Assembly (NCBI GenBank): GCA_902565645.1
Contig: CACFFJ010000004.1
Coordinates: forward strand, 195 to 64,194
Reading direction: 5' to 3'
DNA: 64,000 bases
Origin: an uncultured Candidatus Actinomarina sp.
GTDB lineage: Bacteria > Actinomycetota > Acidimicrobiia > Actinomarinales > Actinomarinaceae
The notes beneath the pieces were generated by a model. It was not told the origin of the DNA. It worked only from the letters and a program-made list of their open reading frames with translations, and ran no database searches. Positions within the stretch are counted from its first letter, which is position 1; the number at the start of each line of letters is the position of its first letter. Shown here piece after piece: positions 1 to 64,000 of the stretch. The position numbers and the translations under genes were made by a program.

Positions 1-1219
1 AGAAGGAGTTAAATTAGTAACCAGAAATGTCATCCTTCCTTTATGGAATAGTTTTTCTTTTTTTTCAAACTATGCGAATGCTGATGAAATAACTATAGAA
101 GAACTAAATAAAGCATCACCTCTTAGAGAAAGACCTATTATGGACCAGTGGATTGTTTCATCACTACAGTCTTTAATAAAAACAGTTAACGAAAAGATGG
201 AAAATTATTATTTATATGAAGTTATTCCTCCACTTATGAACTTCATAGATGAACTAACTAATTGGTATGTAAGATCTAATAGAAAAAGGTTTTGGAAAGA
301 AAAAGGTAAAGATGACATAGACAAAATTAATGCATTTAAGACTCTTCATGAAGTTTTACTTGAATTTTCTAAAACTATGGCCCCAGTTTTACCTTTTATC
401 TGTGAAGAAATCTATCAAGGTTTGACAGATAAGGAAAAAAGAAGTATTCATTATGAAAATTATCCAATATCAAACTCAGAACTTATTAATTTAAATTTAG
501 AAAAAGAAATGGAAATTGCAAAAAATATAATTAGATCCGTTAGAAACATACGACTAAAAGTTGATATACCAAATAAACAACCGCTAAATAAGTTGACAAT
601 AATTACAAATGATTCAGAAAAATCTGAACAAATAAGGAAAATGGAAGAAATCATTCTAAATGAATTGAATATTAAATATATAGAATTTGATGATAATTTT
701 GAAAATTGGGTGAAATATGAATGTAAACCAAATTTTTCTACTTTAGGACCTAAATTAGGTGAGAATATAAATAAATTTAAAGATTATTTATCAAATTTAA
801 ATCAACATGAAATTAAAGAACTAATAAGTAATGAAAAATTAGAATTCAACAAAGAAAAGATCAACATTTCTGATATTGATATAAGGCTAATAAAAAATGA
901 GGATCGTGATAATCAAGATATAGTTGAAGACTTCAGTGTTTATTTAGATACCGATGTAGATGATGACCTGCTAAAGGAGAGAATTTCTAGAGAAATTGTT
1001 TCAATAGTGCAAAAGCAAAGAAAAGAAATGGGATTCGATATTACAGACAGAATCTCACTTAGTATTAAATCCGATAATGAAATTCTTTTAAAATCTGTTG
1101 AAAAATTTAAGGATTATATTGCTAATGAGACTTTAACAACAGATTTAGAAATAATAAATGAAAAGGCTTCTAATAAACTTTTAGATTACTTTGTAGACAC
1201 AAATATAAAAATTTCTTAA
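1..1219 (+). CDS. ileS: Isoleucine--tRNA ligase, C-terminal part (5' end lies upstream of the window)
   Basis: Frame 2 is open from nt 2 (EGVKLVTRNVILPLWNSFSFFSNYANAD...) and runs into tracked ORF 140..1219. The sequence resembles the class Ia IleRS anticodon-binding/C-terminal region. Stop TAA 1217..1219. Confidence 0.85.
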   Translation, partial: EGVKLVTRNVILPLWNSFSFFSNYANADEITIEELNKASPLRERPIMDQWIVSSLQSLIKTVNEKMENYYLYEVIPPLMNFIDELTNWYVRSNRKRFWKEKGKDDIDKINAFKTLHEVLLEFSKTMAPVLPFICEEIYQGLTDKEKRSIHYENYPISNSELINLNLEKEMEIAKNIIRSVRNIRLKVDIPNKQPLNKLTIITNDSEKSEQIRKMEEIILNELNIKYIEFDDNFENWVKYECKPNFSTLGPKLGENINKFKDYLSNLNQHEIKELISNEKLEFNKEKINISDIDIRLIKNEDRDNQDIVEDFSVYLDTDVDDDLLKERISREIVSIVQKQRKEMGFDITDRISLSIKSDNEILLKSVEKFKDYIANETLTTDLEIINEKASNKLLDYFVDTNIKIS

Positions 1220-1485
1220 CAAAAGACTCTACTCAAAAATGGCAAGACTAGATAATTTAAACCTAATATGAGTACTATTGGTGAGAGATCTAGACCAGCC
1301 ATGCCTATTCTTAAGGTAGGAATAGTGTTCCTGATTGGTGCTAAAAGCTGATCAAAAAAAGTATCTAATACCTTTTTAAGTTGTCCAATAGGATGTTCAT
1401 GTGAAACCTGAATCCAACTAAGTATTATCCAAAGAAAAAGTGCATAACTAAAAAATCTATAGGATATTCCTAATAAACTACACAT
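1216..1485 (-). CDS. yggT: YggT/YlmG family membrane protein
   Basis: 89 aa hydrophobic protein. It occupies the conserved slot after sepF at the end of Gram-positive dcw clusters. Confidence 0.75.
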   Translation of the reverse strand: MCSLLGISYRFFSYALFLWIILSWIQVSHEHPIGQLKKVLDTFFDQLLAPIRNTIPTLRIGMAGLDLSPIVLILGLNYLVLPFLSRVFC

Positions 1486-1915
1486 TTATTTTATATAATC
1501 CCAAATCCTGCAATCTTTCTCTTTCATTTGAAGGCAAAGATGAGTTTGATGGGAGTATCAAAAATACACCATCTTTATTGATAGATCTAATAGTTGAATT
1601 ACTCACAAATGCCATACCAGTAACAAAGTCAAGGATTCGTCTTCTTTCTGTTTGGTCTTCGATATCTCTAATGTCCATTGCAACTATATATTCATCTTTT
1701 ATAGACATACCGAGGTTGTGTATTTCAGAAAATGTTTTTAAAACTTTTATTTCTACCTCATCTTTTGGTTCATGTACTTTAACATCACCTGAATACTCTT
1801 CACTTGTAAATCTATTTTCACTAGATGGTCTAACAGTTGAAACAGGATCCTCTGGTATGCTTTCTACTGACCTTGGTTGTTTCAAGCCTATTGAAATAAG
1901 AAATTTTTCTAACAT
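1478..1915 (-). CDS. sepF: Cell division protein SepF
   Basis: C-terminal SepF core (RRRILDFVTGMAFVSNSTIRSINKDGVFLILP). Sits between yggS and yggT. Confidence 0.85.
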   Translation of the reverse strand: MLEKFLISIGLKQPRSVESIPEDPVSTVRPSSENRFTSEEYSGDVKVHEPKDEVEIKVLKTFSEIHNLGMSIKDEYIVAMDIRDIEDQTERRRILDFVTGMAFVSNSTIRSINKDGVFLILPSNSSLPSNERERLQDLGLYKINV

Positions 1916-2529
1916 TAATTAAAGATTTTACTACCTATACGAACTATTGTAGCACCATAATCAAGAGCTATTTCATAATCATCAGACATTCCCATAGATA
2001 GCTCCCCAATATAGTTGTTGTAATCATTTTTAAGCTTTTCATTTATTTTTTTCATATTAGAAAAAGCATTCTTTGGGTTACTTTCTAAACTTGGGATACA
2101 CATTATTCCTACTGGAAAATAATTTAATCTGTCAAACATCTTAAAAAAAGAATCTACTTCTTCAGGAACTATTCCATTTTTATTTGGATCACTATCAATA
2201 TTTATTTGAACAAATACTTTTTGGTTAGAGTAATGCTTATTAATTATATCTGCTTCTTTCTTCCTTGATAAGGTATGGATTGAAATACAATTATCCATAA
2301 TTTCACTAATTTTTCTTGATTGCAAACTACCAATATAGTGAAATTTTACATGTTGTAATTTATTTTTATGTTCTATCAATTGATCTAAACGATTTTCACC
2401 AAATTCTTCAAAACCTGAATTATATATTTTTATAATATCTTCAAATTTTCTATCTTTTACTACAGGAAGTAGTTGTGCATTATATTTGTATACTTTATTA
2501 GTTATTTCATTTAATATCTTTAAATCCAC
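1915..2529 (-). CDS. yggS: YggS/YlmE family pyridoxal-phosphate homeostasis protein
   Basis: Alanine-racemase-N-fold family with C-terminal LSMGMSDDYEIALDYGATIVRIGSKIF. Position after pgeF. Confidence 0.85.
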   Translation of the reverse strand: MDLKILNEITNKVYKYNAQLLPVVKDRKFEDIIKIYNSGFEEFGENRLDQLIEHKNKLQHVKFHYIGSLQSRKISEIMDNCISIHTLSRKKEADIINKHYSNQKVFVQINIDSDPNKNGIVPEEVDSFFKMFDRLNYFPVGIMCIPSLESNPKNAFSNMKKINEKLKNDYNNYIGELSMGMSDDYEIALDYGATIVRIGSKIFN

Positions 2530-3098
2530 AAAAAGCTCCGTTGTCTATTTTCAGTTTTATTTCGCCTATATGAATTATATTTTTGATTTTCAATAGTACA
2601 TATTTTAGATATTTCAATATCTATTTTATTGTCTCCACAAAACTCTTTAATTTCTTTACTAAGATCTAAATATATTTTATTTTCTTTCCTTAAGCAATAC
2701 TTTCTAAATTTTGATTCTAAGTCTTCTTTTACTTCATAGCAACATTTTTGAGCATGAGGGCCAATTGAAACTTTTAACTTTTCTAAATTAAAATTCGCTA
2801 TAGTTTTATAAAATATATGATTTTCTAACCCTTTCCATCCAATATGGATTACTCCTATTTTTTCATCATCAGAAATTAATACAGGCAAGCAATCAGCAGT
2901 TAGAACTACTAATGCTAGTCTTTTATTTCTAGTGATTAATGCATCCGCTTTATACTTACCAGGTTTATCTACTTCTATGAAAATATCGCTGTGTGATTGC
3001 TCCATAAAACACATGTCTAAAGAGTCTATTTCATCTGAATTTTCTGAGTTTAATGCTTCGTTAAAATGTGCGTTAGGAATTAACTTAGATTGAATCAT
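2520..3098 (-). CDS. pgeF: Peptidoglycan editing factor PgeF (YfiH/DUF152 laccase-domain protein), short form
   Basis: Motifs LTADCLPV and VIHIGWKG. Lies immediately downstream of ftsZ, as in Actinobacteria and Firmicutes. Confidence 0.8.
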   Translation of the reverse strand: MIQSKLIPNAHFNEALNSENSDEIDSLDMCFMEQSHSDIFIEVDKPGKYKADALITRNKRLALVVLTADCLPVLISDDEKIGVIHIGWKGLENHIFYKTIANFNLEKLKVSIGPHAQKCCYEVKEDLESKFRKYCLRKENKIYLDLSKEIKEFCGDNKIDIEISKICTIENQKYNSYRRNKTENRQRSFLWI

Positions 3099-4150
3099 CC
3101 TCTGATGAAATCAGGGAGACCATCACCTCCATCAGCTTCACCGACATCTGTTACGCTTCTTCTATTCGGTCTAGGTCCAAATCCTGCAGCAACAACTGTT
3201 ACCTCAACAGCATCTCCTAAGCTTTCATCTACAAGGTGTCCAAAAATAATTTCAGCATTATCATCTGCCCTTTCAGTTATGACCCTTGCTGCTTCATTTA
3301 CTTCTTGCAATTTGAGATTTTCTGAACCAGCGATAGTAATAAGTACTCCTTCAGCTCCATCCATATTAGCTTCTAATAATGGTGAGGAAATAGCTGCATG
3401 TGCTGCATTTGGGGCCCTTTGCTCACCAGTAGATTTCCCTATTCCTAGTACAGCATTGCCTGCATCTTTCAGAATTGTTCTAACATCAGCAAAGTCTACA
3501 TTTATTACCCCAGGGTTAGTTATAAGACCGGTTATGCCTCGTACACCATTTGCTAAAATCTCATCAGACTTAAGATATGCTTCATTTATTTTTATATCCT
3601 TATCACTTATTTGTAATAGCCTGTCATTAGGTATAACAATTAAAGTGTCTACAACGTCTCTTAAGGCTTGAATGCCTTCTTCAGCTTGAACTGATCTTCT
3701 TCTACCTTCAAAACCAAAAGGTCTAGTCACTACACCTACAGTGAGGGCTCCTAGCTCATGAGCGACACTAGCAAGTACAGGAGATGCACCAGTACCGGTT
3801 CCTCCTCCTTCACCAGCTGCTATAAAAACCATGTCTGAACCTTTTAATGCCTCTGTAATTAATTCTTCTGAATCTACTGCTGCCTGTCTTCCTATTTCAG
3901 GATTTGCACCAGCGCCTAACCCACGAGTGGATTGTCTTCCAAGATCTAATTTCATGTCAGCTTTAGATCCAAGCAAGCTCTGCGCATCTGTATTACAGGC
4001 AACAAAATCTACACCTTTAATTCCCATTTTAATCATTCTATTTACAGCGTTGGTTCCACCTCCACCAACACCTACAACTTTAATTACTGCAGAATAGTTT
4101 CTAGGTCGCATATTTAAATTTACTCCTTTTTCTTTTTTCTTTTTTGCCAT
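3095..4150 (-). CDS. ftsZ: Cell division GTPase FtsZ
   Basis: VVGVGGGGTNAVNRM, tubulin signature GGGTGTG and C-terminal LPDFIRG tail. An alternative start ATG 4111 (MRPRNYSAVIKV...) would drop the Lys-rich MAKKKKEKG extension. Confidence 0.97.
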   Translation of the reverse strand: MAKKKKEKGVNLNMRPRNYSAVIKVVGVGGGGTNAVNRMIKMGIKGVDFVACNTDAQSLLGSKADMKLDLGRQSTRGLGAGANPEIGRQAAVDSEELITEALKGSDMVFIAAGEGGGTGTGASPVLASVAHELGALTVGVVTRPFGFEGRRRSVQAEEGIQALRDVVDTLIVIPNDRLLQISDKDIKINEAYLKSDEILANGVRGITGLITNPGVINVDFADVRTILKDAGNAVLGIGKSTGEQRAPNAAHAAISSPLLEANMDGAEGVLITIAGSENLKLQEVNEAARVITERADDNAEIIFGHLVDESLGDAVEVTVVAAGFGPRPNRRSVTDVGEADGGDGLPDFIRG

Positions 4151-4246
4151 AAAAAATCCTTATTTTTTAAACAAAGAATATCATTATTTACAACATTAGA
4201 CAATAAATATTATATTTTTTATCTATATCTATACTTTAGATTTAGA

Positions 4247-4951
4247 TTATTTACAATTCTTTACAGCTTTAATGTTTGAACCGTCGTCTGTGTAAACTAT
4301 ACGGATTTCACCGTTACAGGGCACTTCTGATATGTAGTAGCCTACAAGGGTTCCTTTTCTAGCTAGATCAATGGGACCGCCTAAGTTTACGCTGGTTTCA
4401 AAATGTGTAGCAGTTACCTCTTTACCGTCATATTTAAGAGTTACGTTAGATAAATTTATTGGATACTTTTTTAAAGTTAGCACGAACGTTGCCACTTCTT
4501 CAAAGAATCCTTCTTGAACTGGTCCATTTGTTATTGAAACCTTCATAAGATCCGTATTGAGAATACTTGGCTTTTGATACAAATTTTTATACAGTATGAA
4601 GGACTGAGGAGGTTTTTGCCTGGTGTCATTTATAAAAGCTAATTCATCAGAAAGCGTAATAGATACAGCTAATGTTGAAGGCATCTTACGTACTAACACT
4701 AATTTTTCAACTGTGGGATTCTCAGTGTAAAATTCATCAGAAAACTCATCACTAACCAACCAAATTGAGGTACCTAATAATTTGTTGAGGGAGCTATAGT
4801 CTAAATTTTCATCTTCATTGTAGGTTATTTCTGAAATCCTATAGGTTGATGAGAATACATAAGCAAAAGAAGCTAACAAAAAAAACAAAACTAGCCCAGA
4901 AAATGCTAGATATGTTTTAAATGTTTGTCTCTCAATTTGTCCATAATCCAT
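4247..4951 (-). CDS. ftsQ: Cell division protein FtsQ/DivIB-like
   Basis: Single N-terminal TM segment followed by a POTRA-like region. Canonical position directly upstream of ftsZ. Confidence 0.7.
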   Translation of the reverse strand: MDYGQIERQTFKTYLAFSGLVLFFLLASFAYVFSSTYRISEITYNEDENLDYSSLNKLLGTSIWLVSDEFSDEFYTENPTVEKLVLVRKMPSTLAVSITLSDELAFINDTRQKPPQSFILYKNLYQKPSILNTDLMKVSITNGPVQEGFFEEVATFVLTLKKYPINLSNVTLKYDGKEVTATHFETSVNLGGPIDLARKGTLVGYYISEVPCNGEIRIVYTDDGSNIKAVKNCK

Positions 4952-4953
4952 AA

Positions 4954-5814
4954 TTATTCAAAATCACCAATAAAAAGTATCTCTTTTTCTAGTGAGATAC
5001 CGTATTCTGACTCTACTTTTTCTTTTACGTAATTCACAAGACTATAAAGAGAAGTTGCTTTTGAACCTTTTGGTGCAATAAAAAAATTAGCATGTTTTTC
5101 ACTAACTCGAACTCCATCAACGGAGTAACCTTTTAAGCCTGCTTTATCAATTAACTCCCCTGCCGAATAATCTTTCCCATTCTTAAAAACACTCCCTGCG
5201 TTATAAATTCCTGCTGGTTGTGTTTTCTTTCTGTATTGAATATAGCTTTTTAATGTTTTATTTATTTTATTTGGATCCCCAGGTGATGCTTTCAGGTTAA
5301 CTGATGTTACAAGTCTATTTTTTAGATTATTAGATTTCCTATAGGAAAATTCTAATTCTTCCTTACTAAGTACCTCAATCTTACGTGATTCTAAATTATA
5401 AGTTTCTACACTTTTAATTATGTCAGCAAATTCGTTTTCGTATGCTCCAGCGTTCATTTTTACAGCACCTCCAACCGAGCCTGGTATCCCAATTAAAAAT
5501 TCAGCATTTTCTAAGTTATGTTTCTTGTAAAATCGCGCAAGGTCCGGTAAGTAATATCCAGCTTCAACTTTTATTTCACCTTTTTTAGAATCGTGATATA
5601 TATTATTTAAATTAGACCGTATAACAACACCTTCGTAACCTTTGTCTGAGAAGGCTACATTAGAACCTTTACCAAGTATGAATAATTTCTTAAAATCACT
5701 TATTTTTTTTATACGATTTAAGTCTTCTTTGGAATTAAGCTCAATGAAATTATCACAATATCCACCGAATTTATAAGTAGTTACTGTTGATAATTTAATT
5801 CTATTATTCATCAA
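4954..5814 (-). CDS. murB: UDP-N-acetylenolpyruvoylglucosamine reductase
   Basis: FAD-binding PCMH-type N-terminus (ILGKGSNV) and C-terminal AGSVFKN motif. Confidence 0.9.
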   Translation of the reverse strand: MMNNRIKLSTVTTYKFGGYCDNFIELNSKEDLNRIKKISDFKKLFILGKGSNVAFSDKGYEGVVIRSNLNNIYHDSKKGEIKVEAGYYLPDLARFYKKHNLENAEFLIGIPGSVGGAVKMNAGAYENEFADIIKSVETYNLESRKIEVLSKEELEFSYRKSNNLKNRLVTSVNLKASPGDPNKINKTLKSYIQYRKKTQPAGIYNAGSVFKNGKDYSAGELIDKAGLKGYSVDGVRVSEKHANFFIAPKGSKATSLYSLVNYVKEKVESEYGISLEKEILFIGDFE

Positions 5815-7111
5815 AATATTTTATTATTTCTGGACCTAACAATGTTATATCTCCTGCTCCAATAGTTAATACAGTGTCGTTTTTATTTACTCTGGTAGAT
5901 AGAAAACTTGGAACCATCCTCATAGATTTTAAATATTTTATGTTAACATCCTCAAAGTTTTTACTGCTTACACCAGGTATAACCATCTCCCCTGCAGGAT
6001 AAATATCTATCACAATCGCTTGATCAGCTATTTTTAATACATTTTTAAATTCTTCAAAATTATTTTTTGTTCTTGTATATCTGTGGGGTTGAAATATTAC
6101 AAAAAGTTTGCCATTAGTATTTTGTTTTAGTGCATTTATAGTAGCTTTTATTTCTGTTGGGTGGTGTCCATAGTCATCATAAATATTTACACCCAGTACA
6201 GAACCCAAATATTCAATTCTTCTTTTAACTCCTGGAAAAGTTTCTATAGCTTTTAAGGAATCCTCTATAGAAATTCCATTTAAATTTGCAAGACAAATAG
6301 CTCCAACAATGTTCGATGTGAAATGAGATCCAATTAAATTGGTAGTAATTTCATATTTAAAATTTTCAAAAACAAATTTATTTGGATAAATTATTTTAAA
6401 AGTTGTTTCTTCTTTAGAAGAGTAAGTTAAACAATTTGAAGTAACATTTATCTTTTTTAAATGTTCATCATCATAATTTAATACTATATTATTCTTTACT
6501 TTGTTAATTACATATATGAAAGCTTCTTTTAAGTTTTCAAAAGACTTAAAGTAATCTAAATGATCTTCATCTATATTTGTTACAAGCAAATCATTAATTT
6601 CAATGTTTTTAAAAGTATTAAATGCTTCATCTGTTTCAAGAACTAATGGTTGGTCAGGTCCACCAAAATGTCCTCCAATTCCACTATATGAAGTAGAACC
6701 ACCGAATATGTAAGAAACATCAATATTGTTATAATGAAAAATATGAGCTAGTAAAGCTGTCGTTGAAGTTTTACCGTGAGTTCCAGTTATTCCAATTATC
6801 TTATATTCTCTTGATAATTCAGTTAGGAACTCAGGTCTTGAAATAACATTATTTTTGTTTTTATATATATTTAAATGTTTATCTTCTAAATTCATAGCTG
6901 ATGAATAGATATAGAGCGTTGCTTCAGAGTAATTTAATTTTTCTTTTTCAAATTCTACTTTTATTCCATCTTGTTCGAGTTGATTTGTTAAAAATGATTT
7001 TCTTTGATCATAGCCTTTAACATTATGTCCTTTTTGGGCTAGATACTTTGCAATAGAGCTCATACCAGACCCACCTATCCCAAGTACATATATATCTTTA
7101 TAATTCTTCAT
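5804..7111 (-). CDS. murC: UDP-N-acetylmuramate--L-alanine ligase
   Basis: N-terminal GIGGSGMS dinucleotide fold and Mur ligase P-loop GITGTHGKTSTT. Confidence 0.93.
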   Translation of the reverse strand: MKNYKDIYVLGIGGSGMSSIAKYLAQKGHNVKGYDQRKSFLTNQLEQDGIKVEFEKEKLNYSEATLYIYSSAMNLEDKHLNIYKNKNNVISRPEFLTELSREYKIIGITGTHGKTSTTALLAHIFHYNNIDVSYIFGGSTSYSGIGGHFGGPDQPLVLETDEAFNTFKNIEINDLLVTNIDEDHLDYFKSFENLKEAFIYVINKVKNNIVLNYDDEHLKKINVTSNCLTYSSKEETTFKIIYPNKFVFENFKYEITTNLIGSHFTSNIVGAICLANLNGISIEDSLKAIETFPGVKRRIEYLGSVLGVNIYDDYGHHPTEIKATINALKQNTNGKLFVIFQPHRYTRTKNNFEEFKNVLKIADQAIVIDIYPAGEMVIPGVSSKNFEDVNIKYLKSMRMVPSFLSTRVNKNDTVLTIGAGDITLLGPEIIKYFDE

Positions 7112-8129
7112 TAATTTCTCTTAATATCGTATCTGTAATCTTTATATTTCCACTTTCTATAATATTTTCATTAAAGTAAAGATCTCTCCATTTATCCAAA
7201 TTATTCAATATATTATTTAATATTTTATCTAGTTCTTGATATGAATTAACTATTACAGCAAGGCCAATTTTTTCTAGATATTCAGCATTTAAAAGCTGGT
7301 GAGAAGACGTTGTTCCATGTTTGTACGGAATCAAAATTTGTGGAATTCCTAAATAAGCTGCTTCTAAAGATCCACCTCCAGATCTTGATATCTGTAAATG
7401 TATTTTTGAATAATATGTATTCATATCGTTAATGAAGTCATATTTTGAATAATTGGAATCATTTATTTTTTTTAATTCTTTACCTTTCCCTGTAATATGT
7501 AAAATATTAATTTTACTCATATCATTTTTTGTATAATATTCATAAAATAAATTATTAATCTCCTTAGAGCCTTGGCTTCCACCTTGAATTCCTAATGTAA
7601 ATTGACTTCTATTTAATTTTCTATTTTTTAACAAATTTTTATTAATTACAGGTCCAACGTATGCAACTCTTTTTTTAACTATATTTTTTGTGTCAGGATA
7701 TGAGGTAAATACAACTCCAGGAAAAATAGAAGCTATTTTATTGCCGAGTCCTGCGTAAATATTTTGTTCTTGAACAAATAGCTTCATTTTCATTATATAG
7801 GAAAGCAAAGAAGCAATAGGAGCAATATATGAACCTGTAGTAATCACAATACTTACATTTTCTTTTATTAATATTTTTCTTGTTTTATATATTGTTTTAA
7901 TAAATTTATAAAAATTAAAAATGTATCCTAATGAACCATAATTTGACCTATAAATATCCATTACTAAAACTTTTACTTTAATATCTGAGAGGTACTGAAT
8001 TCCTCTTTCATCAGTTATAAATACAAAGCTATCAATTGACACCCCGTGATCTATTAACTCATTTATAATATTTTTTGCTGGCAAAACATGTCCGCCACTC
8101 CCTACTGAAAAGACAGCAATTTTTTTCAT
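7098..8129 (-). CDS. murG: Lipid II synthase, undecaprenyl-PP-MurNAc-pentapeptide GlcNAc transferase
   Basis: GT28 motifs GSGGHVLPA and GGSQGS. Sits between ftsW and murC. Confidence 0.92.
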   Translation of the reverse strand: MKKIAVFSVGSGGHVLPAKNIINELIDHGVSIDSFVFITDERGIQYLSDIKVKVLVMDIYRSNYGSLGYIFNFYKFIKTIYKTRKILIKENVSIVITTGSYIAPIASLLSYIMKMKLFVQEQNIYAGLGNKIASIFPGVVFTSYPDTKNIVKKRVAYVGPVINKNLLKNRKLNRSQFTLGIQGGSQGSKEINNLFYEYYTKNDMSKINILHITGKGKELKKINDSNYSKYDFINDMNTYYSKIHLQISRSGGGSLEAAYLGIPQILIPYKHGTTSSHQLLNAEYLEKIGLAVIVNSYQELDKILNNILNNLDKWRDLYFNENIIESGNIKITDTILREINEEL

Positions 8130-9232
8130 AACTCTTCTTCTGTAAGCTCAACATGTGAAATAGTAAATGCTATAAACATAGCCACCATAGCAGATCCTCC
8201 ATATGCAATAAATGGCAAGACAATTCCTGTAATAGGGAGAAGCCCCACTAAACCTCCTAAATTAAATATTGACTGTACAAGTATCCAAGTAGCGACACCA
8301 GACAAAAATATCCTTTTAAATTCAGACTTACTGGTTATTGCTAATCCGTAAAATGAAACTATGAGGAGAAAAAGCATTATCAATAAAATAACCAAACCAA
8401 TAAACCCATACTCTTCACCAATTATTGAGGCAATGAAATCTGAATGTGAATTTGGAAGCATTCCCCATCGTGCTCTAGATGTTCCTGGTCCTAAGCCAAA
8501 TAAACCTCCAGAACTTATAGCTATTCTGCTTTGATTTAATTGAAAACAGTCACCAAGCAAATCCTCGCCTCTATTACATTTACCATCCCACCAGGTTAAG
8601 ATTCGATTCAATCTATAAGTTCCAGAAGCAGCAAGTAAATACAAAGGTATGGGTGATAATAATAAAACTCCAATAGGATATCTTAATTTAATATCAGAAA
8701 ATAATATCTGTGCAAGAATTATAGAAAAAATAGTTAGTGTTGTACCATAATCTGGTTCTAAATAAATGAAAAAACAACAGAGAATTGGTAAAGCAAGTGC
8801 TCTTTTTAAATAGTAAAAATTTGAATTTTCAGTTTTTATGTTTGAAAGCTGATAAGCAATCCAAAAAATTATTACTGGTTTAGCAAACTCACTTGGTTGA
8901 AGATTTATAACTCCTAAGTCTATCCACCTCCTGCTTCCTCCTGCCACAATTCCATAAGTGAGGACAAAAAATAAAGCTACAGTTATTGTTACAATAGAAA
9001 CATTTGCAAATTTTTTATATATTGAGAAAGATAATTTTTTACCTAAGTTGTAAATAATAATTCCAATGATTATTGAACTTATATGTCTTTTAATGAAATG
9101 AAAATTATCATCAAATTGATTCAAGCCTTGTACAGATGAAGCGGATATGTTTAATAAAACACCAAAAGTAACAAGAAACCATACTGAAAAATAATTAATT
9201 TTCTTAAATAAAGAATTACTAAGTTTAACCAT
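8126..9232 (-). CDS. ftsW: SEDS family peptidoglycan polymerase FtsW
   Basis: About 10 TM segments, FtsW/RodA/SpoVE motifs (PNSHSDFI) and dcw position. Confidence 0.9.
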   Translation of the reverse strand: MVKLSNSLFKKINYFSVWFLVTFGVLLNISASSVQGLNQFDDNFHFIKRHISSIIIGIIIYNLGKKLSFSIYKKFANVSIVTITVALFFVLTYGIVAGGSRRWIDLGVINLQPSEFAKPVIIFWIAYQLSNIKTENSNFYYLKRALALPILCCFFIYLEPDYGTTLTIFSIILAQILFSDIKLRYPIGVLLLSPIPLYLLAASGTYRLNRILTWWDGKCNRGEDLLGDCFQLNQSRIAISSGGLFGLGPGTSRARWGMLPNSHSDFIASIIGEEYGFIGLVILLIMLFLLIVSFYGLAITSKSEFKRIFLSGVATWILVQSIFNLGGLVGLLPITGIVLPFIAYGGSAMVAMFIAFTISHVELTEEEL

Positions 9233-10391
9233 TAATTTCCTTTTTAATATTTAAAACAATATCTTTAAAGAATTGTCCTCTTTCTTCATAATTCTCAAAA
9301 TCATTAAAACTTGCACCCCCACATGAAAATAAAACTGTGTCACCAGGATTAATAATTTTTAATAAAACGTCTTTTAAGTTAAAAATTGAATCTAGTCGAA
9401 TAATCTCAATATCTAAATTACCAAAGTTAACATCCATATCTTTTGGGATTAATATTGTTTTGACACCATCATAAATTTTCAAATCTTTAGTTGTAATGTT
9501 TTTAGTTAATCCATGCATTATTAAAATTCCATTATTAATATTTTTTGTTGCCATTGATACAGAATTAAAATTTGTTGATTTTGAATCATTAATAAATAGG
9601 ACATCATTAAATTCATCTACTATTTCATATCTATGTTCATCTGTTTTTGAATTTAATAAATATTCATAACCTGTGTTTTTATTAAAATTTAGATTTTCAA
9701 TAACTTTTATAAACATTTCTGAAGTGTTTTTATAAAAAGGTAGTTTTGATAAGTCAAACTCTTTATCTAAATTATTAATATCATTTCCATCTAAGAAATT
9801 ATTTGCTATATTTTCTTCAGTGATAAATTCTTTTATCCTTCTTTTCGAATTTGCGTATTGATCAAAATCTTTATGCCAATCTAAATGATCTTCATAAATA
9901 TTTAATATTACACCCATAAAAAGATCTAGTTTATTTATATAATGAAGTTGAAAACTTGAGAGCTCCATCACTACATAATCAAATTTTTTATCAACTATTT
10001 CTAACGGGGATCTACCAACATTTCCTACGGCGATTGATTCAGATCCTTGTGAATTCAAAAAACCTGCCAGCAAATTTACAAAGGTAGTTTTACCATTTGT
10101 TCCTGTAATTCCAATTATTTTTTCTTTATAAATATTGTTAAATATGTCAATATCAGTGATAACGGGTTTTTCAATTAAATAAAATTGTTCTAATAAAGAA
10201 TTACTAGGTTTAACTCCTGGTGAGATGACTACTTCGTCTATTTCTGAAAATCTAGAAGGTTCGAAAACAAGCTCAGTAGGTAAATTTAACTCCTTATTTT
10301 CATCATAGATAAGATAATCTATATTAGATTTCTGAAAATACTGTTCTACTGTTTTACCTGTAACTCCGTATCCAAATATTAATTTTTTCAC
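9225..10391 (-). CDS. murD: UDP-N-acetylmuramoylalanine--D-glutamate ligase (short, 388 aa)
   Basis: N-terminal GYGVTGKT fold and P-loop GITGTNGKTT. Sits between mraY and ftsW. Confidence 0.88.
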   Translation of the reverse strand: MKKLIFGYGVTGKTVEQYFQKSNIDYLIYDENKELNLPTELVFEPSRFSEIDEVVISPGVKPSNSLLEQFYLIEKPVITDIDIFNNIYKEKIIGITGTNGKTTFVNLLAGFLNSQGSESIAVGNVGRSPLEIVDKKFDYVVMELSSFQLHYINKLDLFMGVILNIYEDHLDWHKDFDQYANSKRRIKEFITEENIANNFLDGNDINNLDKEFDLSKLPFYKNTSEMFIKVIENLNFNKNTGYEYLLNSKTDEHRYEIVDEFNDVLFINDSKSTNFNSVSMATKNINNGILIMHGLTKNITTKDLKIYDGVKTILIPKDMDVNFGNLDIEIIRLDSIFNLKDVLLKIINPGDTVLFSCGGASFNDFENYEERGQFFKDIVLNIKKEING

Positions 10392-11450
10392 TTAATTACC
10401 AAACAAGACCCAATCACCATAGAATAGACCTAGCCCTATAACAATAAATATCCCATTAATTATCCAAAACCTAACAATAATTGTAGTTTCTGCCCAATTG
10501 CTCATCTCAAAATGATGATGTATAGGTGTCATTTTGAATACTCTTTTACCCCTGTATTTAAATGAGAAAACTTGCACAATTACAGAAGTTGCTTCCAAAA
10601 TATATAAAAAACAGAAAAACAATATCAAAGTATCTGCTCCAATAGCAAAAAGAATTAATGGAAACATAGCGCCGATAAATTGTGAGCCTATATCTCCCAT
10701 AATAATTTTTGCAGGGTTAGTATTCCACCATAAAAACCCGAGGCATGAACCAGCAATGGAAGATACTAGTACTGCAAGCTCAGAAGAAACAAATGCTGAA
10801 TTCATAAAACTTGAATAATACTCAGGATGTCTAAATATCCAAAAAGATATAATCAAAATACCTCCAAAAGAAACTGTTGCGCTACCCGCTACTAAACCAT
10901 CTAGTCCATCAGTTAAATTAACAGAGTTAGTAATTCCCACAATCAAGAAAATTATTAAAATCCATTTAATGAATCCAACATCGATACCAAAGCCACTAAA
11001 TAAATAAAAAGTTGAAGAATAATCAAGACTAAAGAAGTAATAACTTGCAACGCAGCCAACAATTGTCTGAAGAAATAATTTATTTCTTGGTTTCAAACCT
11101 AAGTTTCTATTCTTTTTAACTTTCAAATAATCATCTACAAATCCAACAATACCCATAAGTGTTCCAATTATTAAAAGTAAGAATATCTCTGTACTGATTG
11201 AAATAAGCTCAACTTTAAAACCCTTTCCAATAGTCCAAAAATTTATATGAGATAATATAAAACCTATATAAGTTCCAAGTATTATAAAAACACCTCCCAT
11301 AGTAGGAGTTCCTCTTTTATGATCATGAAAATTTAACTCTTCTTGTATTGGTTGTCCAATATTTTTACTTTTAAAATAACTGACTCCAATAGAAGTAGAG
11401 AACAAAACAAATAAAAAACTGATACCTCCTGCAACTATTACTGCAATCAT
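10392..11450 (-). CDS. mraY: Phospho-N-acetylmuramoyl-pentapeptide transferase
   Basis: Polytopic membrane protein with NLTDGLDGL and HHHFE motifs. Confidence 0.95.
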   Translation of the reverse strand: MIAVIVAGGISFLFVLFSTSIGVSYFKSKNIGQPIQEELNFHDHKRGTPTMGGVFIILGTYIGFILSHINFWTIGKGFKVELISISTEIFLLLIIGTLMGIVGFVDDYLKVKKNRNLGLKPRNKLFLQTIVGCVASYYFFSLDYSSTFYLFSGFGIDVGFIKWILIIFLIVGITNSVNLTDGLDGLVAGSATVSFGGILIISFWIFRHPEYYSSFMNSAFVSSELAVLVSSIAGSCLGFLWWNTNPAKIIMGDIGSQFIGAMFPLILFAIGADTLILFFCFLYILEATSVIVQVFSFKYRGKRVFKMTPIHHHFEMSNWAETTIIVRFWIINGIFIVIGLGLFYGDWVLFGN

Positions 11451-12853
11451 TGAATTTCCTTTATCATTTCTTTAACTACTTGTTGGTCACTAAATTTAAT
11501 TGTATTGTTTTCAAATTCTTGAATTTTTTCATGACCTTTCCCTAGTATTAATAATACAGAATCATTTTTAAGATTCTCTATTCCTTTTCTTATTGCTTCT
11601 TTACGATTTAGTACTACTTCTACATCTTTATTTAAATTAACACCTTCTAATATGTCTTTTGCAATATCCTCTTCATTTTCATCTCTTGGATTGTCATTAG
11701 TTATTATTATTTTGTCAGCTTCATTTACTGCATCTCCCATTAAAGGTCTTTTATCTTTATCCCTATTTCCACCAGCACCAAAAATTACAGTCGTATTTTT
11801 ATATTTACCTTTCACATAAGCAATTGATTGCTTTATTGATTCAGGGGTATGAGCATAATCAATGATAATATCATTAGTGTCTATACTAAAAATTTCATAC
11901 CTACCAAGAGGATTTTTAATATCAGCTGATGCTTCTAACAATTCACTTAATTTATATTGTTCTGAAAAATAAGCCATAGATAAAGCAAGTAAATAATTCA
12001 TATGTGCAAGTGGACCACTCAAAGGCACAGATATTTCATATTTTTTACCCTCAAGATAAAACTCTAAATCAAAAGATTCTTTGTCTATATTAATTTTCTC
12101 TATATAAAGATTGTTACTACTTTTATAACCGATACTAAATGAGGGAAGTTTAGACTCATATTTTAATTTATTTCCCCATTCAGAATCGACATATACAAAC
12201 TTTTCAGATGAATCTTCAGTAAACATTTTTAGTTTCGAAGCAAAATAATTATCAATATTTTTGTGATAATCGAAATGATCTTGAGATAAGTTAGTGAAGC
12301 CAGAAACTTTAAAATAAATGCCTTTTAATCTTTCTTGGTCTAAAGCATGTGATGATACTTCAATAACAACATCATTAATATCTTTATTTTCTTCTTTACT
12401 TAATAGTTTTAAAATATTAAATAATTTTGGCGTAGTTAAATGCTCTTCATTTGTAATATTTTTAAATAAATCTTCTTCTGTAGTCCCTATAAAAATAGAT
12501 TTATTCTTTATTAATTGGTTTAAATAATAACCTGTTGTTGTCTTTCCATTGGTTCCTGTAATGCCAAAATAGTTTTTTTTATCAAAGTTTTTACACAACT
12601 TCACTAATAACTCATTAAAAGTTTTTTCATAATTTTCTACTTTAACTATCTTGCTATTAGTGAGAGTACAATTTTTGCTTGTAATTATATTTTTTACATT
12701 TTTATTGATTGCATCTAATACCAATTCATCTAAGCGTGTCTCAGAATCATTATTTATTAGTAAAACTGAATTTTTTTTAATATCCAGAGTGCTATTAACT
12801 AAATTATTGTAATCAAAATCTTTATCAAGTACATTTTTTAATTCATTTAACAT
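11447..12853 (-). CDS. murE: UDP-MurNAc-L-Ala-D-Glu--2,6-diaminopimelate ligase
   Basis: FGITGTNGKTTT, DYAHTPES and GAGGNRDKDKRP motifs. The DNPR motif (TNDNPRDE) is associated with meso-DAP specificity. Confidence 0.9.
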   Translation of the reverse strand: MLNELKNVLDKDFDYNNLVNSTLDIKKNSVLLINNDSETRLDELVLDAINKNVKNIITSKNCTLTNSKIVKVENYEKTFNELLVKLCKNFDKKNYFGITGTNGKTTTGYYLNQLIKNKSIFIGTTEEDLFKNITNEEHLTTPKLFNILKLLSKEENKDINDVVIEVSSHALDQERLKGIYFKVSGFTNLSQDHFDYHKNIDNYFASKLKMFTEDSSEKFVYVDSEWGNKLKYESKLPSFSIGYKSSNNLYIEKINIDKESFDLEFYLEGKKYEISVPLSGPLAHMNYLLALSMAYFSEQYKLSELLEASADIKNPLGRYEIFSIDTNDIIIDYAHTPESIKQSIAYVKGKYKNTTVIFGAGGNRDKDKRPLMGDAVNEADKIIITNDNPRDENEEDIAKDILEGVNLNKDVEVVLNRKEAIRKGIENLKNDSVLLILGKGHEKIQEFENNTIKFSDQQVVKEMIKEIQ

Positions 12854-14541
12854 TATCGAGATTGATCCTCAGGAATAAAATAACTTATAATGTTTTTAAA
12901 TATTGGGGCTGCTGTTGATCCTCCTGTAACATATTCAGAATTTTGAGAAATATTAGCACCCCATAATAGAATAGAACCTACTACTGGTCCTTCTCTTGTT
13001 TCTACAAAACCTGTGAAGGATGTATTAAATCTGTTATCTGAATAACCTACTCCTTCTAAGTGAGTCCTACTTGTGCCTGTTTTTCCACCAATTACATAGC
13101 CTTCTGTTCTTAAAGATTTACCCGTACCATTCTCACCCTCTACTACATTTATAAGTAGGTTTTTTAATCTCTTTGACATATCATCGCTAATAACAGGAAT
13201 ATTGTTAATCTCTACCTTATCTTTCTGTATTAAACTTAATTTTACATCGTACCCACCGTTTGCAATGATGCTATAAGCGCGAACCATTTGATATTGTGAA
13301 ACATTTATAGAATAACCTATGGAAAGTGAGCTTAAACAAGTAAGGCATGCATTGTATTCCATAAAACTTCCTTTTGTTTCCCCAGTTAGTTCAACACCTG
13401 TCTTTTCACCAAAACCAAACTTTTTTAGATATCTTTCAATATCGTTTATTTGTGTATTTTCTGTTACTTTTATAGTCCCAACATTTGAAGATCTTTCTAT
13501 AATCTCTTTAACAGATATTTCATAGGGCTCATGTTTCAAAAAATCTTTGAAGCATCCATTCAATCCTGTATATAGTTTCTGACAAGAATTTTTAATAATT
13601 TCTATCTGATCTTCAACTAAGAAAATATCATTTTCATTTAAAGAACCTTTATCAATTAAAGATCCAACAGTAAATATTTTTAATGCTGATCCAGGCTCAT
13701 ATGAAGCTCTTGCACTGATTAGATTTATATCAAAATAATCATTATCAAAACTTGACTTTTCAGCAGAAATAATAATTTGTCCTGTGTTAGCATTTGCAAA
13801 AACAACTGAACATTTAAAAGAACCAGTATCCAATATTGCCTCTTCACAAAGTTTTTCAGCAATATATTGTAACTCAGAATCTATTGATAAAATTAAATCT
13901 TCTCCATGAACTGGGTCAATAGTTTTAATTTCACCTTGAGGGATCACATCACCATTTGGCGCAGCTTCATATCTTAATTCTCCATCTATTCCCTTTAATT
14001 TATTATCAAAAAAAAGCTCTAAACCTTCAATTCCATTTCCGTCTGGATCAACTTGTCCAATTATCTTTCCTACAGAAGTAGCGTAAATAACTCTTTTATT
14101 TGATGACTCAACATTTATACCCTCGTAATTCCATTTTTTTATTTTTTCTCCGACTTCAAAGTCAACATTTCTTTTTAAATAGAAATAGTTTAAATTATTA
14201 TCTATTTTTTCAAATATTTCATCGCTACTGATTTTTAGTAACGGTGACAATAATTCTGAAATTTCTTTAGTATTTTTAATTTTTTTTGGATAAATTCCAA
14301 TATTGAAAGAACTTATATTATCAGCTAAAACAATATAATTTTCATCTAGAATTGATCCCCTTCTTGCTTCAATTGTTTCTATCTTTTCTCTATAAGAAAA
14401 AGCTTGATTCCTATAATATTCTGAGCTGGAAAATTGTAATTCATAAACCTCTTGAATGAATAAATAAAAACTTCCAAGAGTAAAGAGCAAGATAGTTAAA
14501 AATATACTTATGAGTTTTGCCTTTTTGTAATTCCCAATCAT
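12853..14541 (-). CDS. ftsI: Class B penicillin-binding protein / septal transpeptidase FtsI
   Basis: N-terminal TM anchor and transpeptidase triad SxxK (GSALK), SxN (SSN) and KTG (GGKTGTS). Confidence 0.92.
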   Translation of the reverse strand: MIGNYKKAKLISIFLTILLFTLGSFYLFIQEVYELQFSSSEYYRNQAFSYREKIETIEARRGSILDENYIVLADNISSFNIGIYPKKIKNTKEISELLSPLLKISSDEIFEKIDNNLNYFYLKRNVDFEVGEKIKKWNYEGINVESSNKRVIYATSVGKIIGQVDPDGNGIEGLELFFDNKLKGIDGELRYEAAPNGDVIPQGEIKTIDPVHGEDLILSIDSELQYIAEKLCEEAILDTGSFKCSVVFANANTGQIIISAEKSSFDNDYFDINLISARASYEPGSALKIFTVGSLIDKGSLNENDIFLVEDQIEIIKNSCQKLYTGLNGCFKDFLKHEPYEISVKEIIERSSNVGTIKVTENTQINDIERYLKKFGFGEKTGVELTGETKGSFMEYNACLTCLSSLSIGYSINVSQYQMVRAYSIIANGGYDVKLSLIQKDKVEINNIPVISDDMSKRLKNLLINVVEGENGTGKSLRTEGYVIGGKTGTSRTHLEGVGYSDNRFNTSFTGFVETREGPVVGSILLWGANISQNSEYVTGGSTAAPIFKNIISYFIPEDQSR

Positions 14542-14861
14542 TTGCTAAAACCTAATATTGAAATCTTATCGGTGTCTATTTCATTAAATTTATAAGGCAC
14601 TTCTAACTCATTTATTTTTTGAGAAATACTTAATCTGATGTACGAATTCAACTTAGATAATTTTTCAATATTACTTATAGAGAATGTCTCGCTATGTTTT
14701 ATATTCAAAAAAGCTTTTTCTCTTTCTAGAATTAAAATTTGTGAATTTAAATCTGTAATTGAATTAGAGACTTCATTTATTTTTATATTCAATATTAAAG
14801 GAATCGATACTATAAAAAAGATACCGAAATACAGGAATATAAAAATTGTTTTTCTTCTCAT
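14538..14861 (-). CDS. ftsL: FtsL-like small bitopic cell division protein
   Basis: 107 aa with one TM segment and a coiled-coil-like tail. Canonical slot between rsmH and ftsI. No strong sequence motif. Confidence 0.55.
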   Translation of the reverse strand: MRRKTIFIFLYFGIFFIVSIPLILNIKINEVSNSITDLNSQILILEREKAFLNIKHSETFSISNIEKLSKLNSYIRLSISQKINELEVPYKFNEIDTDKISILGFSK

Positions 14862-15775
14862 AACTTTATTGCATATCTCATAATCGCTGATTTTGATCTA
14901 GGATTTACTTTTATTTCTTTATCTGTAGGTACAAATTTTTTTTTCTTAGGAATTACATATTCTTGTTTAGTATTGCAATTACAAACAGGAATAATTGGTT
15001 GACATATGCAATCAATAGATAATTCATTAAAGAAATGTTTTACTATTTTATCTTCAAGAGAATGATATGAAATACAAACTATCACCCCATCTTTAGAAAT
15101 TAAATTTTTTATAGCTTCTAGAGAATTTTTAATCTCATTTAATTCATTATTCACTTCAATTCTTAAAGCTTGAAAAACTCTTCTTATTGTTTTATTTGTA
15201 TATATAGGATTTTGTTTTGGTAAAGCATTTTTTATAACTTCAACTAGATTTTTTGTTCCTGATATAGGTCTCGACTTTACTATTGCTTTTGCAATTTTTT
15301 TTGAAAATTTATCTTCACTATACAGTTTTAGAATGTGTATTAATTTATCTTCACGATAATCATTTACAACTTCATAGGCAGTTAATTTTTGTAGCTGATC
15401 CATCCGCATATCTAAATCACTATCTTCCTGAAAAGAAAAGCCTCTTCTCAAACTATCTATTTGATGAGACGAAACTCCGAAATCATATAAAATACCGCTT
15501 ATTGGATTTAAATCATTATCAATTAAGTATTGACTGATTTGAGAAAAGTTTAATTGATATACTTTGTCATCATTATTTGAGTTCTCTATAGACTCTAAGT
15601 CTCTATCAAAACCTATAAAATCTAGATGTTCATATTTATCATTTAATCGAAAGTGTGAACCATATCCATATGTTGCATCAATGAAATAACCTGGAGGAAC
15701 GTTCTTAAGTATTGAAGAAAATTCTTCTATCATTACCCCTTTATGAGATAGATACTCAGCCCTGTTTGCATTCAT
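14858..15775 (-). CDS. rsmH: 16S rRNA (cytosine1402-N4)-methyltransferase RsmH (MraW)
   Basis: Motifs DATYGYGSH, DFGVSSHQID and ISYHSLEDKIVK. Confidence 0.93.
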   Translation of the reverse strand: MNANRAEYLSHKGVMIEEFSSILKNVPPGYFIDATYGYGSHFRLNDKYEHLDFIGFDRDLESIENSNNDDKVYQLNFSQISQYLIDNDLNPISGILYDFGVSSHQIDSLRRGFSFQEDSDLDMRMDQLQKLTAYEVVNDYREDKLIHILKLYSEDKFSKKIAKAIVKSRPISGTKNLVEVIKNALPKQNPIYTNKTIRRVFQALRIEVNNELNEIKNSLEAIKNLISKDGVIVCISYHSLEDKIVKHFFNELSIDCICQPIIPVCNCNTKQEYVIPKKKKFVPTDKEIKVNPRSKSAIMRYAIKL

Positions 15776-15862
15776 ACCCAGCTCTCTAGTACTGGCACCA
15801 ATTGGAAAGTTGGGCGGAGTAAGGGTATTCCAATTTAGTTGTCTAGAGAGCTGGCTATGAAC
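15776..15862 (-). promoter_or_regulatory. Structured intergenic RNA between mraZ and rsmH, candidate mraW RNA motif
   Basis: A perfect 12-bp outer stem (15778..15789 with 15843..15854) encloses a perfect 8-bp inner stem (15800..15807 with 15828..15835) and a 20-nt C-rich loop. The tract is GC-rich relative to its surroundings. The 3' arm of the outer stem ends 2 nt before the rsmH AUG. Confidence 0.6.
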
Positions 15863-16288
15863 TTATTCTTTCACCTCATTTATGTTTGCAAATGCTTTAT
15901 CAGAATCATCTTGTATTTTTTTCCAAACTTTTGAAGACCATATTTCTATTACTGGACCTGATCCTGTTACAGTTACATCATCATTGATGCCGATCTCACT
16001 GTAATTTCTTAGATTTTCGGGAATCTGTATTCGTCCAGCTGAATCTAAATTAGAATCTACAGCACCACTGAATAAAGCTCTCTTAATTTGTCTAGAGGTT
16101 TTATCAGTAGAAGGAAGTGAAGCCATTCTTTCGGATTCTTCATTCCAATTTTTCTTTGTAAGAACTTGAAGACAATTATCTAGTCCCTTGGTGACTACAC
16201 AGCCCTGTTGAAGCTCTTTTCTGAATTTTGAAGGTATTACAACCCTACCCTTCGAATCCATACTATGTTTATACTCACCAAGGAACAC
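15863..16288 (-). CDS. mraZ: Transcriptional regulator MraZ
   Basis: FLGEYKHSMDSKGRVVIPSKFR and a second DSAGRIQIP repeat (two SpoVT/AbrB-like halves). I prefer GTG 16288, which has AGGCGGA 5 nt upstream and gives the canonical M-FLGEY N-terminus. The tracked ATG 16336 lies inside the predicted promoter. Confidence 0.9.
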   Translation of the reverse strand: MFLGEYKHSMDSKGRVVIPSKFRKELQQGCVVTKGLDNCLQVLTKKNWNEESERMASLPSTDKTSRQIKRALFSGAVDSNLDSAGRIQIPENLRNYSEIGINDDVTVTGSGPVIEIWSSKVWKKIQDDSDKAFANINEVKE

Positions 16289-16312
16289 TTTATCCGCCTT
16301 TCGTGCCTTGAA

Positions 16313-16353
16313 CCACTTTGTTACATTATATGACACAATATGACACTTTGCAA
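16313..16353 (-). promoter_or_regulatory. Putative Pmra promoter with phased direct-repeat boxes (candidate MraZ operator)
   Basis: On the minus strand: TTGCAA (16353..16348), 17 nt, TATAAT (16330..16325). Boxes GTGT, GTGT, ATGT and GTGG start at 16346, 16336, 16326 and 16316, exactly 10 nt apart. Confidence 0.6.
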
Positions 16354-16372
16354 CACAAAATAGAAAAAAAAA

Positions 16373-16891
16373 TTATGCGGAAATTAGATACTCTTTCCAC
16401 TCTGGATCAGGATTAGAACCAATAATTGTTTTAATCCAAAAATTTCCTTCAGGTTTTTCTGGAAACTTCTTTAAAGATAATATTGTTTGATTAAGTAATT
16501 TATCAGCTTTAATAAGGTTGCATCTTTTGCAACATGCAACAACGTTTGACCAAATATGTTCTCCTCCTTTAGATTTTGGAATTATATGGTCTACAGACTC
16601 TGCTTTATTCCCACAATATTGACAAGAAAAATAATCTCTTATAAAAATATTTTCGCGATTTAAAGCCACTCTCCTTGAGTATGGGGCTTTAACGTAATAT
16701 GTTAAGATTGCAACTTTTGGAATATTAATTGTTTTATTCTCAGATCTAATTTCTGCAGTTGAATTTTTGATTACATTAATTTTTCTAGACAATAACAAAG
16801 TCACTGATCTCTTTGCTGAAGCAATAGATAAAGGTTGGAAAGTTGAATTTAATATTAAGGTTCTATGAGAGCTTAGGTTTGATTTAACCAT
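16373..16891 (-). CDS. HNH endonuclease family protein
   Basis: CQYCG...DHIIPKSKGGEHIWSNVVACCKRCNLIKADK, a Cys4 plus H-N-H nuclease core. Confidence 0.8.
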   Translation of the reverse strand: MVKSNLSSHRTLILNSTFQPLSIASAKRSVTLLLSRKINVIKNSTAEIRSENKTINIPKVAILTYYVKAPYSRRVALNRENIFIRDYFSCQYCGNKAESVDHIIPKSKGGEHIWSNVVACCKRCNLIKADKLLNQTILSLKKFPEKPEGNFWIKTIIGSNPDPEWKEYLISA

Positions 16892-16917
16892 CGATATAAT
16901 TTTGAGTTATTAAGTAA

Positions 16918-17409
16918 TTAAGCTTGCATTTGTTGACTAAGTACATCTTCTTCTACTTTAGTCAACAAATTTAAAAACCTTTCTTTATCTAATTCAAATT
17001 TAGATACATCTTCTCTTACTTCTTTTGTGACGGTGTCAATAGTTTCAAAAAATGCAAGCTGACCAGACTTAAGAGCATCAAATACTACCTTATCTTCGAC
17101 AGTGTAAATTGTCTTTCCGTCTGAAACTAATCTGATGTTTGATAATTGGTCCTCAAGGTTACCATTTTTAGCTAAATATCTCCAAGCCCTTCTAACCCTC
17201 TGAATGCTCATACCATTATCTAATAATGTTTTTATAACCCTTAATGATACAATGTCTCTAAATGAATAAAGTTTTGGGACTCCAGGTTTCCCATTAGATG
17301 ATTGTATAGTTGGAGATACTAATTTTACTTTATCCCAATACCTTAATTGATGGGATGTGCATCCTGATAAATAGCATGCCTGTTTAGATGTAAATGCATC
17401 TCTTTTCAA
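16918..17409 (-). CDS. MerR-family HTH transcriptional regulator with uncharacterised C-terminal domain
   Basis: N-terminal FTSKQACYLSGCTSHQLRYWDKVKLVSP helix-turn-helix. TTG start with AAGGAG 8 nt upstream. Confidence 0.65.
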   Translation of the reverse strand: MKRDAFTSKQACYLSGCTSHQLRYWDKVKLVSPTIQSSNGKPGVPKLYSFRDIVSLRVIKTLLDNGMSIQRVRRAWRYLAKNGNLEDQLSNIRLVSDGKTIYTVEDKVVFDALKSGQLAFFETIDTVTKEVREDVSKFELDKERFLNLLTKVEEDVLSQQMQA

Positions 17410-17455
17410 AATCCTTACTCCTTAAAAAATGATGTATTATTTAATTTAATTTATT

Positions 17456-17806
17456 CTATTTATTTTGTCTAGAGGTATCTTTATTTCTTATTAGCTGAAA
17501 TATTTGTTTAAAATTCCATTCATCTATATTTTCAGCTTTAAGAAGTGCTCTTGTATTAGTAACAAATACATATCCAGATAAAGCCATAATTACAAAACCA
17601 ATTACGGCAATTAGTGGTTGGATAATGTAGGATCCTATCATCATAAAAAAACCAATAATGAAAGCAATGAAGGATATTAACGACCTACTTCTTGAAAAAT
17701 TTGAAAGTGTTAAGGATTCGGCAGTTTTTTCCAATTCTGGATCTTCTTTGGTCAACCCTAATTCAATTTGTTTTAATATTTCTTCTTCTTCTTTATTCAA
17801 ACCCAT
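17456..17806 (-). CDS. DUF3040 domain membrane protein
   Basis: N-terminal EEEILKQIELGLTKEDPELEK motif followed by two TM segments. This family typically sits upstream of mraZ in Actinobacteria. Confidence 0.7.
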   Translation of the reverse strand: MGLNKEEEEILKQIELGLTKEDPELEKTAESLTLSNFSRSRSLISFIAFIIGFFMMIGSYIIQPLIAVIGFVIMALSGYVFVTNTRALLKAENIDEWNFKQIFQLIRNKDTSRQNK

Positions 17807-17844
17807 ATGAAGATTTTAATATACTTTCAAACTACGCTGTAATT

Positions 17845-18399
17845 GTGAGTAAATTATTTTTGCGACATGGAGAAGTGGAAAATAAGAAAGATATTTTTTA
17901 TGGCTCACTTCCCGGTTTTAAATTAAGTAAAAAAGGAGAACAACAAGCATTATCTGCTGCAAATTACATTGCAAAAAATTTTGAAATTAAATATATATAC
18001 TCTTCTCCCCTGCTTAGAGCAAGACAAACAGCTGAACCTTTAGCACAATTATTAGGGATTGAAGTAACGGTCACAAATAATTTAATTGAGTGGGGTGGAA
18101 TAGAAAATTGGAAAGGAAGAACTTTTAGTGAATTCGCAAATAGCGATGAGTATAGACTCTACATCAAAGACCCACTAACTATTTCAAATACTGAAGAATC
18201 GTATCTAGAAGTTTATGAGAGAGTAAATAAATTTTGTAAAGATAAACATGAATGTGTCTTTATAAGTCATCAAGATACTATTCGATCATTTACATACTAT
18301 GAACTTGATGGCAAAGATTTTAATTCAGATAAACCTGAACATTGTGACATACATGAAATAATTAATAATAAGCTTAAAAAACATACTCACCTTGTTTAA
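17845..18399 (+). CDS. Histidine phosphatase (phosphoglycerate mutase-like) family protein
   Basis: LFLRHGEVEN catalytic RHG motif and SSPLLRARQTAEPL. I trimmed the start to in-frame GTG 17845, because tracked start 17692 would overlap the divergent DUF3040 gene by 115 nt. Confidence 0.8.
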   Translation: MSKLFLRHGEVENKKDIFYGSLPGFKLSKKGEQQALSAANYIAKNFEIKYIYSSPLLRARQTAEPLAQLLGIEVTVTNNLIEWGGIENWKGRTFSEFANSDEYRLYIKDPLTISNTEESYLEVYERVNKFCKDKHECVFISHQDTIRSFTYYELDGKDFNSDKPEHCDIHEIINNKLKKHTHLV

Positions 18400-18611
18400 G
18401 TTAATATATAATATAAAATAATTAAGCTTAAACCATAAGAACTACAAAAACCAACACTACCAACTATTGGTTCTAGAGATTTTAAAAACTTAGTTTCAAC
18501 TTTTCCTAGATAAAAAACAACTAATCTTTTACTAAATATAAATGAAAATACACCAGCAACTATAAAGTAAACAAAGCTCATTAATGATAGCCAAGGGTTA
18601 ACAAAATCCAT
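18396..18611 (-). CDS. Small hypothetical membrane protein (2 TM)
   Basis: 71 aa hydrophobic ORF that fills the gap exactly. No recognisable family. Confidence 0.4.
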   Translation of the reverse strand: MDFVNPWLSLMSFVYFIVAGVFSFIFSKRLVVFYLGKVETKFLKSLEPIVGSVGFCSSYGLSLIILYYILT

Positions 18612-18634
18612 ACTAAGGTAAACTTAATATTTAA

Positions 18635-18868
18635 ATGGAATTTAGCAAGAAAACAAAAATAATTTTTTATACGCTTGTTTTAATATTTTCAACATATATT
18701 GGCTATATACTAGGAAACGCCTTTTGTACGAATAACTGTTTTCTTAGTGTTCTATCAAATGTACTTCTAACGAACCTCATAACATTATCTGGTGTATATG
18801 TTTTAATCAATTTATCTGAAAAATCAATCACGGAATGGAATGAAGAACATCAAGACGAAGAAGAATGA
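18635..18868 (+). CDS. Small hypothetical membrane protein (2 TM, acidic tail)
   Basis: 77 aa ORF with two hydrophobic segments and a C-terminal EEHQDEEE tail. No recognisable family. Confidence 0.4.
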   Translation: MEFSKKTKIIFYTLVLIFSTYIGYILGNAFCTNNCFLSVLSNVLLTNLITLSGVYVLINLSEKSITEWNEEHQDEEE

Positions 18869-19893
18869 ACTATAGCATCGACTATTTTATCTAGATCTTC
18901 TTGATTTACATCTTTATGAATAACCAGCCTAACAATATTTTTCCTTATAAATCCTGATCTAATATTTTGATCTTCAAGTTTTTTAATAAAATTACTGGAA
19001 ACGGTCATGTCTTCAAATGAAAGGAAAATCATATTAGTATCTTTATAACTAATGGTTTCGATTAAATTTAGTTCTTCTTCTCTTTCTTTAAGTTTTTGAT
19101 AGATAAATTTTGTATTTTCATGATCTTTCAAAATATGCTCCCTGTTCTCTATTGCATATCTTGCAGCTGAAGCAATAACCCCAGCCTGTCTCATTCCGCC
19201 ACCTAGTTTTTTTCGATATTCTCTTGAATCTTCAATAAATTCATGACTTCCTAATAAAATTGATCCTACAGGTGCACCAAGAGCTTTGGAAAAGCAGAAT
19301 GTTAGACTATCCGTATAACTACCGTAATCATAGCCTTTATCTTCTACTAGTATTGCATGCCAAACTCTAGCACCATCTATATGTAGATTCATATCATTTT
19401 CTTTAGCAATATCAGATATAGATTTAATATTTTCGTATGGAACAATGCTCCCTCCTGAAGCTAAGTGAGTATTCTCAATAACAACCGTAGAAACTTTAGG
19501 TTTGTGGATCTTAGAAGCTTCAATAATTTGAGTTAAATCTTCATTACTAATTGATCCATCTGTGTTTTTAACATCTCTAAATTGTATTCTCGATAAAAAA
19601 GAAGCAGCTCCATGTTCATAGTTCTTTATATGTGAATCAGAAGTTGTAACAACTTCTTCACCAGGGTTAGTGTGGTTAAGTAAAGCTATTTGATTACCCA
19701 TTGTTCCAGAAGTAACAAAAAGACCTGATTCAAAACCTAATAGTTTTGCACAATACTCTTCTAATTCATTTACTGTAGGATCTTCTCTATATTCATCGTC
19801 ACCAAGTTGTGCAGATAAAATACTTTCTAGCATGTCTTTAGTTGGTTTAGTTACAGTATCAGAACGTAAGTCAATCATATTCAATTTTATCAT
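18850..19893 (-). CDS. ltaE: Low-specificity L-threonine aldolase
   Basis: IDLRSDTVTKPT N-terminus and PLP-dependent aldolase fold. The start may be the second Met at 19878. Confidence 0.85.
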   Translation of the reverse strand: MIKLNMIDLRSDTVTKPTKDMLESILSAQLGDDEYREDPTVNELEEYCAKLLGFESGLFVTSGTMGNQIALLNHTNPGEEVVTTSDSHIKNYEHGAASFLSRIQFRDVKNTDGSISNEDLTQIIEASKIHKPKVSTVVIENTHLASGGSIVPYENIKSISDIAKENDMNLHIDGARVWHAILVEDKGYDYGSYTDSLTFCFSKALGAPVGSILLGSHEFIEDSREYRKKLGGGMRQAGVIASAARYAIENREHILKDHENTKFIYQKLKEREEELNLIETISYKDTNMIFLSFEDMTVSSNFIKKLEDQNIRSGFIRKNIVRLVIHKDVNQEDLDKIVDAIVHSSSS

Positions 19894-20581
19894 CTAATAT
19901 ATTTTGTATTTGGTTATAAAACTGATCTAAGCTTGAATCTTTCAAAATATAAATTAATTCAATATTTGAATCAAAATTTTTAAAGTAATTATTTTCACCA
20001 ATGTGTATACATTGACTTAAGTTACCTATTGGATTTTTAATTTTTTTATATATTTCTGATTTAATTTCTAGATTCATTTTTGAAATCCCCCATTGATTTA
20101 TTCCTAATGAATATTTTCTAATTAGATTGAGTTTAGATTTTGAATTTCCACCAAGAAATAGATTGTTCCCATCAATAGAAAAAGTATTGCTTTTTAATAA
20201 TTTTTTAATTACTTCATCTATTTCATTTTGATAATTTACTTTCATTTCTTCAAATTTATTATCACCTGTTCCAAGTCCTAATTTGAAATTCTTTATTTCA
20301 AGAAAGGGATCTAAGTAGTCATAAAATAATTTTTCTGAATTTCTTTTATTTATATTAAAAATTAAAGTACCAATATTAAATAAACGATCTTTATAATTTT
20401 CTAACTCAAATACTGATTTTTTTATTTCATACATATCATCTTTTTTATTTAATGGATTTAAAGTATGGTCAAATAAATATAATGTGTGTATTTCTTTTTG
20501 ATTTAAATATTGTATTTTTCTTTTTGATTCTATATTAAAAAAAGAGCCTGGTAGTAAAACAGATTTAATTTGATTACTCAT
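19871..20581 (-). CDS. Hypothetical protein (weak luciferase-like/LLM resemblance)
   Basis: 236 aa, translationally coupled on both sides. The only motif seen is LGLGTGDNKFE, which resembles LGVGTGENINE in the LLM oxidoreductase at 35042. Confidence 0.35.
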   Translation of the reverse strand: MSNQIKSVLLPGSFFNIESKRKIQYLNQKEIHTLYLFDHTLNPLNKKDDMYEIKKSVFELENYKDRLFNIGTLIFNINKRNSEKLFYDYLDPFLEIKNFKLGLGTGDNKFEEMKVNYQNEIDEVIKKLLKSNTFSIDGNNLFLGGNSKSKLNLIRKYSLGINQWGISKMNLEIKSEIYKKIKNPIGNLSQCIHIGENNYFKNFDSNIELIYILKDSSLDQFYNQIQNILDDKIEYD

Positions 20582-21482
20582 TTAATGCTAAAATTGCAGC
20601 TCCTAGAACTCCAGAATCTGATTTGAAATTGCTAATCTCTATTAAAGGAAATCTTCTTGCTTCAAACTTATAATTATCTTCTATATATTCATTAAGTAAA
20701 CTTTTGAGGTCATATGGATTGTCAGCCATAGCTCCACCTAATAGAAAGATATCGTTATTAAATATTTCAAAAATTGAAACCAAACCTCTGCTTAAATAAA
20801 ATAGTAAATTTTCTCTTACTTCTAATTCTTTAGGAGTTAATTTAATAGATTTGTCAAAAATTATTGACCCAATACCTAATTTATCATAAGCTTTTGACAA
20901 TTCAGTACTCTTATCTATTATATTTAGCTCATTACATTTTTCTGTCCACACTCTTGCTGAGACTATAGATTCTAAACAACCTGTTTTTCCACAATTACAT
21001 ATATTATTTTGATTATCAGATACTAAAATGTGACCTATCTCTCCAGCACTACCAGCTCCTCTGTAAAGTTTTCCTTCTAATATAATCCCTCCACCAATAC
21101 CTGTCCCAAAAGTAAGCATTATTAAATTGTTATATTCATTTTTATATTTTTGAATATATTCAGCATAAGCTGCTACATTTCCGTCATTATCTAAATAAAA
21201 ATTGTCTGAATTAAAATTTATTATTTTTTTGAAATCTATTTCAAATTTAATGTTTGTTCCATAAAGAAACTTATTTTCATTTTTATTAATAAATCCTGGC
21301 ATAGCAATAGATATTTTTTCATAATCATCTTTGTAAGACTCAATTATCTCATTTATAGCATTCAAAAACTCGATTTCATTATTGGGTGTATCTAGGATGC
21401 CTTTCTTAACAATTTCTAAGCTACTTGATACAATCCCATATTTCATGGACGTACCTCCAACATCAAATGCTAAAACATTCAT
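20574..21482 (-). CDS. ROK family sugar kinase (glucokinase-like)
   Basis: AFDVGGTSMKYG ATPase N-terminus and ROK zinc motif CNCGKTGCLES. Confidence 0.85.
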   Translation of the reverse strand: MNVLAFDVGGTSMKYGIVSSSLEIVKKGILDTPNNEIEFLNAINEIIESYKDDYEKISIAMPGFINKNENKFLYGTNIKFEIDFKKIINFNSDNFYLDNDGNVAAYAEYIQKYKNEYNNLIMLTFGTGIGGGIILEGKLYRGAGSAGEIGHILVSDNQNNICNCGKTGCLESIVSARVWTEKCNELNIIDKSTELSKAYDKLGIGSIIFDKSIKLTPKELEVRENLLFYLSRGLVSIFEIFNNDIFLLGGAMADNPYDLKSLLNEYIEDNYKFEARRFPLIEISNFKSDSGVLGAAILALNE

Positions 21483-22248
21483 ATATCTAATGATGATAAT
21501 TCCAAATAATTGCTACTAGCTCTAAAATATCCCACATTTAAACAGATTGTTTCTCCAATCCTCCATTCAGTAGCTCTTGGTTGATGAACATCACCAAATA
21601 ATGAAAATTTTGGTTGTTTATTAATAATGTATTCCCTAAGGCTTTGCCACCCTTGTTCCTTCTTGTTTGTAATTACATCAGTAATTAACTCATCAATCAA
21701 GGGTGGAGCGTGGGTGCATATGATGTCAACATTATCTATATTGTTTAATTTTATATAAAAATCTTCCTCCGATATCTCACCTCTTGCGTTTATAGGTGTT
21801 GGTACACCACCTCCTGCAAAACCAATTTTCTTATTGTTATGATCTAGAACAAGCCCATCTACATTTTCAACATTTTTTGTTTTTGTTGATTCAAGAATAG
21901 ATAGTGAGTCGACATTACCGGGTATTACCCATACTTGATAATTTTTTAATATTTCAAAAACCTCTACATATTGTTTAAGAATAAGATCTTCTATTTTCTT
22001 CTTTTTTCCTTCAGGATCATCCGAAAATAATTCATTCCACAAATTTTTTCTTTCTTTAAAATTATGATTTTTTCTAAGTTCTATTAATTTATTAATTTTT
22101 TCATCTCCAAAAACTTCCTTAGCTATTCCATCTCCATTTCTATAATCAATCCAATTTATTAAATCGCCTAATATCACTAACGGTTCGTTAGTTTCTGGTA
22201 ATTTTTTAATGAGTCTATACCGTGATGAATGTCTGATATGAATAACAT
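21479..22248 (-). pseudogene. Metallophosphoesterase interrupted by a 1-nt frame change in an A6 tract
   Basis: The frame from ATG 22248 gives MLFISDIHHGIDSLKN (DxH motif) and stops at 22179..22177. The tracked ORF from GTG 22177, read upstream in its own frame, gives LIKKLPETNEPLVILGDL (GD motif). The span is 770 nt, not a multiple of 3. Confidence 0.75.
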
Positions 22249-22259
22249 TTATATTTTAA

Positions 22260-23636
22260 CTAGCCCGTTACAGCTCCTCTATCAGCTCCTGTAACTAATT
22301 TCGAATACTTGTTTAGTACCCCTGATTTATATCTAGGTTCTGGATATTTATAATTTTTAAGTCGATTTTCAATTTCTGATTTTTCTATATTCAGATTTAA
22401 TTCTCTATTTTTAAGGTTCAAAGAAATTTCATCCCCATTTTCACAAATTCCAATTGGTCCTTTATCGATGCTTTCAGGAGTAACATGTCCAATGCATAAT
22501 CCGGTTGTGCCTCCTGAGAACCTTCCGTCTGTTATAAGCAATACATCCTTTCCTAAGCCGGCTCCTTTCATTGCGGCTGTAATTTGTAGCATCTCTCTCA
22601 TACCAGGTCCTCCTTTTGGTCCTTCGTTTCTGATAACTACAACGTCTCCTTTATTAATTTTTTGATTATATAAAGCTTCTAAAGCTTCCTGTTCACTTTC
22701 AAAAACATTTGCAGGCCCTGTAAATGTATCAATTTCTATACCTGCAACTTTTACAACTGATCCATTTGGAGATAAAGAACCTTTTAGTATTGCAAGACCC
22801 CCTTCCTCTGAGATAGGGTTATCAGGAAAGTAAATCACATCTTGATTTTTTGGGATTTCAATATCCTCTAGATTATCTCCAACAGTCTTCCCGGTTACAG
22901 TCATGCAATTTGGTTCTAATAAATTATTTTCTAAAAGAATTTTAGAGACTACAGGGACTCCACCAATTTTATCTAAATCAACCATATGATATTTACCAAA
23001 AGGTTTCATATCTCCTAAATGTGGCACATTTCTTGCTAATTTATCAAATACATCAATGTTTAAATCTACTTTTGCTTCGTGTGCAATAGCTAGCAAATGA
23101 AGTACAGCATTAGTACTACCTCCTAATGCTAAAACTGTACTAATTGCATTATAAAAAGCTTCAATTGTCATGATATCCCTAGGTTTTATATCATTTTGTA
23201 ACAAGAAATTTAACTGCTCACCCGTTTCTCTAGCTGCATCCCTTAATCTTTTATCTTCAGCTTGTATAGAAGCAGTGCCCGGCAAACTCATACCTATTGC
23301 CTCTCCCACTGAAGCCATAGTGTTTGCTGTAAACATTCCAGCACATGAGCCTTGTCCTGGACAGGCTGCACACTCAATTTCATACAACTCTTCTTCGGTA
23401 ATTAACCCTTTATCAAAAGCTCCTATTCCTTCAAATACATCAACTATAGATATATCTTTACCTTGATACTGGCCTGGTAAACTACTCCCTCCATACAGGA
23501 ATATAGAAGGTCGGTTTATTCTTGCAGAAGCCATTAACATGCCGGGTAATGACTTATCACATCCCGCTATTGTCACCATTCCATCAAACCTTTCAGCATG
23601 CATAACAAGCTCTACTGAATCAGAGAAAATATTCCA
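22260..23636 (-). pseudogene. ilvD: Dihydroxy-acid dehydratase, 5'-truncated (about 110-120 N-terminal codons missing)
   Basis: Sequence from ...[30 protein letters not shown] to the C-terminus is typical IlvD. There is an in-frame TAA at 23637..23639 and no upstream continuation. First ATG at 23603. Confidence 0.85.
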
Positions 23637-23963
23637 TTAAAAATAGTTGTTTTCAACAATGGAAACCATGGAATGGTAAGGCAATGGCAAAAAATATTTT
23701 ATAATCACAGATTCTCAGCATCAGAATTATCTCACCATACACCTGATTATGTAGCACTCGCTGAAGCAATGGGTGCCGTTGGATTAAGAATGGTTGAAAA
23801 ATCAGATGTAAATAGAGTTTTCGAAGAAATGTTTAAAATTGACGACAGACCTGTCTTGGTTGATTGTGTAGTCGATCCTGATGATATGGTATTCCCAATG
23901 GTTCCGGCGGGAGGTAGCAACGATGTAGTACTTTTAAATAAGGATGACTTAAAAAAATTATGA
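23619..23963 (+). pseudogene. ilvB: Acetolactate synthase large subunit, C-terminal ~110-codon remnant
   Basis: [24 protein letters not shown]...PDYVALAEAMGAVGLR...PMVPAGGSN is the end of the ThDP-binding domain. There is an in-frame TGA at 23616..23618. About 450-500 N-terminal codons are absent. Confidence 0.85.
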
Positions 23964-24433
23964 GTGAAAGAATATTGAGTATATTAGTTGAAGATAAGCC
24001 TGGTGTTTTAGCCAGAGTAGCATCAACAATATCTAGAAGGGGCTTCAACATAAATTCGCTTGCAGTAGGTCCGACAAATGTTGAAGGTAGGTCAAAAATG
24101 ACAATTGTTACAGAGCTTGAATCTGTTGAGCAAGTAAAGAAACAGTTAAATAAATTAGTAAATGTCATTAAAATAGTTGAACTTGATCCTGAAAATACAA
24201 TTGAATCAGAAGTATTGCTAATAAAGGTATCCATAAACAAAGAAACACAAACTTCTGTTATTGAAAAAGCTAATCTGTCAGGAGCTAAATCAGTTGACGT
24301 AGGTCAAGATTATGCAGTATTTGAGCTAACAGGAACCTCAAAAGAGCTAATTAAATTTGAAAAATTATTAAAACCATACGGAATTATTGAAATGATAAGA
24401 ACTGGAAGAATTGCCATCCAGACAAAACTTTAG
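23960..24433 (+). CDS. ilvN: Acetolactate synthase small (regulatory) subunit
   Basis: ACT domain [35 protein letters not shown]. Confidence 0.92.
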
Positions 24434-24441
24434 GAGGATTA

Positions 24442-25458
24442 GTGGAAAGTAAAATAATTTACGATAAAGATATAAATCAAGAATTAATTAAGTCTAAAAA
24501 AGTAGCAATAATTGGTTTTGGTAGCCAAGGACATGCACATGCGCTAAATCTTCATGAATCTGGAGTAGACGTAGTTGTAGGTCTTAGGGAGTCATCTGAA
24601 TCATATAAAAGAGCATCCGATATGGGATTGAAAGTAGCAAACTTAAAAGACGCAACTTCAAGTTCAGATGTTGTTATGCTGTTGTTGCCTGATCAACTAA
24701 TGGCTGACATATATAATAATGACATTGCTCCTCACATGAAAGATGGGGCAACGCTTCTTTTTGCTCACGGTTTTAATATTCATTTTGGAGAGATAATACC
24801 CAGAGAAGACATATCAGTAGCAATGATAGCCCCTAAAGGTCCAGGTCACTTATTAAGAAGGACTTATAAAGAAGAATCTGGTATGCCATGTTTAGTTGCG
24901 GTTGAAACAGATGTGAATGGTAAAACATTTGACCTTGCACTTTCTTATGCGTCAGGTATCGGAGGTGGCAGAGCAGGTGTGCTAAAAACTACTTTTAAAG
25001 AAGAAACCGAAACAGACTTATTTGGTGAACAAGTTGTATTATGTGGAGGTCTTACAGAGCTAATTAGAAATGGATTTGAAACTTTAGTAGAAGCTGGTTA
25101 TCAACCAGAAAGTGCTTATTTTGAAACTTTACATGAAGTAAAACTTATAGTTGACCTAATGTATGAAGGCGGGTTTGAATGGATGAGACATTCAATATCA
25201 GATACAGCTGAATATGGAGATTTTTCAAGAGGTTCAAGAATAATAACTGAAGAAACTAAAAAAGAAATGAAAAAGGTACTTGAAGAAATACAATCTGGAG
25301 CATTTGCTAAAGAATGGATGGCACAAGCAAGAGAAGGAGCACCATTTCTTAATGAGAAAAGAGAAGAAGCATCAAAACATCAACTTGAAAATATTGGAAA
25401 AGAGTTAAGAGGAATGATGCCTTTTCTGGATGCAAAGGATGTTAGAAAAGACATATGA
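24442..25458 (+). CDS. ilvC: Ketol-acid reductoisomerase (class I)
   Basis: [15 protein letters not shown] Rossmann motif. GTG start preceded by AGGAGG. Confidence 0.96.
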
Positions 25459-26945
25459 GTTCAGATCAATTAATAATTTTTGATACAACCTTGAGGGATG
25501 GTGAACAAAGTCCAGGTATAGCTCTTACTCCATCTGAAAAACTTTTAATAGCTCAACAATTGGAAAAATTAAAAGTAGATGTAATTGAAGCTGGTTTTGC
25601 TGCATCGTCTCCCGGAGACTGGGAAGGAGTTAATCTAATTGCTAAAAATGTTAAAAATTCAACAATAGCTTCATTAGCAAGATGTGTAGCAGATGATATA
25701 GACCAATCATGGGAAGCAATTAAAATTGCAAATAAATCTAGGATACATGTATTTACTTCAACTTCTGATATACATATGGAACATATGCTTAGAAAAAGCA
25801 AAGAAGAAGTCCTTAAAGACGCTAGAGAATCTGTAAAATATGCAAAAAAACTTTGTGAAGATATAGAATTTTCTGCACAAGATGCAACAAGGACAGATAA
25901 GGATTTCTTAATAGAAATATTAAAAGCAGCTGTTGAGGAAGGGGCTACAACAATAAACGTACCTGATACAGTTGGTTATGCTACCCCATCAGATTATTTA
26001 GAGCTCTTAAAAGGTGTCTATGACGAAGTTAAAGGTAAAAATGATGATATTATCATATCTACACATTGTCATAATGATCTTGGATTGGCAGTCGCTAACT
26101 CTTTAACTGCAATTACAGCTGGCGCTAGACAGATAGAAGGTGCTATAAACGGTATTGGGGAAAGAGCTGGCAATACCTCTACTGAAGAAATAATAATGGC
26201 AGTAAAGACAAGGCAGGACCAATATGGAGTAGATATTAAAGCTGAAACTACTGAAATTTTAGAAACTTCAAGACTTGTTTCAAAATTAACAGGATATCCG
26301 GTTCAATTCAATAAGGCAGTTGTCGGAAAAAATGCATTTAGCCATGAATCAGGTATACATCAACACGGTTACCTGCGTAACAAAATGACTTATGAGATTA
26401 TGACCCCAGATTCAGTAGGGCAAGAAGCAAAAATAATATTAGGGAAACATTCAGGAAGAGCTGGCTTTAAAGACGCATTAGATAAATTAAATATTGAACT
26501 AGATGAAGAATCATTTAATTCAAGTTTTGAAACATTCAAAAAGCTTGCAGATAGAAAAGGTGAAATTGTAGAAAATGAGCTACGAGCAATTGTAGGTCAA
26601 GTTCCTTCTCAATCAGGTTCAGTTAAATTAGTTTCTGTATCAGTTAACAGTAAGGATGATTTTGCATCTGCAAGTGTAACCTTAAATGTACAAGGTGAAG
26701 AGCAAACTGAAAGTGCTGAAGGTGATGGAATGATTGACGCTGCATTTACTGCAGTTAAGAAAATCTTGAAGTCAAAAGCAAAATTAATTGACTATAAGGT
26801 CGACAGTATCACCAAGGGTTCAGATTCAACAGCAGAAATAGTAACCATTGTTAATGACGGTCATAATTTAAAACAAGGAAGAGCAGTATCAACTGATGTT
26901 GTACAAGGTTCAGTAGAATCTTTCTTAAATGCTCTTAATAAGTAG
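25455..26945 (+). CDS. leuA: 2-isopropylmalate synthase
   Basis: [14 protein letters not shown] and [13 protein letters not shown] motifs, plus a C-terminal LeuA dimerisation/regulatory domain. Confidence 0.95.
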
Positions 26946-26947
26946 AA

Positions 26948-28015
26948 ATGAATAAATATAATATATCCCTCCTGCCAGGAGACGGTACAGGGCCTGAAGT
27001 AGTTAACGAAGCAGTAAAAATTCTAAATAAGACACAATCTAAATATAATGTTGAATTTAACTTTATTAAAAATGATCTAGGTGGAGATAGATATTTAAAA
27101 TCAAACGAACTTGTAACAACTAAAGACCTCGAAGATCTTGGAAATAGTGATGCAATATTACTTGGAGCAATAGGTCATCCTGATGTAAAGCCAGGAATAT
27201 TAGAGCAAGGAATATTGCTTTATCTAAGAAAAGAATTTGATCAATATATAAATTTAAGGCCTGTAATTTTATATCCTGGAATTGAAACTCCCCTAGCTGG
27301 AAAAACTCCAGAAGATATAAATTTCACTGTTGTCAGAGAAAATACTGAAGGTCTTTATGCAGGCGCAGGAGGTTATATTCATTATGGAACAGAAAATGAA
27401 GTTGCAACACAAGAATCTATTAACACATGGAAAGCCATAAATAGATGCATAATTTATGCATTTGAATATGCAAAAGCAAATAAAAGAAAGAAAGTAACTT
27501 TATGCGCTAAAACTAATGTTTTGACTTATGCCCATGATTTGTGGGAAAGAATATTTTACCAAGTGGCTGAAAATTATCCTGATATAGAAACTGACTACGG
27601 ACACGTAGATGCTGTTTGTATGTGGATGGTTAAAAATCCAGAATGGTTTGATGTAATAGTTACAGATAACATGTTTGGTGACATAATCACAGATCTAGGA
27701 GCAATGATTCAAGGTGGTATGGGTATTGCTGCAGGAGGAAACATAAATCCAGAAGGTGTTTCAATGTTTGAACCTATAGGAGGGTCAGCGCCTAAATATA
27801 CAGATAAAAATGTTATAAACCCTCTAGCTTGTATTGCAGCGACATCAATGATGCTTAAAGAATTAGGTGAGGATAAATATGCTAAAGACATTGAAGAAGG
27901 GATAATTCAAACAGCTCAAAAATTAGAATCACTTTCAGCTGGTAAAATGGGCATGAGCACTTCTGATGTAGGTGATGAAGTAGTTAAATCATTATTAGAT
28001 AAAAATAATGAATAA
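26948..28015 (+). CDS. leuB: 3-isopropylmalate dehydrogenase
   Basis: [12 protein letters not shown]-terminus and [10 protein letters not shown] signature. Confidence 0.95.
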
Positions 28016-28610
28016 TGAAGAAACTTATCTTCATGGATTATTAAAAAAAAGAAAAGTAGTTAGAAATTATATTCAAACAAATAAAAAATATCCAAATCTC
28101 AAAAAGGTTGCTGATTATGCAATTAAAATACCGACAGCAGGATTTGCAAGAGGTATAGAAATAATAAATGTTTCTAGTAAAGAAAATATAGAAAAACTTG
28201 CTAAATTGTCAAATGAAGAATCCTATGTTGAAAAAGGATTTGATAAGTGGATATCTAATTCATTATCGATTTTTGTAATATTGGTAAATGAAAATGCATA
28301 CCATGAAAGGTATGCGCAAATGGATAAAGAAAGTGTTACAAATTCATCTAATTGGGATATCCCCTATTGGTATGTTGATGCTGGAGCTGCAATGATGAAC
28401 TGTATGTTATTGATTGAAGAAATGAATTTAAAAAGTGGATTTATGGGATCTCATAATATGAAAATTGATGGAATAAAATCACTATTACAAATTGAAGAAA
28501 GTTATAAAATATTAGGCTTCGTTACTGCTGGAGTAGAAGGAAACGTTAATACTAAAAAAAAAGACACAACGAAAAAAAAGTTAACTCACGATGAGTATTT
28601 TAAAAAATAA
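28008..28610 (+). CDS. Nitroreductase-superfamily protein
   Basis: LLKKRKVVRNY N-terminus and overall size typical of the FMN nitroreductase fold. Weak assignment. Confidence 0.5.
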   Translation: MNNEETYLHGLLKKRKVVRNYIQTNKKYPNLKKVADYAIKIPTAGFARGIEIINVSSKENIEKLAKLSNEESYVEKGFDKWISNSLSIFVILVNENAYHERYAQMDKESVTNSSNWDIPYWYVDAGAAMMNCMLLIEEMNLKSGFMGSHNMKIDGIKSLLQIEESYKILGFVTAGVEGNVNTKKKDTTKKKLTHDEYFKK

Positions 28611-29094
28611 AAATCTGTGTATTCTTGATATTGAAACAACAGGATTTGAACCTGAAAATTCAGAAATTATTGAGATCTTTATTTTAAAAGTATCAAATAG
28701 TGAAATAATTGATGAATTCTATTCTTTATTTAAGCCTAAAGATCAAATTAATAACTCAGAAATTCATGGCATAACAGATTTGAAAGTAAAGAATGCACCT
28801 TTATTTAAAGATAAAAATGACGAGATAGTTGATTTTATAGGAGATAGTGTAATTATTGGTCATAACTTAGAAAACTTCGATCTACAGTTTTTAAATCATT
28901 ATTTAAATACTGAATTAAAAAATGAATTTATTGATACTTTACATTTAAGTAGGTCTGTATTGGGGAATAAAGTAGCTAATCATAAATTAAACACGTTAGC
29001 TATATATTTTGATGTAAATCCACCAACACATAGTGCAAGGGATGATGTTATGACAACTTTTGAGATTTATAAAAAACTATTATCAATACAATAG
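28591..29094 (+). CDS. DnaQ-like 3'-5' exonuclease (DEDDh)
   Basis: Exo I ILDIETTG, Exo II GHNLENFDLQFL and Exo III HSARDDVMTT motifs. Confidence 0.85.
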   Translation: MSILKNKNLCILDIETTGFEPENSEIIEIFILKVSNSEIIDEFYSLFKPKDQINNSEIHGITDLKVKNAPLFKDKNDEIVDFIGDSVIIGHNLENFDLQFLNHYLNTELKNEFIDTLHLSRSVLGNKVANHKLNTLAIYFDVNPPTHSARDDVMTTFEIYKKLLSIQ

Positions 29095-29098
29095 TCTT

Positions 29099-29695
29099 GT
29101 GAGTAATATTTTTTTTCAAACAGATAGCCTAACTTTAGGATATGGAAATGAAATAGTAATTAATAAACTCAAGTTAAGTCTTGATAAGACAAAGAACTAT
29201 GAAATTACTGGAAAAAATGGTGCTGGAAAAACAACCCTTTTGAACTTTATTTCTAATAACTTTGATGGAAACTCATTTAATTCTAAATACACAAAAGAAG
29301 AATTAGATATCTTAGAGATATCACACACACCTACCCTTTTGCCTAACCTAACACTTAGTGAAAATGCTATTTACTTTACAAGTTCTAAAAATATTGATGC
29401 TGAAATAATTGAATCTGCAATCGAAAAATATGACTTAGGAAGTTACAAAACAGATGAGTTGAAAAATTTTTCTAGTGGAATGATAAAAAGAGCTGAGTTA
29501 GCTATAGCGGAAATGAAAGAACCTCATATTTTATGTATAGATGAACCTCTGAATTATTTGGACAAACAAGGTATTAATCATTTAAAGACACTAATTAATG
29601 AAAGAGCTCAGAACTCTAAAAGTAACATACTATCTTCTCAAGAAACTAGCGGATTACTCAAAAACAAAGAAACGATAAATTTAGATGAAATTTAA
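29099..29695 (+). CDS. ccmA: Heme exporter ATP-binding protein CcmA-like
   Basis: Walker A GKNGAGKTT, signature FSSGMIKR and Walker B ILCIDEP. I placed the start at in-frame GTG 29099, just after the upstream stop. The tracked start is 29060. Confidence 0.75.
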   Translation: MSNIFFQTDSLTLGYGNEIVINKLKLSLDKTKNYEITGKNGAGKTTLLNFISNNFDGNSFNSKYTKEELDILEISHTPTLLPNLTLSENAIYFTSSKNIDAEIIESAIEKYDLGSYKTDELKNFSSGMIKRAELAIAEMKEPHILCIDEPLNYLDKQGINHLKTLINERAQNSKSNILSSQETSGLLKNKETINLDEI

Positions 29696-30326
29696 TAAAT
29701 CTCTAATAAAAAAAGAAACAATAAGTGAGTATAGAAATAATTCTTCCTTATTCTTAATAACTCCAACAATGTGCGTGCTTATTATAGTTTTTCCAATACT
29801 TGCAGAAAATAGGTTCGCAATAGACGAAGACTTATTCATTATTATTCAAATTCTCTTTTTGATACTTTTTTCTACTCTATTTTCTATTAGAAACCCAATA
29901 AATCAAAAGAGCCTTACGAAGGAACTTAACTTTGCTTATATTAAAAAATCTGAATATTTTATTAGCAAAATAACTTCAGAATTCTTAATTTATTTTCCAC
30001 AAATTTTACTTTTCAGTATCTTGTTTTCTGTTTTTACTAATTCAAGTGTTAAAACTAATATCTTTACTTTTATATTAACTTTGATCTTTTTCTCAATTAA
30101 TACGGTTATGGTAAATATAATTTTTCAAATGTTTACCTCATTTAATAATAGGTTTGTTCAATTCATTCTAATTGTTCCAATATACATGGCTTTATCATTT
30201 TTCATCGCACCTATCTGGTTAGGGATAAATCTTCATCTGACTAATATTTACTTACTGATGTATTTAGGAATAACAATAGTTATTTATTCATACACAAGTT
30301 TTTACTTAGAAAGAGGTAAATTATGA
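29685..30326 (+). CDS. ccmB: Putative heme exporter membrane protein CcmB
   Basis: 213 aa with about 6 TM segments. Called mainly from its position between ccmA and ccmC with translational coupling. Confidence 0.55.
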   Translation: MKFNKSLIKKETISEYRNNSSLFLITPTMCVLIIVFPILAENRFAIDEDLFIIIQILFLILFSTLFSIRNPINQKSLTKELNFAYIKKSEYFISKITSEFLIYFPQILLFSILFSVFTNSSVKTNIFTFILTLIFFSINTVMVNIIFQMFTSFNNRFVQFILIVPIYMALSFFIAPIWLGINLHLTNIYLLMYLGITIVIYSYTSFYLERGKL

Positions 30327-30991
30327 TGCTTTATGGACCTTTAGTAGTGTGGATAGCTATTGCAGCTTTAGGGCCATATGATGTTACACAGGGTCAGTAT
30401 TCAAAACTGCTTTATGTTCATGTTCCTACTGTGTGGATAGCTTATTTAGCCTACACATTAACATTTATATATTCTCTTCTTTACTTAATTAAAAGAAATC
30501 CAAAATATGATTCCTTAGCATTAGCAAACGCAAAATCAGGAGTAATATTTACTGCATCAACTTTGGTTGCGGGTTCTGTATGGGGAAAATTTACATGGGG
30601 AACATGGTGGGTCTGGGGAGATGCAAGGCTTAACCTAACAGCTATTCTCCTTTTAGTTTATCTTGGATATTTAGCTTCTAGAAATTTTAATAATGATCTA
30701 GAAAAGACCGCTAAAAACTCTTCATTTATTGGAATATTCGGAGTAATACAACTACCCATACTTCATTTCAGTGTAATTTGGTGGAGATCAGTTCACCAAC
30801 AAGCATCTATATTGAGTCAAGAAACAGTAGCTAGTGGTGATGCACCTATGTCATCAGATATTTTAACTACCCTTTTAATAAGCGTTCTTTTAGTTACTTT
30901 AGTTCATATATTTCTTTCAAAAAGATTTAGAGCGAGTGCTGACAAATTATGGAATGATTATTTAAATCCACAAATCAGGACTAAAATTTAA
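30323..30991 (+). CDS. ccmC: Heme exporter/heme-handling protein CcmC
   Basis: WWD-type motif WGKFTWGTWWVWGDARLN and about 6 TM segments. Confidence 0.88.
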   Translation: MMLYGPLVVWIAIAALGPYDVTQGQYSKLLYVHVPTVWIAYLAYTLTFIYSLLYLIKRNPKYDSLALANAKSGVIFTASTLVAGSVWGKFTWGTWWVWGDARLNLTAILLLVYLGYLASRNFNNDLEKTAKNSSFIGIFGVIQLPILHFSVIWWRSVHQQASILSQETVASGDAPMSSDILTTLLISVLLVTLVHIFLSKRFRASADKLWNDYLNPQIRTKI

Positions 30992-30996
30992 ATTAC

Positions 30997-31404
30997 GTGA
31001 ATAAAAACCTAATTCTTGTCCTCGTGGGCATTGCTTTAGTTATATATGCAAGTGTCCAAATTGCCTCAAATAATACTATATATTATTACACGACTTCTGA
31101 AGCTACTTCAGCCCTTGACGTAGATAACTCAGAAAGAATAAAACTTGGAGGCTTTGTTCAAAATGATTCCATTGAAAATAAAGGGAACGGAGTAACAAGT
31201 TTTTTCATTACTGATGGAAACGAAAAGATTGAAATTATCTTTGATGGTTTTGTTCCAGAATTGTTTCAAGAAGAAATGGGTGTCATTCTTGATGGATTTT
31301 TTAAAGATGGTGTTTTTTATTCTGATGATATGCTTGTTAAGCATGACAATGAATATGTTTCAGAAAATGGAGAGACCTACAATGTAAAAACTAATTCAAA
31401 ATGA
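30997..31404 (+). CDS. ccmE: Cytochrome c-type biogenesis heme chaperone CcmE
   Basis: N-terminal TM anchor, OB-fold region (IKLGGFV) and heme-binding H-x-x-x-Y (VKHDNEY). GTG start. Confidence 0.88.
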   Translation: MNKNLILVLVGIALVIYASVQIASNNTIYYYTTSEATSALDVDNSERIKLGGFVQNDSIENKGNGVTSFFITDGNEKIEIIFDGFVPELFQEEMGVILDGFFKDGVFYSDDMLVKHDNEYVSENGETYNVKTNSK

Positions 31405-33287
31405 TATCAAATATAGGCATAATTGTTACGTGGATAAGTTTTGTAAACTTAATTTTTTTATTATTTTCAAAGTCGAATTTGCAAATACATAAGTTAGTTA
31501 GATTAAATCTATTTATTCATTTTATTTTGTTTTGTTTATTAGAAATTGGACTTTTTATAGACGATTTTTCAATTAGTTATATTGCAAATTATTCAGCATC
31601 TACTACCCCACCAATTTATAAATTTGCTTCGCTATGGGGATCTTTAGATGGCTCTATACTTCTTTGGAATTTTGTTCTTAGTATTTATTTCTTGGTATAT
31701 ATTAAATATTTTCACAAAAAAGAATTACTTGTTGGTATCAAAATTTTTTCATCGATTTTAATTTTCTTTGTGGGATATACAATATTCAGCTCTTCACCAT
31801 TTGCTGGATGTATAGAGCTTTCAAGCATCGGTTGTGCTAACTCTTCACTTTTACCATTTGAAAACTTATTATCATCTGAATACGGAAGGGGGCCAAATCC
31901 TTTACTTCAAAATCATCCTTTAATGGCAATCCATCCTCCAATTTTATACGCTGGCTATATAGGTTTGGTAATGCCATTTGTAATATCAACAAGTCACTTG
32001 ATTATGAAAAAAAATAATAATGAATGGGTAGAAATGGCTGAGAAAGCTACATTTTTTCCATGGATTTTTCTAACCGCTGGTATTTCACTAGGTGCTGCTT
32101 GGTCATATGAAGTTTTAGGTTGGGGTGGATATTGGGCATGGGATCCAGTTGAAAATGTCTCATTTATTCCTTGGCTTCTAGCAACAGCTTTTCTTCATTC
32201 TGCTAAAACACAAATTAGAGAATCTACATTAATAAATTGGAACTACTCCTTATCTTGTTTGATGTTTCTATCAACTATATTTGGTACTTTTATTACTAGA
32301 TCTGGTGTTCTTATTTCTGTACATGCCTTTTCAAATGGAAATATTGGAACATATTTATTAATCGGATTATCAATTTTTACAGCTTTTTACTTATTAGTGG
32401 GTTCAAAAAATACACAATATTTTTTAACAGCAAAAAAATTAAATAACTGGTTTGGAAGATCAGGATTTTTCATCGCCAATAATATAGTCCTTTTTTCAGC
32501 AACAATCGTAGTTTTTGTGGGTACAGTGTATCCAATTTTTTATGAAACTTTATATGATAGACAATTAACTATAGGTAGGAGTTTTTATGATACTTTAGTT
32601 GGACCCTTGCTACTTATTCTTCTTTTATTAATTGTATTTTCAGAAAAACTACCTAACAAAAACTTAAATTTATCTGAGTGGATTAAAGGTAATCAGAAAG
32701 AAATTAACATTTCACTAGTTATTTCAATTGCAATGTCTTTATATTATGAAGCAAGTTATAAATTTATTTTTACTATATTTGCATCAACAGTCTTGGTAAT
32801 TATCTTAAGTAAAAATTTATTATCTTATATAAAAAAAGGAAAAATATCTGGTTCTTACTGGTCAGGACAAATTGCACATATTGGCATTGGTATATTCGCA
32901 ATTGGTTTAATTTTGAATGTAACTCAAAGTTACTCTAAAGAAGTTATCACGAGTCCAGGATCAACTATAGAATTTGGTGGCAAAAACTATTCAATAAATC
33001 AACCATACAAAGAATCAAAAGATGAAAAGGATGTTATAAATTTACCAATTGCAAAAAATAATAAAATTAAAAATGCTTCATTAAACATATTTAAGAACTC
33101 AAGCCAACAAGCTATTAGTAGCCCAGCAATATTTAGAAATATTGAAAGTGATACTTATGTAACTATCAAAGTTATTGATGAAGAGTATTTTAAATTAATA
33201 ATAAGAAAGAACTATGGGATATTCATTATCTGGCTTGGTTTGGCAATGACTACTTTTTCAATTTATCCAAGGATTAGAAATGAATAA
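31401..33287 (+). CDS. ccmF: Cytochrome c heme lyase subunit CcmF
   Basis: 628 aa polytopic protein with WWD motif WGGYWAWDPVEN. Confidence 0.92.
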   Translation: MISNIGIIVTWISFVNLIFLLFSKSNLQIHKLVRLNLFIHFILFCLLEIGLFIDDFSISYIANYSASTTPPIYKFASLWGSLDGSILLWNFVLSIYFLVYIKYFHKKELLVGIKIFSSILIFFVGYTIFSSSPFAGCIELSSIGCANSSLLPFENLLSSEYGRGPNPLLQNHPLMAIHPPILYAGYIGLVMPFVISTSHLIMKKNNNEWVEMAEKATFFPWIFLTAGISLGAAWSYEVLGWGGYWAWDPVENVSFIPWLLATAFLHSAKTQIRESTLINWNYSLSCLMFLSTIFGTFITRSGVLISVHAFSNGNIGTYLLIGLSIFTAFYLLVGSKNTQYFLTAKKLNNWFGRSGFFIANNIVLFSATIVVFVGTVYPIFYETLYDRQLTIGRSFYDTLVGPLLLILLLLIVFSEKLPNKNLNLSEWIKGNQKEINISLVISIAMSLYYEASYKFIFTIFASTVLVIILSKNLLSYIKKGKISGSYWSGQIAHIGIGIFAIGLILNVTQSYSKEVITSPGSTIEFGGKNYSINQPYKESKDEKDVINLPIAKNNKIKNASLNIFKNSSQQAISSPAIFRNIESDTYVTIKVIDEEYFKLIIRKNYGIFIIWLGLAMTTFSIYPRIRNE

Positions 33288-33633
33288 ACTAATAACTATT
33301 ACTTTGTTAATTCTTTTATTAGCAATTCCTTTAATTAATCAGGATAAAGATACAAGATATGAAAATTGGAGTAGTAATATTTTATGCCCTGTTTGTCAAG
33401 GTGAGACTATTTATGATTCACCATCTGAGTATGCAGAGGATATGAGAATTATATTAAGAGAACAAATAGACAGTGGACTAACTGATGATGAAATTTACAA
33501 CTATTGGGTAATTAGATATGGGGAAAGAATAATAACAAACCCCCAAAGAAGAAACCTTGAAATGATCGTTTTGCCTATCATCTTGATTTCATTATTTATT
33601 CTTGGGTTTATGAGGAGCACAAAAGATGAATAA
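33280..33633 (+). CDS. ccmH: Cytochrome c-type biogenesis protein CcmH/CycL
   Basis: Signal/TM segment, redox motif CPVCQGETIYDS and a C-terminal TM segment. Confidence 0.85.
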   Translation: MNKLITITLLILLLAIPLINQDKDTRYENWSSNILCPVCQGETIYDSPSEYAEDMRIILREQIDSGLTDDEIYNYWVIRYGERIITNPQRRNLEMIVLPIILISLFILGFMRSTKDE

Positions 33634-34156
33634 ATGGATTCTATCTTCAGCAGCTATATTGCTTTTTTTCATAATTCTGTTTATTAACTTAAACAATAAT
33701 TCAGAATCAATTACAAGAACTAATACTGATTTAGATAACGTTACAAATGAAGAAATGGAGAAAGTAATAACTGATAATCCAGATATATATCCTATGAGAA
33801 TTGCTCTTGCTAATAGATATTTCGATGAAATTAACTATTCAAATGCTTTGCCTCACTATATGTATGTAGCAGAAAATAGTAACGATAATGAACTAAAGAG
33901 TTTTGCCCTTTCACAAATTGCATGGATGGTATTTGAGTCAAACAACAGAGAGGTTGCAATAGACTACTTACGAGAGGCTTTAAGGATTAATGAAAACTCA
34001 ATTATAGCTAAATCCTATCTAGGAATTATATATCTACAAGACCCAACGACAAGAAGTGAGGGGGAAGAGCTTTTGAACGAAGTTTTATCATCTAATAAAC
34101 TTAGTTCTGAAGATAGGAATTTTGTAAAAGATTTGGTGAGTCAATATGAAAGTTAA
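33626..34156 (+). CDS. TPR-repeat protein, CcmI/CycH-like
   Basis: N-terminal TM segment followed by TPR-like repeats. Position directly after ccmH. Confidence 0.55.
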   Translation: MNKWILSSAAILLFFIILFINLNNNSESITRTNTDLDNVTNEEMEKVITDNPDIYPMRIALANRYFDEINYSNALPHYMYVAENSNDNELKSFALSQIAWMVFESNNREVAIDYLREALRINENSIIAKSYLGIIYLQDPTTRSEGEELLNEVLSSNKLSSEDRNFVKDLVSQYES

Positions 34157-34622
34157 AATTATCTCTTTATTCTTCTTGTTATCTATGTGTTCAGCAAATA
34201 CTGTAGAGAAAAGCTATATAGAAGTTAGCGATAATGATTTTTTAAATTTAAGAACAATCCAAAATAATGAAAAAATTTCAATTGACTCTGACTTAGTAAT
34301 TGTAAATTTTTGGGCATCTTGGTGTTTAGAGTGTATAGAAGAACACGAACTATTAATTTCACTATCTGAAATACCAGAGCTTAAAAATAAAATTTTGTTG
34401 GTTAGTTTTCAAGATAGCGAAGATAACGCAATAAGTTTCTTAAATAAATATGGCTATGGTGAAATTACCTACGTAATGGATGAAAATAGTAAGTTTTCAA
34501 TTAATTCTGGTGTTTTTGGAGTTCCAGAGACACATATAATTAAAAACAACAAAATAATAAAGAAATACATTGGTCCTTTAACTTTTAAAAATTTTCAAGA
34601 AATTATAGATTTATATTCATAA
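34146..34622 (+). CDS. ccmG: Thiol:disulfide oxidoreductase, TlpA/CcmG/ResA family
   Basis: Signal peptide and thioredoxin-fold active site FWASWCLEC. Confidence 0.8.
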   Translation: MKVKIISLFFLLSMCSANTVEKSYIEVSDNDFLNLRTIQNNEKISIDSDLVIVNFWASWCLECIEEHELLISLSEIPELKNKILLVSFQDSEDNAISFLNKYGYGEITYVMDENSKFSINSGVFGVPETHIIKNNKIIKKYIGPLTFKNFQEIIDLYS

Positions 34623-34650
34623 CTCTTAAAAGTTGTATTAAAGTTTAAAT

Positions 34651-34978
34651 GTGGGATGGATAATCGCGATTTATCGAGGAAAGTCCGGACTTCGTAGAGC
34701 AGAGAGCTGGGTAACTCCCAGGCAAGAAATTGACGGAAAGTGCAACAGAAAATATACCGCTTACATATGTAAGTAAGGGTGAAAAGGTAGAGTAAGAGAC
34801 TACCAGTGATTTAAGTGATTAAATCAGCTTGTAAACCCCTCTCGAAGCAATACCAAGAAGCAATTAGCTTGCTCGGCTAAAAATTGCGGGTAGGTAGCTA
34901 GATATATTTGGTAACAAATATACAAGATGGATGATTATCTTACACATTGTGTAAACAGAATCCGGCTTATAGTCTCAT
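34651..34978 (+). ncRNA. rnpB: RNase P RNA (bacterial type A), compact
   Basis: Universal GAGGAAAGTCCGG (P4 5' strand) and ACAGAATCCGGCTTA (P4 3' strand). P1 (GTGGGAT / AGTCTCAT, with G-U pairs) and P2 (GATAATC / GATTATC) pairings are present. Confidence 0.9.
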
Positions 34979-34986
34979 AAAAACTT

Positions 34987-35009
34987 GGGTGCCTCTTTTT
35001 GAGGCACCC
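34987..35009 (+). terminator. GC-rich hairpin 8 nt after rnpB
   Basis: GGGTGCCTC-TTTTT-GAGGCACCC, a 9-bp perfect stem. There is no U-tract on the plus strand; the T-rich tract follows only on the minus strand. Confidence 0.4.
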
Positions 35010-35041
35010 ACCTTAAAATCCAACAATGTTAATCTAAATTC

Positions 35042-36022
35042 ATGACAAAATTTTCATATTTCTTAGGATCTGAGCAATGGCAACCTGAAGAATTAATAAA
35101 TCACGCAAAATTAGCTAAGGAAGTTGGTTTTGACATGGTAACAATATCGGAACATTTCCATCCGTGGGTTGATGATTACTCAGCTTCAAATTTCACTTGG
35201 TCGACTCTAGGAGCACTAGCTGTAACTACACCTGATCTAGATCTGGGAACAGGGGTTACAACACCATTATGGAGGATGCATCCAGGAGTTGTTGCTCAAG
35301 CATCTGCAACTATTGACCGTTTATCCCAGTCAACTTTTCACTTGGGTGTTGGAACTGGTGAGAATATAAATGAAGGACCACTAGGTTATGAATTTCCAAA
35401 ATATGATGAGCGTGCAAGTAGGATGCGTGAATCATTAGAAATTATAAGAAGACTTTTATCTGGTGAAAAATTAAATTATGAAGGTGAATTTTATCAAACT
35501 AATCAAGCAAAACTATATTCACCACCACAGAAATACATTCCTATTTGGATGGCAGCAGGTGGCCCTAAATCTGCAAATTTAGCTGCTGAATATGCAGACG
35601 GCGTAATGATAAGCGTTAAAGACCCCAAAGATGCTTATGAAAAAGTTATTGATCCAGCAAAGAAAAAAACTGAGGAACTTAATAAAGACAGTTTAAGAAT
35701 CCATACGTATAGATGGACTATGTTTGCAAAAGATGATGATGACGCTTGGGAAGCATTAAAATCCTGGAGAGGATTAAGGGCTCCAAATAGACTTCAAGAG
35801 ATAGACCCAGCAGAATTAAGAGAAACAGCGGATAGCTTGCCAAAAGAAGAAATAATGTCGAAATTCTCAAGAGCAACAACTATTGAAGAGTTAAAAGAAA
35901 TTTATCATCCTTTAGTTAATGATTTTGAATCTGAGATAGTTACAATACAAATTTCTTCAACTAATCAAGAGGAGACTATAAAACTACTCGGTAAAGAACT
36001 TCTCCCTATCTTGAAAAAATAA
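35042..36022 (+). CDS. Luciferase-like (LLM class) oxidoreductase, F420-dependent glucose-6-phosphate dehydrogenase-like
   Basis: The N-terminus ...GSEQWQPEELINHAKLAKEVGFDMVTISEHFHPW resembles the actinobacterial FGD/LLM family. Central motif LGVGTGENINE. Confidence 0.75.
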   Translation: MTKFSYFLGSEQWQPEELINHAKLAKEVGFDMVTISEHFHPWVDDYSASNFTWSTLGALAVTTPDLDLGTGVTTPLWRMHPGVVAQASATIDRLSQSTFHLGVGTGENINEGPLGYEFPKYDERASRMRESLEIIRRLLSGEKLNYEGEFYQTNQAKLYSPPQKYIPIWMAAGGPKSANLAAEYADGVMISVKDPKDAYEKVIDPAKKKTEELNKDSLRIHTYRWTMFAKDDDDAWEALKSWRGLRAPNRLQEIDPAELRETADSLPKEEIMSKFSRATTIEELKEIYHPLVNDFESEIVTIQISSTNQEETIKLLGKELLPILKK

Positions 36023-36023
36023 A

Positions 36024-36749
36024 TTGATTAAGTTATTCATAATTGGTTTTTTGGGTGGAGTTCTTTCAGGAATTTTAGGTATAGGTGGCGGTATAGTCTT
36101 TGTCCCGCTTCTTACTTATTTAACAAAAGAAGATTTCAAAATTAATACAGGTATATCTTCTTTAGCAATAGTATTTGTAGCTAGCTCTAGCGCAATTTCC
36201 TATATCAATAACGGGCTAGAAATTTCTAATTATTTATTGTATTTAATAGCTGGAGCTGTTTTGGGTGGCTATTTAGGTAGCTCTATCTCCAAACTTATAA
36301 CTACAAAAAATCTACAAAGATTGTTCTCTGTTGTTTTATTGTTTGCAGCTTATAGGATGTACTTTGGAACAAATTTTTCTACAAGATTTGAAGAAAACAT
36401 TGTACTGTATATTGTTATTGGAATTCTTTCAGGATTAGGTTCAGGCCTATTGGGTATTGGTGGTGGAATTATAAGAATCCCTTTACTTATATTTTTTGGA
36501 GGCATCGGGAATCTAACCGCACAAGGTATTTCTTTAATAACAGCTATACCAAGCTCAATTGCTGCAGTGATTCCAAAATTAAGAAGAAAGGATTTCATCA
36601 AAAGAGGGGTAATAATTGGAATCTTTGGAATTCTGGGATCAGTTATTGGAAGTAATATAGCTTTTGCTCTTCCTCAAAATATATTGAACTATACATTTGC
36701 TACATTTCTTGTTTTAGTAAGTATCAATATGTTCTTCAGAGAAGATTAA
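36024..36749 (+). CDS. TauE/SafE (TSUP) family anion exporter
   Basis: Two repeated GIGGGI(V/I) motifs and about 8 TM segments. TTG start. Confidence 0.8.
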   Translation: MIKLFIIGFLGGVLSGILGIGGGIVFVPLLTYLTKEDFKINTGISSLAIVFVASSSAISYINNGLEISNYLLYLIAGAVLGGYLGSSISKLITTKNLQRLFSVVLLFAAYRMYFGTNFSTRFEENIVLYIVIGILSGLGSGLLGIGGGIIRIPLLIFFGGIGNLTAQGISLITAIPSSIAAVIPKLRRKDFIKRGVIIGIFGILGSVIGSNIAFALPQNILNYTFATFLVLVSINMFFRED

Positions 36750-37201
36750 ATTAAACCCTCGCTCATTAAACGTTTAAACTTTTCTTTAGAATTCAATTTT
36801 GGTATTAAATATACCAAACCAATCACTTCTTGAATAAATAGGACAGAAAGATTAATAGGTATTCTTTCAGAATTAGGATCAAATTGTAATGGGAAAAATA
36901 GAACTTCTGGTCTAAGCCACATAAAGTCAAATAGTAAATGAAAGAAAATTCCTATACAAACAAGTAATAAGTTTTTTCTTTTTTTTGTATCCCTTTTTGT
37001 AAATATCATTACAAAAATAAGACCAGCTACAGCAAACAAAAGAGTATGGCCTATTTCAGGATTAATTTTTACGAAAGTATTAAATATATTTAAAAACTCT
37101 GGTATAAGAACTCCCACAATCAAGCATCTAAGATCTGCAGAAAAATCTTTAAACACAAATCTAAAAAAAGATATTGAAAGCCCTATATGCCAAAAAAACA
37201 T
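36746..37201 (-). CDS. Hypothetical integral membrane protein
   Basis: 151 aa with 4-5 hydrophobic segments. No confident family assignment. Confidence 0.4.
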   Translation of the reverse strand: MFFWHIGLSISFFRFVFKDFSADLRCLIVGVLIPEFLNIFNTFVKINPEIGHTLLFAVAGLIFVMIFTKRDTKKRKNLLLVCIGIFFHLLFDFMWLRPEVLFFPLQFDPNSERIPINLSVLFIQEVIGLVYLIPKLNSKEKFKRLMSEGLI

Positions 37202-37620
37202 TAACTATCCAGGGCCATGTTTGCTAATTGATCAGCTCTTTTATTTTCTTCTCTATAAACATGTTTAAATTCAATATATTCAAATTCTTTTATCATATTC
37301 TCTACCTGAGAGTTTAAAACTTTAAGGTTTCCTGCCTTGACCTTAAAGTTTTTATTTACTTGCTCAACAACTAAATTTGAATCTAAAAAAACTTCAATCT
37401 CTTTTATAGAATTTTCAATACAGTAATTTAACCCATCAATTAATGCTTGATATTCTGCTTCATTGTTTGTTGCAATCCCTATCTTCCTTGAGATAGTGTG
37501 AATTTCTTTACCATCTAAAGAAATAGAAACACCAATTGATGCATCTCCTGGATTTGATCTTGATGCGCCATCACAAAATATTTGATAAATCAAACTACTA
37601 CTCCGTCGCAATAGTGACAT
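37201..37620 (-). CDS. Ribonuclease H (RNase HI-type, stand-alone domain)
   Basis: IFCDGASRSNPG, NNEAEYQALI and ENKRADQLAN (DEDD core). An alternative TTG start at 37593 forms a TTGA overlap with the upstream stop. Confidence 0.8.
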   Translation of the reverse strand: MSLLRRSSSLIYQIFCDGASRSNPGDASIGVSISLDGKEIHTISRKIGIATNNEAEYQALIDGLNYCIENSIKEIEVFLDSNLVVEQVNKNFKVKAGNLKVLNSQVENMIKEFEYIEFKHVYREENKRADQLANMALDS

Positions 37621-38309
37621 TGTTGAAATTTTGAATCCATAATTTTATCAAGCTCGCTAGAAGTCAAGTCAACTCCACAACAACCACATTGGTTATTTTC
37701 AAGTTTATACGCTGCAATAACATCAACACCTTTATTTTTTAAATCATCATAAAGAGCTTGAATCTCATGCGGAAAGTTTAAAATCATCTCCTTTTTTTTG
37801 GATTCGAATTCAGCTAGTTTAATATCTAATTCTTTCCATTCACCTTGAACTTTTTTTGAGGTTTCAATTAATTCTTTTTTTAGTTCTTCTAATGAATCAT
37901 TAAATTTATTAATTTCATCAAGTTCTTCTTTATTGTCTACCTGAAGTAATTCAATACTTTTATCTATTTTTATCAACTGTTGTTGATTTGATTCCTTTTG
38001 CCTTGTGTAATTTAATAATTCATTTGGGTCTAAAGTGTCCTCTCCAAGTTTTTCGTCAATATTCTGAACTTTTTGTACGATATTTTTTTTGTCTAATTCA
38101 TAACTTTCAATTTCTGCATAATAATCAGAAAGTTGGGTTTTAACTTCTTCGACATTTTTATTTATATCATTAAATTTATTTTCTAAATCTTTTAGCAATT
38201 CTACATTTTCACTTGATTTTTTTTCAGATTCAATTTTATATATCTCATTATCTATCTCTTGTAGATCAATCAAATCACTAAGTAAGAATTGGTCACTCAT
38301 AATTCTCAT
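37590..38309 (-). CDS. Coiled-coil C4 zinc-ribbon protein (COG1579-like)
   Basis: Long coiled-coil region followed by CGCCG...CHYCDG. Sits between Nif3 and RNase H. Confidence 0.7.
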   Translation of the reverse strand: MRIMSDQFLLSDLIDLQEIDNEIYKIESEKKSSENVELLKDLENKFNDINKNVEEVKTQLSDYYAEIESYELDKKNIVQKVQNIDEKLGEDTLDPNELLNYTRQKESNQQQLIKIDKSIELLQVDNKEELDEINKFNDSLEELKKELIETSKKVQGEWKELDIKLAEFESKKKEMILNFPHEIQALYDDLKNKGVDVIAAYKLENNQCGCCGVDLTSSELDKIMDSKFQQCHYCDGVVV

Positions 38310-39063
38310 TATAAAAATATTGAACGTCCATGTTTAGCTCATTATTTAATTTATTAGCCATTTTTCTCATTCCTGGAATTTCTGTTGAAATATGATTTAC
38401 TTGTACTAAACCTAGTTTTTTATCATCAGATATTAAGAAATATCTATGTGATATATCCCCTGTTAAGAAAACATCTGCTTCATCAATTATTTCATCTATA
38501 AATTGAGTTCCCGAACCTGGTAATACAGCTATTTTTTCAATTTCTTTTATTTGCGAAAAGTATGCATTTGTTCTTACAACTTTTGTATTCAATTTATTCT
38601 CAACTAAATCTATAAATTCCTTACCAGAAATTTTATCAATAATTCCAATACGCCCAGCACCTAAATTATCATCTGTTTTAGCGAAAATCTTTGAGTCTCT
38701 AATATTAAGTAATTCAACCAAGGTTTCAGCATTGCCACCACTTACAACGTCTTGTGCTGTATGTAGCGAAATAACATTAATATTATGTTTTTCAAAATCT
38801 AAAGAAATACCTATTAATTCATCAACATATTTATCGTCTGAAATTAAAGTTTCTTGAATAGGTGGAGGGTGGTAACTAATGACTACATTAATATTATTTT
38901 CTATACAATAATTTAAAACTGAGCCCTCTAAGTCATGAGCTACAATAACTCCTGATATATCTTGCGAGTCAGAACCAATTAACAGGCCAACTTTGTCATC
39001 TTCAAAAGCTTGTTTAAATGGTATAAAAGAATTAAGAGTATCTACTAGTTCTGAAACCTTCAT
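38293..39063 (-). CDS. Nif3-like dinuclear metal centre protein
   Basis: NIF3 family features (VISYHPP, HTAQD, C-terminal HISTE). Confidence 0.75.
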   Translation of the reverse strand: MKVSELVDTLNSFIPFKQAFEDDKVGLLIGSDSQDISGVIVAHDLEGSVLNYCIENNINVVISYHPPPIQETLISDDKYVDELIGISLDFEKHNINVISLHTAQDVVSGGNAETLVELLNIRDSKIFAKTDDNLGAGRIGIIDKISGKEFIDLVENKLNTKVVRTNAYFSQIKEIEKIAVLPGSGTQFIDEIIDEADVFLTGDISHRYFLISDDKKLGLVQVNHISTEIPGMRKMANKLNNELNMDVQYFYNENYE

Positions 39064-39086
39064 TTAACTAATAGTAATGAATAAAT

Positions 39087-41876
39087 TTATAAAGATTTAG
39101 CTGTTTTCTTATTATGATAATTAGCCCAAAAAACCAACATTGTTGGAAGAATTAGTATAGAAGCAACTAATGCAAATCCTAAAGCTACTACAACAACCTG
39201 TCCCATCTGCTGAAAAGGTTTTAAGGTTGAGGTCATTAAAATTCCAAATCCTGCCATAGTCGTAAAGGCTGAACCAAATAATGAACCTCCAGTGGTTTTT
39301 AGAGTCTTTGTTGCAGCTTCAATAGGATTATTACCTTGCGATAAAGATTCTCTAAATCTATTCGTAACATGAATAACAAAAGGAACCCCAATTCCTATAG
39401 CTAGTCCAGAAAGTGTCGATGTTACTGGGTTGAGAGGAATATCTAAATAATACATACCAAGATAAGTACCCATAACTATTGCAATAACTGGCATGATTGT
39501 TATTACTCCTAAAAATGGTCTTCTCATATCTAGGAAATAGTAAATAATTAAGAAAGTCATTGAAGCAAGGATTGCAAATATTAAGGATTGGAATTGAGAT
39601 TTTGATATTAAGTCACTAACACTTTGAGTTACAATTGCATCATTTGTTGCAGCTACATCAATACCTAAATTAATCATAGGAGCAAAAGCAACGTATATAT
39701 CATCTCTCAATTGTGCAGCTCCAAGTGATCCTGCTGATGTTGTGATTCTTACTTGTTGAGCTGTAACATTATTATTTTCATCAAAATATATGTATGCTAG
39801 AAAAGCCTCAGGATCCTTTGCTGCTAAAAATTCATACAAGCCTTTTACATCACTAGTATTTTTAACTTTTAGCCCTTCCAAACCTTCTGCTCCAGACATA
39901 AGATCTACTCCATATCCAACTAAGCTACTGATTAATTCTACGTCAGGAGGGCCTGCAGGGGCTCCTGGAGGACCTGCAGCTGGCGTTAATAGCTCACCCA
40001 TTGAAGAAAGTACGGACTCAGCCGCAACATTTCCAGCGTAAACAACAATATTTTCTTTTTCTGAAAGATTATTTATAGAAGCAATTAAAGCATTATGAAT
40101 TTCAGGTGTTGCTAAGTCATCCCCTTCAATAAGGACACTAGTTGTTTCTCCAAATCCACCGCCAAATTCTTCACTTAATAGATCTAAAGTCTTAACTACT
40201 GGGTTATCTTCAGGTAAAAAATCTGTAAATTCAAAAATTGTTTCAAGGTTAGTAAAGCTAATATATCCGTAGGTGGAAACAGTTACCAATAAACCAATTG
40301 CAACAATCTTTAATTTTCTTGGAATTATGCCGCTTGCTTCAGATATCTTATTTAGAACACTATCACCTGATGATGTAAAAGCTTCAGAATCTATTTTTTC
40401 TTTTTTTTCAGCTCGTTTGTCTAATAATGTTCTAATTGCTGGAACAAAAGTCATAACCAAAAAGAAAGCAAAAAATATACCAACTGAAACAAGAATTCCA
40501 AAATCTTTAAGTTCTGGCAAAGGGGAAACAATATTAGTCAAAAATCCAACCATTGTAGCTAATGTAGCTAAGGTCAAAGCTATACCTACAGATTTTAAAG
40601 TTGATGATGTAGCACCATCGATACTATTTCCAGAACCAATTTCTTCTCTATACCTTGAATTAAAATGGATAGCATAATCCACACCAAGACCAATTAAAAT
40701 AATTGGTGCAATTTGTGAAACCTGGTTTGGTGCACCAATAATATCTAAGTAACCTGGTCCTAATATAGTTCCTGCACCTGTCATCCATCCAATAGACAAT
40801 AAAATTGCACCTAAGCTCAGAAATAAATCACTAGATGACCTTCTTCTTGAATTGAGTAGAAATCCAAAAGTGAATACAGATAAAGGAATCATCCTTCCTA
40901 ATAAAGGATCATCTAACATCATCCATGAAAGCAAAGGTGTTTCTAAGTCACTTACAAGCGGTGAAATAACACCTGCAATACCGAAAGCCATAAATGAGAT
41001 AGCAATAAGTCTTCTTAATATGTTTAATGGTTTTCTACTAAACAACTTAGATTTCATAAAAAAGATATAACTTAATACAACAAGAATAATGACAAAAGCT
41101 TGAGCGAATAAACCACCTATTTCTTGTTGAAAGTCTTCACCTTCATCACCGAATAACAATCCAAATGAAAATCCTGACACTTTGACGTTACCAACTTGGA
41201 TTTCACTTAAACTTTTATTAAGAGCCACTTCCATCCTTGGCTGTTCAATAAATGCTCCCGCTTCAAGACCATACTCTTCAACAAATTTTGCACTATCTAC
41301 AGTTACAATTGCTAGACCAGCAGATGCTGTAACTGCATCTTCATCATAAGATTCAGATAATAACGCACTAGCAAAAGCTTTAAACTCTGGTGGCATTTGA
41401 CTATTAGCCTTAACATATAATGCTTTAAATTGTTCATCGTTCATTGAATTTATATCAATTGAATAGTCATATGTTCTAGCAAAGTCTATTGGTGCAAAAA
41501 AGCCGGCAATAAGAGGCTGCCCTGGTTGAGAAACTAAATAAGGAGCAATTTCACTTTGTGCAACTGTTTGTTTTAATTCTTGCCACGCCAAGTAGCCATC
41601 TACAGTTAAAACATCATCCCCACTTAATATAATTTGAAAAACAGATTGTGAACCAGATGTTTGAAAGTACTCACCTAGTTTTGTTTGAGCCTTAATTTCA
41701 GGAGTATCTAGCTCTCCCCCAAAACTTGTATTAAGTTCCTCTTGTTGACTAGCCATAAAACCAAAGAAACCTGACAATAAAAGAACAACTAAAATAGTAA
41801 TAACTGGCCTTTTGGTTGCTGCAGCTGAGAAAAAATTAGTAAGTTTATTCAATTTTATATCTCCGTTATCAAACAT
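39087..41876 (-). CDS. MMPL/RND-superfamily membrane transporter
   Basis: 929 aa with two 6-TM bundles, each preceded by a large extracytoplasmic domain. MMPL-like. Confidence 0.8.
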   Translation of the reverse strand: MFDNGDIKLNKLTNFFSAAATKRPVITILVVLLLSGFFGFMASQQEELNTSFGGELDTPEIKAQTKLGEYFQTSGSQSVFQIILSGDDVLTVDGYLAWQELKQTVAQSEIAPYLVSQPGQPLIAGFFAPIDFARTYDYSIDINSMNDEQFKALYVKANSQMPPEFKAFASALLSESYDEDAVTASAGLAIVTVDSAKFVEEYGLEAGAFIEQPRMEVALNKSLSEIQVGNVKVSGFSFGLLFGDEGEDFQQEIGGLFAQAFVIILVVLSYIFFMKSKLFSRKPLNILRRLIAISFMAFGIAGVISPLVSDLETPLLSWMMLDDPLLGRMIPLSVFTFGFLLNSRRRSSSDLFLSLGAILLSIGWMTGAGTILGPGYLDIIGAPNQVSQIAPIILIGLGVDYAIHFNSRYREEIGSGNSIDGATSSTLKSVGIALTLATLATMVGFLTNIVSPLPELKDFGILVSVGIFFAFFLVMTFVPAIRTLLDKRAEKKEKIDSEAFTSSGDSVLNKISEASGIIPRKLKIVAIGLLVTVSTYGYISFTNLETIFEFTDFLPEDNPVVKTLDLLSEEFGGGFGETTSVLIEGDDLATPEIHNALIASINNLSEKENIVVYAGNVAAESVLSSMGELLTPAAGPPGAPAGPPDVELISSLVGYGVDLMSGAEGLEGLKVKNTSDVKGLYEFLAAKDPEAFLAYIYFDENNNVTAQQVRITTSAGSLGAAQLRDDIYVAFAPMINLGIDVAATNDAIVTQSVSDLISKSQFQSLIFAILASMTFLIIYYFLDMRRPFLGVITIMPVIAIVMGTYLGMYYLDIPLNPVTSTLSGLAIGIGVPFVIHVTNRFRESLSQGNNPIEAATKTLKTTGGSLFGSAFTTMAGFGILMTSTLKPFQQMGQVVVVALGFALVASILILPTMLVFWANYHNKKTAKSL

Positions 41877-41926
41877 ATAAATAATAGTTAAAAAATAAAT
41901 ATAACGATAACTATGGTTCTAAATCT

Positions 41927-41956
41927 TTGATAAATTAACTGTCGTTTGTGTAATAT
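41927..41956 (+). promoter_or_regulatory. Putative promoter of the M15 peptidase gene (possibly leaderless)
   Basis: TTGATA (41927..41932), 18 nt, TAATAT (41951..41956). The -10 ends 7 nt before GTG 41964. Confidence 0.3.
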
Positions 41957-41963
41957 ATATTTC

Positions 41964-43118
41964 GTGAAACGTTTTTTATTAATATTTACATTTATTTTTT
42001 TTATACTTCCACATCAAATAGCTTTTGGGGAAGAAGAAGCTGAGGTAATAAAACGAGCAAATAGGATTGATAATTACGAAATACTTACAATTTCTCAACC
42101 AGGAAGTCTTTTTAATAGTGTCACAAATGGAATTATTAAATCTGCAATAAATTTAAAAAGTAATTTAACATTTATAGGAAGAGCAAACGTGGGGCTTGAA
42201 AAGGTTTTAAACAATAACAAAGAAGAAAAATTAACTACAAAAGAAAATTATCTTTATAGTTTATCAATAAAAACTATCCATAATGATGTTTCAGATTTAT
42301 TTTATTCAAAAAAAGTTTCAAAGAGTTTAATTGAAGACAAAATTGTAGTTTCAAAGCTGACTGCAGATTTATACTCGCTGAATAAAGGTGACATTATGCA
42401 ATTGGTTGGTTTAAACGGTGAAATACTAAGTGTTGAGGTAGGAGAAATAATTTCAGATTCTGATATGGGATGGTTTGAGGGTGTTGTTAATAAAGACTTA
42501 GGTTATAAGTTAGGAATCAATAGAAACATACAGGCTATAATTTGGGGAACTCGAATAACTGAAAATCATTTAATTGAGATTTATAAAAATATAAAATATA
42601 AAAAAATTAAAGTTTCAAATAGAAATTCTACTCCTAATAAGAACTGGGTATTACCTAATGCATTGGTCAAAGAAATGTTCGGAGATTTTCAAATTAAAGA
42701 ACAAAACGGGACTTGGATAACTATAGATCAAGATTGGAAATCAAATAACATTGAAACTAAGAAAGTCCCAATACTCGGAAACATCACTTGTCATAGATTA
42801 ATGTGGGAACCATTACTAGGGGCACTTAATCAAATAGTTGAGGAAGGGCTTGAAAGTGGTTTGTCAAAAGAGGAATACAAGTATTCTGGTGGTTGTTACG
42901 CACCTAGAAGAATTTCACGTTTTGATGCTGGTGGTGCTATTTCGAGACATGCTTGGGGTATTGCAATAGATATCAATACAATAACCGGCTATTCACCTAG
43001 AATTGTTGAGATATTTAACTCTTGGGGTTTTGCTTGGGGAGGAACATGGACTTCTCCTGATGAAATGCACTTTGAACTTAGAAGCTTATCAGCAAGTATT
43101 TCTAAAAATAATAGTTAA
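41964..43118 (+). CDS. Secreted M15-family (VanY-like) D-Ala-D-Ala carboxypeptidase/peptidoglycan peptidase
   Basis: Zn-binding motifs SRHAWGIAIDIN and DEMHFE. A GTG 41964 start gives a typical signal peptide, MKRFLLIFTFIFFILPHQIAFG. The tracked start is 41946. Confidence 0.75.
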   Translation: MKRFLLIFTFIFFILPHQIAFGEEEAEVIKRANRIDNYEILTISQPGSLFNSVTNGIIKSAINLKSNLTFIGRANVGLEKVLNNNKEEKLTTKENYLYSLSIKTIHNDVSDLFYSKKVSKSLIEDKIVVSKLTADLYSLNKGDIMQLVGLNGEILSVEVGEIISDSDMGWFEGVVNKDLGYKLGINRNIQAIIWGTRITENHLIEIYKNIKYKKIKVSNRNSTPNKNWVLPNALVKEMFGDFQIKEQNGTWITIDQDWKSNNIETKKVPILGNITCHRLMWEPLLGALNQIVEEGLESGLSKEEYKYSGGCYAPRRISRFDAGGAISRHAWGIAIDINTITGYSPRIVEIFNSWGFAWGGTWTSPDEMHFELRSLSASISKNNS

Positions 43119-43122
43119 AACT

Positions 43123-44382
43123 TTATATTCTTTCAGAATTTTTTAAATACTCAACACCTGTTGCATCAAAAATAGGTACTTCAATTTCTTCAAAATTTAT
43201 TTCTTCGAACTGAGAATGTGGTGTATGAAAAAGAATTAAATCATATTTACTAATTTTGCTTAAGTCCTTTTCCTTATTAATAGGAACACTTGTATCAAGT
43301 TCGTCAACAAAAGGGTCATAGAATCCTATATTTACTCCTTGAGACTGTAAATTTTCAATAATATGAAGAGCTGGTGATTCTCTTGTATCACTAATGTCTT
43401 TTTTATATGCGACACCAAACAATAATATGCTGGAGTTATTCATAGGTTTCCCTAATTTATTCATCATTTCCAAAACTCTTCCAACAATATATGTCGGCAT
43501 TGTGTTGTTTATTTCTTGTGCTAATTCAACAAACCTAACAGGCTTGCCTATTTGTCTTGTTTTAAAAGATAAATAATTTGGATCAATAGGAATACAGTGG
43601 CCTCCGACCCCTGGTCCTGGTCTAAATGACTCAAAACCAAATGGTTTTGTTTTTGCAGCATCTATAACTTCCCATATGTCTATTTCTAACATATTGCATA
43701 AAACTGCAAGTTCATTTATAAATGCTATATTGACATGCCTATAAGTATTTTCTAATAGTTTTACCATTTCAGCTTCTCTAGTGCCACTTACAACAACTAC
43801 CTCATCAATTATCTTCTCATAAAATTCTTTAATTTTTTCGGTTGAAGTTTCATCTATCCCACTAATTACTTTTGGAGTATTTTTAAAACCCCATACCTCA
43901 TTTCCAGGATCAATTCTCTCTGGTGAATATCCTACATAAAAATCCTTACCTGCCTTAAGCCCTGACACCTCTTCTATCTCTGGTATTAATACCTCTATTG
44001 TTGTCCCAGGGTATGTTGTCGATTCTAAAATTACTATCTGTTCTTTACTTATGTTTTCACCTATCGATTTAGCTGCCTCTTTTACATAACTTAAATCTGG
44101 TTGATAATCAGTCAACGGAGTTGGGACACTAATCACTATATGTTCACAATCTTTTAATTGTTCTGGAGAATCTGATAAAAGAAGGCCGTTTGAAAGTGAT
44201 TCTTTTAATTCGTTATCTGATATATCTTCAATTGGAGAATTCCCATTGTTTAAATCATTTATTTTTTCAGAGTTATTATCAAAACCAAAAACACTTAACC
44301 CTGAATTAGTTGATTCAACAACTAAAGGTAATCCGACATACCCCAGTCCTATAACACCTAAATCTATTGAAAATTTGCTCAT
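43123..44382 (-). CDS. wecC: UDP-N-acetyl-D-mannosamine (or GlcNAc) 6-dehydrogenase
   Basis: IGLGYVGLPL Rossmann motif and catalytic GGHCIPIDP. Coupled to the adjacent 2-epimerase. Confidence 0.8.
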   Translation of the reverse strand: MSKFSIDLGVIGLGYVGLPLVVESTNSGLSVFGFDNNSEKINDLNNGNSPIEDISDNELKESLSNGLLLSDSPEQLKDCEHIVISVPTPLTDYQPDLSYVKEAAKSIGENISKEQIVILESTTYPGTTIEVLIPEIEEVSGLKAGKDFYVGYSPERIDPGNEVWGFKNTPKVISGIDETSTEKIKEFYEKIIDEVVVVSGTREAEMVKLLENTYRHVNIAFINELAVLCNMLEIDIWEVIDAAKTKPFGFESFRPGPGVGGHCIPIDPNYLSFKTRQIGKPVRFVELAQEINNTMPTYIVGRVLEMMNKLGKPMNNSSILLFGVAYKKDISDTRESPALHIIENLQSQGVNIGFYDPFVDELDTSVPINKEKDLSKISKYDLILFHTPHSQFEEINFEEIEVPIFDATGVEYLKNSERI

Positions 44383-45464
44383 AATTTTTTAATCAAAATA
44401 TTATAAATTCTTTCTGATGTCCTTCCATCCCAATTCTCAATTTTTATTTCATTAGGAAGTTTACTTGTAAGAGATTTATTTATTTCAGAAATTATATTTT
44501 CTGTATTTAACCCAACAATTTTATTAGTACCTAATTCAACGGTTATTGGTCTTTCTGTTTCATTTCTTAGAGTTAAGCAATTGATATTCATAAATGTTGT
44601 TTCTTCTTGGAGGCCACCTGAATCAGTAAGTACAAGAGTTGAGCCGTTAACTAAACTAAGGAAATCAATATACGACAATGGATTAATTAAAGCTACGTTA
44701 TTAAGTTCTATGTGGTTTCCATCTATATATTTTTTTAATCTTGGGTGTGCAGGAAGAATTACACTATATTCCTGAGTAAAATTTTGAAAAGCTGTAAAAA
44801 TATTATTTAAATTTTCATCAGTAAGGTTTGAAGGTCTATGAATTGTAGTTACGAAATATTCATTTTTAATATTTAAATTTTTCTTTATATTATTAGTTTT
44901 ACTTTTTATTTTTTCATAATTACTAATCAAAGTATCGATCATTATATTTCCAACAGAAAAAATTTTGTCTTCATCTATATTTTCATCAATTAGATTTTCT
45001 ACAGCATCATAAGATGGAGCAAATAAATAATCGCTAATAGAATCAACTATAATTCTATTTCTCTCTTCTGGCATTTCCATATTTCTTGATCTAAGGCCAG
45101 CTTCGACATGAAAAAGTTCTAATTTTTTATTTTTAGTTGATAAAGCTGCTGCAAGAGTTGAGGTAACATCCCCAAAAACTCCAACCATTTTTATTTCGTT
45201 CTCATTAAATACACCATCTAGGGCTTCTAACATATAACTTAACTGTTCATTCATATTTACCGTAGGGGTCTCTAGAACTATGTCTGGAGGTCTTATACTT
45301 AAATCATCAAATATATCTGTAGACATATTTTTATCCTTATGTTGTCCAGTATGGATAAATAATGTATTAAGATTGTTTTCTTCAAAATACTTAAGAAGAG
45401 GAGCTGCTTTTACAAAATTAGGTCTTGTTCCAACAACAAGAGCGACATCATATTTTTTCTTCAC
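44379..45464 (-). CDS. wecB: UDP-N-acetylglucosamine 2-epimerase (non-hydrolysing)
   Basis: VVGTRPNFVKAAPL, HTGQH and DSGGLQEE motifs. Confidence 0.88.
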   Translation of the reverse strand: MKKKYDVALVVGTRPNFVKAAPLLKYFEENNLNTLFIHTGQHKDKNMSTDIFDDLSIRPPDIVLETPTVNMNEQLSYMLEALDGVFNENEIKMVGVFGDVTSTLAAALSTKNKKLELFHVEAGLRSRNMEMPEERNRIIVDSISDYLFAPSYDAVENLIDENIDEDKIFSVGNIMIDTLISNYEKIKSKTNNIKKNLNIKNEYFVTTIHRPSNLTDENLNNIFTAFQNFTQEYSVILPAHPRLKKYIDGNHIELNNVALINPLSYIDFLSLVNGSTLVLTDSGGLQEETTFMNINCLTLRNETERPITVELGTNKIVGLNTENIISEINKSLTSKLPNEIKIENWDGRTSERIYNILIKKL

Positions 45465-45516
45465 TACATAATGATTTTAGTAATCAAATAGTTCTTAATG
45501 AGCAACTATCATTGAA

Positions 45517-46482
45517 ATGGTGAATAAAAAAATTGTGCTTAATGTTTGTGGTGTAAAGTCTTTAGGTGGTCTAAAGCTTTTCCTAGAATCATTTGACTTC
45601 TTTGTAGATTCAGGAAGTGAAATAACTGTCCTATATTCAGAATTACCATTTTATAAAGATTTACAAAACCAGTTTCTAGATAGTGGATTGGTTAATTTTA
45701 AATACATTAATAAAAAAAGGTTCTTACATCCATATTTAAACTTATTCCTAAGTAGAGAAGTAAAAGAAAAAATTAACTCCTCTGACGCAATTATTCATTA
45801 TGGAAACTTTGGGTTTAAGACAAAAATAAAATCTTTCATATTGATACAAAATGTGTTGCCTTTAGTTAAGAAGGATTTAAGAAATATTATTTTGCGTTAT
45901 TTTATATTAAGAAGTACTAATTTATCAGATTATATACTTATACAATTAACTCATTTAAAAGACTATCTACCTTCTAATGATCAAAAAAAGATTATTGAAA
46001 TTGGAGAAATCATTGAAAAATCGGTTCCACTATCAAATTCAAATAAAGGTATCGTTTGTTTTGCTAGTGATATACCAAATAAGAACTTTGAATTTATTCT
46101 TAAAGTACTAAAAAAAATCAATAGCCCTGAATTAGTAACAATTATTAACCCTAAAGAAAAAATTAAAGATTTTAAATGCGTAACTACTACAAATAACGAA
46201 GAGACTATGGAGGTACTATCTCAAAATGAAATTTATTTCCATGCTAGTGAATTTGAAACTGTTGGATTGCCGCTATACGAAGCCCAAGATTTAGGGCTAA
46301 AAGTTGTTGCTCCAAATAATCCTTATACACAATATTTTGATAAAGATAGTACATTTCTATACAAAAGTAATGATGCTTTAGATGCTGTTCAAACAATAGA
46401 ACTTGCTAGTTCAACTAAAACAAAAAATATCCAGGCTTTAGATTACTCAGAAAATTGGGGTAAAGTCCTAAGTAAGATCTAG
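45517..46482 (+). CDS. Putative glycosyltransferase (GT-B fold)
   Basis: C-terminal SEFETVGLPLYEAQDLGLKVVAP (E-x7-E-like). Weak N-terminal similarity. Confidence 0.5.
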   Translation: MVNKKIVLNVCGVKSLGGLKLFLESFDFFVDSGSEITVLYSELPFYKDLQNQFLDSGLVNFKYINKKRFLHPYLNLFLSREVKEKINSSDAIIHYGNFGFKTKIKSFILIQNVLPLVKKDLRNIILRYFILRSTNLSDYILIQLTHLKDYLPSNDQKKIIEIGEIIEKSVPLSNSNKGIVCFASDIPNKNFEFILKVLKKINSPELVTIINPKEKIKDFKCVTTTNNEETMEVLSQNEIYFHASEFETVGLPLYEAQDLGLKVVAPNNPYTQYFDKDSTFLYKSNDALDAVQTIELASSTKTKNIQALDYSENWGKVLSKI

Positions 46483-47709
46483 AATTTTAATTACTGAAGA
46501 AGCTGTGTAATTCTCTATAAACAACTCCTTATTAAAAGAATCTATATTCTTAAAATATTTTTTTAAATTCAAGAAAAACTCTTCTATATTCTCTTCCTTT
46601 GTAAGGATAAACAAATTATCAAAATTTTCAGCAATCAAATTCACTGGGTCATTTGCGACTTCAGCAAAGTGAATTACTGGCTTACCAGTTGATAAATATT
46701 CGATTACTTTACTTGGTAACTGATTAGTATTCATATTCCCAATTGAAATAAGACAGTGTACAGAATCAGCCATTAAATGTATAGCTTCTTCCCTGGGGAC
46801 AATACTTTTAAAGTGACTATTCGAAATCATTAAATTACTAGATTCTATTTGTTCTCTTGAATCATCATTAACATACCAAAATAGCTCAAGATCACCTATA
46901 TCTTTTATAGACTCTAAAAAATTGCTCGGTGATCTTACACCTTTTGTAAATATTCCAAAATAGCCAAACTTGATAGGTTTTGAGAAATAATCATAATTTA
47001 ATGACTTGTTAAATATTTGATTATCAAATTTACTTATTGGGTTTGCTACAAATATTTTTGAAGAATCAATTTTAAAATATTCTTTATGAAAATCTAAAGA
47101 TTCTTTATGTGTAAATAAAATCTTGCTTGCTATTGAATAAAATTTATTTTCATAATATTTATTTAAAAACCCATACAAATATTTATTATTTTCTGGAGCA
47201 TCTTTTTTTAAAGTAAATGGATCACCAATATCCATAATCCACTCTTTTTTCTTTTTTTTGTTAATAATGTAACCAGCTATATGGGAAGAGAAAGGAAGGC
47301 TTACAGTTATCATGATGTCATAATCTATATTTAATTTTTTTTTGTTTTTAATTATTGATAAAAGCCAGAACATCGAATAGTCAGGCCAGGAAAAGGTTTT
47401 TACTATAAATCTGTAAATTCTTTTAAGAGATCTATAGTAAATTTTTTTCAATTTAGAAGTATCTACTAGATTATTTGATTTATCTCTTAAATTATTAACT
47501 AAATTATTTGAACTTTTATTCCCTACATAAATAATATTGTTATCTTGGTTCAAATCATTTTGTTGCGTTCCTGTAACGATCTTCACTTCGTGCCCTAAAC
47601 TTAGTAATTCATTAACTATAGACTCCCACCTTGTTGTTCTAGGACTCAAATGAGGCGTGTATTGATGAGTGACAATTAGTATCTTTTTTGTTTTATTCAT
47701 GAGTTTCAT
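46468..47709 (-). CDS. Glycosyltransferase, family 4-like
   Basis: GT-B N-terminus ILIVTHQYTPHLSPRTTRWESIVNELLSLGHEV. Contains an A8 coding homopolymer (47252..47259). Confidence 0.6.
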   Translation of the reverse strand: MKLMNKTKKILIVTHQYTPHLSPRTTRWESIVNELLSLGHEVKIVTGTQQNDLNQDNNIIYVGNKSSNNLVNNLRDKSNNLVDTSKLKKIYYRSLKRIYRFIVKTFSWPDYSMFWLLSIIKNKKKLNIDYDIMITVSLPFSSHIAGYIINKKKKKEWIMDIGDPFTLKKDAPENNKYLYGFLNKYYENKFYSIASKILFTHKESLDFHKEYFKIDSSKIFVANPISKFDNQIFNKSLNYDYFSKPIKFGYFGIFTKGVRSPSNFLESIKDIGDLELFWYVNDDSREQIESSNLMISNSHFKSIVPREEAIHLMADSVHCLISIGNMNTNQLPSKVIEYLSTGKPVIHFAEVANDPVNLIAENFDNLFILTKEENIEEFFLNLKKYFKNIDSFNKELFIENYTASSVIKILDLT

Positions 47710-49075
47710 TTATAGTAATTAAGCCTATAGATAAAGCTAAAGCCAAATTTAATTCTTCTGCTTGGAAAAAATAAATTAATAAAATTATAAAAAATTGAGC
47801 AAATAAATATATATCTAAATCATTAAACCTTTTAATTAATTTAACGGTTATGTCGAAAAGAATCTTCAAAAACCAAATAAGACCGACTAAACCTGATGAT
47901 AAATACAAATTAGCATACAAGTTATTAAATGATACAATTTGACCAGGATTTCTATAAATTATCTGACCTTCTTTTTCAAGTTTTGATATTTCATCAAACT
48001 CATAAGAATAATTAATATTTGAAGCACCTAAACCATCCCCTAATATTTTTATATTCTGGGAAGATAAGTACTCTCTTAAAAATCCTATATTTTCAAATGC
48101 GCCTAATCCGCCAGAAGTAATACGTGTTAACCTACCAAATATACTCTTAGTAACACTTTCCGAATTTTTTGCTTCATCTAATTTATCTTCATAAATAGAA
48201 CAATTACATTTATCAGGTGATTCTGGAGGGCACATGGAGGGGTCTAAAGCTGGAAATTTATAAGCAATATTGTTACTAAAAATACTTGCTAACAAAATAA
48301 ATACTATTGGAATCAACAAACTTAAATTTAATGATTTCTTTTTTACAATCCAAATTAATGAGATAATTGAAAATGTTGCTAGAAGACTTATAACTCCTGT
48401 CAAGCTTCTAGTTAAAACAATTGAAATTATCGGAATTAATGAAAGTAGATACCAAAATCTTCTTTTTTTAGCCAAATAAAAAAATAATGGAATTAAAGGT
48501 GCAGACCAAGCTGCAAGAAAGCTTGGCTCTCTAAAAGTACCATAATTTCTTAATACTGAACAAGCTCTTTTTATTGGTTGTGTCCACCCTCCAGAACCAG
48601 CTCTTGTCCTTGTAAAATCAGGTAATTCGAATATATAAGAAAAATACGAATAAAGAGAAAAAATAGAGATTGCAAGACCTGCATAAGCTATATATTTAAT
48701 AATTTTATCTTTATCGAAATACTTGCTAAATAAATGTATGAGCCAAATTGCAGTAATAAATGTTAGGAGTTTAACTAATCGTAATGAAATATATTCAAAG
48801 AAAGTAGTAGTTGCGTATTCAGGTAATGATCTATTAAATGAAAAAGCCCTTACTAAAGTAACAATCGTTAAATAAAACAGCCAAATCCTTAACGAAGGAA
48901 GTTCATCGAATTCAAAATCAGAACCAAAATAATAATTTACAATATATAGACCAATTATTAAAACTGCACCTATCCAGGGAACTGGTATTGAATAAATTGA
49001 AAAAGCATCTAATCCTTCTAGGAAAATTCCTAAAACAAATAAATAGAATATTGGATTCATATTCTTTAACTTCAA
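47693..49075 (-). CDS. O-antigen polymerase/ligase-like (Wzy-type) polytopic membrane protein
   Basis: 460 aa with about 10-12 TM segments and one large Cys-containing external loop. Context is a glycan locus. Confidence 0.5.
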   Translation of the reverse strand: MKLKNMNPIFYLFVLGIFLEGLDAFSIYSIPVPWIGAVLIIGLYIVNYYFGSDFEFDELPSLRIWLFYLTIVTLVRAFSFNRSLPEYATTTFFEYISLRLVKLLTFITAIWLIHLFSKYFDKDKIIKYIAYAGLAISIFSLYSYFSYIFELPDFTRTRAGSGGWTQPIKRACSVLRNYGTFREPSFLAAWSAPLIPLFFYLAKKRRFWYLLSLIPIISIVLTRSLTGVISLLATFSIISLIWIVKKKSLNLSLLIPIVFILLASIFSNNIAYKFPALDPSMCPPESPDKCNCSIYEDKLDEAKNSESVTKSIFGRLTRITSGGLGAFENIGFLREYLSSQNIKILGDGLGASNINYSYEFDEISKLEKEGQIIYRNPGQIVSFNNLYANLYLSSGLVGLIWFLKILFDITVKLIKRFNDLDIYLFAQFFIILLIYFFQAEELNLALALSIGLITINETHE

Positions 49076-50691
49076 CTTAATCTTTTGTACCCTTCTGAAA
49101 ATTTAACTTTAATACCTTCTTTTTCCTCACCCCAAGTAGTATATTCCTCCAAGTCAACATCTTCTGAGTAATCTTCAATCGTTACGATTCCATCATTTAT
49201 ATAAATTTTTCTATAAATCCTTTTTCCATTAAATTCTGCATACCCTAGGAAATTGTTTTTATCGAAAAGCAATACTTCCCCATCACTCATATAATTTAAA
49301 CGAAAACAATCAAACTCATCTTCTTTTGGAAATTTAATTTCAGCTTTTGGCCCCCAATGATATTCCAGAGATCTATATTTATTCCGAATTTCTATATTAT
49401 CTGTATAAGTTCCGGTTCCAGGATCTCTTGCTATCCACTTATCATTAGTAAAACACTCTATAGCTAACTGATCGTAATGAGAATGTCCTCCAACACCATT
49501 CTGACCTATTGGACCACACCTTACACTAAAGTACTGATCCTCATTTCTCCATACAAAAATACCAAAATCTTTAAAGCTATAAGCTTTATAATCTGATGAG
49601 AAAACTTTTATAGGCTTGTGTAAAACTTTTTTATATTTATTTAATGTTGGAGCTTCATTATTTATTTCATTATTAAATTTATCTTGAATTTTTCTATATT
49701 CACTTGACTCTGGATAAAGAGAATCTATTAAATCAAAAAGCCAATCCATTTTTAATGGCTTTTTTTCATTAAAAGCATGATAAAATATTCTTCCTGAGTC
49801 GTTATCTCCTATTTGTGATAATTCCCCTTTGTTAACTAATGATGATAGAAAAAATTTATTGGATTTAATAATCTCTTCTATTCGATCTAACAAAATAGAA
49901 TTTTTATCAATTTCTTCAACAGCAAGCTTACATAGTATTAATGCTTCCACAACAAATGCAGAATAGTGAGTAGAACCTTCAAAATTTGTTCCATCTTCGT
50001 AAAACTGTCTATCAAGCTCTTTACTTAATTCGTCATGAAAAAATATATATTCTTCTTTAACTCCATCAAAAGAAAAAGTTGCAATAGTAAGCAAAAGAGA
50101 TGTAAGTTCAATTAAATAATGATTCCCTATGACGTCACCACTATTTTCTAAATTATTATTTATAAATTCATAATGTTGGCTTATATATGTAGTAATTAAG
50201 TCTTTATTATTTCCTAATATTTTTGTGCCTGCATAATCATTTTCAATAGCTAATAAATGAAAAATTAAATTAATATTTCTTATTGCAACGTCCATTGGAC
50301 TATTCCAATAAATCAAGGGAAACTTGTTAACATCTATATTTCCAGAATTAGTCTTTTGTAAATACTGAAGTCTGGAAGCTTCATATGGAACTTTTACATC
50401 TGCAACATTGAAAAAAGCAGGTTTTAATTTTTTATTAGAAAAATCAAAGTCACTAAAAATATCTTTTGATAATTCATATTCTTTTAAGTCTTTACCGAAA
50501 ATCTTTAAGTCATCATATAAATCAACAGTTTTTTTAGATAAGTAATTTAAATGTTGATTAATAAAACTTTCATAGTTAGTTTCTTTTCTTTGAAATAATT
50601 TAAATTCAGAAGGAATATTGACATCTGAACCAAAAAGAAGAATTAAATTAAATTTAATTCTTCTAAGAGGGGAAATTAACTTATTAAGCAT
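49072..50691 (-). CDS. Heparinase II/III-like family protein
   Basis: GVGGHSHYDQLAIE resembles the conserved GHxH..D..S motif of the heparinase II/III C-terminal domain. No signal peptide seen. Confidence 0.55.
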   Translation of the reverse strand: MLNKLISPLRRIKFNLILLFGSDVNIPSEFKLFQRKETNYESFINQHLNYLSKKTVDLYDDLKIFGKDLKEYELSKDIFSDFDFSNKKLKPAFFNVADVKVPYEASRLQYLQKTNSGNIDVNKFPLIYWNSPMDVAIRNINLIFHLLAIENDYAGTKILGNNKDLITTYISQHYEFINNNLENSGDVIGNHYLIELTSLLLTIATFSFDGVKEEYIFFHDELSKELDRQFYEDGTNFEGSTHYSAFVVEALILCKLAVEEIDKNSILLDRIEEIIKSNKFFLSSLVNKGELSQIGDNDSGRIFYHAFNEKKPLKMDWLFDLIDSLYPESSEYRKIQDKFNNEINNEAPTLNKYKKVLHKPIKVFSSDYKAYSFKDFGIFVWRNEDQYFSVRCGPIGQNGVGGHSHYDQLAIECFTNDKWIARDPGTGTYTDNIEIRNKYRSLEYHWGPKAEIKFPKEDEFDCFRLNYMSDGEVLLFDKNNFLGYAEFNGKRIYRKIYINDGIVTIEDYSEDVDLEEYTTWGEEKEGIKVKFSEGYKRLS

Positions 50692-51895
50692 ACGATTTCT
50701 TAAAACTATATGTAGTCAAAATAGCAATCAAAACCTGAGAGAAAATAATTGAAAGAACAGCTGGGTTGTAACCTATTTCATGCATTAAGAAGTAAATCAA
50801 GTATGAAAATATTGCACCAATTGAAATAGTTTTAGTTATATTTAATTCAAAATTTAAAGCTCTTGAATAAATTATATTAATTCTAGACCAAATCATTAGC
50901 GGTAAGCAGAATAAAATGGATGAGGTTATATTTGCAAGTTCATTAAATTCATTGCCTAAAATGTTAGTAAAAATACCTTGTGCAACATCTTTAAATAAAT
51001 AAAACAAAATAGGAATTGAGAAAGAAAAAATAAATACTTTTCTAAGCCTTACTCTTAATTCTGAGACCTCATTTTTGTTTTTTGCTTTTGAAAGCTGGGG
51101 AAATATCATGTCTAAACTTGCTCCAACAAATTGAAAAAGAGCTTCCAGTAATCTTCTTGATAATGCTAAAACACCCAACACAGGTCCAGAATAAAACAAA
51201 CCTAGTAAAACAATGTCAAGTTCGGATATAAGAACAGCTGAAAATGTTGTTGTTACCATTTTCTTTCCTGATTTAGTCAACTCAGATCTAGTCTCTTTAT
51301 TATTTTCTGAATCATAATTTAATTCAGTTTTAGGTATATAAAAATGTGCAACTAGAAAAAAGATAAAGAATATTAAGGTTTGAAAAATAATTACCCATAG
51401 TATTGAAAAGCCATTAAATACAATAAACCATGCACCTATTCCATAAAATAATGTACGAATTAGTATTTGTTTTGAACTTATTACAAAGTTCCCTTTAGCT
51501 TGATAATAAGCTAAAGCAATATGAATCATTTCATTAAAGATATAGCCAACTAAAAATATTGATGTCCACAAATAGTTTCTTCCTAATAGATATGAAATTG
51601 GAAAAAGTAAAACTAATGAAAATATTAAATTACGAAGTACTAAGAAATATGAATTGGAAAATACTGATTTTGAATAATCTAAATTTTGAGCTCTAACTTT
51701 TGTAGTGACTAAAGCTAAAGACAACACAGATGCTGTACCAATTAGAACTGATAAACTTTTTGAGGATGCATACTCACCATATATTGCTGCTCCGTACTCT
51801 CTACTTATTATTGTTATGAGAAAAAAATTAACGACTAATAGGGTAATTTGCATTAAAGAAATATAAACAGTATTTTCTTTCCAATTTCTTATCAA
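50684..51895 (-). CDS. wzx: Wzx-type oligosaccharide flippase (MOP superfamily)
   Basis: 403 aa with about 12 TM segments, in a glycan locus. Confidence 0.6.
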   Translation of the reverse strand: MIRNWKENTVYISLMQITLLVVNFFLITIISREYGAAIYGEYASSKSLSVLIGTASVLSLALVTTKVRAQNLDYSKSVFSNSYFLVLRNLIFSLVLLFPISYLLGRNYLWTSIFLVGYIFNEMIHIALAYYQAKGNFVISSKQILIRTLFYGIGAWFIVFNGFSILWVIIFQTLIFFIFFLVAHFYIPKTELNYDSENNKETRSELTKSGKKMVTTTFSAVLISELDIVLLGLFYSGPVLGVLALSRRLLEALFQFVGASLDMIFPQLSKAKNKNEVSELRVRLRKVFIFSFSIPILFYLFKDVAQGIFTNILGNEFNELANITSSILFCLPLMIWSRINIIYSRALNFELNITKTISIGAIFSYLIYFLMHEIGYNPAVLSIIFSQVLIAILTTYSFKKSYA

Positions 51896-53733
51896 TTCGC
51901 AACCCTAGTTAAATGCCAATTTGAAAGATTTAGTAAATACCACTTTCTTTGGTAATCATTTCCCTGTAGTACTTTATCTAATTCTTTCTTATTAAATAAA
52001 TCTACTAGAGAATTAAATTCTTTTATTGATTCATAAAAATAATCTTGATCTTTTTTTATCCATTCACCAACTGGAGCCCTGAACCCTTGTTTTTTCCTAT
52101 TGACTATTTCATTTGGTAGATGATTATCAGCAATTTTTTTTAGTAAAGGCTTAGTTGTTGATTTATTAAAAAGTATATTTTCAGGAATAGTTAAAACATA
52201 TTCTACAAGTTTATGATCTAAAAATGGGACACGAGCCTCAACAGCTGACTGCATAACAAGTTTATCCATTCTCATTAAAAGTAATTCTGGTAAGCGAACA
52301 TTTAAATCAATTAATGTCATCCATTTTGTAAGAGTTGAATCTTTAGATGCAAAATAACTATCCCATTTATTATCTACAAGATTTATCAGTTCAGAATCTG
52401 ATGGAATGCCTCCATTTATTAGTTTATTAATTTCAACTAAATTAAACCCTATGGCACCTCCACTAAATGAAGTTCTATTAAACAAAATATTTGAAGCTAA
52501 ATTCATACGATGGTTAGAGAAATTTAAAAAGTCTGAGCGAGATCGAGTTAAAGGTTTTATGTATTTGTTTAATTTAATATATCTTAACCAGTGTTCATAT
52601 CCATAAAACAGCTCATCGGCCCCCTCCCCAACTTGTACTACTTTTATGCCATTAGACCTCGCATTTTTACCAAGGAAATATAAAGGTATGCCAACCTCAT
52701 CACCAATTAAATCATCCTGGTAAAACGAATAATTATTTAATATATCTTGAAAATCTGAATATTTAATTTTATCTTCTATAAGCTCAATATTTAAAAAGGA
52801 AGAAGCATACTTAGCCTCCTGAACTTCACCTTTATATCCCTCAAAATGATCTTCATAATCAATATTAAAACCTTTAAGGCCAGACTTTTTATTCTCTTTC
52901 ATCAGCTTTCCTATTAATGAAGAATCTACACCTCCTGATAAAAACAAACCTACTTCAACATCACTAACTTTCCTATACTCAATTGATTCTTTTAATAACC
53001 GTTCAACCTCATCTATAGCTTCATCTTCATGAATATCATTATTAATCTCAAAACTAAAAGGGTCCCAATATTTATTTCTAATAAGTCCTTCTTTTAATGA
53101 AAAGGTGGCATATTCACCTGGTTCAAGTTTTAATATATTCTTATTGCCTGTTCGATTGCCTGGAACACAAAGATGTCTCAAGTAAGAAATATACGATTCA
53201 ACATCTTCACTAAATGGAACAACACCTGATTTTTCAATTGCTTTAATTTCTGATCCGAAAATAAACCAATTTTCATTATTTGATAAATATAAAGGTTTAA
53301 TTCCTATTCTATCTCTAGCTAAAAAAAGGCTCTCTTCAGTTGAATCATATATAGCAAAAGCAAACTGGCCTCTAAGTTTCTCTAAAACATTCGGTCCATA
53401 TTCAATAAAGCCCTTTAATAGAACCTCTGTATCTCCTTCTGTGGTAAATCCAGCACCTAAGTCTTCTAGCTCTTTTCTAATTTCTTTATAGTTGTATATT
53501 TCACCATTGAAAACGAGAGTATATCTTTTGTCTTCATTTTGAAAAGGTTGATTTGATCTATCATTTAAATCAATTATTGAAAGCCTTGTGTGCACAAAAC
53601 AATTTGATTCATTTATGTATTTTATGGATGAGTTATCTGGTCCTCTATGTTCTAAGGAATCTTTAATATTTTCAATAATATTTGGGTCAATTTTGGAATT
53701 ATTAATGTTAATAATTCCACCTATTCCACACAT
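51892..53733 (-). CDS. Asparagine synthase (glutamine-hydrolysing)-like amidotransferase
   Basis: Ntn nucleophile MCGIGG and PP-loop LSGGVDSS. Confidence 0.88.
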   Translation of the reverse strand: MCGIGGIININNSKIDPNIIENIKDSLEHRGPDNSSIKYINESNCFVHTRLSIIDLNDRSNQPFQNEDKRYTLVFNGEIYNYKEIRKELEDLGAGFTTEGDTEVLLKGFIEYGPNVLEKLRGQFAFAIYDSTEESLFLARDRIGIKPLYLSNNENWFIFGSEIKAIEKSGVVPFSEDVESYISYLRHLCVPGNRTGNKNILKLEPGEYATFSLKEGLIRNKYWDPFSFEINNDIHEDEAIDEVERLLKESIEYRKVSDVEVGLFLSGGVDSSLIGKLMKENKKSGLKGFNIDYEDHFEGYKGEVQEAKYASSFLNIELIEDKIKYSDFQDILNNYSFYQDDLIGDEVGIPLYFLGKNARSNGIKVVQVGEGADELFYGYEHWLRYIKLNKYIKPLTRSRSDFLNFSNHRMNLASNILFNRTSFSGGAIGFNLVEINKLINGGIPSDSELINLVDNKWDSYFASKDSTLTKWMTLIDLNVRLPELLLMRMDKLVMQSAVEARVPFLDHKLVEYVLTIPENILFNKSTTKPLLKKIADNHLPNEIVNRKKQGFRAPVGEWIKKDQDYFYESIKEFNSLVDLFNKKELDKVLQGNDYQRKWYLLNLSNWHLTRVAN

Positions 53734-53801
53734 TTATCTAACTCTAATGTTATATTTTTTATTCAAGTACATTAATTTGAATAGTTTAGAGTAAATAATG
53801 T

Positions 53802-54419
53802 ATGAAAAATATATTTGACATTACAATTGCAGTTTTAGTTATACCTTTATTGCTTATTATTTTTCCTGTTATTTATATATGTATTTTATTTATAGATGGA
53901 AGGCCATCAGTATACAAACAAGAACGTGTTGGAAAAAATGGAAAAGTATTTATTTTATATAAATTTAGAACAATGGATCATGGATCAGATGAAAATCTAC
54001 ACCAAAAACATTATGAAAGCTTATCGAAAGAGCAAAGTGTTGAGCCATCATTAAAACCCGGTAATCCTATAAGAATTGAAAACGATGATAGGATTACAAA
54101 AATTGGTAAAGTATTAAGAAAAACATCACTAGATGAATTGCCAAATTTATTTAATGTTTTATTAGGACAAATGTCAATAGTTGGGCCAAGGCCGTTAGTT
54201 AAATATGAGGCAAGCTTACTTGGTGAATATCAAAAAGAAAGACACTCCGTTAAACCTGGAATAACTGGATTAGCACAAACTCAAGGAAGATTAGATTTAA
54301 GTCTTCAAGAAAGACTTTATTGGGATTTAGAATATGTAAATAAATATAATTTAATCTTAGATATGAAAATAATTTTACAAACAATAATGTCCGTTATTAG
54401 TAGAAAAGGTGCGAATTAG
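53802..54419 (+). CDS. Initiating phosphoglycosyl transferase (bacterial sugar transferase, small PglC/WbaP-C type)
   Basis: One N-terminal membrane helix, then YKFRTM and SLDELPNLFNVLLGQMSIVGPRP. Confidence 0.88.
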   Translation: MKNIFDITIAVLVIPLLLIIFPVIYICILFIDGRPSVYKQERVGKNGKVFILYKFRTMDHGSDENLHQKHYESLSKEQSVEPSLKPGNPIRIENDDRITKIGKVLRKTSLDELPNLFNVLLGQMSIVGPRPLVKYEASLLGEYQKERHSVKPGITGLAQTQGRLDLSLQERLYWDLEYVNKYNLILDMKIILQTIMSVISRKGAN

Positions 54420-55594
54420 ATCAAAGATAGATATTCATCTATCACTTTCTCTTTATTTATCTCATTCTTATTCAAATTTATTACATTATTAAGTGACTTT
54501 TCTATAAACTCAGGTGAATTTAATTTTTTAATAACATAATCTAAATTCTGCAAATTTTCTGGATCAATATTAATGCCTACTTCATTTTCTTCAATAAACC
54601 TTGCAACTGCAGAATTATCATTTGCAAAACATAAAATTATCTTATTCATCGAAAGATAATCAAAAGTCTTTCCGGGAAAGCCTTCAATAGTTAAATTTGG
54701 ATCTAAAGAGACTAATGCAAAAGGAATGTCAGCAGTTAATTCTATTAATTTACTTCTATCTATATATTCATTCACTAGAACTTTTTCATTTTCAAGAGAT
54801 TTAACATGCTCATATTCTTCACCAGAACCATATACATTTAAAGTCCACTCACTACTTAGTGACTTATTAAAATAATCTATGAAAAATGGAATATTTTGAG
54901 GTTTACCTATATTTCCGGCATAAAAAATAGATTTTAGACTTTTCCTAGGTAGCTCTTTTAAATATGGAAATGGTGAAAAATGATTTATAGTTGTTAAATT
55001 ATTTTCTACTAAACGTTCATTTTTCATATATTCTTCTAACTCTTTAGAATTAAGAACAACTAAATCAGCATTATTCAATGCATAAGTATCAATAGATTTA
55101 AACAAACTTAATAAAAGTTTATTTTTTACTCTATCAATTTGTTCAGCAATTTCTGGATAAAGCTCCCAATAGGAATAAATTAGTTTAATCTTTAAAAATT
55201 TTGAGATAAATATTCCAACTAAGTTCATAGTTGGTGGGTAACTAAAGAGAAAAATATGAGAATATTCGCTTCTATTTTTAAATAGATATTTTATTGAATG
55301 ATAATGAAATCTAAACCACTGCAAGATTCTTTTAGAGTCAGAGTAACTTCTCTTTTTAGAGTTAATATGAATAACTCTTACGTCTTTATAACTAGATTCA
55401 GATAAAATTCTTGAAATTCTTTTGAATTCTACTTTATTATTAATATTCGAATCAAAATTATATTGTGGAGTACTAGCTAAAATTTCAACATCAACTCCCC
55501 TGTCTTTAAAACCACTTGCTATTTCAGCAACAAGCATCCCAGTCGAGACTTTATCAGGAGGTATTGTAAGAGAATGAAATAATATTTTTGTCAT
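54416..55594 (-). CDS. Glycosyltransferase family 4 (WbuB-like)
   Basis: GT-B architecture. Positioned directly after the 2-epimerase/reductase module, as in L-FucNAc-type clusters. Confidence 0.6.
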   Translation of the reverse strand: MTKILFHSLTIPPDKVSTGMLVAEIASGFKDRGVDVEILASTPQYNFDSNINNKVEFKRISRILSESSYKDVRVIHINSKKRSYSDSKRILQWFRFHYHSIKYLFKNRSEYSHIFLFSYPPTMNLVGIFISKFLKIKLIYSYWELYPEIAEQIDRVKNKLLLSLFKSIDTYALNNADLVVLNSKELEEYMKNERLVENNLTTINHFSPFPYLKELPRKSLKSIFYAGNIGKPQNIPFFIDYFNKSLSSEWTLNVYGSGEEYEHVKSLENEKVLVNEYIDRSKLIELTADIPFALVSLDPNLTIEGFPGKTFDYLSMNKIILCFANDNSAVARFIEENEVGINIDPENLQNLDYVIKKLNSPEFIEKSLNNVINLNKNEINKEKVIDEYLSLI

Positions 55595-56748
55595 TCTTTA
55601 AATGCATTACTTACATCATATGAATAATCATTTCGATGATGTTTAAAAAAAGTATCTGACTTTGAAAGTTCAACCAAATCATTTACAATTTTTTCTGAAG
55701 ACTTACCATCACCAAATGGTTGCTCCCACTTATTTGAAATTAATTTATTTACTTTATTTATATAAATTTCAAAATCATTAATGTCTTCACTGGGATCAAA
55801 CTTTATTGAAGAACTAACATCATAAACTTCAGGTCTTTCAGTAGAGTGTCTCATTTGTATAGATGGTTTACCAATAATGCAAGCCTCTTCAACAACAGTG
55901 CCTGAATCACTAATGACATAATCAGAATTTTTCATCAAATACATAAATTCTAAATAACCAATTGGATCAGTAACTAAAATATTAGATTTCAAATCTAAAT
56001 TAAACTCTTTCAACTGCTCCTGAGTTTTATAACCCATAGGAAAAACAATTTTACTTTCTGACTGATTAAGAAGATTGACTATATTAGTGAGGCTCTTCTT
56101 ATCTAATATATTTTCCCTTCTATGACTAGTTGTTAATGTAAAGTTGTCACTATTAATAAAATCTAATATTTTATTATCTAGATACTCTCCACCTGTATCA
56201 AATAAGTTATGATTTTCATTTATTATGTCAACAATTGGATTGCCAGTAACTTTTATTACATTTTCAGAAATACCTTCATTTAAACCTTGGTTTTTGTAGG
56301 AATCTAAATATGCATAAATTCTATCTGAAAGATGGTCTATTGTTTTTCTGTATTTCTCTTCAGGCATCCTCCAGTCATATGATCTCATGCATCCCTCAAT
56401 GTGTACAACAGGAATATTATGTTGAATAACGCCTATACAACCCATGACTGTATTAGTGTCACCTAAAAATACGACTGCTTTATATTTGTTTTTTTCTAGA
56501 TGCTCATATGTATTTTTAATTATGGAAGAAACAATAGTCGAATCATTAGTTGTATCAATTTGAAACTCATAATCAGGTTTTGGTAGATTTAATTGGCTAA
56601 AGAAAACATCTTTCATGTTCTCTGAATAATGCTGTCCTGACCAAATAAAATCATAAGTTATATCAGAGCTTTCAGATAATAGATTTAAAATCTTACTGGC
56701 ACGAATTACATCTGGTCTAATTCCTAGTATGACTCCTAAGTCTTTCAT
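55591..56748 (-). CDS. UDP-N-acetylglucosamine 2-epimerase family (FnlC/Cap5G-like)
   Basis: ILGIRPDVIRASKI N-terminus and DSGTVVEEA motif. It is a second, divergent paralogue of wecB in this window. Confidence 0.8.
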   Translation of the reverse strand: MKDLGVILGIRPDVIRASKILNLLSESSDITYDFIWSGQHYSENMKDVFFSQLNLPKPDYEFQIDTTNDSTIVSSIIKNTYEHLEKNKYKAVVFLGDTNTVMGCIGVIQHNIPVVHIEGCMRSYDWRMPEEKYRKTIDHLSDRIYAYLDSYKNQGLNEGISENVIKVTGNPIVDIINENHNLFDTGGEYLDNKILDFINSDNFTLTTSHRRENILDKKSLTNIVNLLNQSESKIVFPMGYKTQEQLKEFNLDLKSNILVTDPIGYLEFMYLMKNSDYVISDSGTVVEEACIIGKPSIQMRHSTERPEVYDVSSSIKFDPSEDINDFEIYINKVNKLISNKWEQPFGDGKSSEKIVNDLVELSKSDTFFKHHRNDYSYDVSNAFKE

Positions 56749-57650
56749 GCTGACTCCAAAATTTTATTTGTACCTTCAAAAAGAGAAAGTTCTTCTATAT
56801 TCTGCTGGATTGATTGAACTGAACTATATCCTCCTAATTTCCATATTAATTCATTTATTTCGGGATTATTAGTTTCTAGTGTTCTATCAATTTCTACATC
56901 AGCTTCAACAGAATTAATTAATATTTCTTTATCAAAATATTTTGAAAATAATTTCAAAAGTTCATATTTATTTACAATATCTTGAGGAATTAAATGATGG
57001 AGTTGAATATCTTTATAATTTTCTTCAATCATTCCACAAACTATTTTTGCATAATTTAGAGTTGTAATTCCGTTCCAATGATGATTCTTAAAACCATTCA
57101 CAGCATCGTCTTTTGTATTTAGAAACCAATTTAATAGTGATTTACCCTCACCTTGTTCAGGTCCAATAATACTTGCTCGGGTGATAATTTTATTTGATGC
57201 TTTTACCTCACCAACAACTTTTGACATACCGTATACATCGTCTGCATCGGTAAAATTTGTTTCATCATATTTTCCAGTTTTACCAGAGAACACACAATCT
57301 GTTCCAATTTGAAAATAAGTAAAACCTTTTTTTAAGCTTACGTTTGTTATATCTAAAGGAAACAAAGAATTTGTTTTGATTGCATTAGTTATTGACTTAT
57401 TGTCATCACTAATTGTTGGTTTAATAGCTCCTATACAATTAACCACATAATCAGGATTTATTTTATTGCATAATTCTTCAAAATCATCATTAAAAATATC
57501 AAAGCTAATTACTTCACCATTTAGATTATTTATAAAATTATCTTCTTTTCTGCTACTAAAGAAAAGTTTATTTGAAGAAATATCTGAAAACACATATGAA
57601 ACCATCCTTCCGAGCATTCCACTTGCACCAAGGATTAATACATTACTCAA
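56745..57650 (-). CDS. SDR-family nucleotide-sugar reductase (RmlD/Cap5F N-domain-like)
   Basis: ILGASGMLG Rossmann motif and YGMSK catalytic motif. I prefer TTG 57650 (GGTGGAG 6 nt upstream) over tracked ATG 57713, which overlaps the upstream gene by 71 nt. Confidence 0.7.
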   Translation of the reverse strand: MSNVLILGASGMLGRMVSYVFSDISSNKLFFSSRKEDNFINNLNGEVISFDIFNDDFEELCNKINPDYVVNCIGAIKPTISDDNKSITNAIKTNSLFPLDITNVSLKKGFTYFQIGTDCVFSGKTGKYDETNFTDADDVYGMSKVVGEVKASNKIITRASIIGPEQGEGKSLLNWFLNTKDDAVNGFKNHHWNGITTLNYAKIVCGMIEENYKDIQLHHLIPQDIVNKYELLKLFSKYFDKEILINSVEADVEIDRTLETNNPEINELIWKLGGYSSVQSIQQNIEELSLFEGTNKILESA

Positions 57651-58092
57651 ATAAAACTCCACCTTTTTCAGTCCAAATATCCCAATATTTTGAATCGAAT
57701 CTAAAGTCATCATCCAATGACTCTTCTAAGTTTGAAGTAGAAAAATACATAACAGTGCTCTCATCTGAGAGACTCATTGCTCCATTTGCATACCCAGATG
57801 GAATAAATAGAATATCAGATTCTGCGTTCATCTCAAAAGACTCAGGTTTAAGGTTTTGGTCAGGGCTTTCCCAGTTATCAATCTCAACAACTCCTACCAA
57901 GAAGCTTCCTTTTATAACTTTAAGTAATTTCCCTTCTTTCTTGTGTCCATGCCATGCTCTTACAGTGCCTTTACTTGGATTATTTACAATATAAAACCTT
58001 TTATAGTCACTTAAATCAAGATCATTATAAAACTCCACAGATCCTCTGTGGTCATCAGCAAAACCTCTTTTAATCATTTCAACATCAGACAT
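57643..58092 (-). CDS. Cupin-fold sugar epimerase/isomerase (WxcM/FdtA- or Cap5F C-domain-like)
   Basis: 149 aa with DDHRGSVEF and RAWHGHKKE motifs typical of the small nucleotide-sugar cupins. Confidence 0.6.
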   Translation of the reverse strand: MSDVEMIKRGFADDHRGSVEFYNDLDLSDYKRFYIVNNPSKGTVRAWHGHKKEGKLLKVIKGSFLVGVVEIDNWESPDQNLKPESFEMNAESDILFIPSGYANGAMSLSDESTVMYFSTSNLEESLDDDFRFDSKYWDIWTEKGGVLFE

Positions 58093-59024
58093 TAGCTAAC
58101 TCCATGTTCTTTTAAGAAGTTCTGATTTGAATATCTTGGGTCATTTATATCCTTAATGCGATTATTTAGTATCAATTCATATATTTCATCTATACCTTGC
58201 TCTAAGCCTATTTCAGCTTTAAATTTAGACTCTCCTTCTAGCTTCTCGCTACTAACTTGATAATTCCTAGCATCTTCAAAACTCATTGGAGTTATATCTA
58301 TTTCTACATCACCAATCTTTTCTTTAATCTTTTCCGCAATATCTATTATTTTATAATTCTTGTAATGAAGGTTGTAGATACCATTAAGTGACGTGTCTAC
58401 AGTTTGGTCAATTGCATTTGCAACATCTTTCACATGAAGTAGAGGTCTCCATTGGTCTCCACCAAAAACACTGATTTTCTTTTCCATTAATGCTTTTGCA
58501 GTCAATATATTTACAACTAAATCTAACCGTACCCTTGAGAACTGATCACTAATTCCAAATAGAGTTCCTAATCTAAATATTATTGAATTTGAATCTTTAA
58601 GATATTCCTCTGCAAGCAATTTAGAAGATGCATACTCAGAAAGAGGATTTGTTTCTGATTCTTCAGTCAATATTCCATCTTGTGCACCATAAACAGAGCA
58701 AGTTGACAAGAATACTATTCTTTTATCAAAGTTTTTAACTAAATTTTTAATGCTTTCAGAATTTATTTCATGAGTTAGTTCTGGATTTATAGCGCAAGCT
58801 CCATCACCTACTAAAGCCGCAAGCCAAATAACTACATCAAAATTATCTAGAATTTTATTTAATTTTTCGTATTCTCTAATATCTCCAAGAACAAAATTAA
58901 CATTTTTTCTGTAAGAAGTTTCATAAACTAAAGAGTCATAAACAGTTACTTCGTGATTTTGAGAAAGTTTATCTACAATTCCGCCGCCGACATATCCTGC
59001 ACCACCAACAACTAATACTTTCAT
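58092..59024 (-). CDS. NAD-dependent nucleotide-sugar epimerase/dehydratase (SDR)
   Basis: VVGGAGYVGG Rossmann motif and YASSK catalytic motif. Confidence 0.8.
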   Translation of the reverse strand: MKVLVVGGAGYVGGGIVDKLSQNHEVTVYDSLVYETSYRKNVNFVLGDIREYEKLNKILDNFDVVIWLAALVGDGACAINPELTHEINSESIKNLVKNFDKRIVFLSTCSVYGAQDGILTEESETNPLSEYASSKLLAEEYLKDSNSIIFRLGTLFGISDQFSRVRLDLVVNILTAKALMEKKISVFGGDQWRPLLHVKDVANAIDQTVDTSLNGIYNLHYKNYKIIDIAEKIKEKIGDVEIDITPMSFEDARNYQVSSEKLEGESKFKAEIGLEQGIDEIYELILNNRIKDINDPRYSNQNFLKEHGVS

Positions 59025-59067
59025 ACTATTTCATAGTATATGTTTGAATAACCTATTTAAGGTGTAT

Positions 59068-60261
59068 TTAATTTTCAATAGATCTCTTAATTATTGTTTC
59101 TTTTATAAATAAGAAATAACTTAGATAAAGAAACCAAGAAACTGAATGATTTTGAAGTAAATCACTAGAAAAGCTTAAAACTAAATATGCTAAAACCACA
59201 TAGAAATAAGGTGAATATTCTTTCTTAAATCTGTGTTTGAATATTTTATAGATTAAGTCTTTAAATATTAAGGCGTATAACAACAAGCCCACAACTCCAT
59301 AATTTAAAATTATAAATAAATATGAATTATGAGGTCCATGAGAGACATTATCCTCATCAAATTTATCTGCATCATATAAAACTTGGCCTTTTACTATATA
59401 ATTATCAAAACCTCTACCAAGTAAATTATTTTTTATAGAGTCTTCAAATATATAATTAATTGTCCCTGTTTGCATTTCAACTCTATCTTGAATCCCTGAA
59501 TTATCGTCAGATGAAAACCTTTCAATTAAACCAAAATTGATGGAAACTAAAAATACTGCAATAAATATACCTAAGTTGGTCCGTTTTTTTTCAACATAAA
59601 ATATTTTCAGAATTGTAAAGAGTACTAAAACAATTAAAGAAAACCTTGAATATGTGAAGAAACAACCAAGAAATGAAAAAATAATAACATACGGAAGGTA
59701 AGTATCTTTTAATCTAAACATTGAATATACAGCTGTAACAGTAATTAAGTCAGCAAAACTATTTGGGCCTCCTGCTTGGAAACCATTAACTCTTCCTTTT
59801 ATATAATCAATATCACTTAAATTTAAACCTATGTTCCAATTTTGATAGAGATCAGTTCCAAGATTAAGTGATAAAAAATAAGATAATATTGAAAAACTAG
59901 ATAAAAAGAAAAATAAATAAACCGGAATATTTTGATCAAAGGAATTTAGGTCAATAGAAATTACATATATAAATAAAAAACTATAAAATAAGTAGCGTAA
60001 AATTTCAGAATGAATAAACCCATTGTTAATTATTTGATTTTGAAGAAATAAATAAATAATAAATAGAAAAATAAATTTATTATTTCCTATTTGACTTATA
60101 CCTTTAGGAAATAGCTTAAAAGAGAACAAAGCAAAAAAAGAAAACACTAATATTGGTAAATCATCCGTATGAACAAAACCATCAATAACATTCAAATGAG
60201 GGATTAAAGGGATAAAAAAAAGAATAGTTAAAGGTGATAGTCGTCTTACTTTACTATTCAT
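59068..60261 (-). CDS. Second O-antigen polymerase/ligase-like polytopic membrane protein
   Basis: 397 aa with about 10 TM segments and a large loop. No sequence similarity to the 47693..49075 protein is visible by eye. Confidence 0.5.
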   Translation of the reverse strand: MNSKVRRLSPLTILFFIPLIPHLNVIDGFVHTDDLPILVFSFFALFSFKLFPKGISQIGNNKFIFLFIIYLFLQNQIINNGFIHSEILRYLFYSFLFIYVISIDLNSFDQNIPVYLFFFLSSFSILSYFLSLNLGTDLYQNWNIGLNLSDIDYIKGRVNGFQAGGPNSFADLITVTAVYSMFRLKDTYLPYVIIFSFLGCFFTYSRFSLIVLVLFTILKIFYVEKKRTNLGIFIAVFLVSINFGLIERFSSDDNSGIQDRVEMQTGTINYIFEDSIKNNLLGRGFDNYIVKGQVLYDADKFDEDNVSHGPHNSYLFIILNYGVVGLLLYALIFKDLIYKIFKHRFKKEYSPYFYVVLAYLVLSFSSDLLQNHSVSWFLYLSYFLFIKETIIKRSIEN

Positions 60262-60357
60262 AATTCCCCATTAAATAAGATATTACCTTTTTAAGGTATA
60301 TAAATACTATTTAAATCTTTTTAAAGAATTCTCTAATACTTTGTTAGCATATTATCT

Positions 60358-61341
60358 GTGGATAAAAAAGTTATTGTCACTGGTTGCTCAGGTTTTATTG
60401 GGTTTCATTTAACTTCAGCATTACTAGATAAAGGTTATGAAGTTATAGGTATTGACTCATTAAATGATGCATACGATGTAAATTTAAAAAAGTTCAGACT
60501 ATCAAAGTTAGAAGAAAACAAAGATTTAAATTTTTTAAATTTAAATCTTTCAAATCTAGATTCCTATGAAGAACTTTCCAAACTTTCAGATGGTACCTCT
60601 GCTGTTTACCATATGGCAGCACGTGCTGGGGTAAGACAAAGTTTTATAAATCCTGAAAATTATGTAGATGACAATACTGTAGCCACAACAAACATTGCAA
60701 AGTTTACTAAATCAAACAACATTGAAAAACTTGTTCTTGCCTCCACATCCTCTGTTTATGGAGACAGTGGTGAGTTGTTAATGTCAGAGAATAAAGACGA
60801 GAAAATACAGCCACCTTCTGTATACGCTAGTACAAAACTTTCTGGTGAAATACTTACCAAAATTATGATGGAAGACACTTCAACAAACTTGCTTATACCA
60901 AGATTCTTTACAGTTTATGGACCTTACGGAAGACCTGATATGTCTATTCTTAGATTTATACATTGGATAATTGAAGAAAAAGAAGTTTTAGTTCTTGGTG
61001 ATGGTGAGCAAATGAGATCATTTACATATATAGACGATGTTGTAGAAGCTTTACTGTTAATGATGGATTATAAAGAATCAAATACTTTCAATATAGGATC
61101 AAACACAACAGTGTCTCTTAATGATGTAATTAAAACAATAGAAAAATATTCAGGAAAGAAAGCAAAAATAAAAAATGAAGAAAGAGCTTACAAAGACCCT
61201 GATGTTGTTAGACCAAATCTCGAAAATATTTCAAATGAACTTAATTGGAAACCAAGTACCAATATTGAAACAGGAATTGAAAAAACTGTATCCTGGTATT
61301 CGGAAAATAAAGAATTTTTGAACGATATAGTATATATTTAG
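60358..61341 (+). CDS. NAD-dependent epimerase, UDP-glucuronate 4-epimerase-like
   Basis: VTGCSGFIGFHL, GIDSLNDAYDVNLKKFRL and YASTK motifs. GTG start. Confidence 0.75.
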   Translation: MDKKVIVTGCSGFIGFHLTSALLDKGYEVIGIDSLNDAYDVNLKKFRLSKLEENKDLNFLNLNLSNLDSYEELSKLSDGTSAVYHMAARAGVRQSFINPENYVDDNTVATTNIAKFTKSNNIEKLVLASTSSVYGDSGELLMSENKDEKIQPPSVYASTKLSGEILTKIMMEDTSTNLLIPRFFTVYGPYGRPDMSILRFIHWIIEEKEVLVLGDGEQMRSFTYIDDVVEALLLMMDYKESNTFNIGSNTTVSLNDVIKTIEKYSGKKAKIKNEERAYKDPDVVRPNLENISNELNWKPSTNIETGIEKTVSWYSENKEFLNDIVYI

Positions 61342-61348
61342 GAAAAAA

Positions 61349-62302
61349 TTGATGAAAAAAATTATTGTAACTGGTGGCGCAGGATTTATAGGTTCGCATT
61401 TAGTTAAAAAGCTAATTGATAATGGAGCTGAAAAAATACTAGTTATCGACGATTTATCTACAGGAAAAGCAGAAAATATAAAAGACTTTGAAGAGGTAGA
61501 GTTTCTAAATAAAAAAATAGAAGAAATTGATAATCTTGCTGAAGTATTTAACAATTTTGAATTTTGTTATCATTTGGCAGCAGGTGTAGGTGTCCAATAC
61601 ATAATGGAGAATTTAAGTAAGTCTTTGTTAACAAATATTGAAGGAACACATAAAGTTTTTGAAGCTTGTAAAAAAAATAAAATTCCAGTATTAATAACTT
61701 CAACCTCAGAAATTTATGGAACATCAGAGGAAAAAGAATGGTCTGAAGAAACAAAAAGCTTAATCGGTCCAACGACAAAATTGAGGTGGTCTTATGCTGC
61801 CTCGAAAATGATAGATGAGTTTTTAGCTCTATCAGAATTTGAAGAAGGTAGCTTGAATCCAATTGTTGTTAGATTATTTAATATTATTGGCCCAAATCAA
61901 CTTCCAGACTTTGGTATGGTTGTACCTAAATTTATTGATGCTGCATTAAATGATGAGCCTATAACCATCCATGGAGACGGTAGTCAATCTCGTTCGTTTA
62001 CTTGGGTAGAAGATGTAGTTGAATATTTTATAAAACTTGCTGAAATGAAAGCTTATGGAGAGATATTTAATATAGGTCAAACAGAAGAAATTACAATTAA
62101 AGAATTAGCAGAATTAATAATTAAGACAGTTAAATCAGATTCTGAAATTATTTATAAAGATCATGAAGAAATCTTTGGTAAAAAGTTTGAAGATCCAAAA
62201 AGAAGGACCCCAAATATTGATAAAATCGTTGAATATACTGGCATCAAGCCATCAAAGAATATAGAGTCAATGATTAAAGAAATAGTTCAAAATAATAAAT
62301 AA
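61349..62302 (+). CDS. NAD-dependent epimerase/dehydratase (UDP-glucuronate decarboxylase/UXS-like)
   Basis: VTGGAGFIGSHL and YAASK motifs. Confidence 0.7.
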   Translation: MMKKIIVTGGAGFIGSHLVKKLIDNGAEKILVIDDLSTGKAENIKDFEEVEFLNKKIEEIDNLAEVFNNFEFCYHLAAGVGVQYIMENLSKSLLTNIEGTHKVFEACKKNKIPVLITSTSEIYGTSEEKEWSEETKSLIGPTTKLRWSYAASKMIDEFLALSEFEEGSLNPIVVRLFNIIGPNQLPDFGMVVPKFIDAALNDEPITIHGDGSQSRSFTWVEDVVEYFIKLAEMKAYGEIFNIGQTEEITIKELAELIIKTVKSDSEIIYKDHEEIFGKKFEDPKRRTPNIDKIVEYTGIKPSKNIESMIKEIVQNNK

Positions 62303-62322
62303 TTAACATATAGAATTTAACT

Positions 62323-63453
62323 ATGAACATTTTGATTACTGTGGGAATTTTTCCTCCAGATATAGGTGGACCCGCTAGTTTTGTTCCAAAAATATCAAAA
62401 TACTTAATTAGTAAAGGACATAGTGTAAAAATATTATGTCTATCTGATAAAGATAACTTAACTTACAAAGATGAATTAAATGTCATAAGAATTAATAGAA
62501 ATCTACCAATCATTTTTAGATGGTTAAAAACAATAAAAAATATATATAGCAACAGTAAAAATAGCGATTTAATTTTCGTTAATGGATTAGGAACAGAAAC
62601 AACAATTGCAAATTTATTTAGAGGAAAAAAAGTATTAAGAAAAATTGTAGGAGACCCTGTTTGGGAAAGAGTATACAATAAAAAATTGACTGATGAATCC
62701 TTTGATAATTTTCAAAAAAATAAACATGGAGTATTCATATCATTGCAAAAATTTATTAGAAATTGGAGTATAAATAGATCTGATAGAGTAATTACACCAT
62801 CTCATCATTTGAAAGCCTTTTTAGAGAGTATCGGAATTAAAAAAAATATCTATGTTATTAACAATGGAGTACCAATTAATAATAGAGAAAAAGTATTCTT
62901 TGAAAATAAAATTATACAATTATTAGTTGTTTCAAGATTAGTAAGTCAAAAGAACATAGATTTCATTATTAAGGCAGTAAAACTACTTACGAATCATGAT
63001 GTTTTATTAAATATTGTTGGAGATGGAACTGAATTAAATAATTTAAAAAATGTAGTTAAGAAAAATGAGCTAAATGAAAAAGTGAACTTTATTGGAAAAG
63101 TAAATGAAAGAAAGTTAGAAGAATATCTAGAGGGATCTGATATATTTATTCAAGCTTCAGATTATGAAGGTTTACCGCATTCAATTCTTGAAGCTGCTAA
63201 TTACGAGTTGCCAATATTAAGCACAGAGGTCGGTGGTTGTTCAGAATTTTTAAATAAAGGAGAGAGAGGATATATTATTCCTTTACCTGTCTCAGAAAAT
63301 GAAATAGCTTATTGCATTAGGAAAATTATAAATAACAAAGAAGAAGCTATTTCAAAAGCAAAGACAGCAAAAGAATTTTTAAATCAAGAATATAATTTCA
63401 ACACTAATGCTGAAATTTATAATCAGAATATCAATGAAATGGTTGATAATTGA
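62323..63453 (+). CDS. Glycosyltransferase family 4
   Basis: C-terminal SDYEGLPHSILEAANYELPILSTEVGG (E-x7-E). Confidence 0.8.
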   Translation: MNILITVGIFPPDIGGPASFVPKISKYLISKGHSVKILCLSDKDNLTYKDELNVIRINRNLPIIFRWLKTIKNIYSNSKNSDLIFVNGLGTETTIANLFRGKKVLRKIVGDPVWERVYNKKLTDESFDNFQKNKHGVFISLQKFIRNWSINRSDRVITPSHHLKAFLESIGIKKNIYVINNGVPINNREKVFFENKIIQLLVVSRLVSQKNIDFIIKAVKLLTNHDVLLNIVGDGTELNNLKNVVKKNELNEKVNFIGKVNERKLEEYLEGSDIFIQASDYEGLPHSILEAANYELPILSTEVGGCSEFLNKGERGYIIPLPVSENEIAYCIRKIINNKEEAISKAKTAKEFLNQEYNFNTNAEIYNQNINEMVDN

Positions 63454-64000
63454 TGGCTAAAGATAAAAAAATATTAATCCTAAATATAGCTACTGACTCA
63501 AAAGACACATCCCTTGGATTCGCTATATCTTGGCTTAATGAATTTTCTAAAAATTATCAAGAAGTTGATGTAATAACTTTAAAGAAGGGTGATGCTTCTG
63601 GACTTAATGACAATATAAATATTTATGAAGTTAATAAAAATAAGTCTAAATTATTTGCTGTATTTAATTTTTACAAAAGAATAAATTTACTAACTAAAAC
63701 AAACAATTATGAATATTGTTTCTCTCATATGTCAGCAATCATGATGTTAGCAAGTTATCCAGTTCTATTTATAAGAAAGCTAAAGTCAATATTTTGGTAT
63801 ACACATGCAGGACCAAAGAATTTATTTAACAAATTAGTTTTGTTTAAAGCTATGTTCTTTGCAAGTAAAATAATTACTGCTTCAGAAAACTCATTTCCAT
63901 TAAAAAGCAAAAAAGTGACCTCAATAGGTCATGCAATAGATTACAAAACTTTTTATAAAAAAAGAGACTCTTTCAGTAAAGGAGATTTTGCAATTGTTAG
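63453..64000 (+). CDS. Putative glycosyltransferase, N-terminal part (runs off the window)
   Basis: ATG 63453 overlaps the upstream TGA (ATGA). The frame is open to the end of the window (MAKDKKILILNIATDSKDTSLGFAISWLNEF...). It is absent from the ORF track because it has no stop in the window. Confidence 0.55.
   Translation, partial: MAKDKKILILNIATDSKDTSLGFAISWLNEFSKNYQEVDVITLKKGDASGLNDNINIYEVNKNKSKLFAVFNFYKRINLLTKTNNYEYCFSHMSAIMMLASYPVLFIRKLKSIFWYTHAGPKNLFNKLVLFKAMFFASKIITASENSFPLKSKKVTSIGHAIDYKTFYKKRDSFSKGDFAIV

Follow-up and report, generated by a model that had tools for sequence, protein, structure and literature searches.

A 2,932-bp block missing between ilvD and ilvB in one Candidatus Actinomarina contig, most likely through an in-vitro join

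Among spontaneous mutations, microhomology-flanked deletions form a standard class, and those of the RecA-independent slippage type leave collinear flanks, one copy of the repeat, no filler and truncated gene remnants. Where a pathway of a streamlined bacterium has truly become pseudogenised, the lesions are usually inherited in common and the genes erode further. MDA direct chimeras join segments of the same strand, at a distance usually <10 kb, through a short overlap (PMC9984789). For a marine single-cell workflow in wide use, the published error rates are 1.5 misassemblies and 3 indels per 100 kb (PMC6122165). Public Actinomarinales genomes are mostly single amplified: the 182 genomes of one study are largely of this kind, with 7 metagenome-assembled ones. 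The same study describes the order as highly streamlined and auxotrophic for Arg, His and Trp, with several branched-chain amino-acid transporters encoded (PMC7771536).

The junction studied here lies in a window of 64,000 nucleotides (the whole stretch of DNA that was analysed, from contig CACFFJ010000004.1 of assembly GCA_902565645.1), whose closest relatives are Candidatus Actinomarina and Actinomarinales genomes. It shares with slippage-type deletions the collinear flanks, the single repeat copy, the absence of filler and the two remnants, and differs from these and from pseudogenes in carrying neither population support nor secondary decay. With MDA direct chimeras it has in common a same-strand skip of <10 kb, a short overlap, its presence in one library only and an indel elsewhere in the contig. 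In contrast, its exact overlap of 3 nt is below the 5–8 nt typical of amplification chimeras, and amplification of the source DNA is assumed in this comparison. Either way, as microhomology-flanked deletion or as amplification/assembly chimera, the event is of a well-known kind and no new system. The features of the region are as follows.

21479..22248, minus strand: metallophosphoesterase-like gene, directly downstream of ilvD, with a private 1-nt deletion
22260..23624, minus strand: ilvD remnant (dihydroxy-acid dehydratase), codons 100–553 and stop; first 99 codons gone
23624..23626, strand not assigned: deletion junction, AGA, a 3-nt microhomology of which a single copy is kept in the window
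23625..23963, plus strand: ilvB remnant (acetolactate synthase large subunit), codons 459–570 and stop; first 458 codons gone
23960..24433, plus strand: ilvN (acetolactate synthase small subunit), intact, its protein identical to that of many conspecific contigs
24442..28015, plus strand: ilvC, leuA and leuB, intact and tightly coupled, without their native leader/attenuator and promoter region

Conspecific loci were found via exactly identical IlvN, present in 352 blocks of the assembly collection; 22 contigs were read and 10 places are shown here, on ten conspecific contigs from different ENA, JGI and NCBI samples. The locus is intact in 10 of the 10 places shown: a queG-like gene followed by ilvD on one strand and, beyond the leader/attenuator, ilvB-ilvN-ilvC-leuA-leuB on the other, with products of 553 aa for ilvD, 367–371 aa for the Fer4_16 protein and 570 aa for ilvB. 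Blastn of window positions 14–33 kb against these ten loci gave two collinear blocks with 99.0–99.6 % identity on both flanks, with the exception of 98.4 % over one short 1.2-kb segment in L082. The left block ends at window position 23626 (position 4735 of contig L081) and the alignment resumes in ilvB. In L001 and L037, relatives at the genus level with about 82 % IlvD identity, ilvB (570–586 aa), ilvN and ilvC run in one direction, and a 4Fe-4S protein gene (361–365 aa), ilvD (553 aa) and then a 256-aa metallophosphoesterase-like gene run in the other. Comparison of the syntenic locus in sister genomes thus found it whole in the 10 conspecific places and in three genus-level loci. Apparent deletions in a further relative, L097, turned out to be N runs from scaffolding. 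Via SepF, FtsZ and IleRS, a single long contig was reached, from the single amplified genome GCA_902551335.1 (95.9 % identity); among species-representative genomes, the best match came from another species, at 89 % identity.

Read base by base against the intact relatives, the IlvD and IlvB remnants abut at window positions 23624–23626, where the sequence of the region is ...GCATGCATAACAAGCTCTACTGAATCAGAGAAAATATTCCATTAAAAATAG.... AGA is found at both breakpoints of intact relatives (L081 4733–4735 and 7665–7667). The intact left flank reads ...ATCAGAGA up to the breakpoint and TAACC beyond it, the intact right flank ...ATCAGTAGA and then AAATA, and the window across the junction ...ATCAGAGAAAATA. 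Over a longer reach, 10 of 10 relatives have ...GAATCAGAGA followed by TAACCTC on the left and ...GCATCAGTAGA followed by AAATATT on the right, and the window has ...GAATCAGAGAAAATATT. If one gap is allowed, the microhomology extends to ATCAG(T)AGA, an imperfect repeat with 8 of 9 positions matching. The block absent from the window is contiguous and corresponds to L081 4736–7667 (2,932 bp). It comprises ilvD codons 1–99 (297 nt), a 14-nt spacer, the queG-like gene (1,116 nt), the 131-nt intergenic leader/attenuator region and ilvB codons 1–458 (1,374 nt). The base-by-base reading revealed no filler DNA at the junction. As a sequence event, the junction thus has the make-up of a microhomology-mediated deletion: collinear flanks in the same orientation, one block gone, one repeat copy kept and no insertion.

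An earlier note, made from the window alone, had described a single loss of about 2 kb. One junction between collinear flanks of 99.0–99.6 % identity upholds the single event, but its size is 2,932 bp. The stop codons that this note gave are where it placed them, TGA at 23616–23618 on the plus strand and TAA at 23637–23639 on the minus strand (TTA on the plus strand). The two homology blocks do meet as it said, not within about 20 nt but within 3 nt (23624–23626). Gene strand and the sign of GC skew both switch at the junction, in a region of low GC content (about 20–40 % in 400-nt windows over 20–28 kb). Tblastn and similarity searches within the window detected no relocated missing segment and no second copy of ilvB, ilvD or queG; the search for other ilvB and ilvD copies that the note had suggested was accordingly negative in the window.

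That both genes are decapitated, as first read from the open frames, was confirmed by profile searches and by tblastn with the intact conspecific proteins. The minus-strand ilvD frame is open over 22260–23636, its longest ORF with a start codon covering 22260–23603 (447 aa), and the remnant shares 99.3 % identity with the intact IlvD of L081 (553 aa). Family homology of this frame is strong (NF002068, E 1.6e-201; PF00920, E 3.7e-98; PF24877, E 9.9e-70), with matches starting at position 65 of 316 in PF00920 and position 100 of 559 in NF002068. The N-terminal domain is therefore incomplete, 64 of the 316 PF00920 positions being missing. The TPCN cysteine and the SDGISMGHEGM motif, which in relatives lie within IlvD residues 1–99, are both absent from the remnant; we take these to be catalytic, a role that is putative here. 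The plus-strand ilvB frame runs over 23619–23963 and overlaps the ilvN start codon, and its longest ORF with a start codon (23673–23963) encodes 96 aa. Only positions 69–151 of 151 in PF02775 and 453–554 of 557 in TIGR00118 are matched. Whereas the relatives' 570-aa IlvB has all three domains, the remnant retains TPP_enzyme_C alone (69–151 of 151), having lost TPP_enzyme_N, TPP_enzyme_M and half of TPP_enzyme_C. As judged by these profiles, the IlvD and IlvB remnant matches are strong homology, not chance.

In tblastn searches of the window with the intact conspecific proteins, residues 98–553 of IlvD and 459–570 of IlvB align. Codon counting at the junction makes retention secure from S100 of IlvD and E459 of IlvB. 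The full-length queries thus define the missing codons as 1–99 in IlvD and 1–458 in IlvB. The IlvD deficit, previously put at 110–120 residues, has to be corrected to 99, and the absence of the IlvB N-terminus, earlier estimated at about 450–500 codons, holds with an exact figure of 458 residues.

In the intact genomes a 371-aa queG-like gene, wholly deleted in the window, lies between ilvD and ilvB, and ilvD is the second gene of the queG-like unit. ilvD does not directly adjoin ilvB, and the picture of a divergent pair with a shared control region does not hold. The protein encoded by this gene matches TIGR00276 over positions 26–336 of 337 (E 1.6e-52) with 178.6 bits, below the curated cut-off of 200. 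We call it ‘queG-like’ because its score stays under this cut-off despite near-full coverage, which falls short of QueG membership. Its domains are Fer4_16 and a weak, sub-threshold HEAT-repeat match (E 0.0067).

Downstream of the junction, the open reading frames and the count of private changes versus conspecifics bear out the earlier view that ilvN, ilvC, leuA and leuB are intact; ilvC, leuA and leuB carry no private stops or frameshifts. No convincing promoter that could replace the native one of ilvN-ilvC-leuA-leuB came out of a simple scan around the junction (2 sigma-70-like sites versus a mean of 5.9 in shuffles). On the other side, the metallophosphoesterase-like gene has A6 at 22202–22207 (coding strand) where most relatives have A7 and one strain T-A6. 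Its frame shifts at codon 16, cutting off the N-terminal SDIHHG motif, and this frameshift is absent from all relatives compared.

Outside these two sites, the contig is free of private lesions where it could be compared. Window positions 27,201–47,620 align without gaps to five conspecific contigs (99.4–99.7 %), and over 9.5–18.9 kb the gaps are limited to compensating alignment shifts and one intergenic A-run. The private lesions are thus two, 1.4 kb apart and in one transcription unit, against zero in about 38 kb of other comparable sequence. Private substitutions versus nine conspecific contigs amount to 26 in 13.5 kb, evenly spread and without stops, with nonsynonymous:synonymous counts of 7:4 to the left of the junction and 7:8 to the right. 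No signal of relaxed selection emerged from these private SNPs and counts in the remnants, ilvN, ilvC, leuA or leuB. The deletion, if biological, would be extremely recent because the remnants and the ilv/leu genes show no extra decay.

We looked for the junction in other sequences. The junction 30-mer CTACTGAATCAGAGAAAATATTCCATTAAA had 0 matches in the species-representative genomes and the JGI metagenome collection, scans of low power given that the wild-type boundary 30-mer itself matched once in the metagenome collection. The only record of the truncated 447-aa product is on the 64,222-bp NCBI contig that must be the window's own source. Neither the exact 447-aa nor the exact 96-aa remnant occurs on other contigs, which is weak evidence since both carry private amino-acid changes. 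An exact-product look-up retrieved no clone-mate with the window's private IlvC. The ilvD-ilvB junction is private to one assembly, and no second assembly with it was found. Two other 96-aa proteins, members of the same 90 % cluster, were considered as independent deletions and rejected as contig-end gene calls: the contigs that carry them begin in Nextera and TruSeq adaptor sequence, 24 and 80 nt ahead of the genes.

Taken together, these data make an in-vitro direct chimera or a misassembly the most likely origin of the junction, with a chance somewhat better than even. While the genome was being amplified or the library prepared, a polymerase end would have switched from one template site to a short similar one 2.9 kb away, and the assembler would then have followed the chimeric molecules. 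The organism itself would keep its queG-ilvD / ilvBNC-leuAB locus whole, as all relatives do, and the 1-nt homopolymer frameshift close by would be a second assembly error. The anatomy fits a direct chimera (same strand, 2.9 kb, an overlap of 3 nt exact or 8/9 imperfect). One junction and one indel in about 38 kb are near the 0.6 and 1.1 expected from published rates. This origin is further favoured by the intact state of all 10 conspecific contigs shown, which come from different samples and sources and match both flanks at 99.0–99.6 %, and by the lack of decay in the surviving ilvD, ilvB, ilvN, ilvC, leuA and leuB. The junction 30-mer in neither collection and a 447-aa product on one contig alone point the same way, although the negative scans have little power. 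Besides the short exact overlap, it is at odds with this account that both private lesions fall within 1.4 kb of one transcription unit, as a decaying operon would likewise give. Moreover, if the source were an unamplified short-read metagenome, a 3-nt junction would need many reads and would more likely be real.

An actual in-vivo deletion, very recent and confined to a single cell or strain, arising by slippage or illegitimate recombination at AGA, is a serious contender that we rate below an even chance. The standing of microhomology-flanked deletions as an ordinary mutation class counts for it, as does a contig that is clean through the junction and otherwise gap-free versus conspecifics over about 38 kb. 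The second private lesion sits in the same operon. In the ilv region the window has the most singleton alleles (25, versus 1–13 in the other contigs), which fits a single genotype rather than a consensus. With the auxotrophies and branched-chain transporters that Actinomarinales already have, a variant of this kind could live. The deletion would destroy both acetolactate synthase (IlvB) and dihydroxy-acid dehydratase (IlvD) along with the queG-like gene, and would take leader and promoter away from ilvN-ilvC-leuA-leuB. Such a cell would depend on amino-acid uptake for Ile, Leu and Val and would also have to obtain a pantothenate precursor from outside, and the frameshift close by may be a second hit, sustained once the operon was silenced. 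However, the junction is in one assembly only while the conspecific contigs examined are all intact, and ilvN, ilvC and the remnants, useless in such a cell, show no relaxed selection, so that the deletion would be only generations old. The prior of catching such a cell is far below the published single-cell misassembly rate (PMC6122165). It is because these base rates were weighed that the in-vitro join comes ahead of a real deletion. That the window records a cell caught just after a 2.9-kb event abolishing Ile/Leu/Val synthesis and the queG-like gene, before any decay, is accordingly possible rather than probable. A mis-join of different organisms or of distant genome regions, suggested by the change of gene strand and GC-skew sign at the junction, is highly improbable: the ten contigs matched by one flank are also those matched by the other, with order and orientation unchanged and 2,932 bp between, and the skew change follows the divergent gene orientation, also in the intact relatives. 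The collinear matches thus exclude the inter-organism form of the chimeric contig that the earlier note had entertained. Even less credible, and hardly to be reckoned with, are functional short family members of 447 and 96 aa, or a loss of the pathway through streamlining at the level of the lineage. The latter would be in line with the highly streamlined genomes and several amino-acid auxotrophies of Actinomarinales (PMC7771536). Yet the IlvD product lacks 64 of 316 N-domain positions and the synthase lacks TPP_enzyme_N, TPP_enzyme_M and half of TPP_enzyme_C, the corresponding proteins of conspecific and genus-level relatives have 553 aa and 570–586 aa, and the other 96-aa cluster proteins are contig-end calls beside adaptors. 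The profiles and the 553-aa and 570-aa relatives thus show truncation, not full-length members. With ten conspecific and three genus-level loci intact and no decay in ilvN, ilvC, leuA and leuB, the lineage-level loss of branched-chain amino-acid synthesis that had also been considered is excluded.

Annotated at face value, the contig would describe a branched-chain amino-acid auxotroph without a queG-like gene. Wrong auxotrophy calls of this sort would then enter the reconstructed metabolism of a marine lineage that is very abundant and uncultured. The conspecific contigs, by comparison, show that the species has the complete locus, and the case is mainly a caution. If reads prove the deletion real, it would provide a small, datable example in which one microhomology deletion removed two pathway steps and a neighbour gene, a snapshot of reductive evolution in one of the smallest free-living genomes; even then the mechanism would not be new.

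A by-product of the analysis is a conserved putative Ile/Leu/Val leader-peptide attenuator 5′ of ilvB in Actinomarina, which no Rfam family matches. In known leader-peptide attenuators (ilvBNC of Actinobacteria, ilvGMEDA and ilvBN of enterobacteria), an Ile/Leu/Val-rich ORF and a terminator likewise precede the operon. In the intact relatives, the 131-nt region 5′ of ilvB contains a 16-codon ORF, MKKINILITLLVLVLM*, with 10 Ile/Leu/Val codons. Downstream of this ORF come a GCGCTC...GAGCGC hairpin and then a CCTCCCC-AAATT-GGGAGG stem and T9, a tail that ends about 12 nt before the ilvB ATG. The Rfam scan of the intact intergenic region matched no family, a difference from the known branched-chain attenuators, and the putative attenuator is seen as one fold: the minimum-free-energy structure, a single fold, contains the upstream hairpin and the terminator, with a z-score of only -1.18. 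The window is devoid of the entire leader/attenuator, in agreement with the earlier proposal that the native leader of the operon was lost: the 16-codon leader ORF and terminator of the intact relatives are gone here. With an Ile/Leu/Val-rich ORF and an intrinsic terminator directly 5′ of ilvB, both conserved, the element appears to be built like the classical leader-peptide attenuators of branched-chain amino-acid operons. ORF and terminator are also kept in the genus-level relatives L001 (MKKSVNLISLLVLVLM) and L037 (MKKLYVLITLLVLVLM).

As part of the block missing between the ilvD and ilvB remnants, the window has lost the following elements, placed here on L081, a conspecific contig in which the locus is intact:

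L081 5045-6160, queG-like 4Fe-4S gene between ilvD and ilvB; whole gene deleted in the window
L081 6179-6291, leader ORF, hairpin and terminator directly upstream of ilvB; absent from the window

The queG-like gene forms one unit with ilvD in all Actinomarina relatives and scored 178.6 bits against TIGR00276, under the cut-off of 200. The conserved leader ORF consists of 16 codons, rich in Ile, Leu and Val (MKKINILITLLVLVLM*), and is followed on its 3' side by a hairpin and then by a GGGAGG-T9 terminator. The ORF and the terminator also occur in L001 and L037, both related at genus level. In its layout the region upstream of ilvB matches a leader-peptide attenuator; a search of Rfam gave no family matching this attenuator-like region.

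Precisely where the two remnants meet (window ~23,400-23,800), the cumulative GC skew passes through a local minimum. The coding strand changes at this point as well, with genes on the minus strand from 1.5 to 23.6 kb and on the plus strand from 23.6 to 36.7 kb. This minimum does not indicate a mis-join, because the divergent arrangement is equally present in the intact relatives. Across the ilv region (window 18,893-32,433), 25 singleton alleles were counted in the window versus 1-13 in nine conspecific metagenome contigs. No excess was observed in the 27-47 kb region, with 24 singleton alleles in the window versus 18-52. The excess in the ilv region would fit a genotype from a single cell or one resolved to strain level, without being decisive.

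Immediately downstream of ilvD, a further lesion was observed in the following gene:

window 21479-22248, minus strand, metallophosphoesterase-like gene, 256 aa

The homopolymer at 22202-22207 is A6 in the window, compared to A7 in most relatives and T-A6 in one strain. This 1-nt deletion, private to the window, shifts the frame at codon 16 and leaves a 232-aa ORF with a GTG start that lacks the SDIHHG motif. The deletion may be an indel error from sequencing or assembly; alternatively, the ilvD operon may carry a second genuine lesion here.

Two further assemblies from this population, L082 (GCA_001628925.1, LUML01000027.1) and L091 (LULN01002381.1), carry deletions of their own (window-equivalent coordinates):

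20333-20366, 34 nt, L082, inside a 236-aa gene
24834-24895, 62 nt, L082, inside ilvC
22798-22898, 101 nt, L091, inside ilvD

Each is internal and private to its assembly, with no direct repeat evident at the breakpoints, and all three resemble artefacts of assembly or gap closure. Such deletions are therefore not rare in assemblies of this population. Other apparent lesions were discarded. The 96-aa 'IlvB' calls on L104 and L105, which cluster with the remnant in the window, are spurious and caused by Nextera or TruSeq adaptor sequence at the start of these short ENA metagenome contigs (L104 1-24, L105 1-49). The apparent loss of the UDP-glucose dehydrogenase gene and truncation of the MMPL gene in the relative L097 (ENA scaffold BPAM22-1...scaffold_254) are not real and coincide with scaffolding gaps (200 N).

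At the far end of the window (~46,400-64,000), genes for glycosyltransferases and sugar epimerases/dehydratases stand in a row with O-antigen-polymerase-like and asparagine-synthase-like genes. Exact-protein look-up of one protein from this stretch (322 aa, 56745-57713) returned no identical protein. A 'glycotype' flexible genomic island has been described in Actinomarinales (PMC7771536), to which this stretch probably corresponds.
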